Positions 1 to 64,000 of a stretch of DNA of 64,000 nt are shown here, in pieces. Source of the stretch: Takakia lepidozioides. Its lineage: Eukaryota; Plantae; Bryophyta. The first letter of the stretch is position 1; the number at the start of each line of letters is the position of its first letter. The position numbers were made by a program, and so were the translations under genes. Below the pieces are notes generated by a model that had not been told where the DNA came from, made no database searches, and worked only from the letters and a program-made list of their open reading frames with translations. Where the stretch lies: the NCBI GenBank assembly GCA_030704615.1, contig CM060734.1, positions 46,190,001 through 46,254,000 on the forward strand. Reading direction: 5' to 3'.

Positions 1-674
1 CTGCTGGATAAATCTGACTTAGAGGCTGTAGTGTCCTCAGCCATGTCTGTTGCCATGAGATTGTCTGATGAAAATGAAGTTAGGCAGAAAACTTCCCTGA
101 ACTTGTTTCCAGTCTGTGACATGGGGGAGGACATCTTGGATGACCTCAAGGGTCTACCCACTCTCGGCACTAGACTGAAATTTAAACTCAGGGCAGGAAG
201 CCTACCTTTGAACAGCAAACAGAAGCAGAGAGGAAAGGGAGAGTGCAATTGCCCGTTGTGTGGGCAATCTGAAGACAGTATTCATTTTCTGATACACTGT
301 CCGGGGTTCTCTCACCAAAGAGACGCTCTCTTCAAATCTATTAAGGGTATTGTGCCTGTACCCCTGTTTACCAACTTTGAAAGTCTCGAGGCTGAACAAA
401 AGCCCAGGCCCTCCTGAGGCCTAGTTTTTGGGCAAATCACCTCGGGCGTAGAGGTCGGCACGTGTTCGACAGAGAGCATCCCCTACAGCAGATTGATGCT
501 TGTGTGGAGGGATTTCTAGAGGATATCTGGAAAACCCGGATTAATTCTATATATGGAGGTAAGTCTTACTACCAACGTCAGCCCCTGACAGAGGTAGGTT
601 CTGTCTCTTTTGTTCCCGCTCAAACTGGGCGCGGGGTCAATGGCCACAAGGCTACGGCAAACAACGTCTTATGA
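1..674 (+). mobile_element. 3' remnant of a non-LTR retrotransposon (LINE) ORF2, C-terminal zinc-binding region
   Basis: ORF 31-417 contains KLRAGSLPL...CPLCGQSEDSIHFLIHCP, a CCHC-type motif typical of LINE ORF2 C-termini. It continues after a stop/frameshift into FLEDIWKTR (462-674). Confidence 0.6.
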
Positions 675-2299
675 GTACAATCTTTACGTGGGTGGGATAG
701 AAGGTCTGAGCTGGCGGCGGCCACTCTTCAAGCCAGACTGACGTCCTCGATCAGTTATCTGCTAACCAAAACAGCATTGAAGTTTGTTTGAGCAGGTTGT
801 GGCCTGTTGTTTCAAGCGATACTTGTAGAACTCTGGGGGCTCTTAGCTGCCTGCTTGTGGTTTTCACAAACACGTTGAAGATCACCACACTAAAGACAAA
901 AGCCCACAAAGGGGGTCATTTGGATTGATTGGTGGTCAAATCAAGCAGAGCTAGCTACCACAAGACAAAGGGATGGTGGATGGATATTAGAGGAATGCTC
1001 TAGTTGGTCCAACAGTTCATTAAAGTTTCAAGACAGGTGGTGCAATGCTGGTGGGATGGTAGATTATGGTCGGACAAGCTTCCATGTGTTCTCAAATATT
1101 TTCTTAAGTTGGAATGTTTTGTTTGTGCACCACGCAGAGCAAGATCCCAGACTTGCAGAAATACTACTCGTCAACAAAGGCTGCAGCAATCACAAGTGGG
1201 CAAATTTCTTATGCTCCCGCAGTCCTTGCACATATCAAGCAATATTCATAGAATTGCCTGGGCAGGAGTTCATCTCAGATCCTTCCCACTTGCGGGACTA
1301 CAGGTCTGACAAGGTAAGGGTATCTTCAGAGGTGGTGGAAGGACTTGCAACTGAAGCTCACATGCTTTGTCATTTTGTCAGATTGCATTGCAGTCATTGT
1401 TAGTAACAGCATGCCTAAAACTAAAGATGATGATGTGGACTGGATGTACTCCAATGTACTGGCTTGAGAATGAGTTTGCTCCTTGTCTTGAAAAAAACAA
1501 CAATAGTGAATCCCCATTGCTGTGAGTAGATTGTTCTTCCTTGTGAGCAGGGCAGGAAATTGGTTGGTCAAGGTTGGTCCTTGTCATTTGATCACAGAAA
1601 AGTTCCAAGAGCACCAGACTTCAGACATAACTGCGACAAGGAGGTCCATTGGGATGGACAGTTGGTCAAACCCTCCTTGGGAAATGAAATGAAATGGTGT
1701 TGTATAACGTCCGCAGAAAGTTCATAGAGCTTACGGGACAAAATGGAAGAAAACATGAGAAAGTAGGGCTAATAAAGACCAATCACAATCTGGTGGTCCT
1801 TCTACTGGCCAAGGTCGCCATCGAGCTCAAGACCAAGAATACAACAGGTGATGCTCTGATAGTACACGGGTGTTAATTCAAATATATGTAGCTCTCACAG
1901 CTTAATTCCAATGTAGATAACTGCAGCAATTTTTGTAACCCTTTCCAGATATAGTACAACGCCTTTCCTCATGAAGAGATCTTTCTTTGAAGTATACGAG
2001 CTTTGATATATCATGAGAGTGAATGTGAATGTCGGTACCTTAGAGTTTTGCATCAATCAGGATGCCAGTGTTGAACCAGACAGACATGTTTGTTGACACA
2101 TCAGACTGGGTGGATGAGTAGTACGTTTTCTGGAATTCCATCATCGGAGCTTTGAGTGGGGGACGGCCATAGTCTCACCAGCTCTAGTTCCTTCGATTCT
2201 TTCGAATGCATGCTTGATTCTCTCTAGTAGTGGCCTCTTAGGGAAAATTGCTTTGGTCAATGTCTGCACTCCAAACTCGGGGGAACGAACGAGTTGTGC

Positions 2300-3570
2300 T
2301 CTAGGACCTGCATTGGATTCTAGGGGGAGACCTAAACATGGTTGAGGTGGCGGTAGATCGTTTTGGATCCAATAGTGATATCTCTGATCTCGAAAGAAAC
2401 GCCTGGGATTTCCTATGCATGTCGGTTGGCTTGCTAGATGCCTCTCCCCCACAACCTGGTGAGCTGCAATTCACCTGGTCTAATAATAGGGACCCACCCG
2501 ACCTTTGTTTAGCACGACTTGATAGCTTTTATTGTTCTGCTGCCTTGTTAAATTGGTCCAAAACAAGTTCCATCAAGTCCTATCTTGCCAGATTTTGAGC
2601 ATGCCACAGTTGAAATTTCCTTCCACACCCCTGGGGCCTGGCCCAGGTGAAGGGGTTACTTTGAACTGCACCCGTCTATCTTGAAGGATCCTGCAGTAAT
2701 CCAAACTTTGAAAGAAGCCTGGACTACTGCGGGAACCATTTCTCCTCACTTGCTACTCGTCTTTGCCTGGCTTTAATGAGGAAGTATTTTGTCATTTTTT
2801 CTCCCCCTAAGGACCAGTTAACTCCGACTTTAATTCTGGAGTGCTGTTACTTGGAGTGCAGAAGAATTGACAAGTTTCTTTGGGCTGCTTTGTAAGATAG
2901 CATAGTTTGTGGCCCCTCTCTAGCCAATTGTAATTGATATTGACATACTTCGAGACATTTAGTCAGAGCCTTCTCCTTCCTAGCAGACTCCTCTGCTTTA
3001 TTCCTGGATCACTCCTAACAAAGTTTCCAGAGAAAGATTGGTCGTCCCCTGCTTGACAATTTGGGTGCCTCATTCTCCGACCCTAGAATCATCTCTAACA
3101 TGGCCGCGGACCACTTCAAAGAGCTTTTTGGAAGGTGAGGGCCTTCTCCTCAAAACGACGAGGCCAGAAGAATCCTCATTCAAAACATACCTTCCTCCTT
3201 ATCTGCCTCTGACCAAGTTAATACTCCCAAAACCATCAGAAATGATCAAACAGGCTTCATGAAGATTGCCTGATTTTGGACAACATTCTCTTGGCTTACA
3301 AGGCTCTCCACAGAGCCACCCAAAATAATTTTAATACATGATTTTGAGAAAACTTTTGACTCAATTTACTGGGAATTTCTGTTAAAGGCTTTACCAAAAT
3401 CCAGTTTCCTGAGCCCTTTCTCTCTTGGATTAAGATCCCTTTGTCATCTCCCTTGAGTAAGGTAATGGTGAACGTTACTATCTCCCAATTTTTGGATAAG
3501 TCTGACAAGGATGCCTGTTGGCTCCCTTCCTCATTCTCAAAGCTTGGGACACTTATTGACATTTGCAGAT
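2300..3570 (+). mobile_element. Highly degraded L1-like LINE (endonuclease and RT fragments)
   Basis: QFTWSNNRDPPDLCLARLDSFY (ORF 2338-2598) matches the APE endonuclease FTW...RLDRF motif. DQTGF..., ILDNILLA and DFEKTFDSIYWEFL at ~3244-3385 match L1 RT motifs. Many stops and frameshifts. Confidence 0.7.
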
Positions 3571-4675
3571 TAAGGGTCAGGTGCAAACTGACAGATCACT
3601 GACATTCCATATTAGGGTGATTGACGGTAAGGCCAAAGCAAACCCAGTAACCCTGCAAGCCCAAGAACGGTGGTGGGTCTTGAATGGACTTGGATGAACC
3701 GTGAATGCTCCCCGTTCCTTGCTTAGAGCATGGCCAGCAGCGGCCATTTCAGACGCGCCAACTCCATTCTGCCGTGGCCGGCGGTTTCGGGGCTCTCCCC
3801 GCGTCCCCAGCAGCACCACCCCACTCCTGATAGTGCCGGCCATCTCGCAAATCCGCACTTCAAACACGGCATCTAGAATTCTGTTGCCGTCCCCCAAACC
3901 CCCCCCCACGGCAACGTCTTATCCGGGCATTCTCGCCCACATGTGTTGACAGGTGGCACGGTAGGTGGCAGGGCCCACAAGTCAACGTAACCATCTCAGC
4001 CGGGCGCGCATCTCAGCCGTGCACCGGGGAGGGGGGTTTTGCCGTGGGAGGCTGCCATGCTGTTGGCCTTCACACCAGCTACCACACTACTATATGGGCT
4101 CCGGGCCAAAAATGGGCTAGTATAATGCGGTTGGCGCGTCTGTTTACCGTGCCACTGCTGGTCATGCTCTTACTCTATCAAGCCGGGCTACTCAACTCAT
4201 GTGCCTCCCTCAATCATGCCCAGCCTTATTTCGTAATCTAGGATTAGCCTCAAGGGAGGCCTTGTCCCTACAAGACAGGGCACATTAATGTGCCATTAAT
4301 GGGATTCTGCCATTAATGCCAAGAGCCAGCCCTTTCCTGGGCATGCATGCATGCCCTACCGTGCTTTATGAGCCCCCCCCCATGCTCCATGCTCCACCGC
4401 ATATTTGTTATCCATGGATGAATTTAGAGGAATGAATTTGGATGGATGAGGTTAGGGTCTTTTAGGGCGGCGGTTGCTTTAGGGTTTTGTTTGTTTGGAG
4501 GGCGGTGGATGGGTTAGTGAGTTCTTTGCAAACTAGGTGAGTTCCTTGGATTATGTTTGCATTGTGAATGTATTATATGTAAGTTGGCAAAGTTCTTCCA
4601 AACATATTAAGCTATATCATTCAAGTGGTATACTAGGGAAACCTCGACCACGCTTTCCTCCAGACATATTAACAA

Positions 4676-5144
4676 TGTCGGGCGCCTAAGCATCGTGCCA
4701 CAATAAGTGATACAGAAATGGTGAAAAGAGGTGAACCCACTCTATCACGTTATATAAGTCAAGCCAATGGCACATTTGCTAAAGGACTCCACCAGACAGA
4801 CCTCACCCACGTTCCATCTCAAGTACTAGAGCTATGGCGGCGAGAGAGACCTCGGAAGGCTCGACTAGAAGAAGACTAGTCTTCTTGCACATCACGTGGA
4901 GATAAGCCTCTCCACATCCCAAGTAAGGTTCGTCATCTCACTTGGCACCTGGAACCAAATGAAATCCCAATGCCAACAAAAATACAAATATAAATGTATA
5001 AAATCCTAATTAGCTAGCAATAACTATTTCTAATTAATCACAAATAAAACCATGACAGCTGTCGTGCACTTAAGCATCGTGCCACAAAATACATCGTTGT
5101 CCAACCACACTTCCTAGCATATAGTCATAGAAAACTATGCCACG
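4676..5144 (-). repeat. 3' LTR of copy 1, with an internal direct repeat
   Basis: Follows the PPT and ends ...GACA at 4676 on the minus strand. A 28-bp segment recurs at 5060-5087 and 4676-4703. Shares blocks with 37705-38375 (e.g. TTGGACA.CGATGTA...GCACGACA, TTGGCTTGACTT.TAT). Confidence 0.65.
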
Positions 5145-6521
5145 ATCCCCCCCCAGCTAGTGATTAGATCCCTCTAACACCAGATAGCTAGCAAGTATCT
5201 TCCCCAATAAGATCATCGCTTAGTCTTCAATCGCACAAGTCCCAGTGTCTGAAGTTGATAGATCAAGAGGTCGGGTGCAAAAGTAATCCCATCGTTAGTC
5301 GCATTCCTGCAATCTAGGATCTTCAGTCGAGTATCCATGGCGTTGAAGCCCTACCAGCTAGACCTTGGATTACTTGTCCACCTCACAATTGTTATACCCA
5401 CTACCTCTATCCAATGCACCGTGGGCAAAACCATTCTCCGATAGGAACCTCCTCAAGTGGCGGTGTCAAGCATCTCATATGTCACCCCCTTGGGCATTTG
5501 TTACACACCAGCATGGTTGCGGCACCACCAGCATGCCCATATAGCATGCAACGCAACCCTGCAAGTACCACTGCAAGGTTGGAATCTATCTTCTCATCCA
5601 CGTGTGGAAGGTGACATGCAGGCGCACAATTGCGCACATGGTCATTTCATACCATGTCATCTCGACCCTCCAAAATCAACACTCCAGAAGGCAACACCTC
5701 CCTGACTCTTAGAATCACACGTCTTGCTGTGACATCCAAGGTCGTAGGCACTGTCTGCTGCAAATACGCATAGTCCCCATGGTGGAAACGCCGAACACCT
5801 GGCCGATATCCCCCTCCACGTATAGTGCTGTACCTCAATGTGTCTTGGTGTTGGGCAATAGCAAGGTTCTCACATAGGCATGACTCTCCTGAACAACTCT
5901 ACCCGCTGGGCACATGCTTGTGTCCACACATCCGGATCATTTAGATTGAGGACTACCGCAGCCTCCTTGCAAATAGATGTAGACAAATCTGGCTCTCGGC
6001 CGAAGAGAAGGAAATAAGGTGAGAATGAGGCAAGTGATGTTTGTTTGTTGAACCTATAGCCCATAGCCGACCAAGGTAACTGAACGTCTCAATCTCCCAG
6101 GTGTCCCTTTTGCAAACCGTACTTGCGCAAACCCTTCTTGACTGTTTGAACAACTCTCTCCGCCAAACCATTAACCTCGGGATGATCCCGAGAAATAGTG
6201 CGGTGATCTATCAAGGATTGCTCACACAAAGTTTGAAACTCCCCCAAGAACTCTCTCCCTTCGTCCGTGAGTACCTTGGCTGGAGCACCAAATCGACTAA
6301 GTACTCGATGTAAGAATGCATACGCAACCCCCTCATTTGGTTTGTCAAGCAATGTCACCTGCTCAATCCATTTGGAAAAGTATTCCACCATCACTAGCAT
6401 ATACTTATTATGGCGAATCATTAGTGGGCCTGCGAAGTTAAGACTCCAACAATAGCCCAAACCCATAATAGGTAAATGATGCAATTGTGGGCAGTTAAAA
6501 AGAAGCCCGCACTCTATCACA

Positions 6522-7384
6522 AGTTGATAAAGAACGTCCGCAGGAGATGCAAATGAAATGGTGCTTGAGATGAAGGACGAGAATCAGACCGTCAGAAGAA
6601 GATAGCACACAACCCACCATAACTACACTACAAACAACATCAGTTGCAATACTGTAAGATCATTGCAACGCCTTTCAATCTCACAGGGAAGGCTTTGAAG
6701 ATCGAAGACACGAGCGGGGAATCCATATGCAACACCAGGGCTTTCAATGGAATCGGAGGCGGGAAATGAAATCCAACTTTTCTCTTCCAGACGTGACGTC
6801 ATTATTTTGGGTGATATCTAGAAGACTTTACTCAAATTCTTTATTCTGCCATTCATTTGAACCCTCAAGCTCGTATATTTTGTGAATCTGGTTCCTGATT
6901 GTCAACAAATTTCTAGGACCAGCATAGTTGTGTAATCAACCCTTGATCTGCGTCCCTAGCGACGTTGGAGTTTGATTGAGGGACTATGCCACTTCTGAGA
7001 TCATTGGGTCTCCCATCTTTGACACCCGAGGTGTTGGCATTCTTTGCTTCCAAAGACATCATCTCAGGTCCGCACAAACTATCACTTGGAAACAGCCATA
7101 GTGTTGAAAACTCCCTTCGCATCCTCGATGCACCCACATTTTGCATACATGTCCACCAACGTATTGTTCAGAATGACATTTGGTAGAATTTCAGCTCTGA
7201 AGATGTCGCCATGGATCTCTTTCCCCTTTTCCAGAGCTGCCAGGGCAGTGTTCATAATAACATTTGGTACAATTCCAGCTTTGATGATACCCCATGCACC
7301 TCGTTGCCCTTGTCATGCACCCACAATTTGGGTCTGATGTCCACCAAGGTATGGTTCAGAATGACATTTGATACACTTCCAGCT
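6522..7384 (-). pseudogene. Foreign insert containing PPR gene fragments, inside the copy-1 integrase
   Basis: Minus strand reads ALEKGKEIHGDIFRAEILPNVILNNTLVDMYAKCGCIEDAKGVFNTM (PLS-PPR). The flanks rejoin exactly as integrase CMV|CDRVR. Confidence 0.72.
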
Positions 7385-8469
7385 CACCATACACTTTGCC
7401 ACTAACTGCTGCACATCCGTGTGTATGCCCCGCCACCAGTATTGTCCTTGCAGCAAACTATGAGTGCGTCGCACCCCAAAATATCCCAACTCCTCATGGG
7501 CATGGCGTACCAATCGCGCTCGTTGTGTTGGATGAGGCACAATCCTCACTTGTCCATCCTCCCATACTCGGAGTAGGTGAGTCCTCTCCCACTTGAACCT
7601 CTTGGCTCATTATAGGATCCGATCTCTCTCCTTAGCAATCACACTGGCTGCTGTCTCTCCGGTACGAAGGTAGGCCAACACTGCTGCATATTCATGCACA
7701 TCCTTAACACCACCAAGCTCTTCACTGATCTCTGGATTGTCATGCACACTATCTACATGACCAATCGCATGGGATGGACCAGCTTGAGATCCCATTGCTA
7801 GAATGCACAAAAAGGAAGATGCATATCATCCTGGCACCATCTCCTTATCTGTCTCACCACATGTCACCGAGCTCCAGTATCATCGTGTCTGCTTGTGCAT
7901 GGATTACAACTCAACCCATCCGCATCCCGATTGACGATACCGACTCGATGCACCACATGGAAGTCGTATTCTTGAAGCATAAGTGCCCACCGTGCAAGCT
8001 TCCCTGTAAGCTTGTCTGACTCCATCAACCACTTCCATGGTTGGTGATCTGTGATAAGGGTGAGGAGGTTGTCATAGAAGTAGTATCTGAAATGTGTCAC
8101 TACCTATAATGCAGCTAGACACTCCATTTCATATGAATAATACTTCGCTTCGGCATCATTGTTCGAGCGGCTAGCATATACCACAACAAACTCTATTCTT
8201 TCATCATCCACCTATGTGATCACTTGTCCAATCCCCAGCATACTCCAATCCATATGTAGCTGCCCCCAAATAGGCCGCCTCAAAATAGGTGCAGAAATCA
8301 ATCGAGCCTTGAGTTCTTCAAAGGCTTCCTCCTGCTCCTCCTCCCACTGCCACTCCTGATCCACCTTGGTCAACTTGGTAAGAGCCTTTGCAATACTGCT
8401 AAATCATTGACAAACCATCGATAGTAGTTTGTCAACTCCATGAAAACCCGAACTCTGATACGAGTTAGT

Positions 8470-10020
8470 TGTAGCACTTGTGGTTTTTGCTTGAGAATGA
8501 GAGAAACCAAGTTGTTATGCAAGGAGCACCGTGGAGCTCTTGGTTGTTAGAAGCGGAGGCGATGTGGGTTATGAGGTGGTAGACCTTGGCATTCAATCTT
8601 CAGCTTCAGAGATGAAAGCACCATGTTGTAGGGTTGGAACAGGAGCTAAGAGGTGCGGCAAGGCCATGGAATGTGCACCTAGGATTTCAGAGCTTGAAAG
8701 AAGAGCTTTTGCACCACAAGAGGAGTGTCTTGTGGCTGGAAATGTAAGCCTTAGGGTTTCAGGAGCTTGGCAAGGGCTGTGGAGTGCTTAGTCTTGTCTT
8801 AGAGAGCATCAAGGAGCTAAGGAGCCAAGATAGGGGGCTGATACCTCTTGTGTGAAAAGGTTGCATGTGTGGAGCATGTATTCAGCTCATTGAAGCTTCC
8901 ATCTTCAAGCTTGGAAGGCAAGCAAGAAAGGAAAGAAGGGGTTGGTTTCCCTGTAGGGCATGTGTGGAGCATGCTTCCAGCCCGCTGAAACGTGTATTTT
9001 CAGGTTGGTGGGTGCAAGAAAGAAAGCAAAGGGGCTGATTCTCTGGTGGTGAGAGTGGGGCATGTGTGGAGCATGCCTTCAGTCCGTTGGGCTTTTGTTT
9101 TCAAGCTTTAGAGAACTAGAAAGAAGGTAAGGGGCTAATCTGCTCTTATGTGATAGTCCGACACTTGTAGAGCGTGTTCTGAGTTGGGGTTTCAACCTCA
9201 AGCCTAGATAGAGCATGGCTCTTGAAGTGGCAGGTGTAGGGGGCTGGAATAGGCTCTAAGACAGATGCTATGGCCAAGGGAAACGCTTGAATGAGTGCTC
9301 ACAAGGGCTGGAAACCAGCAAGGCTTGGTTGTTTGCCATTGAGTTTAATGGCGTGTTTGGGGAATCTAAGTGAGAAAGAAGGCTTGGTTTGTGGCAACCA
9401 TCTTCCTCATGGCGTAGGGCTATTATTGGTGGTGTGTGGGAGTTGAAAGAGCAAGAATACCTTGCTGATTTCTTCACAGCCACCATAGCTCGGTGCAAAG
9501 AAGCCTAGAGTCCAAGAGACACAAACCCTAGTTTGGCGTGGCTAAACCCCTTGGAGAAATGGCTAAACTGTCATGAGTGGCCTCTGGGGCTGTGACAGGC
9601 TGTGATGGGCTGTGAAAGGCTGTGGTGGGCTGTGACAGGCTGTGCCCTGTGGCCTGTGGGGCTGTGATGGGTTGTGATGGGCTGTGACAGGCTGTGCCAT
9701 GTGGCCTGTGGGGCTGTGACGGGCTGTGGCGGGCTGTGTCAGGCTGTGCCCAGGGGCCTGTGGGGTTGTGACGGGCTGTGAGGGGCTGTGACAGGCTGTG
9801 GCGGGCTGTGACAGGTTGTGCCCTGTGGCCTGTGGGGCTATGAGGGGCTGTGATAGGCTGCCATGTGGCCTGTGGGGCTGTGACGGGCTGTGACAGGCTG
9901 TGGCGAGCTGTGACGGGCTGTGAGGGGCTTGACAGGCTGTGTCCTGTGCCCTGTGGGGCTGTGACGGGCTATGAGGGGCTGTGACAGGCTGTGGCGAGCT
10001 GTGACAGGCTGTGAGGGGTT
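8470..10020 (-). repeat. Partial LTR (3' part) of the chromodomain Gypsy element
   Basis: Lies immediately downstream of the pol stop, ends ...GTGCTACA (8470) on the minus strand and is followed by a degenerate tRNA-Met PBS-like CGTATCAGAG (8453-8462). Confidence 0.55.
9586..10020. repeat. GGCTGTG-core minisatellite, ~10-bp units with higher-order structure
   Basis: Dozens of GGCTGTG(AC/AG/GC/CC) units are directly visible. The same array recurs at 29091-29525. Confidence 0.95.
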
Positions 10021-10033
10021 GTTGATGTCCCCA

Positions 10034-12800
10034 TCAACGCTTCTTTCGCTTTTGAGGTCGCCCTTCGAAAACAGCAACCGCCTCGGATGCGTTTCCCATT
10101 TCTGAGGCACGCACCCAAGATGCCTCCACATGATGATAGCCCTTCCATTTGACGAGGTACTCCGTTTCTCGGTTCTTGAACCTCCTTGACTTAAGTACTG
10201 CCTCCACCTCGTACTCAGGTTCATTTTCATGATCCAACAGCACAGGTGGCGGACGCAACACTTGATGCCGATTCGGACACGCTTCATCTTTGAAGTAAGG
10301 CTTCAAAAGGGAGACGTGGAATACTGGATGCACCTTGCTGTTTGCCGGAAACTCCAATTCATATACATCCTCATTCATAACCTTCCAGATACGAAAGGGT
10401 CCCGCATACGGAGGTACGAACTTTGGACTCACTTCCGGAGGTAGTCGGAAATTCTTGATGTTCAACCAGACCTCCGTGCCTGCCTCAAACTTCACTTCCC
10501 TCCGCTTCCGATTCGCCTGCCTTTCATACCGTTTCCTAGTTTTGGCAATGTTGTACTTTGCGAGCTTCAACAAACGCTCGCGTTCTTCGAGTACCGCCGC
10601 TACTGCCGGTTCCTCAACGTCCTGGGCGGCCCAACTTGTCGGCACCAGAGGTGCTTTTCCATAGACCAATACGAAAGGGGAAACTCCCGTTGCGGAGTGT
10701 TCTGTGTTATTATAACAGAACTCTGCCGCGTCTAAGTGTTCCACCCAGTCTGTTTGGTCTGCCGACACGTAATTCCGCAAGATCTGCTTCACTACGGAAT
10801 TCACTCTTTCCGTTTGGCCGTCGGTCGTAGGTCGGAAGGCGGTGCTCATTTACAGCCTCATCCCCATCTTCTTCCAAAGTGCCCTCCAAAATTTACTCGT
10901 AAACTTTGGATCGCGGTCCGAGACAATATCCTTCGGGACTCCATAATGCTTTAAGACGTGGGCGAAGTAAAGTCGCCCTGTTTCCTGCGCTGTTGTCGTC
11001 TCCTTGGTAGGGATGAAATGGCCCATTTTACTGAACCTATCCACCACCACCATGATTGCATCGAATCCTTTTGACAGCGGCATAGTAGTCATGAAATCCA
11101 TCGAGACGTTTTCCCAAATCCCCTCTGGAATCGGCAAGGGTTGTAACAGCCCCGCTTGCTTTTTGTACTCGCTCCGGTTTTGTTGGCATGTGGTGCATGT
11201 CTTGACATACTCCTCTGCCTCCTCCCTCAGTTTGGGCCAGAAATACTCTTTCTTCAAGAGTGCCGCAGTGCGCTTGGCTCCGTCGTGGCCCGCAAGCGGG
11301 CTATCATGGCATTCTCTCAAGAGGCTATCTCTGATCCCTCCCTTCGGCACGTAGAGACGCTTTTGCTTATATCGGAGCAGTCCATTTTGCAAGTGGAACT
11401 GCGATTTAATCCCCATCCTCAAGTCCTCCATCACGGACTTCGCCAGCTCATCCTTCCGGCAAGCCTTCCGGATCTTCCTTTGGAGCGCCGTCTCGCCCCT
11501 GTACACCAACATAAGCTGCTGCTTTCTACTTAAAGCATCGGCCACCACGTTGTCACGTCCCGGTTTGTACTGGATATCCACGTCGAACACCGCTAAAGTA
11601 TCTTGCCACCTAAGTTGTTGTTGGGACAACTTGGGCTACGTGGCAAAATACTTCACCGTGACATTGTCCGTGAACACCTTCACTGGGTTGGAACCAACAT
11701 AGTGGCGCCAAAGCTCAAGACAGTGCACCACCGCCTTCATCTCTTTTTCGTGCGTCGGCCACCGTCGCTCCACTTCATTCAGTTTCTTACTTTCGTAAGC
11801 CACTGGACGTCCATCTTGCATCAGTACACCCCCAATCGCGAAGTCCGACGCATCTGTATGAATCTCGAACGGAAGATCGAACTCCGGGATTTTCAAGACT
11901 GGAGCTTCCGCCATCCGCTACTTCAATTCAGCAAAAGCTTGGCCATAAAAGGTGTTCCATGCCCAGACTTTGGATTTACACAGAAGGTCTGACAGCGGCC
12001 CCACGATCTTGGCGAAATTTCTCACATACTTCCGGTAATAGGAGGCAAGTCCTAGGAAGGATCGCACTCTCGGGACCGAAGTCGGAGGCTCCCAGTCCAA
12101 GATTGCCCTCACTTTCCTGTCATCCATTCTGATCCCATCCTGTGTAATCACATGCCCCAGGAACTCCACTTTTGTGACCCCGAATTCGCACTTTGAAGCT
12201 TTGGCATACAGCTTCCCTTCCCGCAATTTCTGGAACACCCTTTTGAGGTGCTCTAGGTGCTCCTCTTTTGTTTTCGAATACACCAAGATGTCGTCGATGT
12301 ACACAATCACAAAGTCATCCAACCACTCCTAGAAAAGGCTGTTCATCAGCGTGCTAAAGGTCGCGAGAGCGTTGGTGAGTCCAAAAGGCATCACCAAGAA
12401 CTCATATGAACCATACATTGTCCTACACGCGGTCTTCTCCTCATCTCCTTCCGCCACTCGAATTTGATGATAGCCGGAGCGCAGATCGATCTGGCTGAAA
12501 TACTTTGCTCCTGCCAACCGATCGAAAAGGTCGTCGATCCTTGGCAAAGGGTACCGGTTTTTTATAGTCACCTTATTCAAAGCCCTATAATCGACACACA
12601 TCCGCAGCGTCCCATCCTTCTTGTCTGCGAATAGCACCGGGGCTCCGTAAGGTGACTTACTCGGCCGGATGTACCCCTTTGACATTAGATCTTTGAGTTG
12701 AGTCTTGAGCTCGACCAACTCTCTGTGGCTCAACCGGTAGGGCCCCTTGGCAGGCGGTTCCGATCCCGGTATCACCTCAATCTTGTGGTCAACTCCTCGC
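10034..12800 (-). mobile_element. Chromovirus-type Ty3/Gypsy pol (RT-RNaseH-INT-chromodomain), 5'-truncated, four in-frame stops
   Basis: [11 protein letters not shown] and VYIDDILVYS (RT); TDASDFAIG (RNase H); HDSPLAGH..CTTC, SMDF, SDRDPKF, DGQTERVN (integrase); EYEVEAVL..EYLVKWKGY..EASW (group-I chromodomain with aromatic cage). Confidence 0.93.
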
Positions 12801-13396
12801 CAACGTGGAGCTAGCGACGCCACGAAGGGGCTGCAACGTTGTTGCGACTCCAGGGAGTCGCACATGAACGTGCCCTCCCATGGAGCTAGCGACGGCCCCC
12901 AGGGGCTGCGACGTCCCTGCGATTCCTGGACGTCGCTACAGAACCTCCTTACCCATGGGGGTCTAGCGACGCCCCCAAATGGCGGCGACGTCATGGCGAT
13001 TCCCGGGTGTCGCCAGGCTGCGACGTTTTGGCGACGCCAGCGCGTGGCTAATTCTGGGAATGGGCAATATCCTTGCAACTGCCCCATGATGCACGGGAAG
13101 GGATGGACCCCCCTCCCTGCCCTTTGTTACGACTCCTGGGAGTCACCATATTGCGACGCCCCGGAGGGGCGGCGTCTTTTGGCCGTCGCTGGTCGTGGCT
13201 AGGTGGACCCGGGGGATTAGCGATTCCATTAGGTCGCTAATCTGCGACGTTCCGGGAGCGACGTGGCGGTGACTTCCCGACGTCGCAATTTTGTCCCCGG
13301 CGCGCCCCAGGTGCTGTAGTGTATTTTTGTCGCTAGGCGCGGCGTTTGGAGGTCGCTGAGGCATCGCTACCCCCCCCCCCACCAAACGTAGTAGTG
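12800..13396. mobile_element. CACTA-type terminal fragments (two nested TAGTG ends) with GCGAC subterminal repeats
   Basis: TAGTG termini at 13317-13321 and 13392-13396, with many GCGACG(T/C) motifs in both orientations. Sits between the truncated chromovirus RT and the MULE. Confidence 0.6.
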
Positions 13397-16300
13397 CATG
13401 ACCAGTCATCAAGTTGTTCAGGCCACCTTTACATGTGCCCATGAGGGAACTGCAGAACTTTGCAATCAGCCCATCCTCCACTTGGGGGTGCAACATCTTC
13501 AGAACCTTCACCTAGTGTGCGCACATATTTCCTTTCTGGGCCCAATGACAATCACAACATGCCCACTTAGAATCCGGATTGTGGATAGTATATGTCTACC
13601 CAAATGGCGGTGACATTGAACTGTTGCAATGCCTCCGGGTGTATGAGGCAGGTGCACATTGGCATCTGGAATGTCCTTGACAAGCAAGATTGAAGTGCAA
13701 ACAAATCCCTCCTGCCGCTTGTTTCGGATGAACCCATATGCCTTTGCATGTGACATGTACCAGTAATGGGTTAGCACATCACCTGTCAGTTCAGAGATGA
13801 GCCAATCCACCCGCCTACTACCGAGGACGCTTTTGGTGCTCTTCAATTGCACTTTCAGGTTCCCGTGGTATGCTTCTATGGCAGCATTAGTGTCTTGAGA
13901 GGCATGAGTATATTGCGGGATCCCTTCATCCATATTTTGGTTTTTGGAAGCCACTCTGTCTCCATGTAGGTGCAGAATTCTGTCTCAGAAGGGTACTTCT
14001 CCCGCAGGTCCATAATTTTGGATACGGCCCATGCTTCACCTGCATCCCCAGAGGTCTCCCTTCTATCGTACATGATCTGTGCCAGGTCTTGTAAAATAGT
14101 CGCTCGCAATACTGGGTCTTTCACCTTTGCAACTGCATTTTTCTGCCAGGCTCAGCGAACATGCCACAAGCACAAAAAAACAGCACAATCCCCCCAAACA
14201 GATCTGTTCTCTTATCAGGTAGGTAAACTGAAATTCATGTGTAACCAAGAGATCATGGTAGGCATATTTGCCTGAGTTCATGGACGTACGTAATGGCAGC
14301 AATTTCAACATCTGCGTCATCTACAATAAAGGCATTGGGACGCCAGTCTACTTGCCGACTTGTCATTTGTTTGTTTAGTGCCTCCATCCAAGGCGTCAGA
14401 TCGATGGTTTTGCACCTTGCAGTGATAATGTAAGCCACTGGAATACCATTCAGCCAGTCGTCGAATACCATCATGGTATATAACGGGTATTGCAAGAACA
14501 ATCATGTGTAACTGAAGTGACTTGAAAGGAAATGGTAGCAAAACAGAGGACTTCACATGAAGAACGTAATTTGTCATGCTTTCAAGAAATTCGGGTTAAC
14601 AATCTGACAAACCTTCTTTTCATTCGTTCCAAAGGTTGCATCACAAGCAACTATGCGACGATGGTCGTGTTTGAGCATCTGTTTTCTCTGCCAATCGGTT
14701 TGTATGCCAAGCACAAATGGAAGGTCGAGTTTTCTGTCATTCAACGTCCAAGCAGGGTGATTAGACTCTTCCTGGTAGTAGAAAACGCTTCCTGGGTTTT
14801 CACGCACCCACATTCAGACACTTTGTGCATCATTGGAGTGCTTTTTGAAAGTTTCTTCATCGCACTTGTTGGCAATATTTCGGATGTCATTTGAAAGAAG
14901 GAAGGTGTCACGAGTAACCTCCAACCCCCCATCCATGATTTCCCTCACCCTCTGCATGTGCTTGGCCATTATCTTGTTGATGCTTAGTCTGAGACGGAGG
15001 TTGTGTAACACCCGTGATTTCATCTCATCGCTCAGGTGGGGAGCTAATGAAACGCGACCTACCTGCACAGGTCCATGGCAGACCTGTCCAGCCCCATTCA
15101 CATGTCTCTTTTCATAATAGACCAGCTCTGCAATATCAGGGTCCACATAGCATTGCTTCACTACAAACTTGCACATGCATCCCCTCTTGATGCCTTCACC
15201 GATTTTGTTTGTGTGGTCCTCATTTGTTTTGGCTTTGCTTCAGTGGAAGCGGCTGTGACTCTTGGCTTCCTCCCATTCCTCTTTGCAGGCTTCACTCGAC
15301 GTTTCTTGTGTGCCATTGCAGGGGTAACCTCCAAGAGGGACCTAGTTCTGTCCTGTGGACTATATGAGCAGTGATACCTACAATAACAGAAAAACAATCT
15401 GTTACTATGACACCAAGGGGATTTAGGCACTCGGGCATTCATGGAAATCATTCAATAGCCCTTGCAACACATGACCTGCAGCCCATGTACCTTGTTGTAG
15501 TCATGGCACTGTTGTTGCGAGGAGCTAAGAGAGACCCCTCCGGATGGCATCTTTGCTGATGCCTGCTGAAAGTGCATGGGCCATCTGAACGGGAAGACTC
15601 CCCTGTAATGAAATCAGTAACTCGATTCCAGGGAGTGTAGGCGACTTCGGCTGAGATTTGGCCAGGAGGCTTGCCATGCCATTGGAAACGCCACTGCAGT
15701 ACATGATGGTTAAAAGCACCTACACTGGGCATTTGAACTTGGTTTCGAAGCAGCAAAACAAGATGGGATGCAATGTTTTCTTCATTCTCGGCAACAGACA
15801 TATTGTGGCGCAATTTAGGGACTTGAGGCACGGCTGGTACTGGCTGCACGTTGTGCTTTCGTGGTCAGAACAATTTGAGAGGACCATGAAAGGGAGGTGA
15901 CGATTGGAGGTTGCCTCTCGTTACACATACTTCCTGGTCTCATCCATCCGTGCCTACATACATCCATCCTAAATCCTAGAAGTAGACCCACAAGAGCGTT
16001 CTGAACATCGTCTCCATAAAATAATACTAAAATTCAAATTTGAATTTTGAAATTTGAACATGTACAACCTTGTGTATACATGCATATGTGAGGGCTTCAC
16101 TCCTATGGTCATCATGTTACTTTCATGACCATCATGTATGTGTCATCTACCATGTATGGATCCATGTTTTCGACCCACGATGTGTCCCGCGCGCGATGTT
16201 GGGTTGTGGTGACAGGTGTCATGTGCCACAGAGCTCATGTGGTGTGGTGACGGCCGGCGGGGCCGGGGAGGGCGGGCGGGTAGGGGGATGGGGCGCGGGG

Positions 16301-16427
16301 CGAGGGGGCGCCGGGGCGCAGCGACCGCAAGCCGCGCAGGAGCCGGCGAAGCGGGTGTGGCGGGGGTGCCACGCAGGCAGGACCGAAGGGGTCGCATTAA
16401 ACTCCCGGCCCTTTTCTAATGTGCGCC
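13397..16427 (-). mobile_element. Mutator-like (MULE) transposase with SWIM zinc finger, intron-containing, pseudogenised, with putative 5' TIR
   Basis: DATFGTN, YPLYTMMVFDDWLNGIPVAYII, FIVDDADVEIAAI, FLCLWHVR*AW and TNAAIEAYHGNLK (MULE DDE domain). CDCHWAQKGNMCAH (SWIM). The candidate TIR 16362-16427 recurs at 48126-48190. Confidence 0.85.
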
Positions 16428-18110
16428 TTGTGGACAGGGTGATAGAGTCGACCGTAGACATCTGAGAGAGCAAGATTGTCTGGAAATGCCAGGGAAGTGG
16501 GCCTCCTAAGGCTGATTCTGCCAGGCGCGCCCTGCCCTACACTGGACGTGGCTGGAGCCCATTGCGAAGCAACAAAAACTCATGGTCTTCAAGTGTAAAA
16601 AGGCCTAACATGCAATCCATGACTTAAACAGCATATGTCAGTATTTAATCCTCACAAAGACTGACTATGACTTGCATTCAACAACAACTCTGCCGAGTAT
16701 ATGATGTCCCAAGGATCAATATGTAGAATCCACAAACTTAAGAGACTTGAGGTCGTGTTGTGAGGATGGTTCGACCTGAGTGCTTGGAAGATACCATGAA
16801 CACAGATCTTAGCAAACTGGGAAGGCCTTAGTCTCAGTATTCCTGGACTAGTATATCAAACTACTCCCGAGTGGAGCTGGAATACTCACAACTCACATCC
16901 ATTAACAAAGCCCATTCAACATATCATATGTTGAAGAGAATTTCACACATTAAGATTCAGTTGTAGCCAATCTGGTCCAGAGTCCAGAGCCTGCTTCCCT
17001 TCACTCACAAATGAGACTAAAATGAAAATAAGTCTTGCCAAGGAGAGGGTCCAGAATTTGGCTGTTCTTTCTGCTAACTAAAACCTCTAACATCATTCCA
17101 GCATCACTTACAGAGTTGACTCTCACCTGAGAAACTACAATCCAGTCATGCCTTTCCAGATACAATCTTGAGATTGTACGGGCACTATGAAAAAAGAGCC
17201 TATACAGAACTGCCAGAGGAAACCAAACAGGGATAATATGATCACAGACTTGCATGGATGAACCAACCGTTAAATACAAGCACCTGGGCAGGTGTAAAAC
17301 AACTACAGCAACAAGGTAAAGGAAATCAAAATTACACAGAATGCATGCCTAGACTTCTCTGCAGTGCAATACACTCACACAGTACGCACCACAAAAAAGC
17401 TTAAGTAGCGAAAGACAAAGTTTGGAAGCCACCGAAGCTTGATGGTCACTGAAGAATGGGGTATCTTAATATCTTGGTAAAACAATAGAAGCTGTACATC
17501 AGAGAATCATAACAGGAATGCCATGTTAGCTGACTGTTCAACCTTCCATCCCAGTAAACAAGCTGACTAATCTTGTTAATATACACCTGAAATATGCGCA
17601 AATTCCAGTGAGCGTACTCTTCTGCCATCCAATTGCTAAGTTTGGGTAAGAAACCCAAGAGCTACTGCCATACCAAAACTCGTCAGCCTGCCAATGGAAG
17701 ACCAAACAGGCAAATGAATTGAATATGTCATAAGTGTATGTGCCTTCTTGTAATGGATCCTTACTGTGTCAGAAGATACCAGGGTCACCGGCTCTGAACT
17801 ATCAATCGCAAGGAAACCATGAGAGAGCTAAATCTAAATCTCCACGACATGCTGCAAGCAGCTGACTCCTTGAGAGCCAAAACCTGTCATCCTTAAAGAC
17901 TCTGCACAATGGAGGGAAACACATGTCGTGCACTTTACACCTTCCACAATCATCCCCCAAGCAGATAGGTCCAATAAAACACAGGCATGTTACCCATGTT
18001 GCCCTCCGGAACACCACCTGGCACAGAATACTCACATCCTCATACTTTTAGAGCTCCATGATGCAATGAATGCACTCCCTACCATCCCTTCCGTGATTCG
18101 GTATTGAGCC

Positions 18111-21100
18111 TCAGCAAATTTTCATCAATTCGGAAACAAATTGTGACTTGACATTGGTCCAGGGCATCAGAGGTTCTCGTTCTGCACTATGGTCTACAGT
18201 CGCAGTGACTTCTTTAAGAGCCCACCACCCAAAGGGAGCTGCCAGAGAGGCATAACCTGCAATGCACAAAGCTCGCACAATGCCACCGCTGTAATAAGGT
18301 GAAGCCAGGACCAAGAGAGCACCAATAAGTCCCAACCATGGAGTCATCACAGGTAAGACTGGGAGTTGGAAAAGGTTGATAATCACAGTAAGTAAAGACA
18401 AAGAGCCAAGAAGGAAGAGCCCCCATCCCATGAAAGGATGCGCAGTTGTTGGTACAATGAAGAAGGGGAAAAGGAAACTCCCAAGTACAGCAATAAGAAC
18501 CAATGCCTTCATAGCTGAAAGATGACACATTGGTCTGTGCTCTGCACAAGGTCCTCGGCTCAAACATGATTTCATCAGAGGTGTCCTGTCTGGACACGCA
18601 AATCGCTGCCGAACAAAGATAGCAATGAACATGGTTATAACATACAAAAGTGCTTCAGCAGCCAACATAGGGATCTCTGATCCGTACCTGCCAAGACAAA
18701 TGAATAGTTTGTTAACACATCACACAAGTGCAAATTTTGTCAACCCTCCACTGAATCGCTTTGTGGAGTGTAAAATGGGTCAGACATGTACATTATAAAC
18801 TTTTAAATAAAAAATTGCATGAGTGGAGGGTCATGTAGACACTGCAAAAATAGAGATAGGATTGAAGTCGGGTATTCACCCAATGCTTGCCCGTCGCTTC
18901 TCATGCCAGGAGAGTCCCAGTGGCAGTGTTGGCCATGACCACCAGTACCAAGGCTTCAACATTGGGACACTTGGGAATGTGATAACACTATTTGGACCAC
19001 AGGGTACATTCCATCTCAATTTTAAATCTGCAGAGACAACCACAGGTAGTTAGAAGGGAGAGACTGACTGTGACTACAGTCACAAAACTTACTGGGGGAG
19101 CAGGGAGCAAGAACAAAGATAAACTGAAAACGGATGATAAACACTGGAAAACACAAATCTGACCCTTAGGGTGTGCAAAAGTTGGATCAGAGATGCCGGG
19201 TTTCAAAATTCCTACTTCAACTTCACAACGCGATCAACTGTATCTCCAAATTTTCATCAAATCAAAACAGAGGCATCAAACTTTCGAGCGCGAGTTTTCG
19301 TCATCACAATGGTGCTGAATATCACCTGCTTACAAGCAAAAAACTATGTTATCTGTAGTACCCACCTCTGAAGGGGGTACCTGCAAGGAGAAGAGGCTCT
19401 AATTTACGCTGACTTTGGTCAGTTTCATCTCGTCTCTCTACTATCTATAGTCACAAGCCAGGATCACAGAGTGGAATACATACAAAAGTATGAGGCGTCC
19501 ATCTGATATCCTAATGGCAGGCGAAAGTGACCAACCAGCCTTGAGCCATTAGTAGGTGGATGAAACAAAGGTCTATCAAGTAGATCACTGAAATAAGATC
19601 CAATAAAACCCTGATCAGCTCCATCCTTGTTTTCTCGTCCAATTTCTAGTTCATGCAACATGTCACTGAATGTGTCGTTGGATGGCTGCAGACCAACAAG
19701 CAAGAGCACCAATTTCAGTAGTGTGACAATCAGCACCACAAATCCCATCAAAACTTTGTTACAGAGCACATGTTTGACACACACACGATTGTAGGAAAAC
19801 ACATACACTAACACTAAAAGAGATTCTAGATGGTAAATTGACAAGGCAGCAAGTCAAAGAAAAGACATCTCTGCATCACAAACTCAAGATGATGGCCTAG
19901 ACAGGGAAGAAAGCGTAGGACACATGCCTCCAATACAAACAGGCCGGTGTGGAAAATGCAAGGATTGATGAAAGCAGCACAAAACTGGCCACACTGGAAG
20001 AGCTCATCAGTCTTCTGCAGAAACAAATTGTCGGCGTCGAGCATAACAACCCGCTCATACTCCGTCAGGTTCCAGGCATAACACTTGTTTAGGGTGAACA
20101 TGAACCGCATATCAAATCCAGGCTGATGTCTGTACGGATTGGGAATATCATCAACAATCACTACCTTTACACCTTCTTCGATTCTGTGTAAGGGCATTCC
20201 AAAAGTATGATAGTCAGTAAATGATGTCTAATCTCCTCACCTCCTACAGATTCATTGCCTTATGATGATATGTGAGCTGTTAGTTGCAGGGAGTCCTAAC
20301 CTTAAAAGCTTGCACTTTCAAACTGTTCATATACTGCGGCTGTCTCCGGTACAAGGATTGAGGTTGAAACTGAACAATTCGAGAGCCCGGTAATAAAATG
20401 AGATGGATGCGGGATGGAAATGGCAATCTGAGATGATGTACACAGAATGTAAGGCCATATTAGTTGGCAAGAGCTAATGATCATCACCGTTAGCACGTCT
20501 GATGATCATCCCAAATGTGTGGACGGCATTACCAAGGAATATGCATGCATCAAATGAAACAGTCGTCAGTGCAGGATTTCCAGTAATTCAAACCCGTAGG
20601 ACTTAACGGCGACCCCTCCAAACCAGAGCAATGTCAAGGATTCCTACCTCCCAGATCAAAATGTACAACTTGACCTAAGTATTCCAGATAGACTGACAAT
20701 CTTATCATTGATTTGTTTAACAACCAATTCTCTGAATATTTACAAACAAACAAACCTTCATAACGGCTGACTCCCAGGCAGCCCCTGGGAGCAATGTCAA
20801 GTATTCTTACAAAGTTTTTCTCCACTTCTGAGGAACGTCTTGGGAGGCTATCACCACTAGGTCTGCGTCCACTGGGAAGCGGGCAAGAGTCTGCAGCATT
20901 ACCCGGGCAGCAACATAAAACTCATAGTCGCGGGGCGTTCCCATATACAACATAGTCGCATATGCGTTCCTTTTCGGGTTTGCTTTCAGTGGAGCGTATG
21001 CTGCCTCTGCTGGCATCACAATGGCCACGATTAGGATCGTCAGGACACAACGCCATCTCCTTGGCTGACTGTCTTTGGTCCCCTTTTGATGAGGCACTTC

Positions 21101-21136
21101 TCCTAATTCCATAGTATTGTTCCAGCTTCTCCCCAT
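18111..21136 (-). CDS. PGSIP8: GT8-family glucuronosyltransferase-like protein PGSIP7/8, copy A (~502 aa). Exons 21136-20811, 20183-19928, 19685-19484, 19027-18880, 18687-18111
   Basis: NAYATMLYMGTPRDYEFYVA, VMLDADNLF (DxD), DGADQGF, KPWYWWSWP and a C-terminal TM region. Exon phases are consistent (1509 nt). Intron 2 is GC-AG. Confidence 0.93.
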
Positions 21137-21545
21137 GCCTATGAACCTGAATAGGCTCCTCCACCAAAGGCCTTTCAAGAACACTCCAATGCTTGAAGGC
21201 TTACATAGACTGCCCGCCACACACACCGGTAAAGAGGATCACGCAGTTTCGCAAACCGACGCCACACTGGAACAGCTGCTTTCCCCTACTTTTCTCCCCT
21301 TATGTTATCTGAAGCAGCAGAGCTTTAGGACTTTCCGCGCCTGTAAGATCCTAATTCTCCGGATACTGAAAAACAGGAATGGTGCGTTCCTGTTGCACAA
21401 CGGTGGCAACTACGGCGAGTTCAAAACAACACAGGAATGAACGGGGCCAATCAGCACTGCATTGTCCCTGGCAGCACAAGATACTCGAAAAGAGGGGATA
21501 TTTTACGAACGACAAGAACAACTCCTTAACGGATGGGAACAAACG

Positions 21546-21904
21546 GTGACAGAGATTAAGCTCCTGCCACCGAGTAAACAAATACAAAGACGGAACGATG
21601 ACGAACCGGCCTACAAACAGAACATCAAAGGCCACCAATGTCACCAAGGCTTCTTGTACGAATAGCGATCCATACACCAGCACAGCTACCAAAACAGTAT
21701 AATAAAACCAAGGAAGCGCAGTGAGAGAGATAAGCTCCTGCCACCGAGTAAACAACAACAAAGACGGAACGATGACGAAACGGCCTAGAAACAGAACATC
21801 ATTGGCCACCAATGTCACCAAGCCTTCTTGTACGAATAGCGATCCATAGACCAGCAGAGCTACCAAAAACAGTGTAATAAAACCAAGGATCCGCAGTGAG
21901 AGAG
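21546..21904. repeat. Two-copy ~174-bp tandem duplication upstream of PGSIP copy A
   Basis: AAGCTCCTGCCACCGAGTAAACAA starts at 21558 and 21732; the units align along their whole length. Confidence 0.9.
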
Positions 21905-23269
21905 GCGAGCAGACGGAGACCAAGAAGTCTGAACGTCTGAACCTCCGATAGTTTGGCAGCCGGCCCGCCATCGCCCGCTGCGCCTGCCTTGGTTGGCACC
22001 ATCACCCGGCCCCTCCTCCGATAGAGACTCCCCCGGCAGTTACCATCCTAATGGAATCTATCACGCGTTATGCGTTTAAACATGACTACATACCTACCTA
22101 TACGGTCCGTACAAACGTACGGTATATAGTCTATCCAAATGTTCGGTAAGGTATTTCGGGTGGCCCGAACATGCAAAGGGTCGGCGAAGTCCCAAATTAC
22201 CACCACCCCACAGACCGTTATTTATGCATCTGCGCGTGAGCGGAGTCTGAGAAGCAAAGCTGTGCAGCGTCACTCGAGTCTGGACAAACACACCTGAATC
22301 CCTTGGGCCCAGTGCAGAGAGACACGCAAAGTGGGAATGATCCACATGGATAATATGAGGGCAGTGTGGCATGTGTGGATCCTTTGTCTGCAGCTGACTG
22401 TGTAGATTTTGCTACTATGGAGTTGGCCCACTGAAGAATCGAGCAAGTAGTAGTGCGGGGAAGGGTTGATATTTGCGATTGACGTGAGGTGACGGAGGCT
22501 CTTGCATGCAGTATGAATCACTCTTTGCAAAGCAAATCGGCTACATCACGGCATCCGGGGGGGGCCCTCAAAATCTGGAGATCTTTAGAAACCCTTCAGG
22601 GCAGGGAGGTGGATTTATGGAGAAAATTCTGAGGCATGTATGGATAGTTGGTTGCTCTGCCTACAGAGAGAAGGCTCGTGTTTGCCGAGTCCTGATTTTT
22701 TCTTAACCAGCACAGGTTGCGAGACGGGTGGCGAGGCCAGAATCTCTCCCCAACTTCGGCCCAACTTCCGGCAACGAAAACAAGGCTTCTACAAAGGACA
22801 TGCTTGTCGCAAGAGGCAATGACCAAGGGAGGGCGACCTTGGAGTCTATTTGCCTCTTGCATGGTCACTGAGAAAAGGAGTGGCCGGCCTAGTCACAGAA
22901 TACGGACTTGACCCGGCCTTCTCCCCGACGTAGGTCAAAGTCAAGTGTCTAAGAGACTGCTGAGCAATTGTTGGTGGCAAGCACATGGACAATCGGACAA
23001 TCGGGATTTGGAGGTGTTATCTCGGGAGGGTGATCGGTGCAGCTGTAACTTTCCTTCACGTGTATTAATGCGGCTGGTGACATAAACAACTCGTGTGCCC
23101 ACTCCGAGTGATGGGGTTCAAATGTTGACCAGTCACCATACCTTGTGTTGGGGCCATTCAATTTTGAATGGAATACTAATTCCTCTGGTCAGTCTATTGT
23201 TACAATTCAGCCAAAAAAAAGTTCAGTTTTGACCAATTTGCCCAAGTTACCAACAATGTTGCTCGAATA

Positions 23270-23548
23270 GAGATCAACGTATCTGGATCCGGAACTGACA
23301 TTTTTTAGGATAAATGCCAAAAAATAAAGTTCTATACCCGGTGTAATACCCGGCGGATATCTGGCCAATACCTATCAATACTTGGCGGATCTCAGCCCTG
23401 AACTTAATAACCGAATGCATACCCGGATCCGCTGTTTCTCATATTGGTAATACCCGGAACCTGCAGATATCTAAAATCAAAAGTTCTCAATACCTGGAAC
23501 AGGCGGATATTGAAAAAAGTTAATATCCGCCCAATGGTATCAGACTGC
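23270..23548. mobile_element. Possible non-autonomous DNA transposon end with short subterminal repeats
   Basis: ATACCCGG/ATACCTGG repeated about five times and GCGGAT(A/C)T three times. Ends in TGGTATCAGACTG. No partner TIR or TSD found. Confidence 0.35.
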
Positions 23549-24848
23549 CGCTGTGCACCACTAACTAGCATTTTTCGATTATTCTTTTTCTGATTTTTTT
23601 CTGATGTTAAGAAAAAAAACTAGCTCACTTGGATAGTGCACTGAGTGCCACCCAGATGATTCTGGTCAAATCCTGCTCCCTTCCCTTGGGCGGTGTCCCA
23701 TGAGCAAGCCTGGCACGCTTACGCTATGAAAGAGGTTAATTTCACCTCTCACTGATTTTTAGTAGAGGGAGTTTGGATATGAAGGTTTATTGGCTCTTCT
23801 TTATTCTACAGAGGAGAATATGTAGATGAAATTAGCAATTTCATTAAAGAGGGATTCATTTGAAGGTCCCAAAAAAAGACGCGGAAGGTGGGACGAATGG
23901 GTTGGCACGAAAAGAGGTGTGGGTAGGGATAATTTGTCTTGTGAGGTGTCAAGTAAAGCGAGAAAGAAGGAACTAGGTGTCAAAAATCAATGACAAAAAT
24001 CGCCCAGTCCCTGTAGTGCCTTCTTCTCCAACTTTCACCTCATCTCTTTGCTAAAAATTACTTCCATTATATGCCTTCTCCAGGTAACACCTCCCTCAGG
24101 TAACAACTCTTTTATTGAACAATTTATAAAAAATAAAAGGAGGAATTTTCAATTTTATTATGGATGAAAGTAGATTTCACTATTCACAAAGAAGATGTGA
24201 CCAACTACTTCTTACGTTAACAATAGGAATAATGTAAGAGCTTAATGCACGTGTGCGATCTAACGGTACTTTTGCTGGATTTAGGCCACAAGGGCATGGC
24301 GGGATGTTTGGAGGGGCCGTGCTAGATTGTGAGCAGCTCACGTGAGCAGAAAAAACTGTGCTCACAATTTTCGCCCTATTACCGTGGACCTATACCTGCT
24401 GGAAGCCCTATTACCGTGGGCTTCAAGAGTCGAAAAGGGAGCATTTTTTTTTAAGAGTGAGCATGCCAGTTAGCAGCAACATTGTGGAGTGGTTGATTGA
24501 TGTTTGAGTGTGTTTTGAAAAGGAGTTGGATGAAAGGAGTGGATGAACGATGGATGAATGTGCGATGAAAAATATGGATAAGAAAGAGAGTGGATGAATG
24601 AAAACGACGAATTCAGACCGGGGACCGCTAAAAGAAGCCCGAAAACACATCTTCAAACAAGCAAGGCAGAGAAACTGGTGCTTCATAAATGTCTGTGTTA
24701 AAACAATGAGTCATTCCGAAAAGGCATTTCCACTGCTATCTGATTTTGAGCCCAAAACTGATGCAGAACTGTCTATAAAGACATTAGCCCTGCTCTACAC
24801 AAAACCACCTCTGTCGCGGACCACAGGAGGGGGGAGATGAGAGGAGAC

Positions 24849-25890
24849 GAATGTGCCAAATTAAGATGGCGTTGACGCCACCTTGACGCCACCTTAATTT
24901 GGCTGGTCTTCTGGGCTGGAATTAAGCTCCAACAGGGGCTGGGAATTAAGGTGGCGTTGACGCCACCTTAATGTCGTGCCTGTTTCCCTCTACGAACATG
25001 GCTGCTCGCCTTGGCTTTTATTTAGTTTTTATTGTTTTTTATTGTTTTTGGGGTGAATGGTCAAGTTCCAACATGGGCTGGGAATTAAGGTGTCGTTGAC
25101 GACACCTTAATCTGGCACATCCGGGGGAAAAAAAAAGAAAAAAAATAATTTTATCTTTATTTTTTCGAATGTGCCAGATTACTGGTTGGTTTTTTGGGCT
25201 GGAATTAAGCTCTCACAGGGGCTGGGAATTAAGGTGGCGTTGACGCCACCTTAATGCCGAGCCTGTTTCCCTCTACGAACATCGCCAAGGTTTTTATTTA
25301 GTTTTTATTGTTTTTGTTTTTTTTGGGGGTGAATTGTCATGTTCCAACAGAGGCTGGGAATTAAGGTGTCGTTGACGACACCTTAATCTGGTTGGTCTTC
25401 TGGGCTGAAATTAAGCTCTAATAGGGGCTGGGAATTAAGGTGGCGTTGACGCCACCTGAATGCTGAGCCTGTCTCCCTCTATGAACATGACTGCTTGCCA
25501 AGGCTTTTATTTTGTTTTTTTTGTTTTTTTTAATTTTTTGGGTGAATTGTCATGTTCCAACAGGGGCTGGGAATTAAGGTGTCGTTGACGACACCTTAAT
25601 CTGGTTGGTCTTCTGGGCTGGAATTAAGGGATGGGAATCAAGGTGGTGTTGACGCCACCTTATTGCCGAGCCTGTTTCCCCATGACTGCTCGTCAAGGCT
25701 TTTATTTTGTTTATTTTGTTTTTTGGGGTGAATTGTCATGTTCCAACAGGGGCTGGGAATTAAGGTGTGGTTGCTAACACCTTAATCTGGTTGGTCTTCT
25801 GGGCTAGAATTAAGCTCTAACAGAGGTTGGGAATTAAGGTGGCGTTGACACCACCTTAATACCGAACCTGTTTCCCTCTACGAACATGGT
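24849..25890. repeat. Higher-order tandem array with ten 26-bp palindromes (TTAAGGTG[G/T]CGT-TG-ACG[C/A]CACCTTAA)
   Basis: Palindromes at about 24861, 24946, 25085, 25229, 25361, 25435, 25574, 25638, 25760 and 25834, mostly preceded by GGGCTGGGAA. The A and B variants alternate with a ~200-bp period. Confidence 0.92.
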
Positions 25891-25919
25891 AGCGTAAAGT
25901 TCTTCCAGAAAACACCCCA

Positions 25920-26966
25920 ACCTAGGACTTAATAGTAGTTCCAATTTTGAATTGCAACTGCTTCTCTCTATAGTCGGACAACTCACCTTTTGTCTCCATT
26001 GTCCCCCCACTGACTAGGGTCGGAAAGTGTTCATCCCAAAGCTTCTCTTCATCTTGATATCTGTTACTTTCCTGCTGCCACATCAGCAGTAACTTGTCAA
26101 AATCACTCCAAACCACCCCACATCCACCCAATGAGCTAACTTACAACATTCAATATGTAAATTCAGGGTTAAGTCTGATGAGATGGCAAAATAGGCTGAA
26201 ATAGGTTGAAGAAGAAGGTGCCCTCACCACATTGTCCTCAACCTTGTGTCATGACCCATGGAGGATTTAACTGACCATGCACCCAAGAGGACATCTTGTG
26301 TGTGCGAGGTGTGTGCTGCTTCCACAGGGAATTGTAAGCGATCTGGAGCTTGAAATCCAGCCCTCTTGGATGAATATGGACCCACACTGCTCCCTACTCC
26401 TTCTGCTATCCATGCCTCTGCACAAATCATGCATACATCTTTGCCTTGATGCTAGCAGCTGACAATAACACCCTAGAATTGTTCCAGCAAACTCCCCAAC
26501 CCTACTTATCACACTAATTCATATGCCAGCTGACTTGCGTCTACTTCCAACAGGCATTCACCTTTTTGCCTGGATTGTTCCACCATTGACTGGAGTCGGA
26601 ACCGTATTCATTCCAAAGCTTCTCCACATCTCTATTATCTGTTTTTCGATACTTTCCTGTCGACCACATTGGCAGTAACATGTCAAAATCATTCCAACAC
26701 CACCATAGATCCACCAACGAGCTAACTTGTAGAATTCAACATGAAAATTTAGGGACGACTCTGATAGTAGGGGAAAACAGGGTGAAATATGTTGAAGAAG
26801 GTACCTTCATTAGCAGTGGGTCTTGTTCTATCAATTGTGCTGCTGCCATTGCTGTTTCCAGTTGACCATCTACCCACTTGTAGCCGTTGTGCTATTGAAG
26901 AAGGTGCCCCCCCTTCCCCCATCATTTGATCATAGGTCTCCAAAGCCCCCATACCATGTCCCTGCT
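25920..26966 (-). pseudogene. Scrambled fragments of a PDF-motif/PPR gene
   Basis: DEEKLWDEHF.. and WWNNPGKK-type PDF halves, IHPRGLDFK, and PPR piece QGHGMGALETYDQMMGE. Homologous to 41.7-43.6 kb and 44.8-46 kb. Confidence 0.7.
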
Positions 26967-27870
26967 CACTACAACAGATTGCGGCTTTTATGACTCGCAT
27001 GGGTGCGCAGTCATGACAGATTTGTGGCAGAAATGCCATTTGCAGTCGTAAAATGCTTTTGAAGTCATAATGCAGGTCTGGAGAAGGCGTATATGTGACT
27101 GCATGGCTTCGGACTCTGCGCAACACAGGTCAAACATGTTTGACCATGAATATTGGCATGGCAGATATGACTACCAGTCACGGTCATGGCTACACTGGAA
27201 TGACGTGTGCATATTGCAAGACAGACATATGACTTCATGACTCTCACTCTAATGCATTATGCCAGATCATCACATGGATGAATCACTACATGACTACACA
27301 TGTCGACACATGCTTTTCTGGTTATATATATAATATATGAGTATTTATATCTTAAAAAAACGGAGACTCTTACCACTAGAATGAATTAAAAAAAACCCAA
27401 AAAAACAAAGATTTAAAAAAAATCACATCGGCTGGTAAGTGCACAGTGTGTCGCCCTTGTGGTTTGGGGTTCAAACCCGCTGCCCTTATCCTGTGTGTTG
27501 GATTGTTCGAGACGGTATGTCTTGACGTTGATCGTCCTGTAGATCTTATGGCCCATAAATGAAGGCGGGTGAATTTTTCCCCTCCTCAAGGGCTTGTGGT
27601 TTCTTTTAAGAAAATAAAAAAAATAAAAAAGGGGCTTTTAGGGTTTACAAAAAGGTTAAAAAACTTAAAAAGTTGCCCATCACGGTAGCGTGAACAGACT
27701 TAGAGCGAGCGGGAGGGAGAGAGAGAGCGGGCTGGGACTTAGAGCGAGCGAGCGAGCGGGAGGGAGGGCAAACATGCATGGGAGGCCCGCATTGGAGCAA
27801 CCTTCGCATCTGAAGCAAGCAGCCCTAGAAACGCTAGGATATGTGTGCGAGGAGGTTTCGGCTGGGAGCT
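26967..27870. mobile_element. CACTA element terminal fragment (one end)
   Basis: Starts CACTACAACAGATTGCGGCTTTTA followed by CATGAC/GTCATG subterminal motifs. Near-identical terminus at 43617. The internal boundary is approximate. Confidence 0.75.
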
Positions 27871-27874
27871 CGCC

Positions 27875-29085
27875 GTTCTTGGGAGAGTCAGCTTCGTCTT
27901 AGCAGGCCGTGTTTCAATCTGTACCCGCTCGGTCCTGATTTTACAGCACGGAGCAAAGCTGGCATGAGTTTCTTAAAGATCCTTCACGATGGTGGGACAA
28001 CCGCAATCGCAAGGTGTGGCTTTTTCTTAATGTACGATGTGAAGAAGTTTGTCCATCCTGCAAATGTGGGTTGTTGGCTCCTGTTAGTACCATGATTGGT
28101 ATTCATCCTGATGTTTACAAGGTTCTTGGGAGAGTTAGCTTGGTCTTAGCATGCCGTGTTTCAATCTCTGCCCACTCAGCTGTACCGTGGTGGTTCTCAC
28201 TAACCAATCCGACATTACCTAACTACAGACACAAGCAGCACACACAAGAGGTCCTCTTGGGTTCATGGTCAGTCAAATCCTCCATGGGTCATGACACAAG
28301 GTCGAGGACAATGTGGTGAGGGCACCTTCTTCTTCGACCTATTTCAGCCTATTTTGCCCTCTCATCAGACTCGGCCCTGAATTTGAATCATGGAGCAGAG
28401 CTGGCATGAGTTTTTTTGAAGATCCTTCACGAGGGTGCGACCGCAATCGCAAGGTGTGGTTTTTTTTTAATGTACGATGTGCAGAATTTTGTCCATCCTG
28501 CAAATGTGGGTTGTTGGCTCCATGATTTGATATTCTTCCTGATGTTTACAAGGTTCTTGGGAGAGTCAGCTTGGTCTTAGCAAACCGTGTTTCAAAGTCT
28601 GCCTGCTCAGCTGCACCGTGGTGCAGGTTCTCACTGACCAATCCGACATTACCTGACTACAGACACAAGCATCACACACAAGGTCAAATCCTCCATGGGT
28701 CATGACACAAGGTCAAGGACAGTGTGGTGAGGGCACCTTCTTCTTCGACCTATTTCAGCATGTTTTGCCCTCTCATCAGACGCCCTGAGATGCATATTGA
28801 ATTTTGTAAGTTAGCTCATTGCTCGTTGATAAGTAGGGTTGGGGGTGTTTACTGGAACAATTCTAGGCTGTCATTGTTAGCTGCTAGCAAGAAGGCAAGG
28901 ATGTATGCATAGATAGCTAAAGGATTTTGTGCAGAGGCATAGATAGCTGAAGGAGCAGGGATAGAGTGTGGGCCCAAATTCGTCCAAGAGGGCCGGATTT
29001 CAAGCTCCATTATTTCAGTGTCATCCATTCAGCCAGGGATTTCCTGGTGACATTGCCAAGGCTTTACTCGCAACACGATGCTTGT
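27875..29085 (+). pseudogene. Tandemly duplicated PDF-motif gene fragments
   Basis: YSTEQSWHEFLKDPSRWWDNRNRK|GT at ~27942-28013 and TNPTLP(N/D)YRHK exon pieces, repeated at 28.38-28.70 kb. Confidence 0.7.
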
Positions 29086-29090
29086 AAAGC

Positions 29091-30193
29091 GACAGGCTGT
29101 GGCGGGCTGTGACAGGCTGTGCCCTGTGGCCTGTGGGGCTGTGACGGGCTGTGATGGGCTGTGGCGGGCTGTAACAGGCTGTGCCTTGTGGCCTGTGGGG
29201 CTGTGACGGGCTGTGAGGGGTTGTGGCCTGTGGGGCTGTGACGGGCTGTGAGGGGCTGTGGCCTTTGGGGCTATGACCCCTGTGACCTGTGTGGGGCTAT
29301 GACGAGCTGAGGGGCTGTGACAGGCTGTGCCCTGTGGCCTGTGGGGCTGTGACGGGCTGTGACGGGCTGTGGCGGGCTGTGACAGGCTGTGCCCTGTGGC
29401 CTATGGGGCTGTGAGGGGCTGTGATAGGCTGTGACCTTTGGGGCTGTGACCCTGTGACCTGTGTAGGGCTGTGACAGGCTGTGGCCTGTGTGGGGCTGTG
29501 ATGGCTGTGACCAGTGAGCTGTGTGGGCCTATGCTGGTCTGTGGTGGCCCGTGTTGACCTGTGGACGGCCTGTGCTGACTCGTGGAGACACTAGTGGACT
29601 GCCTAAGGACTGGCATGTGGTCTTGAAGGCCGAATTTTGAAGCTCGTGGAGGGCGGTTTGAGGAGTATCTTCATGATATTCCCATGGTCATGCAAGTGGG
29701 GGAAGAGAGGAGAAGAAGAGTGTTGGGATGAGGGCATGTTGGGGTTAGGCATTGCTTTAGCTTCTCTTCCTCGTAGTTTCCACCCTCTCATTAGGCCAAG
29801 ACCTTTCCGTAGGTGGAGGCAAGAGTCAGTCCGGGTTTGGGCTGGGGTGTCCTTGCAGGAGCAACACCGTGGAGTTGTTTTTGGTGTGGGGGAGTTGTCG
29901 TTCTGATTTCTTGTGTTTGGATCCCCTCCATACCTGCATGCTTGACTGTGCGCCATGCTAGTTTTGTGTGGGCGCTTGTTCTTATAGGTGATTGGTCCGG
30001 ATTAGATCACCGGCCAGTCCTAGAGCATGCTGTCGATGGTGAGGCTGGGGTGATGACCAGCCAGACCATCATTGTTTCTTCTGTGGTGAGGTTGGAGGTG
30101 ATGACCAGCCAACCATAGGAGTGCTTGCGGTGGATGCAGGTACAGGTGTAGGCTATGTTAGGAACTTAGTATTCCAAACCATAAGCCGCAACA
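29091..30193 (-). repeat. Partial LTR (5' part) probably of the chromovirus family, including the GGCTGTG minisatellite (29091-29525)
   Basis: Minus strand begins TGTTGCGG at 30193 and runs into the same minisatellite, in the same orientation, as the LTR part at 8470-10020. Confidence 0.55.
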
Positions 30194-30465
30194 GGTTCTC
30201 TACCCGGTTACCTTGTGGAGAGGGGGTTATGGACATGTTCATGACATGTTGAGTGTCAACACGGAGGTGCCACTAGTTGCTAGGGACAGTGCCGGTTCGA
30301 GCACTAGCGATACTAGTGGGTACACGAGACGAGGTGTGCGGTTTAGGCCACCTTCACCTCCTGTGTCTTCTACGGAAGGTTCTAATTCGGATTGTGAATC
30401 AGGAGGACTCATACCGGCGGTGCAAGTTGTTTCTTTGCCATTGTTGTGGGACACAAAGGAGGAGA

Positions 30466-31950
30466 TGTATGGAGCTACCAAGGGGCCACGAAGGTACTAT
30501 GGGGCGGTGGGCACCATCGAGTTGGATGATTTTATCCAAGAGTTTGATAGTTGGTGTGATTTGCAGCAAATGCACAATCCACAACTATTTACGCCTTTCA
30601 TGGCATGGAAGGGGCTGTTTCAGCACCTTGAGGGGCCGCCTATGGATGATTACCATGAGTTCAGGCGGGGGCATGAGGTTGAGATCAAGGAGTGGAGGAT
30701 GTACTGGTCACCCGACTATGTCTCCATCACTAGGGGCACTAGAGCCACGAGGGCAGTGGCTACACCTGCCGCTGCACCGGCAGCTTCAGCAAGTAGCAGT
30801 GTGACTAGTGGGACTGGTGGTACAGTAGCTACGACGTCCACCCAAGCCACTACCGCACTAGCACTAGTACCCGTGCCTGCCTTCACCCTGTTGTGGAGTT
30901 CTTCGAAGAGTTGAGAGGGAACTACCAAGGGGTGAGGACAGAGAAGTTGCGGAGCTTGCAAGAGTTCCAACGGAAGCCGACCGAGAGCTTGAGGGAGGCT
31001 TTCACTCGCATGAGGCGCTTGATAAATGTAACCCAAGGGATTACGGAAGCTCAGGCAGTCCAATTCTGGTATGGGATATTGGACAAGGAGCTGAGGAGAA
31101 GGGTGCGGGATGCAACTCTCCTACAAGTGGCCCAACCCACCTTAGCAAATGTATTTTTGCTGGCAGAGCGGATAGAGCTCAACATGGTGGAGGAACGAGT
31201 GGTCATGGTGGGATTTGCTAAGGAGACACCACGGGGTAGTGGTGCTCCTAGCCAACCACTACCTCAACGTGCTCAAGGCAATAAGGGGGCTCAGGTGAAG
31301 CTCAGGGAAGGGCAGAGAGGACCTCAGATGCAGGGGTCTCTCCCTTCATTTGCTGGCCAACAACGGGCGGATGTGGTGTGCTGGACATGTGGAGGACCCC
31401 ATGTCAAGAAGGATTGCCCAGAGGGAGGCAAAGGGCTGGCACATGCACAGCCTGCACAGTTGCAGTGTGGGCATTGTGGCAAGCACGGGCATGGAGAGGC
31501 CCAGTGTTATGGTTTGCATCCTGAGTTGCGCCCAGGCCAGTTCCAAGGGAACAATGGTGGCCGGGGGCGAGGTGGAGCAGCCCAGAGAGGACGAGGTGGC
31601 CAGCCACGAGGTGCAGGCCAAGGGCAAGCTCAACATGGCAAGGATGCGGAGGTCAGGGTGTTGACTAAGGCATGGCCAACCGGCTTCAGCAGCTAGAGCA
31701 AAGGCTCGCTGCCATGGCTACAGCTCAGGTGGTACCGGCTCTAAGGCCGGATGGTCCACCTCCTGTTCCTGAGGGAGGAGATATGGGAGGCATGGGATTC
31801 ATGTGTGGAGCAGCACTACCACTAGTGCAGGTGGAGTCTGCTGTAGCCGTGACTCGAGGAGCAGCACGAGTTCCTGAGCCACGAGGTGCAGAGGTAGAGT
31901 TGGATCCACAGCGTAGGGAGGCAAGCCGTCAGGCTAGGCTTCCTCAGTAA
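30466..31950 (+). pseudogene. Gag with two zinc knuckles (frameshifted)
   Basis: LQEFQRKPTESLREAFTRM (gag), CWTCGGPHVKKDC, CGHCGKHGHGEAQC and an RGG-rich tract. Frameshifts near 30890 and 31660. Confidence 0.85.
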
Positions 31951-31956
31951 TTCACA

Positions 31957-32832
31957 TTGGCGGAGACAGTGTCGACGCCATCCATGGCACCTAGTTCTCG
32001 TCCGACTGTTACTGAGGCGGAGGGAGGTTACTATGCCATTGGGAGAGCTACACGGGTAGCATCACTACCTAGTGTTGCCAAGGCTACGGCAGCTAGTGTG
32101 CTACTAGGAGCGGCCACATCTGTGTACCAGGCTCCATTGTTCTCGGCTACCATGATTGTGATGCCGGGGGTAAGACCAGCTGAGGTGTTCAGGCTGGCAG
32201 CTACACTCTGTGAGAGTGAGCAGGTTACTTCATCTTCTGCGGAGATAGTGGGAGGTGTAGTGCCGGAGGGATCCTCGGATTTGAGGGTCAAGACTGCCAC
32301 GGCGGCGCCATGGCAAGCTGCAACTGCCAGGTTGATGGAGCTGCCAGCTAGGCCAGCCATTGAGCGCGCCATGGTGACACCTGGAGTTGTCATGTTAGAC
32401 AACCAGGATGGCATTTTCTGTTTGAGTGGACCGGCATACAAGAGGTACCGGCCACTGCGGGTCTTGTTGGACTCGGGAGCTCAGCCATTGATGCTAGGCA
32501 GAGCTGCTATTGCAGGCTTGGGCCTCACGGAGGCGGATATGGAGCTTTGTCCTTTCCAGATACAGACATCTCTGGGAGGATCGGAGCAGGCTCGGGGCAT
32601 GACACGGCGTGAGTTGGCTATCAGACTACGGCCGGATCACCCTACAGATGGCTCAGTGATGCGAGCCAAGGCCATTGTGACAGACGCAGTCTCAAACGAT
32701 GTCTTGGTTGGTGGGGCAGTGTTGTACCCCATGGGCTTCACCTTGGATTTTTGGGAGGAGTCAGCTTCCTATAGGCCTGCATGGCAGTCAGGGGAGGGCC
32801 GGCGTGTGCAGCTTCATGTGACGTTCATATGA
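31957..32832 (+). pseudogene. Retroviral-type aspartic protease region
   Basis: RVLLDSGAQPLML active-site motif with downstream DVLVG. Confidence 0.85.
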
Positions 32833-33183
32833 GGAGTTGCGGTTGCCCAGCGAGGCAAGATGCCGACACTAGCAGCATTCACAGCGGCAGTGAGTTGGCC
32901 TAGAGAGTTGCTTGAGGGCAACGCTCATTCAGAGGATGTGCCACCTCCGGGAGAGTAGGATGACATGTATGGTATGGCGGAGTTGCCTACCATGGTTGCT
33001 CAGACTCCATTGTGGGGCACGAGCAAGGATTTGCAGCGGGATGCTGATCGACGGGTGCAACAAGCCTGGGTGGAGGCTTTTGTACCTTCAGGAGAGGAGG
33101 AGAGTGCGGGGATTACACCAGGACCACCTCAGTTGTCTCCAATGGACACCACACCTATTGTGTGGCAGTATCCGGATGAAGGC

Positions 33184-34130
33184 ATTTGTCTTCTGGACTT
33201 GTTTGGCGGGATCAGCACCGGATTGGCTGCTGTGTTACAGGCAGGTGTACGAGTTCGGCGTTACCTGTATGTGGAGAGGGATGAGACTGCACGACGCGTT
33301 TCACTTCGCCATGTTGCTCAGTTGGTGCAGCGGTACCCTGAGTTGTTGTCGGTGTCTGCAATTCGTGGATATCAGCAGGCCTTGCCAGCAGATATTACAT
33401 TGCTGGGGGCGCAGGATTTGAAGCGGGTTGGCTCCATTGATCTGGTAGTGGCAGGTTGGCCCTGCCAAGGGCATTCATCAGCCGGGCATGGCAATGGATT
33501 GCGAGACTCGAGGTCGGGTCTGTTTTGGGAGATGGTGCGGGTTTTGCGCCACTTGCAGCTTCATCAAGCTGTATCTCCAGCATATATCTTGGAGAATGTG
33601 CCACTGATGGGCGATTCTTGGGCCAGGGTGATGGCCAGTGTGCATCAAGTCCGGTCGTGGCTTGGGTCAGCAGTGTTGCTAGATGCAGCTACAGTGGGGT
33701 CACGGGCTCATCGACCATGGCTATGGTGGACTAACTTGATGCCACCCGCACTGCTCAAGCGTGCATTTGATGGGGTGCAGCGGCCAACACATCTCACAGT
33801 GGATAGCATTCTGGATACAGGGAGGCAGTCTCAGCGTGTGAGACACGATGACCGTTCGCCTTTGGCAGTGGTCAACAAGGTGGGTCAACCACGAGCAGCA
33901 TTATCTACACTGCTCAGCTTCCCAGGATCGCATGCTTTCCGGGATAGTGGACCTGGCCTCCTGTGGGATGCTCAATTGCAGCAGTTAGTGGAGCCTAATG
34001 CTGACGAGCGTGAGTGGGCAATGGGTTTCTCCACTGGGACCACGGCGGTGCTTCTCTTTCTGAGGCGTCACGTCGTCAGGTGTTGGGGCAAGCAATGGAT
34101 CTAAATTGCTTGACCTGGATTATCAGCTTG
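33184..34130 (+). pseudogene. Retrotransposon-encoded C5 cytosine DNA methyltransferase domain, DNMT3-like, canonical motif order
   Basis: Motif I LDLFGGIS; II YVERD; III DI; IV DLVVAGWPCQGHS (Cys codon 33463-33465); V SGLFWEMVRVL; VI YILENV (33592-33600); VIII LLDAATVGSRAHRPWLWWTNL; IX EREWAMGF; X (after a frameshift near 34045) RRQVLGQAMD. Confidence 0.93.
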
Positions 34131-34559
34131 GCTATGGCTGAGCAACGAAGAGTGCGGAGTGCACTTCCCTTGACGGTCTCTCTGCCTACCGAGACGGTAC
34201 AGGCAGTGAGTGGGGGCGAGCAGGTGAGGACCACGAGGTGCAGGCCGCATCCATGGCACACGTGGGAGGTGCTCGAGGTTCAGAAGGAGTTGGCAGCCAA
34301 GGCGGCGGTGATGGATCAGTTTGGGGATTTTTCTCGGATTGAGGAGGTCCTCAAGGATGGGGTGATGGGGCAAGATGAGACATTGTCACTGACAGAGGAG
34401 GCAGTGGTCACTACTCAAGAGGTTGCAGCATAGCAACCACGGGACGCGTCTTCTACCTCTAAGCCTGCTTGACTCAAGGTTGCAGTCACGGAGGACAACT
34501 GGGAGCCTGATGTTGGACCTATAGTCACCGGAGAAGAGAGACGACGTATACGGCGGTTC

Positions 34560-35820
34560 TTGAGGGCTTACAGGATCTGCTTTGCCTTCAGTTTGAAGGA
34601 CTTAGGAGCACTGAAGGGTCAAGAGATTCGCATTGAGTTGGCCACTGACACGCCAATCTTTCGGAGACCCTATAGATACAGTGACATGGAGAGGTCTTTG
34701 ATTCAGATGAGGACTCAAGATCTCTGGGAGGCAGGTTTGGTGGAGCTCTCTGGTGGAGGTATGCTTCAGCACTTCAGCCACAGTGATGCCAGCCAAGATG
34801 GACGGCAATTGGACGGAGAGACGTATGTGCGGTGATTACCGGCCTGTAAATCGTCAGACCAAGTCCGATAAGTATGCCATGCCAACACCAGAGGAGATCT
34901 TTGATGCCATCGGGCATGCTAAGGTCTTTAGCACTTTGGATTTACGATCCGAATATCACCAGTTGTCAATCAAGGAGGCGGACAAGCAGAAGACTACATT
35001 CTGGGGGATCGATGAGCACGGCAAGGATTGCCTATATCAGTGGCGGTTCTTACCATTTGGCTTAAGAATGCTCGTGCAGAGTTTCAGAGAGTCATGGATA
35101 GGATTCTAGCAGGGGTGGACTTTGCTTGGTGCTACATAGATGACATCATCATCTTTAGTGTTACGATGGAGGAGCATGAGAGACACCTTCAGGTAGTATT
35201 GGAGCGCTTGAGAGCGCACGGATTGAAGTTGCATCCGGGGAAGTGCAAGTTTTTCCACAACCAGATTGAGTATCTGGGTCACATGATATATCCTGAAGGA
35301 TTGGGGGTACAGTATACTAAGGTAGAGGCCATTGCACAAATTCCACGCCCCACGGATGTGAGCCGAGTTCGAGCTTTCATGGGGTTGGCAAACTATTATA
35401 GACGGTTTGTCAAGGGATTTAGTACCATTGCAAAGGCTCTAACCAAGCTGACCAAGGTGGACCAGGAGTGGCAGTGGGAAGATGAGCAGGAACGAGCTTT
35501 TCAAGAGCTCAAGGCAAGGTTGACCTCGGCGCCTATCCTGAGACAACCTATCAGGGGGCGTCCCTTTCAGCTGCATATGGATTGGAGCATGCTGGGGCTT
35601 GGAGCGGTGCTCACACAGGTGGATGACACTTCAGTATCTATACGGCAATCTTTTCACCCTTGTCACGGATCACCAGCCACTCAAGTGGTTGATGGAGTCA
35701 GACAAGCTTACGGGGAAGCTTGCACGGTGGACACTCATACTCCAGGAGTATGACTTTCAGGTTGTGCATCGACCGGGTTTGGTCAATCGGGATGCGGATG
35801 GATTGAGTCGCAATCCATGC
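34560..35820 (+). pseudogene. Reverse transcriptase and RNase H of copy 2
   Basis: RMCGDYRPVN, STLDLRSEYHQ, LPFGL, CYIDDIII, HMDWSMLGLGAVL and TDHQPLKWL. About 110 bp of RNase H, retained in copy 1 at ~8095-8205, is deleted near 35628. Confidence 0.9.
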
Positions 35821-36129
35821 ATGAGCCAGCAGGATGACACTGGAGCTCGGTGGCATGGTGAGACGGACAAGGAGATGGTGCCGGGATGGCACGCATCTCC
35901 ATTTTTGTGTATCTTGGCATCGGGAGGTCAGGTTGGACCTACAACAGGGATGACTGTAGACGGAGTGTCTGAGGACCCTGAGGCTAGTGATGAGCCAAGT
36001 GGTGCCAGAGATATACATGAGGATTTGGCTGTGTTGGACTACCTCCGCACGGGAGACACGACAGCCACTGTGACTGCTAGGAAGAGGGATTGGATCCTGC
36101 AACGAGCCAAGAGGTTCAAGTGGGAAGGG

Positions 36130-37444
36130 ATACACCTACTTCGAGTGTGGGAGGATGGTCGGGTGAGGATTGTGCCTCACCCCACACAGCGTGCACGGTT
36201 AGTGCGGCATGCCCATGAAGAGTTGGGCATTTTGGAGTGCGACGCACTCACAGTTTACTGCAAGGGCAATATTGGTGGCGTGGTATGCATACAGAGGTGC
36301 AACAGTTCGTGGCTAGGTGCATGGTGTGTGACAGGGTGCGTGCTTCATTCAACACCCCTACACCACAGTTGCATCCTTACCAATCATGGGATTGGGCTAC
36401 AGGTGGAGTCTTGACTTCGCAGGACCGTTGCCACTGACTATGCGCCACCACAGATATGTGTTGGTGATGGTCTCCAAGTGGATTGAGTTGGTTCCATTGC
36501 CTGACAAGGCTAGTGAGGGGGCTGCGTATGCATTCTTGGATTGTGTGCTTAGCCGATTTGGTGCTCCAGCTGAGGTACTCACGGACCAAGGGAGAGAGTT
36601 CTTGGGGGGGTTTCAGGCTTTGTATGATAAAGCCTTGATAGACCACTGCACCACTTCTCGAGATCATCCTGAGGCCGATGGCTTAGCAGAGAGAGTTGTT
36701 CAGACGGTGAAGAGGGGTTTGCGCAAGTATGGCTTGCAGAAGGGACACCTAGGAGATTGGGATCTTCAGGTTCCTTGGTTAGCCATGGGCTACAGGTTCA
36801 GCAAACAAGCATCACTTGCCTCCTTCTCACCATATTTCCTTTTCTTTGGCCGAGAGCCGGATTTGCCTGCAGCCATTTGTAGGGACACTGCTCAAGTCCT
36901 TAACCTTGACGATCCGGATGTGTGGGTACGTGCATGTGATCAGCGTGCAGAGTTGTTCAAAAAAGTCATGCCCATGGCTTTTGAGAACCTTGCCATTGCA
37001 CAACACCGTGATACGTTGAGGTATGCCACTATACGTGGTAGAGGATATCGTCCTGGGGTTCGGAGGTTTAGCCCTGGTGACTATGTTTATTTGCAGCAGA
37101 CTGCTCCTATGACTCTAGATGTTACTGCAGGGCGTGTTATTCTGAGGGTTCGAGAGGTGTTGCCCTCAGGGGTCCTGATCTTGGAGGGTCGGGATGGCAT
37201 GACTTGGAAGAACCATGTGTGTAATTGTGCGCCATGTCACCTTCCCAATGTCGATGGCAGAGTTGACCCAAACTTGGCAGTGGTACTTGCAGGTTTGAGG
37301 TGCATGCTCTGTGGGTCTGCCAAAGGGGCAGCCACCATGCTGGTGTATGATCGATGCTCAAGGGGTTGGTATATGGGATGCTTGACACCACCTCTTGAGA
37401 AGGTTCCTGACGGAGATTGGTTGTGTCCACACTGCTTGGGATAG
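36130..37444 (+). pseudogene. Integrase with C-terminal PHD finger
   Basis: HHCC (HAHEELG...CMVC), D-D-E (SLDFAGP, LTDQGREF, LAERVVQT) and terminal CMLCGSAKGAATMLVYDRCSRGWYMGCLTPPLEKVPDGDWLCPHC. Confidence 0.9.
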
Positions 37445-37704
37445 TGGCAGTGGACATGACTGGAGGCAGCTAACAAGACATGGGAGGCCAAGCTCATAGA
37501 AGTCAATACATGAGATCCCAAGCTCAAGTTCACAGGTTGCAAGACGGCGACTAACAATGGGGCAACTCTTGCACCCGGCCTCGTGATCTATCGAGTTTGA
37601 GTGTAGTAGGGATAGTGGTGGAGGACTTAGTGAGGCTATGGTCACTATCACATCTTGTGGCTACCTGGACTTAGAGGGACCTAAGCACCAGCTAAGGGGG
37701 CGAT

Positions 37705-38375
37705 TGTGTGGACTAGTGACTGCCATAGTGGGCAGCATAGTGGCAGCCTAATGACTGACTAGTTGTAGCCTAGTGGTTGGACTAGTGGTATACTAATGTG
37801 TGGTGTGCACATGTGTTATGTGGTTTTGGACAGCGATGTAGTTTGTGTAGCGATATGTATGCGCACGACAGGTGTCAAGTTATTTTACCACTAGTGTAAA
37901 ACTAGCTAGGAAATAGCTAGCTTTTACATATTGACATTTGGGATTGGCCCAAGTGTCAATCCAGGGGTCAAGGCAGATTTAGGCCCTGGAGTGGTTATTT
38001 TCACGGCAAGTGCGGGAGGCTCATCTTTCTTGAGTTGAGCCTCAGCGCCTAGCTATGGCGCCGTAGTGTGGATTCCCCATGGCGTGGGGTGCACTTGGCT
38101 TGACTTGTATTTGAGTGATGAGGTTATATATGCATGAGTTTATGCTTCAGCTTTGTGAGCTCGCATGAGCTTGTGCTTGTATTCTTCTTCTTTATCATTG
38201 TGTGGACTAGTGACTGCCATAGTGGGCAGCATAGTGGCAGCCTAGTGACTGACTAGTTGTAGACTAGTGGTTAGACTAGTGGCTGGACTAGTGGTATACT
38301 AGTGTGTGGTGTGCACATGTGTTATGTGGTTTTGGACAGCGATGTAGTTGTGTAGCGATATGTATGCGCATGACA
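37705..38375 (+). repeat. 3' LTR of copy 2 (TG...CA, 671 bp) with ~170-bp terminal direct repeats
   Basis: 37705-37870 and 38199-38375 are near-identical and each runs TG...CA. The unit follows the PPT. Confidence 0.8.
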
Positions 38376-41285
38376 AGTCTCTTTGATTGACAATTGTGGT
38401 AACCAGATCGCAAGTCCAATGTGCTAAACATCTTCATATGCCCAATGGCATCAAAGATCTGCTTTGGAGTTGGCATGACATATATCTCGAACTTAGTCTG
38501 ACGGTTTACAAGACGATAGTCCCCACACATCATTCTTTCTGTCCAATTGCCATAGATTTCCTTCTTAGTTGGCGTAACCGTTGCCGAGGCATACTCCCCA
38601 CCTGACAACTCCACCAATCCAGTTTCGAACAACTCCATAGTCTGTGACTGGATCAAATACCTCTTCATGTCATTATACCTATAGGGTCTTTGAAATATTG
38701 GCGTGTCACTTGCTAAATCAATACGAATCTCTTGGCCCTTCAAACTCCCCAAATCCTTCAAACCGAAGGCAAAGTAATTCCTACAAGGCTCCCTTAGAAA
38801 TCACTAGATCCTCCGTCTATCTCCTCCGGTGACTGTAGGTCCAACATCTGATTCCCAATTGTCTTCAGTGACTGCAACTTTGGGTACACCAGGCTTGGAG
38901 GTAGGAGACGTATCCTTTGGTTGGGGGTTTGCTATTCTATCAGCTACCAGCCATCAGTGTGATGTGGATGCGCAAACGGCGGCCACATGACAATATAATA
39001 TTTTTTCTCAGGCTGCCCGTAATTGTATGCTTGGATTTGTGAGAAACAATAATGAAAAATGACACGGGATTGTATTGACATGCCACCTTTGGCTGCCGAA
39101 GGTGGAGGCTGAGCGGGAGAACATAAAGGTAAAAACGAAATAAATGGATGTAGAAAAAAAAATATATAAAAAATAAAACCAACATTGTACTGACATGCAC
39201 CTTTGGCTGCCGAAGATGGAGGCTGAGCGGAAGAACATAAAGGTAAAAATGAAATAAATGGATCTTGGAAAAAAAAAAAAACCAACATGAGATATGGACT
39301 TCTAATGTGGAAGAATTCTGCACGAACGTGGAAGAATTCTGCATGTTTTTAGCCGTTTTAATCTTTAGCTTGGATTATCGTATGCTACAGAAATGTCCAA
39401 TGATGCTAGTGAAAAATATATATATTTGTTGGACCTAAGTTGAACGAAGATAGCTCTTCTGTCCTTGTATAAGGTACTTTTCGCTTTTTGGAATGTGATC
39501 TTTTATTCAATTTCAAACTCTAATTTATTTTTATTTTTCCGGGCAGGTTCGTTGGGCAGATTGAAATGTTCTTGTTCACCTTCATTGACCTTCGTCACTG
39601 ATGGAATTGCGTTGGTAACTGACAAAATAGGTGCTCTCCTTTGGTTGTTAGATAACAACCTCTTGGGCCTTGTCCGCCCACTCTGACTGTGGCGTAGCCT
39701 CCACTTGCTCCGCCATAGCCACCTTGAGAACATCCGCTGAGTAAGAAACATTCTCAACCTCTTAAAAACCTTGGCCACGCCTCCAACTGTGTATGGCTCC
39801 CCCCACTCCTCATACTGTTGCTTGAGAGATCCAATGATTCTCTCCTTGCGCATCTCATCCCACATCTGCCATGGGTGTTTGCACCCCATGATCTTGTGCT
39901 CGCCCGCACTCACTGCCTCAACCATCCCGGTTGGCATGGAGGATGCACTATCCAATGGGAGTGCCGAAGTAGCCACCATTGCTTGCAATCTCCGTTGTCC
40001 ATGAGCCATGCACATGCCAATGACCCATGTCAAGCAATTTAGATCCATTGCTTGACCCAACTTTTGGCGGCATGGTGCATTTGACAGAGCTGGCACAGCT
40101 GTAGTGCATGTGACAAATCTTATTGCCCGCATTAGGCTCCACCAATTGAGCTATAGCACATTGTCCCAAATCAACCCAAGACCATTGTCTTGGAAAGCAT
40201 GAGACAAGGGGAAGCTCATGAGTGTAGACAAGGCAACATGTGGCTGCCCCACTCGATTGACCACCACCAAAAGTGGACGGTCATCATGTCGCACCCTCTG
40301 TGGTTGCCTCCATTGGTCCAAAATTCCCTCAACCGTGAGATTGGGTGGCTTTTGAATGGAATCGTATGCTCTCTTAACTAGCTCTGGTGGTGCAAGATGG
40401 GTCCACCATAATCGATGCGCGCGTGATCCCACCGCTGCTGCATCTAATAGCACTGTTGATCCAATCCAAGACCGCACCTGATGCACATTGGTCATCACCC
40501 TGGAACGAGAATCCCCCATAAGAGGAACATTCAGCTCCAGGATATAGGCTAAAGGTTGCACTTGCTTCGTCTGCAAGTCACGCAACACTCTCAACATCTC
40601 CCAAACAAATGCAACCTCGCATCATGCAAGCCATTCCCATGACCTGCGAGAGAGTGTCATTGGCAAGGCCATCTGGCTATCACCAAGTCAATGGAACCAT
40701 GCTGGTCCAAATCATCCGCCCCCAGCAAGGTAATGTCTGCTGGCAAGGCCTTTTGATACCCTTGAATTGTAGAGAGATGCAACAACTCAAGATACCGGTG
40801 TGTGAGCAAGACGATGTGGCATATAGAAATACGTCGAGCAATCTCATCCTTCTCCACATACAAGTACTTGCATACTTTAATCCATAGGTCTACTTGCAAC
40901 ACTCCTGCAAGCCCAGTGCTCATGCCTTCAAACATGTCTAGCAAACAAATCCCTGAGTCAGGTGGTTGCTAGGTAATGGGCATCGTGTCCAAAGGAGCTA
41001 ACTGAGGAGGTCAAGGTGATGTCAATGAACTCCCGTCACTCACCAATGGAAATGCCTTCTGCCATGCTTGGTGCACACACTGACTTGCTACTTGCTGCAA
41101 ATCCCTAACTGTATCCCACAGTGGAATATGAACAGGCACATGAGAAAACAACTCGGCCTTGTATGCCAATTGCCTCTCATCATCAGGTGATGGGCTATCA
41201 TCTGCATGGCTACTGCCCTCCAAGAGCTCACCACCCCAAGCCACCACCCCTAAGAATGCAGCCAATGTGGGCATCGTTAGAAGCA
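38376..41285 (-). mobile_element. Copy 3 of the DNMT Gypsy family (PR-DNMT linker, DNMT, N-terminal RT), more decayed, truncated at the copy-2 LTR
   Basis: LDMFEGMSTGL, YLYVEKD, IDLVIARWPCQ, AYILELNV, LLDAAAVGSRAHR, QKLGQAMDLNCL, RMMCGDYR and STLDLRSGYH on the minus strand, colinear with 32860-34980. Confidence 0.9.
38923..39636. mobile_element. Non-autonomous Mutator-like element inserted in copy 3
   Basis: Flanked by duplicated TCCTTTGGTT (38913-38922 and 39637-39646). Imperfect TIRs CTATTCTATCAGCTACCAGC versus rc CTATTTTGTCAGTTACCAAC. Internal ~115-bp tandem repeat. Confidence 0.75.
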
Positions 41286-41699
41286 TTCGTGTCTTTTCCG
41301 AATCGACTGGGTGTCCGTCAACCACTCCGGGAACCACTTGGCAGTAAGCGGGACTACTAGAGAGTCGAAACGGACAATGCGGGGCCACGGGGGCATTTCA
41401 GACGGCAGGCATAAGTGGGGTCAACGACTCTGGAGTCGTAGCAAAAATCTGGGCTATTTAATTAATTGCGTAAATACATAAAATCTGAAAAAACGGAAAT
41501 TACAAGTGGTTCTAATTACTGCACATGCGACTAGAAATTTTCATTCATAATTCGATTAATGGAATAAAGATATTTATTTATTAAAGTGAATATGTAGTCG
41601 ACTCAACGACTCCATGAACCACTGCGCATTGATTGCACCCGTGATTCGCGGCCATATTTGCTGACGTGTGTTTTACAAAAATAGGCAAACAAAATCTGG

Positions 41700-43616
41700 C
41701 CTTGGGGGCTTGCATTACTGCCTCCACTTGGAAGTGATATGGAAGGTCCATGGTGACATCGTGAAAGCTGGAATTGTAGGGTTTGCCATTCTGAACACCG
41801 CCCTGGTGGACATGTATACCGAAGATGCAATGTTTGAAGATGCAAAGGTAGTGTTTGACTGTGGCTCAACGAGATGTGGTGTCGTGGAGTACAATGGTCG
41901 CATTGGCAGCAAGGCAAGGATGTATGCATGACTTGTACAGAAGCCGTGATAGCTGAAGGAGCAGGATAGAGTGTGGGTCCATATTCATCCAAGAGGGTCG
42001 GATTTCAAGCTCCAGATTACCTATGGATCCCTGTGGAAGGATAGCTACAAGAAACCTCCATGGGTAGATGGTTAGCTGGAAGCGGCAGCTGTAGCGGCAC
42101 AGTTGATAAAATCAGGCACCTCAACCATGACCACAGCTTCTAGAAGAGGATCAGGAGAGGGAGTCCACAATGCCTCTTCTGGCACTTATGGGCATGTGAA
42201 GATGTTTTATGAGGCAGGCAGACTGAAAGAGGCTCTACAGACTTTAAACCAAAAAGACATTTCAGCAGATGTAGATACGTATGTGACATGTCTCTTGCAT
42301 AAGTGCATCAAGATGAAAGGCCTAGAAGTTAGAAAGCAGGTGCACACTCACATTGTCCACATTGGATTCACACACAGAATGCCTCAACGATCTTTGATCA
42401 CGTGCACGGCAGGGGCGTGGTATGGAGGCCTTGGAGAATGTGGTGAGGGCACCTTCTTCTTCGACCTATTTCAACCTGTTTTTCCCTCTCATTAGACTCG
42501 GCCCTGAATTTACATATTGAATTGTCAAGGACAATGTGGTGAGGGCACCTTCTTCTTCGACCTATTTCAGCCTGTTTTGCCCTCTCATCAGACTCGGCCC
42601 TGAGATGCATATTGAATTCTGTAAGTTAGCTCGTTGGATGGATCTGTGGTGGTTTGGAATGACAATGACAAGTAACTGCCAATGTAGCAGCAGGAAAGTA
42701 TCCAAAACAGATTACAGAGATGAGGAGAAGGTGTGGAATGAATACTTTGTTGATCCCAATGAATGGTGGGACAACCGAGGCAAAAAGTTGAATGCCTGTT
42801 AGATGACAGAGAGCAGCAGACGCAATTCAACATAGGAACTAGTGTGATTGGTAGGTTGTCATTGTCAGCTACTAGCAACAAGGGCAAAAATGAATGCATG
42901 ATTTGTGCAGAGGCATGGATAGCTGAAGGAGAAGGGATAGAGTGTGGGTCTAGATTCATCCAAGAGGGCCGGACTTCAAGCTCCAGATTACCTGTGATTC
43001 CATGTGGATCAATAGCTACAAGAAACCTAAATGGATAGATGGTCAACTAAAGGCAACAGTTGCAACGGCACAGTTGATAAAATCAGGCACGTCCAGGCAG
43101 ACTGACAAAGGCTGTAGGTCTGGAAGCTGGAATCAGATGCTCAAGTGCTCACATTATCCAAAGTGGATTCATGCCAAATGTTTTTTCTACTCAACACCCT
43201 TGTCAACATGTATGTTAAGTGCGGGAGCATCATGGATGCTCGCCAAGATTTCTACAGAATGCCTCAACGATCTTTGATCATGTGGAATATAATGTTGGCA
43301 GGATTTACCAAGCATGGGTGTGGTAGGAATGCTTTGGCGAACTATGAGCAAATGTTGCACAAAGGGGTGAAGCCCAACCACATCACGCTTGCGCATGTTT
43401 GCAATGCGTGTACAAGCCTGGGACCTCTGGAAAAGGGGAAAGAGGTCCATGGTGACATCGTCAAAGCTGGAATTGTACTAGATGTCATCCTGAACACTCC
43501 CCTGGTGGACGTCTATGCCAAATGTGGGTGCATTAAGGATGCAAAGGGAGTTTTCAACACTATGGCCGAACCAAATGTAGTGTCATGGAACGCGATGCTT
43601 GCAGCGTATGCACAGC
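41700..43616 (+). pseudogene. PDF-motif plus PLS-PPR gene fragments (pseudogene mosaic)
   Basis: DEEKVWNEYFVDPNEWWDNRGKK, WINSYKKPKWIDGQL, and PPR motifs NTLVNMYVKCGSIMDARQDF..SLIMWNIMLAGF and NTPLVDVYAKCG..VVSWNAMLAAYAQ. Confidence 0.8.
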
Positions 43617-44790
43617 CACTACAACAAATTGCGGCTTTTACGTCTCTGTGTTATGACTGCAAATGCAGTCATGGAAGCCATTTACGACTTCCTGACTCTG
43701 CAGACGTAAAGACCTAGTCAGTTGTGACATGGCAGATATGCCTCTCCAGGCTGGCTGTCACGTGGCGCCAGAGCAGCTGTGGGGGTAGTCATACACGCTG
43801 GCTTTACTGAATGACTGAACGGACAATGTAGTCCATGTCAGCGGCTGTGCAAGAGTGGCACGTGCTCGATGCAGGAAATGACACGTGGTAGAGTTTAGCT
43901 CTCCATGACTGCGAACTATGACTACGGGTGTGCTAATCCGGTTGCAACACGTGGCGCGTTGCAGTTTTTACACGTGGTCCATCAGCAGATTGACATGTGT
44001 CATGATGGGTGTTTTTTTGGGGTGTATTGCTATTTTTTTACATATTTGTATTTCTGCCACGTGGTGTAGCACTATTGGAGAGTGAAAATAGATGTAGTCA
44101 TTATTATGACTATGATAGCAGTCATGTACATGTCTATTACAACAATGAAATATAATATATAATACAAAGAGAACAAGGCAGCAAGACATAACTGCAACAA
44201 GCTGAGCAAAACCAAGAGATTGCACACCATCTCTATTTACCAATCTATTTATCATTATCATTTTTGTTGCGATCTAAAAATACATTAAATAGTCGCATGT
44301 TCTCATGTGAATTATTTTGTCTAACTATAACACTTTGAAAAGTGTTCACCCAGAATCTTCTAACTACTCATGTATTCCATCAATCTGCAACCCATCAAAA
44401 ACGGCTTGCATGGCTTTAAGAATTACTACAGCAAGGACATTTGTTTGTTTTCCAAGTTCTTGCATAAGATGCACCAACCAATATTTCATTGTGAGACACT
44501 CACTCGCTATACTCCAAAGCATCCAGGGAAGGTCACTGAGCAACCTGCCAAGGCGGAAACAATTAAGAGAATTATCTAATACCATATATGAAAAACCAAT
44601 GCCAGTGTTGTTTATGGTAACTTCTATCCCATGTCCTAAACAAACCAAAGCAAAAAGGTTGGTGTGTATTGGCGAAGTCGTCAGATATTTCACAAAGAAA
44701 CATGCACTAAAAATGAAACCCAGGATGATAGGAAGGTCACTCACGTTTATACAAAGACATCTTGCCCATTGCCCAGCACCCTGCGTCACC
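43617..44790. mobile_element. CACTA element terminal fragment (other end)
   Basis: Starts CACTACAACAAATTGCGGCTTTTA, with ATGACT/CACGTGG subterminal motifs. The internal boundary is approximate. Confidence 0.7.
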
Positions 44791-46050
44791 CACACTCTAT
44801 CTCTATTCCTTCAGCTATCCATGCCTCTGCACAAATCAAGCATTCATCCTTGCCTTGCTGCTAGCAGCTGACAATGACAGCCTACATTTGTTCTAGGAAA
44901 CACCCAACTCAGCGTAGCACACTAGTTTCTATGCTGAATTGTGTCTGCTACTCTCTGAAATGTAGCAGGCATTCACCTTTCTGCCCCGGTTGACCCATCA
45001 GTGACTGGGCTCAGATAAGTTTCATTCCACAGCTTCTCCTCATCTCTGTTACCTATTTTTTGACACTTTCCGGTTGTCACATTGGCAGTATCATGTCAAA
45101 GTCACTCCAAACTAGATTCACTCAACCAACTAACTTGCAGAATTGAACATGTAAATTTAGGGCCGATTCTGATAAGAGGGAAAAACAGGGTGAAATGTGT
45201 TGAAGAAGATGCCTTCATTAGCAGGGCCTGATTTTATCACTTGTGCCGCTGCTCCCAGTTGACCATCTACCCATGCAGGTTTCTTGTAGCTATTGATCCA
45301 CAGGGAATCATAGGGAATCTTGTGCTTGAAATCTGGCCTTCTTGGATGAATCTGGACCCACACGAAATCCCTACTCCTTCAGCTATCCATGCCTCTGCAC
45401 AAATCATGCATACATCCTCGCCTTGCTGCTAGCAGCTGACAATGACAGCCTAGAATTGTCAAAGCAAACATTAGCAGGGAAAACAAGGTGAAATATGTTG
45501 AAGAAGGTACCTTCATCCTTTTCTCCATCATTTGCTTTCAGGTGTCCAAAGCCCCATCCCGCGCTCCTGCTCTGCACACCCTTCAAGCATCGCATTCCAC
45601 GACACCACATCTAGTTCAGCCATAGTGTTGAACACTCCCTTGGCATCCTCAATGCTCCCACATTTAGCATACATGGCCACCAGAGCCATGTTCAGGATGA
45701 CATCTGGTACAATTGCAGATTTGATGATGTCACCAGGGATCTCTTTGCCCTTTTCCAAGGCTGCAGTCGCACTGCAAACGCACACAAACGTTATGTCGGT
45801 GGCCTTCACCCGTTCCCCCATCATTTTCTCAAAGGTTGGAGCCTCCATCCCGCACCCCAGCTGTGCATACCCAGCAAGCATCGCACTCCACGACACCACA
45901 TCTCGTTCAGCCACAGTGTTGAACACTCCCTTTGCATCCTCAATGCACCCACAATTGGCGTACATGTCCACCAGGGCAGGGGCAGTGTTCAAAAGGACAT
46001 GTGGTAATTTGACATGCATTCACCTCCTGACTTGGCTATTCCCAACCCAT
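44790..46050 (-). pseudogene. PPR and PDF-motif fragments
   Basis: ORF 45528-46019 has two PLS-PPR units. ORF 45157-45363 reads IHPRRPDFKHKIPYDSLWINSYKKPAWVDGQL. Confidence 0.8.
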
Positions 46051-48125
46051 CCTGCCATTGGCAAGAGATTCCACAGAAACTGATAGTTGTCTGTTTGACT
46101 ATATAACTATGTATCTCTTGCTTTCTTACAGCTTGTACTGTGACACGCGTAATGCTCTTGTTGTGTTGAATCATTTCACGCCTTCATGTTTCAGAACAAA
46201 CATTACCGTCTTTCTTTATCAGACATGTGCACCAAGACAGAATCTCACCAAAAGATTGTTGGTGTTCAACAGTACCATACATGAAGATAACTAGCACCAA
46301 AAGGGCATATGAAGCTTATTCTGCTCTCCACTGGTATTAACTTGCACCGGGACTTTCAATGGCTGTCTTCCAGTCCACCCACGGCCCGCTGTAAATGGCT
46401 TGCAACCTACAGATTTTCAAGAGAGCTGATTACCATGAAAATTTCAAAACTGGCTTTACAAACCTAATAATTCAAGCATAATCAGCATTCAAGCTAAGGA
46501 ACTTGGAGCGTGGGGGAGGAAATGCATGCTTAGCCCGGCTTAGCTAGCTTAGGAATCCGATTGCAAAAACTTGTATTGTACAAAAATTTGTTATAAAGGA
46601 AATGGGTTCCAAATGTTGTGCGTCCTATTTTGTTTGGAATGTTGATGCATGGTGTGGTTGGCTAGAATGTAGAATGCATGCTAGCTTACAAAAGTGGGAG
46701 AGGTAAATCGGGTTAATCGTGTGTTTGCGCAGTGCCAAAATGGGGTGACTCCCATCCAAGGGGCAAGGAAACTTGCGCCTTCTTTAGGAGTTCACGTGCT
46801 AGTGCGCACCTGGCACGTCCGCATACTATAACTGCGCTACCGAGGGGGTTGCTTTGTAGTGCGGGCTAACGCGGAAGCTACGTGCTTCCGTTCACGTACT
46901 ATAATCGTGTACCTCGGGACGAAGTCGTAGTGCGGCTTCGGCGTGTTCCCGTACCTCAGGCCAGCATTCCAAGGCGGACCCAATTGTAGTGATTGGGGCG
47001 CGCGGTTGGTTCAAGGTTATTTTCCTAGTCAAAGAGGGTTCGAGGTGAACCCTTGCTCAAGGTGATGCCAAAAGCGGCATCATGAGCGGTCGCAAGCAAT
47101 GTTGTTGCAGTAAGGCGATTTGATCCTCGGGGAGGATCGTTTCTTGGCCTTGAAGTAGGCCAAGAAGAGTGCACTGGGAGGAGCTTGAGAGGCTCCACCC
47201 TTGGCCGGGACTTGGAGGAAGTCGGCCGAACTAGCTAGTGGAGGGTAGAGTCAAGTGTGGGGTTTGGTTCTTTTCCATGGGACGCCATGGTACGGAAACA
47301 AACTCCTTGATGTGGGACGCCACAACTTGGATGTTCGTTTCCACAAAATGGACAAGCCGATGAGGACATCGACTCCCTGTTGGTAGGGGTGTGTGTCGCG
47401 GCCCTTTACCTTGAGGGCAGGGGGTCGGGACACAAGAGGGGCTGCCCCTGTGGTGGGGGCAGTGGCAGCGATAGGTATGGGGGGGGCTGAAGCACCCTTG
47501 AGTGCCCAAGGCACTCAAGGAGGCGGAGGCGCTCACTAGGTGGAGCCCCGCACACCGGGTTGCGGTGGGGGGTGGCTCCACAAGGGGTGGTGGTAGCTTA
47601 GCGGGACTTTAGTGGGGGTGGCATAGGACTCACCCTGGGGCGGAGACCTCGTGGTGGGAGTCGTGGGGAGTCTTGGGACTCATCACGGTCCATAGGGGCC
47701 GTGGTGGGTGGGCTAAGACTCACCGCGACTCATCACCGGGAGTCGAGGGTGTTCGTGGTGGTTCGCCATAAAATGACATGGTTGTTTGTGAAACCCCCGC
47801 GGACAGCTACAGAAGTATATATAGGGAGTAGTAACCCCGAGAACGGTGCAAGCCCGTTGGTGACCAAGAACTAGTGAGTAAACGAGCGAGCCGGAAAGCG
47901 ACCAAAGAGTGGGGAGCTGTTCCGGACTGCCAACTACCAAAGGGAATTCCGCTGGTTCCAAATCGTTGGAGGGTTCTTTGGGAGATCGAAGGGGGGACCG
48001 TTATGCCCCGGTGAGCAGCCGGAGCTCCAAGTTGGCCCGGCGGCCAGGTTGGAAGTTAGGCGCGCGCATCAAGCGAGTAACTATGATTTGAAGGGGGGGA
48101 GCTTACCGAAGTGAGGTGCGCGACA

Positions 48126-48190
48126 GGGGGTGCCACGCAGGCAGGACCAAAGGGGTCGCATTAAACTCCCGAGCCTTTTCTAATGTGCGC
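48126..48190 (-). repeat. 65-bp copy of the putative MULE TIR at 16362-16426, likely the end of an uncharacterised element (~46.5-48.2 kb)
   Basis: GGGGGTGCCACGCAGGCAGGACC.AAGGGGTCGCATTAAACTCCCG..CCTTTTCTAATGTGCGC is shared with three mismatches. Confidence 0.7.
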
Positions 48191-49557
48191 TTGTCCGGAA
48201 TGCCTCGCATTTTAGATTAATAGCGTCTTGAATGCAGAAGCGTGTGCCCTGTAGGCCCCGCCGCATCCAAACAACGGGTCACCCCACTATGGCCGGGTCC
48301 TGGTCATGGGGTCTGCCGCTAACCCTCTCGGGTCTACTACCTTATCCGGGACTTAGAATTTCTCAGAGACTTTATGAGTCTTTCCAAGTTCAAAAAAGAC
48401 TCATTAAGCTCCATTTCAACACATCATATAGTCATGAGAACTTTAAGCCCAAGACTGCCGCACATACAGGGATTGCACCTAACCACTAGGATACTTGACA
48501 CTTCCTACTCAGCCTTGAAACTTTTATTTCTTTAGCTTGAAATAGCATATGAGCCCCTCCCACGGGTCCCTCCATACTGCAGACCATCCCTCCAGACCCA
48601 TGGGCCGGGTGGGGTGGGGCTGACCCTCTCCTTTTGACGGGCCGCACCATGTGTGGGCCCGCCATGCATTCAAGGCGTCCAGATTTTTTTTTAAAAAAAA
48701 AATTCTTTTTTCTTTTTTCTTTTCTTTTGAAATTCTGGATCGAACATCAAATCTTCTGGGTTTCGACTAATAATCTACTTGTAGGGATGATGCATCCTTC
48801 TCGTACTATTCGATGTAATGCCATACACGCACAGTACGCCAGGGCCAAACGACTTTGTGACCATGACCTTCGCTTCAGCATCACTCTTCAATCCACCTTC
48901 ACCAGAGAAACTGTGATCGAGACTTAGCTTTCCAGAAGAGTCTGTAGACCAAAGGGAGCTTTGAAGAAAGCCAAACCTGCATTACAGTCTCATGACCTGG
49001 CATTATGAACCAATCATTTTGGTTAAAAGAGCACGTTGGAGCAAGAATCTACAAACAAGGAAGATCATTAGTTACAACTCGATGCAAACTTAGAACTCTG
49101 CAATGAGATAGGGTCAATCATTGTAGTGGTCACAAGAGAGTTGATTGCATATGGAAAGAAGACAACGGATTCAGAAAGCCAGGCCACAACTTTAGGTTGA
49201 ATGGGTCAGACCGTACCGGCAGTCGCGGTCTGAGTTAGCATCAATTACAGTTGAAAGCCACATCCCATTTTTCCAATGAAGCTACCCTTCTCCAAGCAGC
49301 TGATTCCTCCAGTCAAAATCTGTTATCTTCCGAAGACTGCACTACTAGGGAAACATACGCAGTGCACCAAGTCAATTCCCTCCACAATCATCCTTGCCAG
49401 ATAGATTGGTCCAATAGGTCACAGGGTTTCTCACTCGTGTTGCCCTCCTGAAGACCACTTGACAGGGAAGCCACTCACTTGTTAAGTTCTAAGTGCTACA
49501 TGATACAAACAGTTCGAATTTGCTTCCTACTGCCCCAAGGCCCTCTTATTAAAGTGA

Positions 49558-52502
49558 TTAGCTGCTGAAGCTGAGCATCAATTCTGAAGAAGGCTCTGAC
49601 CTCAGATTGGCCCAGGCCATGAGAGGCTCACGTTTTGCACCGTAGTCTATCATTGCACTGACTTCTTTCAGAGTCCACCACACAAACGGAGTTGCCAAAG
49701 AGGTGTAACCCGCAAGACACAAAACTCGCACAATGCCACTGCTGTAATAAGGTGATGCTAGGACTAAGAGAGCTCCAAGAATTCCAAACCATGGAGTCAG
49801 CAAAGGTAGGACTGGGAGTCGGAAAAAGTTGATAATGACAGTAAGTAGAGACAGTGAGCCAAAAAGGAAGAGCCCCCATCCCATGAAAGGATGGATAGTT
49901 GTTGGTACAATGAAGAAGGGGAAAAGAAAGCTTCCAAAAATAGCAATGAGACCCACTGCCTTCATGGCCAGAGGGCGGCAGATGGGTCCGTGCTCTGCAC
50001 AAGGTCCTCTACATGAGCTTTCTTTTGTAAGATGTGTCCTATCTGGAGATGTAAAGCGCCGCCGAACAAATATCCCTATGCACATGGTTATAATATAGAA
50101 AAGTGTTTCAGTAGCCATGAGAGGGATTTCTGATCGATACCTGCCAGACAAACATCCTGTCAGTCATGAGCACATTCCAAAATTGAGAATTCTCCTAGAT
50201 CCTCAATCAAAGGTACCACTACTGAACAGGGAAGGATGGGCCAAATATCCTACATCACTGCATTTTTGAACGAAATCAGTTACAGCCAATTTAAACACCC
50301 CCCTGGGCCAAATAACATCCTCACACGAACAAGTCAGGAATACTCACCCAATGCTTGCCCACCGCTTCTCATGCCAGGAGAGTCCCAGTGGCAAGGTAGG
50401 CCATGACCACCAAAACCAAGGCTTCAACATTGGAACACTGGGAAATGTAATAACACTATTTGGACCGCAGGGAACATTCCATGTCAATTTCAAATCTGCA
50501 TGAAAACATCACAAGTAGTTCTAAGGAACACAGATTACATTGAGAACTACAGTGGCAGGATTCCGACTAAAATGTAGATGGAGTATCAATAGGGGACAAT
50601 AAAAAATACGAACACTTACGGGCTGCAAAGCAGAATCATGGATGTTGAGATTTAAGCTTCATGCAGCAAAGTGCACCCCACGAGACATGAATCTCATATC
50701 TTCAGCTTCATCATATCAAAGAAGGGACATGCTACATGTTTACTACTGCAGACACAAAAACCACATGCGTAAAGCAGAATAATATGCTATCTGGAGCCAC
50801 AAGCCATCATCACAGGGTGGAATGCATACAGAAGTATGCCGCATCCATCTGATATCCGAATGGCAGGCGAAAGTGACCATCCAGCTTTGAGCCATTGGTT
50901 GGTGGATGAAACATAGGTTGATTAAGCAAGTCACTGAAGTAAGATGATAGAAATCCCTGATCAGCTCCATCCCTGTTCTCTCGTCCCACATCTACTTCGT
51001 GCAACATGTCACGCAATGTGTCGTTGGATGGCTGTAGAACAACAAGCATGTGCACTATTTTCAGTATGTTGACGGTCAAAAGCTTTATAAACTACTTTCT
51101 TCAGGAGCATACGCCAACATGCACACACTGGTCAACAAAATAGACAGTCAGATCGAAGATGCTAAGTTAAGAAGACTAGGAACATGAGCAAATTTGATAC
51201 ATTAGCAAGGCAAGGAAGGATAGGAAGGCGTGCCTCCAATACAAACAGTCCAGTATGGAAAATGCAAGGATCAATGAAAGCGGCACAAAACTGGCCGCAC
51301 TGGAAGAGCTCATCAGTCTTCTGGAGAAACAAATTGTCTGCGTCAAGCATTACAACTCGTTCATATTCTATCAAACTCCAGGCATAAAGCTTATTTAGGG
51401 TGAACAGGAACCGCATATCAAAGCGGGGCTGATGTGTGTATGGATTCAGAATATTATCCACAACCACCACCTTCACACCTTCATCGATTCTGTATAAGGA
51501 GATCCCAAGTGTATAACAAGTCATTAGGAGTCAAAACTTTGTGGCCTGGTCCCCATTCCCACAAAGAGATAAATCATTCAAAAGAGTACTTCTGACAGTG
51601 AATGATGTATAATCCTCTAACTGCCGTGGTGATAGGCTAGAACTGCATTGCTCATTATAATTTGCAAGCTGTAGATCACAGAGTCTTATTTTTCTCTATA
51701 CAGCTTGCAGCTTTTCAAACTGTTTATGTACTAGTGTGTGGTGGTTGTCTAGACTGCAAGGTTTCACGAGTCTATATTGTAAGGGCCAAGAGAAAATGCA
51801 AACCAAAAACCATTCCCTTGTAATAAGATAAGAAAATGTCATTTGAGATGATATATGGTACACACAAAGTATGGCATGTTGGCAAGAGGTGATGATGATC
51901 AAAGTTAGGACTACATGCAATCCTGACAAGCGTGTAGGCACAGTTGGTAGGAAGCATGTATTCACCAATTGTAAGAGGCATGAAATGAAAACGTGCCTGC
52001 CTGAACCACCAGCAACACTTTTAATCAACTGAGCATTCAATCTCCACTTCAACGTCTAAGATCCAGAGAAAATTTGCAATCCTACCGTCTCTCAAAATTC
52101 ACCGGCAATCGACATCCCCCCGCAAGCCCCTGAACTGTGCCACAGCCCAGGCATTGTCAAGTGTTCTTACAAGATCTTTCTCCATTCCTGAGGAACGTCT
52201 TGGGAAGCTATCACCACCAGGTCTGCGTCCACTGGGAAGCGCGCAAGAGTCTGCAGCATTACCCGAGCAGCAACATAAAACTCATAGTCGCGGGGCGTTC
52301 CCATATACAGCATAGTTGCGTATGCATTCCTTTTTGCGTTTGCTTTCAATGGCGCATAGGCTGCCTCTGCTTGCATCACGCTGGCCACGATGAGAATCGT
52401 CAGAATAAAAAGGCATCTCACTGGCTGACTGTCCGTGATCGCTTTCCGATGAAGCACTAATCTTACTCGGCATTCTCTAGTGTTGTTCCAGCTTTTCTCC
52501 AT
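49558..52502 (-). CDS. PGSIP8: PGSIP7/8-like GT8 glycosyltransferase, copy B (~506 aa). Exons 52502-52171, 51489-51234, 51031-50830, 50495-50348, 50140-49558
   Basis: Same motifs and identical internal exon sizes (256/202/148) as copy A. Open frame of 1521 nt. Intron 2 is GC-AG. Confidence 0.9.
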
Positions 52503-54224
52503 GTCTCTCGGCCCTGAGTACGCTTCTCGGGCAAAGTCCAATTTTCGAAGAACTTTGAAATACTTTTCCGTTTGCATAGGCTGATCGATAGACAGACCAA
52601 TAGAACGGCACGCAGTCTCGCATCCCAAAGCCTCGCTGAATTAGAGATCCGACGGAAGTACAGAGATTGTCTGATCAGAACTTGAAAGCCTATGATAGGA
52701 TATCACACACTAGACGCACAACCTGTGAGGCTCTCTCTCCTTCTGTCTTACGAAGCGTGAATGTTCTGCGCACCTGCGAGATCCGGAAACTAAGAATACT
52801 GAAAAGCAGGGAGTGGTGGAATCCGCAAATGTTTCCATATGCACAGCAGTGGCAACGTAAGACCAGTTCAAATTACAGAACAATGCACGGGGTCCATAAG
52901 TACTGCATTGTACCCTGACAGCTATACGCCAAGTGAAGAACAAAATTTCTACAAACTCCAACAATCGAAAATAAGCCTACAGGGGAACAAGCGGGGGAGA
53001 AAGAGGCGACATTGAGAGCCTACCAGACAGTGAAGCAATAGGGGGAAAAAGGACAAAATACTCTAGAAAAGACCTACGTAATGGCTTGTTGTACGAACAG
53101 GAATCCATGGATACAAAGTTAGTGTTTTCCCACGCACGCTCGACGCAGACGACCAGCGAGAGAGAGACGGAAAAGACACTCCCCAAAAACCCGTACTTTT
53201 TCACAAACGGACTGCCAACCTTCCTCTCTTGCCTTTTTTGGTCGAAAAGGCCGGACAGGACACATTAATTAGTGTTCGTTCTATCTTTATCTGTGTTTTC
53301 TTCTAGTACATAACTGAAAACTATCCGGGAATAGGATGCAGTGTGTTTCTACTTGACCTCTTTCTACCAAACACCTGTATGGATTTTGCGAAGTTCACGA
53401 CCGTCCTCGTGGTCGTAATGATCACAAGTAAGCCAGGCACAACGGGCGATGCGGGGAGGCACCTACTCCGATGATCACTTCCTTCCCTATCTCTGGCTAG
53501 TTCTCGCTGAGCGTGCATCGAAGACAGCGATTTTGTGCTTGTTTTGATATATCGATCCTCCTGCAGTTTCCACGAAGGTAAATACTATAGAGACGGGTGT
53601 ATACCTGGCGTTGTTTCGAGGCTGTTTCGTGCCCATTCCAATTTCTACCGGTTTGCTGTTCACTCTCGCTCGCCGCGTCTTCCGTCCACTTTAGACGCGG
53701 GGTTTTTCATGGATGTTGGAATTTGTAATATCTTCCTCTGCACTTCTCTCCAGAGAGAGGAATATCCGATGTCGTTTTTGTCTTCACCTTTGTCTGTTTT
53801 GACGGTCGTTTCTGCTGTCAGGGGATGTGCAATACAGTGCGTGGTGTGTACTGTTCATGCCTCTGTGATATTTTTTTCCATCTTAGTTGTCTCCATTCTG
53901 CATCTGTAAACACTCCCACCGCTCTCTGTTTTTTTACTATTCTTAGCTTTCGGATCTCACAGGTGCGGCAAGTGCTAAAAACATTAATGCCGCATAAAGC
54001 AGAGGGGAAGAGCCTCACAGCTTTTGTATCGTGTGTTTCTAGTTCCCAAGTCCGCCTCGAGATCTGTACTTCCGCCGCAGCTCCCCCAGTGTGGTTTTGG
54101 TTTTTGAAACTGCGTGATCTTCGTTATATGTATGTCTGTCAGGCAGCCTATGTAAGCTGAGAAGGCTTGGAGTGTTCTTGAGACTCGGGCCTTTGGCAGA
54201 GGGGCCTACCCAGGGCCAAGAGAC

Positions 54225-57123
54225 ATGGAGAGGAGCTGGAACAATACTACTGAATGCTCGTTAAGATCGGTGCCTCGTCAAAAAGGGATTACGGACAGTC
54301 AGCCATGGAGATGGCTTCTTGTTCTGATGCTTCTCATCGTTGCCAGTGTGATGCCAGCAGAGGCAGCCTATGCGCCACTGAAAGAAAATTCAAAGAAAAA
54401 TGCATATGCAACTATGTTATATATGGGAACGCCCCGCGACTATGAGTTTTATGTTGCTGCCCGGGTAATGCTGCAGACTCTTGCCCGCTTCCAAGTGGAC
54501 GCAGACCTGGTGGTGATAGCCTCCCAAGACGTTCCTCAGAAATGGAGAAAAACTTTGTAAGAATACTTGACATTTCTCGAAGTGTATAGCTCAGGGACTA
54601 GTTGGGGGTCAGTTGTGTCTGCATTTTGATAGATGAATGGGTTGTTTACAACAATTCAGTGATATGATTATCAATGTACCTGGAACTTAGGTCATGTCAT
54701 ATGTAGACCTGGGAGGTGGAATACTGCACTACTGTTAGGCAGGCCTGTTTTCATGTACTGAAAGTTAGGCATGCATGCCTTGTACGATGGATGCATACTG
54801 CTTCCTGTGAACTGCGTCTATCGTCATCAGTTCTTGCCAGCAATGGAAGTCATGTTTTTTGTCGACTACATATTATCTGCAGATGTCATTTTTTATTCTG
54901 CATTTTTGGGTTTGCATCCTCTCTTTACGCAAGCTGTAGAGAGCAAATAAGATTCTCCAATAGCTCACAAATTATAGTGAGTCAGTGAGGAAGTTATACA
55001 TGGGATACTGTCATCAGAAATTTTTTTTTTGGAACAATTTGTCTCCTTCAAGGAATGGAGACTGAGCTGTCTAGTCCTTTATTCTAATTGCTGTCATACA
55101 CATTGGGATTTCCTTTACAGACTCGATGAAGGTGTGAAGGTGGTGGTTGTGGATGATATTCCGAATCCATACAGACATCAGCCCCGTTTTAATATGCGGT
55201 TCTTGTTCACTCTAAATAAGCTTTATGCATGGAATCTGACGGAATACGAGCGGGTTGTTATGCTCGATGCCGACAATTTGTTTCTGCAGAAGACTGACGA
55301 GCTCTTCCAGTGTGGCCAGTTTTGTGCTGCTTTCATCAATCCTTGCATTTTCCACACTGGGCTGTTTGTATTGGAGGTATGGCATCCTTATCCTTCCTTG
55401 CATTTTTGCTCTTTGTGACACAGACGTTCACAGCGATGACTCAGTATATTGAAGTCACTTCAGCTTTTTCTGTGCATGTTGAACTTGTACTTGTACTCGA
55501 ACTTGTACTTTGTTGAAGAAAGTATTTTACAAGGTACTTTATGATGCTTTGTGAGGCTGATCGTCAATCTACGATGCTACTGCTTGTTGCTCTGCAGCCA
55601 TCAAATGACACATTCAGCGACATGCTGCATGAACTAGATGTGGGACGAGAGAACAGGGATGGAGCTGATCAGGGTTTTCTGTCATCGTACTTTGGTGACT
55701 TGATTGATCGACCTTTGTTTCATCCACCGACCAATGGCTCAAGGCTGGATGGTCACTTACGCCTGCCATTTGGATATCAGATGGATGCCTCATTCTTTTG
55801 TATGTATTCCAGTCTGTATTCTAGGCTTATGAGATAACATATTTTGCTGCTTGTAAGGATGTCCTTTTCGTTCCCTTCATGTTTAGTAAGATGGAGGTTG
55901 AAAGTCTCTTTTGAGTTGACAAAGACTGAAGATATGAGCTGTATCTTATTGTGGTGTGAAGTTTGCTTTTGGAAGCTTGAAATTCAAATACTTCCAACTG
56001 CTAAAAGAATCAATGCATGAGCTACTGAGGATGCCACAGAAGTTCAATATCCATGATTCTGTTGCTGCAGTAAGTTGTTCTGACTTTAGTCACAGTCAGT
56101 CACTCACTTCTTGGTTGTCTATGCAGATTTGAAATTGAGATGGAATGTTCCCTGTGGTCCAAATAGTGTTATCACATTCCCTAGTGTTCCACTGCTGAAG
56201 CCGTGGTACTGGTGGTCATGGCCAACATTGCCGCTGGGACTCTCCTGGCATGAGAAGCGGCGGGCAAGCATTGGGTAAGTTTGGAAATTTGAGGGAAAGT
56301 TTGTATGAATTCTCACTTTCTATGAGGACCAGAAATGCTTGGCATCTTACCTGCACGAGGCCTTCACCCTTAGACAATCACTAGAACATTAGTTCTTATT
56401 CTTGGGTTCTGGTTTTGTTTCCTCTCTCATGTTTTCTTCCATTTTGTCCCATAAGCTCATGAGCTTTCCGTGGATGTTATAAAGCCCATTTCATTTCATT
56501 TCATTTCTTAAGTAGTTCATAACTGACGATTGGCTTGTCTTGGCAGGTATGGGTCAGAAATCCCCATATTGGCGGCTGAGGCACTTCTCTATATTATAAT
56601 CATGTCCATAGCAATATTGGTTCGGCGGCGCTTTGCATCTCCAGACAGGACAGCTCTGATGAAAGAATGTTTAGGTCGAGGACCTTGTGCAGAGCATGGA
56701 CCAATCTGCCACCCTTCAGCCATGAAAGCAGTGGTTCTCATTGCGGTAATCGGAAGTTTTCTTTTCCCCTTCTTCATCATCCCAACAACTGTCCATCCTT
56801 TCATGGGATGGGGTCTTTTTCTTCTTGGCTCCTTGTCTCTACTCACTGTGGTTATCAGCGTTGTCCAACTCCCAGTCTTACCTCTGATGACTCCATGGTT
56901 TGGAATTGTTGGAGCTCTCTTAGTCCTAGCATCACCGTATTACAGCAGTGGCATTGTGCGAGCTTTGTGCACTGCGTGTTACACCTCCCTTGCAACTCCG
57001 TTTGTGTGGTGGGCCCTGAAAGAAGTTAGCGCAATAGTAGACTACAGTGCCGAGCGAGAACCTTTGATGGCCTGGACCACTTTGAGGTCAGAGCCTTCTG
57101 CAGAATTCATGAAACTTTGCTAA
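54225..57123 (+). CDS. PGSIP8: PGSIP7/8-like GT8 glycosyltransferase, copy C (~504 aa). Exons 54225-54556, 55121-55376, 55598-55799, 56127-56274, 56547-57123
   Basis: Same motifs, all introns GT-AG, open frame of 1515 nt. Confidence 0.93.
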
Positions 57124-58956
57124 GCTTCAGCATATCCACCCAAACAACGGGTAATTGATGTAGTTCGAAGCACATTCCAACTGTTTGCGTCATGGAGCAC
57201 TAAGATCCCAACAGGTGAGTGGTCTCCTGGACGGCAACAGGATTTAGAAGCCATGTGGCTTTTTGGTCCAATCTGCTTATGGCAAGGATGGAGGGAATAT
57301 GGAGCTGGCGGAGAGCATGTCTTCCTCCACTGTGCACTATCTTTGAAGACAGGAGGTTTTTGCTTGGGGAGCCTTCAGCTTGGAGAATGGTAGTTTCATT
57401 GCCACAGCTTTGACCTGAATCCCCTGTGATTGATGTCTTAGATCCTTGCGACTACCAGGACCCAGGACCCTCCAGGCACATACATATATCACAGACTCAA
57501 TTCATTTGCCTGTTTCGCCTACAGCCTGACGAATTTTGACACAAGAGTAGCTGTTGAGATGCTCAACAAAACCTTGTCAATCAGGTTTTGTAGGAGTTTG
57601 CGCGTTGCAATTTGCAAACATTGTATCTGTACATTAGCAGCATTGGCTAGTTAGTTTCCTCAGATGGAATGTCCAAACATTCAGATAACATGACTTGCAT
57701 GCTTTTCTGACACTCAATTTCTACGCCTTCCATGGTTTTATGAAATCACACATACCCCTTCTTTACAAGGACCAATACATGGCTTACTCTGAATCCGTTG
57801 CTTTTTTGCTGTTCTCTGGTTTGATGCACCCCATTGCTGAGCTTTTGCATTTATCTTTTGTCTTGTGTACATGCATTTAGTGCAATCTGCCCTGCTCCTT
57901 CGCTCGATGGATGCTTCATACAACCGACAGCACTCGCAGTTCCTCAAGTGAAAGCGAAGTGGACACTGATGCCGGAATCACGAAGAGCTTGGTGGATGAA
58001 ACATTCAGTTCTTTTGATGCGAAGACTTTCGGCTCTCTCGCGTTGGCAAGCCTCATCTTCCCTGTCGTCTATGGGACGATGCATTCACAGTTTTGGCGTA
58101 CATAAAGGGATGACCACAAGCTAGTTGCATGACCTAGTACAAGTCTGTTTCCCTGATACATTGACCTCAAAGAGAAGCTCGTTGCTTCCTCCAAATATGA
58201 GGCTGAGAGAATCGTGTAGGTGAATGAGAGCGGCATCACACCCGGGCATCCCAGAACATTCTGGAGTATCGTCCGTCTTTACCTTTCCTTCTACGTTGAA
58301 TCTTTATACACGCATATCTCTCTTTCTCTTTCCTTAAAGTATGCACAAAACATAACTTGCGAGACGATTACGCTCTTATAAGCTATGATGCCTATAGATG
58401 CGAATGAGCATTGTGGTGATTTTCCTTTGTGGAAACTTTCATAAAACCATGTCAGCAGCACGAGATGGAAGGAAGATGGGCAAAGGAGGTGCAAGCTCAC
58501 GGGCAGATTCACAGTGATCCATGGATGCTAAGTAGCAGGGCAAGAAATGAAGCAAGGTACCGAAGCTATCATCGAAAGGAAGAAGATTTCTGTGAGGAAA
58601 GACAGAAGGGATATACTTCGTAGGAGGCTGGATGAATACACGTACATAGACGTATGGGAGGTGGGGTATAGCACACGTGTCGGAAGGCTGGGGACACTTT
58701 CTCGCTTGGCAAAGGCCATGCTGGAGTTGGGCGCCGCACTTTCCAGACTTGTCTAGCCGAGGGGGAAGTGCTGTTGGTTCGGAATCGAGGAGGAAATTCT
58801 GAGGTTTTTGGGATTGATTAGCATCTTGGCGGGTCGCAACCATTTGCATGCACCTTGTCCGTCTGCTACGGGATTGGGAACTGAGCGAAAATTCATTTCC
58901 AGGATAGAGGAACCTGTCGCTCTTCTAAAGAGATCAAGTCAAAATCTGATACAGCA

Positions 58957-61249
58957 ATGTCGGTGGGAGGCTACAAGAAAGGATATGGGGACATTGAGAC
59001 AGGATTTGGGCAGACCGCGGCGTTGTATCCAGGGATTCCTGCCGAAGAGAATGTGCTGAGATGGAATTTTATCAGAAAAGTGTATTCGATTTTGTGTGTC
59101 CAGTTTCTGTTGACAGCGGCCGTGGCGGTTATGGTGGTGTTTACCCCACCCGTCAGGAACTTTTTCCAGGAAAACCCTGGTATCATGTTCTTCATCGCGT
59201 TCGTGCCACTTTTTTGTAAGTGATCCTGTCGTTTCATGTATTTTCCGTCCAGAATTGGGCTTCTTCAGGGAAGGTGGATGGAAATTTCTCTTCGTGCAAT
59301 CTCTCCCCCTCTTAGCACTGGATTCAACTGTTAAATATGATGTCAATGGCTCCGGTGATCTGTGATCATCTACATGAGGTAAGAATTGCACGGACCATTT
59401 CCAGAAAGCGGCTGCCGACGAAAATCTCTCTCTCTATATGGGAACTCCTGGTCCTCTTAGGACGTTATATTGTTTCTATCTTTCGTAGAGGATGACAAAA
59501 CGTCAGGTTTCGAGAAGATTTTTGGAAGAACACAGGTTGTGATTGTGGTCCAAATCTTATTATCGCATCCCAATGTTGTGCACATCCGTCTGCTTCCTCT
59601 CTCTCCACCGGATATTTCTGTTTCCTAGCGTGAAAGGGTTAACTTCTGCATTTGGGTGTCCTGCCTGCAGTGATGTGCCCACTCTATTACTACCATCAAA
59701 ATCATCCAACCAATCTCATATTGCTGGGGCTCTTCACTGTGGCTATAAGCCTCACGGTGGGAATCTCTTGCTCTCTCACGCCAGGTACTGTGCCCCTCTT
59801 CCGCTTTCTTTGGTAGAAATGAACACATTTAACACACTGGTCCTCAAGCCATACGCAAGCAGGCTGTTTCGCGTGCTTAAGCATGCCAAGAATGCATCCA
59901 TGTAACTGGTTTGGCTGTTCATCACTTCGGCCTGTTAAATTGGTGCATACATAGTGGCTGCAGAAAAGCATCCCACTGTTATGCTTGAAACTGATTATGG
60001 AAAAGCAACCAGGTTCATGCCTCGGACAGGAATGCTCATCAGGATGATGAAGAACAGTTTGAAAGTATCAACGAAAAACATTTCTTAGGGATATATGTCT
60101 ACATGCAAGCAGAATATATAACACTTCGGGTCCTCAAAGCTGAAAGCTTCTGCCAAGATTTGCTAAGAGACAATAGTATGTGTCTCGGATCTCATAGATG
60201 CAGGATAGGAGAAGAAACGGTACTCTGTCTCTATATCCTGGGTGGCACAGAAATAATTTCTCACGTCCATGGCAGGTCCAAAGTGCCCAAGGGACATAAG
60301 TAGAACAACAAAGAACCATAGAAACAGAGAGAAAGGGAAGGGAGTAGGGATCAGGGGTGCAAATCAATTTACAATATACAATCTAACAGGCTAACAATAG
60401 TTGTTGTTAATGACGGATAACAATCCTATCGATCTAACAATCTACTTCTGAAAACCTAATCCATGATGGCATGGGTTGGCAACAGGACCAATAGTGCTGG
60501 AAGCACTGATCATGACAGCGGTGGTCGTAGTGACACTCACAGTGTACACGTACTGGGCAGCTCAGAAGGGATACGACTTTAGTTTCTTGGCCCCTATTCT
60601 ACTTTCATGCATGGTTATCCTCCTCGTGTTTGGTCTAATCCAGGTTGGTTCAATATATACATACTCTTGTGCTATGCCTGTGGTCTCTAGGACTTGCCTC
60701 CTCCTGGTTTTTTCTATGGTAATTGTGGCACAAGCTCCAAATTTATGGTGGGAGGGTACAACAGTTTCCAATTGCATTCATGTATGTCCCAGGTCTGCTT
60801 GAGTATGCCTTCTCCATAGCTCAAGAGGTTTATTGATGTTCCCAAGCACAAGTTGATCTGAATTGTTTGATTTTTCTCTAGCATCCATCATCTTGACTAC
60901 TACTGTGTGAAGGGTTTAGACTGGATTATATAATATCATATTTCGATTGTCGGTGGATGGTGGGGGGCAATTTCTGGGAAAGAACTACATTGAAGACAAA
61001 TTAACAGGGAAAATTGTTGGGTTGGGTGCTGGACAGGCTTTCTTTCCCCTGGGGAGGGTCTCTCAAACCATCTATGGGGCCCTTGCAGCACTTCTCTTCA
61101 GTGTGTACATTGTCTATGACACTGACAATCTGATCAAGCGCTATACATATGATGAATACATATGGGCCTCAGTGGCAATTTATCTTGATATCATCAACCT
61201 CTTCCTCGCTCTTTTGCAGCTTCTCAGGGGTATTGGATCTAATGACTAG
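58957..61249 (+). CDS. LFG: BI1-like / LIFEGUARD (TMBIM) membrane protein, ~247 aa. Exons 58957-59215, 59671-59784, 60486-60643, 61037-61249
   Basis: LYPG..ENVLRWNFIRKVYSIL, HPTNLILLGLFT, GYDFSFL and YIVYDTDNLIKRYTYDEYIWASVAIYLDIINLFL. Exon phases are consistent (744 nt). Confidence 0.93.
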
Positions 61250-61766
61250 GTAGTCATTTAGGGAGGTGTAGAGAATCACATAACTAGAACAGAGCCCTTT
61301 CAAGCTTTTTGGGGCAGAAGGACAAAGAGAAGGTATCACCTAGATTGTTCTTTCCCTTTGCCTTGAGGGCAGAGATCTGAAAGAAGTGATTAAGGTTAGA
61401 GACAGAGATACAATGTAAGACTTGTGAATTCTACTGCTTTGAAGAAAATCTGTTGTCTGTTGTCTGTTGTCTGTTGTCTAGTAGCAAAATAGAGTGGGGG
61501 TCTCCAATTGGTCTGGATAGCTCAGGTGGTTTTTTTGGGTGTCTGGTGGACACTGTTAATATTTCGGGAGTCGTGAAAACAATTGTTCAGCAAGGATTCA
61601 TCAAGTAACATCAGGAACTGTTTGATAAGGCATGCAAAGCTTGTAATTATTTATTAACTTTCTTTGTACAATAGTCTGGTATGGTTGTGGGTTTTGTCCC
61701 ATTTTCTGGTTCAGCAACAATGTAGAGACACTCTGTTCAGTCGTGAGTCAGCAATGCGTTCTGCAG

Positions 61767-62062
61767 GGAGCGGCTTAAATATGGGTTGGTTGATTCAAGG
61801 TGGACTGTGTTGATAGGTAGAACAACCACCTCCCAGGTAGATGTATGTAAGCTTTCTAGGGTTCCATTGTAAGGACTGTGATACTTACAAAAAGAGTGAC
61901 GAATTTGCACCAGAGTGTGTTGGTGGTTTCTGCCAGACTGGAATGGCAACTGGAGGCTGTCTACCCCAAGATCACTATGAGTACACTTATACCAAGAAGC
62001 TGAACTCATGTATAGCTTGGATGAACACACCAGAAAGCAAAGAGGAGAATTACAATGAGTAG
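61767..62062 (+). pseudogene. Possible remnant exon of a Cys-rich protein (one frameshift)
   Basis: After a TGCAG acceptor: ERLKYGLVDSRW..DVCKLSRV, then a frameshift into HCKDCDTYKKSDEFAPECVGGFCQTG..GCLPQDHYEYTYTKKLNSCIAW. No upstream exon identified. Confidence 0.35.
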
Positions 62063-62973
62063 GGGATTGATATGCATATCAAAAGAAACATAGTGTAGTA
62101 TCCTACTAGCTGATGTTTTCCAAACATTTAGAGGCCAAACAGATCTTGGTACTGTGTGAATTTTTCAGCAAGCTGTGATGAACAAATTAAACAGGGACAG
62201 ACTTCTGTCTGCTAGTGAAGAGAGAGGCCTTGCGGTATCGCACAAGACTGGTTAGATGATGTCCACCCCAACCTAAGTTATTAAGCTCCAACTTCTCAAT
62301 TTATGCCTCGGTTAAGCAATGTCCAATGAGTAGATTGAAAGCCAAAGGTTCGCTTTCAATGGACTATTTTTGTAACCAACTCTAGGCCATGTTCGCCCGT
62401 AGCTGGTAGACAGCAGCACCAGAAGAGGAAGATCAATCGTCTCTGAGCAAGAGGACTCCTGATGGTCGAAGCTTGTAGTTGTTTTTCCTACCAACAACCT
62501 TCAATCGTCTCTCTCCCCTTTCCAAATTCCAACACGCGAAGTGTGGACCATCCCCTGACAAATCCCCCCTATGTGTCTCTGGATTTGCTGATCTAAGATG
62601 GCAGCCCGTAGCCACCATTGACTCTATACAGTTGGAAAATCCTGCAGTACCGTGAAGAAATGCTATGTGCGAGAGCAAAACAGTTTGACATAAAATTCAC
62701 AAGTTTAGAAGCTAGAAGCTTTGACATTGGAATTGTCTCATTGAACCCATTACCTGCATCTCAGACACTAGTTTCATTGCACAAGCACATGGTGGAAATA
62801 GAATAATGTATTCTGACCCACCTCACTCCTTTGTGGACACAGTCATCATCAATGTAAAGGAGATGACCTTAAGAGTGACAATCGATATTAATTGATGGCA
62901 GTCACTCGAGAGTTGAGACCAGAATGGAGGTCCCAAACGGGGCTATGTCAATTGACCAGCACAAGAATTATAT

Positions 62974-64000
62974 CTAAGAAGATGAGAAAGAATCAAGCTC
63001 AGATCCATCCTCGAAGTATGCGCCCTCTTGCAACCATTCATCGGAGGTCTCGGACCATGCTCTTGGGGGTACCCTCCATCTTGTGTAGATGTAACGCTCC
63101 AGGCGCTTGAAAACCTCCAGTTTCTCTAGTGTGGGATTCCATATCCCACTGACAATGCAGTAATTGATATCATAGGGAGGGTTATGATGAGCCCCGTGCA
63201 TCTTTCTTGAGACGAGTATACCCCTATCCTGTAAGGCAATAACAAGCGTGGGTAGCTGGCTGGTCTTCATGTGGGACCACGCGTGGAACTGCTGGCTCAT
63301 CACGACGCAGCCAAGAAACACCCCCAGAAAAGAATCTGCTAATGGGTGACTAGGCAATAAGAGAAACGGGGCCAGAAACATTGAAGCTGGGCGCGCAATT
63401 GCATGTATGTTGTTTGCAAATTGGCGCTTTGTGATTGTCCAGGGCCTCTTATGGTGGCCTTGGAAAGCATCAATTTGGGACCCGAACACCGGGGTCGACG
63501 CATCTCCATAGTTGTCGATTCCCCAGTGGTAAAATCCAGTGCCTAGATCTGACAACACATACGCAAGCAAGGTTCCTCCACAGACCTCCACCATCCCTTC
63601 AAACGAATTGGCTGAAAGGCAAGCCTTGGCCACCATACCCACTACAGCAACGCTTGCAGCTCCCACCCACAAACGGTGCTCCCAGGTGGACTCCAAACTG
63701 CTGTCCGAAAGTCCCATTCCCCCAGCTGAGCTACTCTCCGATTGTCTCGCCTGCCTTGCGATTAGCCCCTTTTCTAGTACAATTTTTTTGTCAGTCTTGA
63801 TCTTTTGACTTGGACCCACATCCCTCCTGCCCTTACGATCCATCAGTAATGTTTCTGTCATTGCTAGACCCTCCATGAATCTATTTTCACTACAATCAGC
63901 CAGACTTCTAGTCTCACTAAGATCGAAATGTCTCAATCGCCCTTCATCCCCATCTTCCAGACCCAAAGGAAGTGTTGAGGAGTTATCATTGCATTTTCCC
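62974..64000 (-). CDS. FAD4: FAD4-type fatty acid desaturase (TMEM189/Kua His-box family), partial; start lies beyond the window
   Basis: YHWGIDNYG, FQGHHKRPW, QQFHAWSH and HGAHHNPPYDINYCIVSGIWN. The frame stays open to the window edge (GKCNDNSSTLP...). Confidence 0.92.
   Translation of the reverse strand, partial: GKCNDNSSTLPLGLEDGDEGRLRHFDLSETRSLADCSENRFMEGLAMTETLLMDRKGRRDVGPSQKIKTDKKIVLEKGLIARQARQSESSSAGGMGLSDSSLESTWEHRLWVGAASVAVVGMVAKACLSANSFEGMVEVCGGTLLAYVLSDLGTGFYHWGIDNYGDASTPVFGSQIDAFQGHHKRPWTITKRQFANNIHAIARPASMFLAPFLLLPSHPLADSFLGVFLGCVVMSQQFHAWSHMKTSQLPTLVIALQDRGILVSRKMHGAHHNPPYDINYCIVSGIWNPTLEKLEVFKRLERYIYTRWRVPPRAWSETSDEWLQEGAYFEDGSELDSFSSS

Follow-up and report, generated by a model that had tools for sequence, protein, structure and literature searches.

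A Ty3/Gypsy retrotransposon family of bryophytes with a DNMT3-like methyltransferase domain and a conserved stop codon ahead of reverse transcriptase

We report a dead element from a multi-copy Ty3/Gypsy family whose members carry a methyltransferase domain, DNMT3-like by sequence and fold. The element lies in a stretch of 64,000 nt from Takakia lepidozioides (from here: the window). As judged from the sequences compared, the bryophyte family extends an algal Gypsy-DNMT3 design and differs from it by a conserved stop after the DNMT. With a probability of roughly 0.55, the enzyme is made at the Gag level, owing to an amber codon that is read through for the downstream proteins, and is packaged and methylates cDNA in the particle. 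Why some retrotransposons carry enzymes of the class that silences them has been an open question since 2018, in part owing to the difficulty of working with the hosts, Symbiodinium and Klebsormidium. With relatives in Marchantia polymorpha, it can be approached in a land-plant model for which methylation mutants exist.

The element and its methyltransferase domain

The Ty3/Gypsy order gag-PR-RT-RH-INT was found in the decayed copy, the full order being gag-PR-DNMT-RT-RH-INT-PHD (Table 1). The gag region is 56–78% identical to the N-terminus of Marchantia Mp4g09160 and has a weak Pfam match to Retrotrans_gag (E 0.002); the protease matched Asp_protease_2 only at E 0.008, below the cut-off.

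Table 1 Features of the element and of a second family copy in the window
Feature	Position	Strand	Remarks
Leader and likely 5′ end	29019..30464	+	Candidate start TGTCA at 29019; tandem array of 10-bp units, 29091-29586
gag	30465..31650	+	Zinc-knuckle-like Cys/His motifs; frame changes near 30884, 31650
Aspartic protease	32362..32829	+	DSG motif (LLDSGAQ), Asp codon 32470
DNMT3-like C5 cytosine methyltransferase domain	33184..34130	+	PF00145, canonical motif order
Family-conserved in-frame amber stop and CAA CCA	34431..34439	+	Likely readthrough site; closes ORF1 (gag-PR-DNMT)
Reverse transcriptase	34482..35600	+	PF00078 E 1e-17; frame changes; YIDD 35133-35144
RNase H	35503..35850	+	Pfam and comparison with relatives; internal deletion ~113 nt at 35626/35635
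Integrase, H2C2 zinc finger and rve core	36219..37270	+	PF17921 E 1.6e-13, PF00665 E 9e-8
PHD finger, C-terminus of integrase	37300..37444	+	PF00628 E 7e-7; ORF2 stop after
Terminal repeat part B, first copy	37703..37870	+	Ends GACA, GG joins to TGTCA
Terminal repeat part A, 3′ copy	37873..38196	+	Assigned from the A-coding-B-A-B order seen in relatives
Terminal repeat part B, second copy (element 3′ end, ...GACA)	38197..38375	+	90% identical to 37703..37870
Second, older, diverged family copy	38379..41277	-	DNMT region 39848-41277, RT 38379-38923

The C5-MTase motifs I–X stand in canonical, non-permuted order, with motif I (LDLFGG) beginning at about 33184. WPCQ has its catalytic Cys at 33463, and ENV its Glu at 33592. 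The ORF 32959–34101 matches PF00145 with an E-value of 1.1e-12 (48.5 bits, cut-off 22). The motifs LFWEMVRVL, DAATVGSRAHRPWLWWTNL and EREWAMGF, named in the original prediction, were all found in frame in this ORF, and RRQVLGQA in another frame, past the break near 34050. As had been proposed, the domain sits 3′ of the DSG protease and 5′ of the YIDD motif of RT; it is colinear with its relatives and therefore free of introns. In a profile search of the PDB it scored higher with DNMT3A (86 bits) than with DRM (50), DNMT2 (32) and bacterial enzymes (29), and DNMT1 gave no match. DNMT3A was also the top match of a fold search with a predicted model (pLDDT 70; E 5e-14) and, at about 21% identity across the structural alignment, the best structural match. 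Phage enzymes aligned to the N-terminal part only, at E 1e-14 or weaker. The prediction of a DNMT3-like, non-permuted methyltransferase in a Gypsy element is borne out. Across 68 other aligned sequences motifs I, IV, VI and VIII are almost invariant, with the catalytic Cys kept in 67, and intact family members are probably active catalytically.

The window copy itself is dead, as was claimed for it. Stops private to it lie at 31948, 32830, 32956 and 34470, and its frame changes near 30884, 31650, 34050, 34760, 35058, 35630, 36227 and 36376. RNase H has lost about 113 nt (a gap of 34 nt, compared with 147 nt in the relatives L001 and L026). A Trp at 33718 replaces the second motif VIII Arg, which is kept in 66 of the 68 other sequences, and the frame is broken (near 34050) ahead of motif X. 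The CpG o/e ratio was 0.50 compared with 0.53 for the whole window, hence there was no additional CpG loss in the element.

The element had been predicted to span 30194..38375. The 3′ end at 38375 was placed correctly, whereas 30194 does not mark an end of the element: cover by multi-copy contigs runs on to about 29,000, with loose ends at 29005–29009, and a motif scan gave TGTCA at 29019 as the best start. Beyond 38399 contig cover falls. The complete layout A-coding-B-A-B of split repeats was seen in 9 of 29 self-compared loci, many of the others being cut by contig ends. Relatives end in TGTC...ACA, and the 4-bp target duplication is perfect in six of nine, carries one mismatch in two and is absent from one. 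The window copy shows the 3′ B-A-B part and the 3′ GACA; no matching 5′ end or target duplication was found for it, nor a 5′ copy of repeat A upstream (A2 alignment score 58, shuffles up to 66). The PHD finger and the split terminal repeats were both missing from the original prediction.

The stop codon between methyltransferase and reverse transcriptase

The original prediction had placed the methyltransferase inside pol. It does lie between protease and RT, but the in-frame stop at 34431 closes gag-PR-DNMT before RT is reached. All 27 loci of the clade have a stop at the homologous position (22 TAG, 5 TAA), although many of these are near-duplicates, probably from one host, and the support comes from about four independent lineages; the Marchantia stop is taken from protein ends. 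The linker around the stop is otherwise poorly conserved, yet CAR follows directly in 25 of the 27 loci. In the unbroken relative L026 exactly two in-frame ORFs abut, one of 1369 aa that includes the DNMT and one of 1047 aa that encodes RT-RH-INT-PHD.

The sequence UAG-CAR-YYA is a proven readthrough signal in plants (PMC3542737, PMC2754532). It is fitted by TAG CAA CCA in the window, which is in frame with the downstream ORF, and by TAG CAG TTA in L025 and L026, so that two lineages match CAR-YYA using different bases. The exact hexamer occurs in only 2 of the 27 loci, plus both window copies; in the second of these a stop and CAA CCA at the DNMT/RT junction are followed by an insertion and then by RT. 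The Sphagnum-like clade has CAA CCC, which departs at the last base, and an ATG two codons past the stop. None of the best-supported 40 of 61 variable sites among related contigs falls within 34414–34440, and the opal neighbouring the conserved stop is private to the window copy. In a related clade of about 40% identity the stop is not conserved (17 of 24 in-frame loci have none in the gap), therefore expression at the Gag level is not required across the lineage.

Retroelements keep a Gag:Pol ratio of about 20:1, and SIRE1, Tca2 and MuLV use in-frame stops (PMC2194720). Since the context resembles the UAG-CAR-YYA of TMV, the enzyme is likely produced at the Gag level, and RT and integrase are predicted to arise by leakage. 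That the conserved amber codon is read through to give RT-RH-INT-PHD seems probable to us. Simple readthrough does not follow from an in-frame stop alone, however: the Tca2 junction also has promoter activity (PMC2194720). The second block might be translated from a transcript of its own or from a spliced one, as described for Copia (PMC2194720), or after reinitiation, with the DNMT still expressed together with Gag; the TAG might act as a splice acceptor, and the ATG of the Sphagnum-like clade stands right behind the stop. We consider this unlikely, given that the window copy lacks an ATG close after the stop, that CAR persists in a linker of poor conservation and that different bases fit CAR-YYA in two lineages. 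Moreover, five gene models (four from Marchantia, one from Sphagnum) that join DNMT to pol do so at differing places, as artefacts would.

A putative role in the particle

If readthrough operates, a DNMT3-like enzyme encoded at the end of the Gag-protease ORF would be packaged at the Gag level, released by the element's own protease, and would methylate new cDNA within the particle. The likely gain is that the new copy carries methylation when it integrates, so that the host handles it like its own heterochromatin. The PHD finger on the integrase probably helps to pick the insertion site. Provided that the enzyme is active, cDNA is somewhat favoured as its substrate.

Synthesis at the Gag level would yield far more enzyme than one cDNA requires, and the integrase bears a chromatin-reading PHD finger. 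The main site of action of an active enzyme could be the nucleus, with the integrated copy, the element's repeats or the insertion site as targets instead of cDNA in the particle; it would limit the element's own activity or remodel chromatin locally; effects at the insertion site and a slowing that benefits the host have been named as options (PMC5890265). The fusion to Gag and protease, which links the domain to particle assembly, makes such a role doubtful, and in the chlorophyte relatives the domain, between RNase H and integrase, is also part of a packaged polyprotein. Still less likely is a non-catalytic or non-DNA role, be it nucleic-acid binding, RNA methylation or a decoy for host DNMT3 partners. 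It would agree with the inactivity of KnitGypsy-Dnmt3 on DNA in yeast, which its authors regard as inconclusive (PMC5890265), and with the low confidence of the modelled target-recognition region (residues 225–259, pLDDT < 50), but hardly with the near invariance of motifs I, IV, VI and VIII or with DNA-acting DNMT3s as the nearest solved enzymes.

Distribution, selection and known systems

In the 80 best of 475 metagenome loci, where the flank is long enough, a protease precedes the DNMT in 61 of 66 and RT follows it in 59 of 67; named relatives come from Marchantia, Calypogeia, Sphagnum and Riccia. Between the two window copies DNMT dN/dS was 0.19 and 0.13, below the Ka/Ks of 0.2 that marks purifying selection for the KnitGypsy-type DNMT. 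Against 13 loci DNMT pN was 0.18–0.31 with pS saturated, near that of RT (0.14–0.22) and mostly lower than in gag and protease. Distances of RT and DNMT correlate (Spearman 0.70, 65 elements), and contig cover across the DNMT is similar to that of gag and RT. These data, together with the shared position in Klebsormidium and in proteins of named bryophytes, refute the idea that a host DNMT3 retrocopy inserted once into a local element, to which we give next to no credence; the domain is a family trait, as foreseen.

The range over liverworts, peat mosses and green algae suggests that the capture is older and broader than the printed 'K. nitens lineage' event. At slightly less than even odds, DNMT3 was captured once by an ancient green-plant Gypsy lineage with PHD finger and split repeats and kept in chlorophytes, Klebsormidium, liverworts and mosses while moving within the polyprotein; the bryophyte branch would have placed it before a TMV-type leaky amber, loading particles at the capsid level and pre-methylating the cDNA. 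If a single ancient capture is true, Marchantia, a tractable model, would hold many unannotated DNMT3-like loci beside its host enzymes. Loci of this family can also make DNMT3 genes seem too numerous when bryophyte genes are surveyed.

An element of this kind has already been published from Klebsormidium nitens under the name KnitGypsy-Dnmt3 (de Mendoza et al. 2018, PMC5890265). It too is a Gypsy element, has DIRS-like split repeats and carries a DNMT3 that is free of introns, non-permuted and under purifying selection. In the literature searched we found no description of a land-plant Gypsy element with a DNMT. The suspected kinship is supported by K. nitens KFL_009030040 (P0389), which has the same order, PR-DNMT-RT-RH-INT, and a DNMT 45% identical over 233 aa. 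This identity and the common anatomy favour one capture shared with K. nitens, but neither tree has its element as sister to the window clade. In the RT tree its single sequence is sister to the chlorophyte clade (UFBoot 98, one weak outgroup), and in the midpoint-rooted DNMT tree, again with one K. nitens sequence, it stands apart from the window clade; both trees were built without plant host DNMT3 or DRM sequences. According to the peer-review file of its authors, KnitGypsy-Dnmt3 has the DNMT in one ORF with RT and RNase H (PMC5890265), whereas in the bryophyte clade the conserved stop separates them; its host is an alga, while the named close relatives of the window element live in land plants.

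SymbioDIRS-Dnmt3 and SymbioLINE-Dnmt are also retroelement-borne C5 methyltransferases, the DIRS version of DNMT3 type, but have DIRS or LINE backbones with tyrosine recombinase or endonuclease and no DDE integrase; these captures are described as independent, and the Symbiodinium element DNMT3s showed CG methylation in yeast (PMC5890265). In the EpiLTRs of Cymbomonas and Euglena, too, LTR elements encode a DNMT together with a domain that reads chromatin; this DNMT is the sister of DNMT4, and they carry DAM and chromodomains instead of DNMT3 and PHD (bioRxiv 10.64898/2026.05.21.726589). Host DNMT3s, such as PpDNMT3a/b of non-flowering plants and animal DNMT3A/B, share the type of catalytic domain and the motif order but are cellular genes (PMC6453930). 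Gypsy-7a_cRei of Chlamydomonas, also a Gypsy element, carries a PHD finger, and its LTRs are drawn in subparts; its entry lists no methyltransferase and has the PHD finger between RNase H and integrase (PMC9940879). SIRE1, Tca2, MuLV and TMV-type sites similarly have an in-frame amber followed by CAR-YY between polyprotein blocks (PMC2194720, PMC3542737, PMC2754532). In the bryophyte family, by contrast, the stop lies 3′ of protease and methyltransferase, so that both would be produced at the Gag level.

A Ty3/Gypsy element carrying a DNMT3-like methyltransferase

A decayed Ty3/Gypsy element lies on the plus strand, with Pfam domains in the order weak gag, weak protease (PR), DNA_methylase (PF00145), RVT_1, RNase H (RH), integrase (INT) zinc finger, rve and a terminal PHD finger. 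The element's DNMT3-like C5-methyltransferase domain (DNMT), recognized in the original prediction, is real: it matches PF00145 with an E value of 1.1e-12 (Pfam), and the methyltransferase motifs quoted there were found in canonical order. DNMT3A/B/C were the closest solved structures in a phmmer search, and in profile searches the domain scored 86 bits for DNMT3A versus 50 for DRM, 32 for DNMT2 and 29 for bacterial enzymes. DNMT3A was also the top Foldseek match (E 5e-14) of an AlphaFold model whose confidence is moderate (pLDDT 70). In the viral contigs searched, the sole hits were C5 methyltransferases of the phage type, which match the DNMT in part. As had been noted from the sequence, this copy is dead: it has four stops of its own, about eight frame changes and an RNase H deletion of ~113 nt, and the second arginine of motif VIII, present in 66 of 68 other aligned sequences, is changed to tryptophan.

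The DNMT is a family trait and no local accident, as it recurs in bryophyte relatives, in metagenome loci and in a second, diverged copy on the minus strand of the window. Named proteins with 59-75% identity over most of the DNMT length come from Marchantia polymorpha, Calypogeia fissa and Sphagnum troendelagicum; partial or weaker matches were obtained from M. paleacea, Riccia sorocarpa, S. tenellum and S. fallax. The 80 best of 475 confirmed metagenome loci include many near-duplicates, which probably stem from a single host group. In these 80, the DNMT is preceded by a protease in 61 of the 66 loci whose flank is long enough and followed by RT in 59 of 67. The element is covered by contigs from four public runs, at a depth over the DNMT similar to that over gag and RT, and run X1 gave 121,549 placements, mostly at 90-99% identity. 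This cover depth, which does not equal copy number, together with the identities indicates many diverged copies of the family.

Comparison of the two window copies with each other gave a dN/dS of 0.19 in 114 codons and of 0.13 in 146 codons. Against 13 close loci, the DNMT had a pN of 0.18-0.31, with synonymous sites saturated, near that of RT and mostly below those of gag and protease. Higher dN/dS medians among Sphagnum-like loci (DNMT 0.54, RT 0.36, INT 0.58) are expected, since dead copies are compared there. In a midpoint-rooted DNMT tree of 69 picked sequences the window elements are sister to a liverwort plus Sphagnum clade, which makes a bryophyte host likely.

A second multi-copy, decayed DNMT-Gypsy family with ~40% DNMT identity was observed in the metagenome loci L034, L036, L040 and L050 and about 28 similar loci; it has split repeats and 4-bp duplications and is without a conserved stop between DNMT and RT. 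In another related locus, L066, a 1507-bp stretch occurs twice at 100% identity (1-1507 and 6557-8066), either a recent tandem duplication or an artefact of the assembly.

The stop codon between DNMT and RT

The original prediction placed the DNMT in the pol region between protease and RT. The frame containing the DNMT end reaches a family-conserved stop that closes the DNMT-bearing ORF1 (gag-PR-DNMT), and RT goes on in the same frame. The stop at 34431 is not decay: a stop occupies the homologous codon in all 27 loci with a DNMT identity of at least 50% and RT downstream (22 TAG, 5 TAA), and CAR follows directly in 25 of the 27. The related locus L026 contains two long ORFs and no others, at 976-5085 (protease, DNMT) and 5086-8229 (RT, RNase H, integrase, PHD); the second directly adjoins the first in the same frame. 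The second window copy reads TAA CAA CCA at the homologous junction. Related contigs show 61 variable sites in 34290-34620, and the 40 of these with the best support all lie outside 34414-34440, whereas an opal codon further downstream is private to the first window copy. The Marchantia proteins P0003, P0004 and P0010 end 110 residues past the DNMT core, and comparison of these ends with an off-frame stretch of the gene model P0012 suggests that the Marchantia junction reads TAG CNA CNA. Five bryophyte gene models fuse the DNMT to downstream pol domains, with a different fusion point in each. In a related clade with ~40% identity there is no conserved stop, and 17 of 24 in-frame loci are open.

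Termini and neighboring repeats

Nine of 29 self-compared loci begin, read 5′ to 3′, with repeat A and finish with B-A-B, A and B being parts of a split terminal repeat. Their ends are TGTC...ACA, with a 4-bp target duplication that is perfect in six, has one mismatch in two and is missing in one. In the window, neither a 5′ copy of A (blastn, local alignment) nor a target duplication matching the ends of the first copy was found. The element had originally been started at 30194; multi-copy contig cover and a TGTCA motif place its 5′ end probably near 29019. The TGTCA candidates at 28869, 29019 and 30254 all lack an exact target duplication; the one at 28869 has a duplication one base off and is located within another repeat. 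No tRNA genes were found in the 64-kb window, and no primer-binding site of the element was identified.

Coordinates of the element, related copies and other repeats in the window
Feature	Position	Strand	Remarks
Family fragment	4985-8489	-	RT end, RNase H, integrase, PHD, part of 3′ repeats
Related 10-bp unit arrays	9577-10027, 29091-29586 (GACGGGCTGT; 62-bp higher order)		downstream of TGTCA at 9569 and 29019, respectively
Different Gypsy pol	11138-12900	-	RT ~40% identical
Other repeat, ~3 kb	18105-21106, 49576-52602, 54125-57129		81-93% alike, one inverted
Short interrelated repeat clusters	24800-29010, 41700-46000		spacings ~200-590 bp, both orientations
Element (first copy)	about 29,000-38,375	+
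Stop ending ORF1	34431	+	TAG CAA CCA
Opal codon	34470	+
B	37703-37870	+	followed by GG
A	37873-38196	+
B	38197-38375	+
Second copy	38379-41277	-
Insertion, ~0.7 kb	38923-39650	-	11-bp direct repeat on flanks
Tandem duplication, 114 bp	39069-39277		within the insertion

The family fragment may once have been the 3′ half of the second copy, from which ~30 kb of nested insertions would have separated it. The ~0.7 kb insertion immediately follows the stop at the DNMT-RT junction of the second copy. One short-repeat cluster is cut at about 29010, adjoining the likely 5′ end of the element. The different Gypsy pol is possibly young or unmethylated because CpG is hardly depleted there (o/e 0.93 over 11500-13000 versus 0.53 for the window).

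Possible expression, function and known relatives

Translation would likely yield mostly Gag-PR-DNMT, with leakage past the stop giving a minor product fused to RT-RH-INT-PHD; excerpts of PMC2194720 put the Gag:Pol need of retroelements at ~20:1. UAG-CAR-YYA is described as the type I readthrough signal of tobamoviruses (PMC3542737, excerpts) and as functional in plant reporters (PMC2754532, excerpts). The exact CAR-YYA hexamer was present only in the loci L025 and L026 and the two window copies, the Sphagnum-like clade having CAA CCC after the stop and an ATG nearby. Pol could alternatively be expressed via splicing or a separate transcript: according to the same excerpts of PMC2194720, the junction in Tca2 acts as a promoter as well. 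No significant RNA structure was detected 3′ of the stop in 7 sequences (z +0.64 to -1.38, crude shuffles).

The protease would release the DNMT domain within the particle; cDNA, being made there, would be the substrate closest at hand, and the PHD of the integrase could direct insertion. The DNMT might instead act in the nucleus, on the element or its flanks, or have a non-catalytic role. Available sections of PMC5890265 report CG methylation in yeast by element-borne DNMT3s of Symbiodinium and none by the Klebsormidium element DNMT, a result its authors called inconclusive. Element-specific CpG depletion was not found and lends no support to methylation, as the o/e of 0.50 for the element is close to the 0.53 of the window.

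We found no published description of DNMT-bearing Gypsy elements in bryophytes or chlorophytes, nor of a stop between DNMT and RT; closed journals, Repbase, theses and supplements may hold more. Both negatives include the accessible parts of PMC12344493, PMC9033089, PMC6317226, PMC10714607, PMC10952607, PMC13398078, PMC11982613, PMC6453930 and bioRxiv 2021.02.12.428880. 'Marchantia' is absent from the main text and supplements searched of PMC5890265, as far as these were accessible. Two later papers, in their available parts, speak of 'streptophytes' for DNMT-bearing Gypsy elements, PMC12344493 citing de Mendoza 2018 for this.

A large related clade, not found in the literature searched, has the order RT-RH-DNMT-INT-PHD (full RT-RH-DNMT-INT in 44 proteins; examples are the proteins P0292, P0051 and P0401 and L066:8001-8888), with the chlorophytes Chromochloris zofingiensis, Monoraphidium neglectum and Chlamydomonas eustigma as named members. 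Its members group as a single clade in the RT tree, which means that the DNMT moved within the polyprotein. DNMT and RT distances correlate across 65 elements (Spearman 0.70), where kin share ancestry; congruence is partial, the RT tree recovering just 12 of the 24 well-supported DNMT splits. The DNMT-bearing algal-type elements P0292 and P0353 contain a G-patch, and P0369 chromo and PHD domains. The 1417-aa protein P0049, 31% identical to the window DNMT, combines a C5-MTase (PF00145) with a Dam-type domain (PF05869), an arrangement reminiscent of the EpiLTRs, which are dual-methylase elements.

The Klebsormidium Gypsy-DNMT report cited in the original prediction corresponds to KnitGypsy-Dnmt3 of Klebsormidium nitens (de Mendoza et al. 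2018, PMC5890265), for which the available text describes DIRS-like split repeats and, per its authors, a DNMT in one ORF with RT and RNase H. The K. nitens protein P0389 is PR-DNMT-RT-RH-INT, with a DNMT 45% identical over 233 aa. It does not branch as sister to the bryophyte clade: it joins a chlorophyte-type clade with UFBoot 98 in an RT tree of 42 sequences with one outgroup, and groups with unnamed sequences in the midpoint-rooted tree of 69 picked DNMTs. The window element is likely kin to KnitGypsy-Dnmt3 and likely works in the same manner, but it differs in lacking the single-ORF feature.
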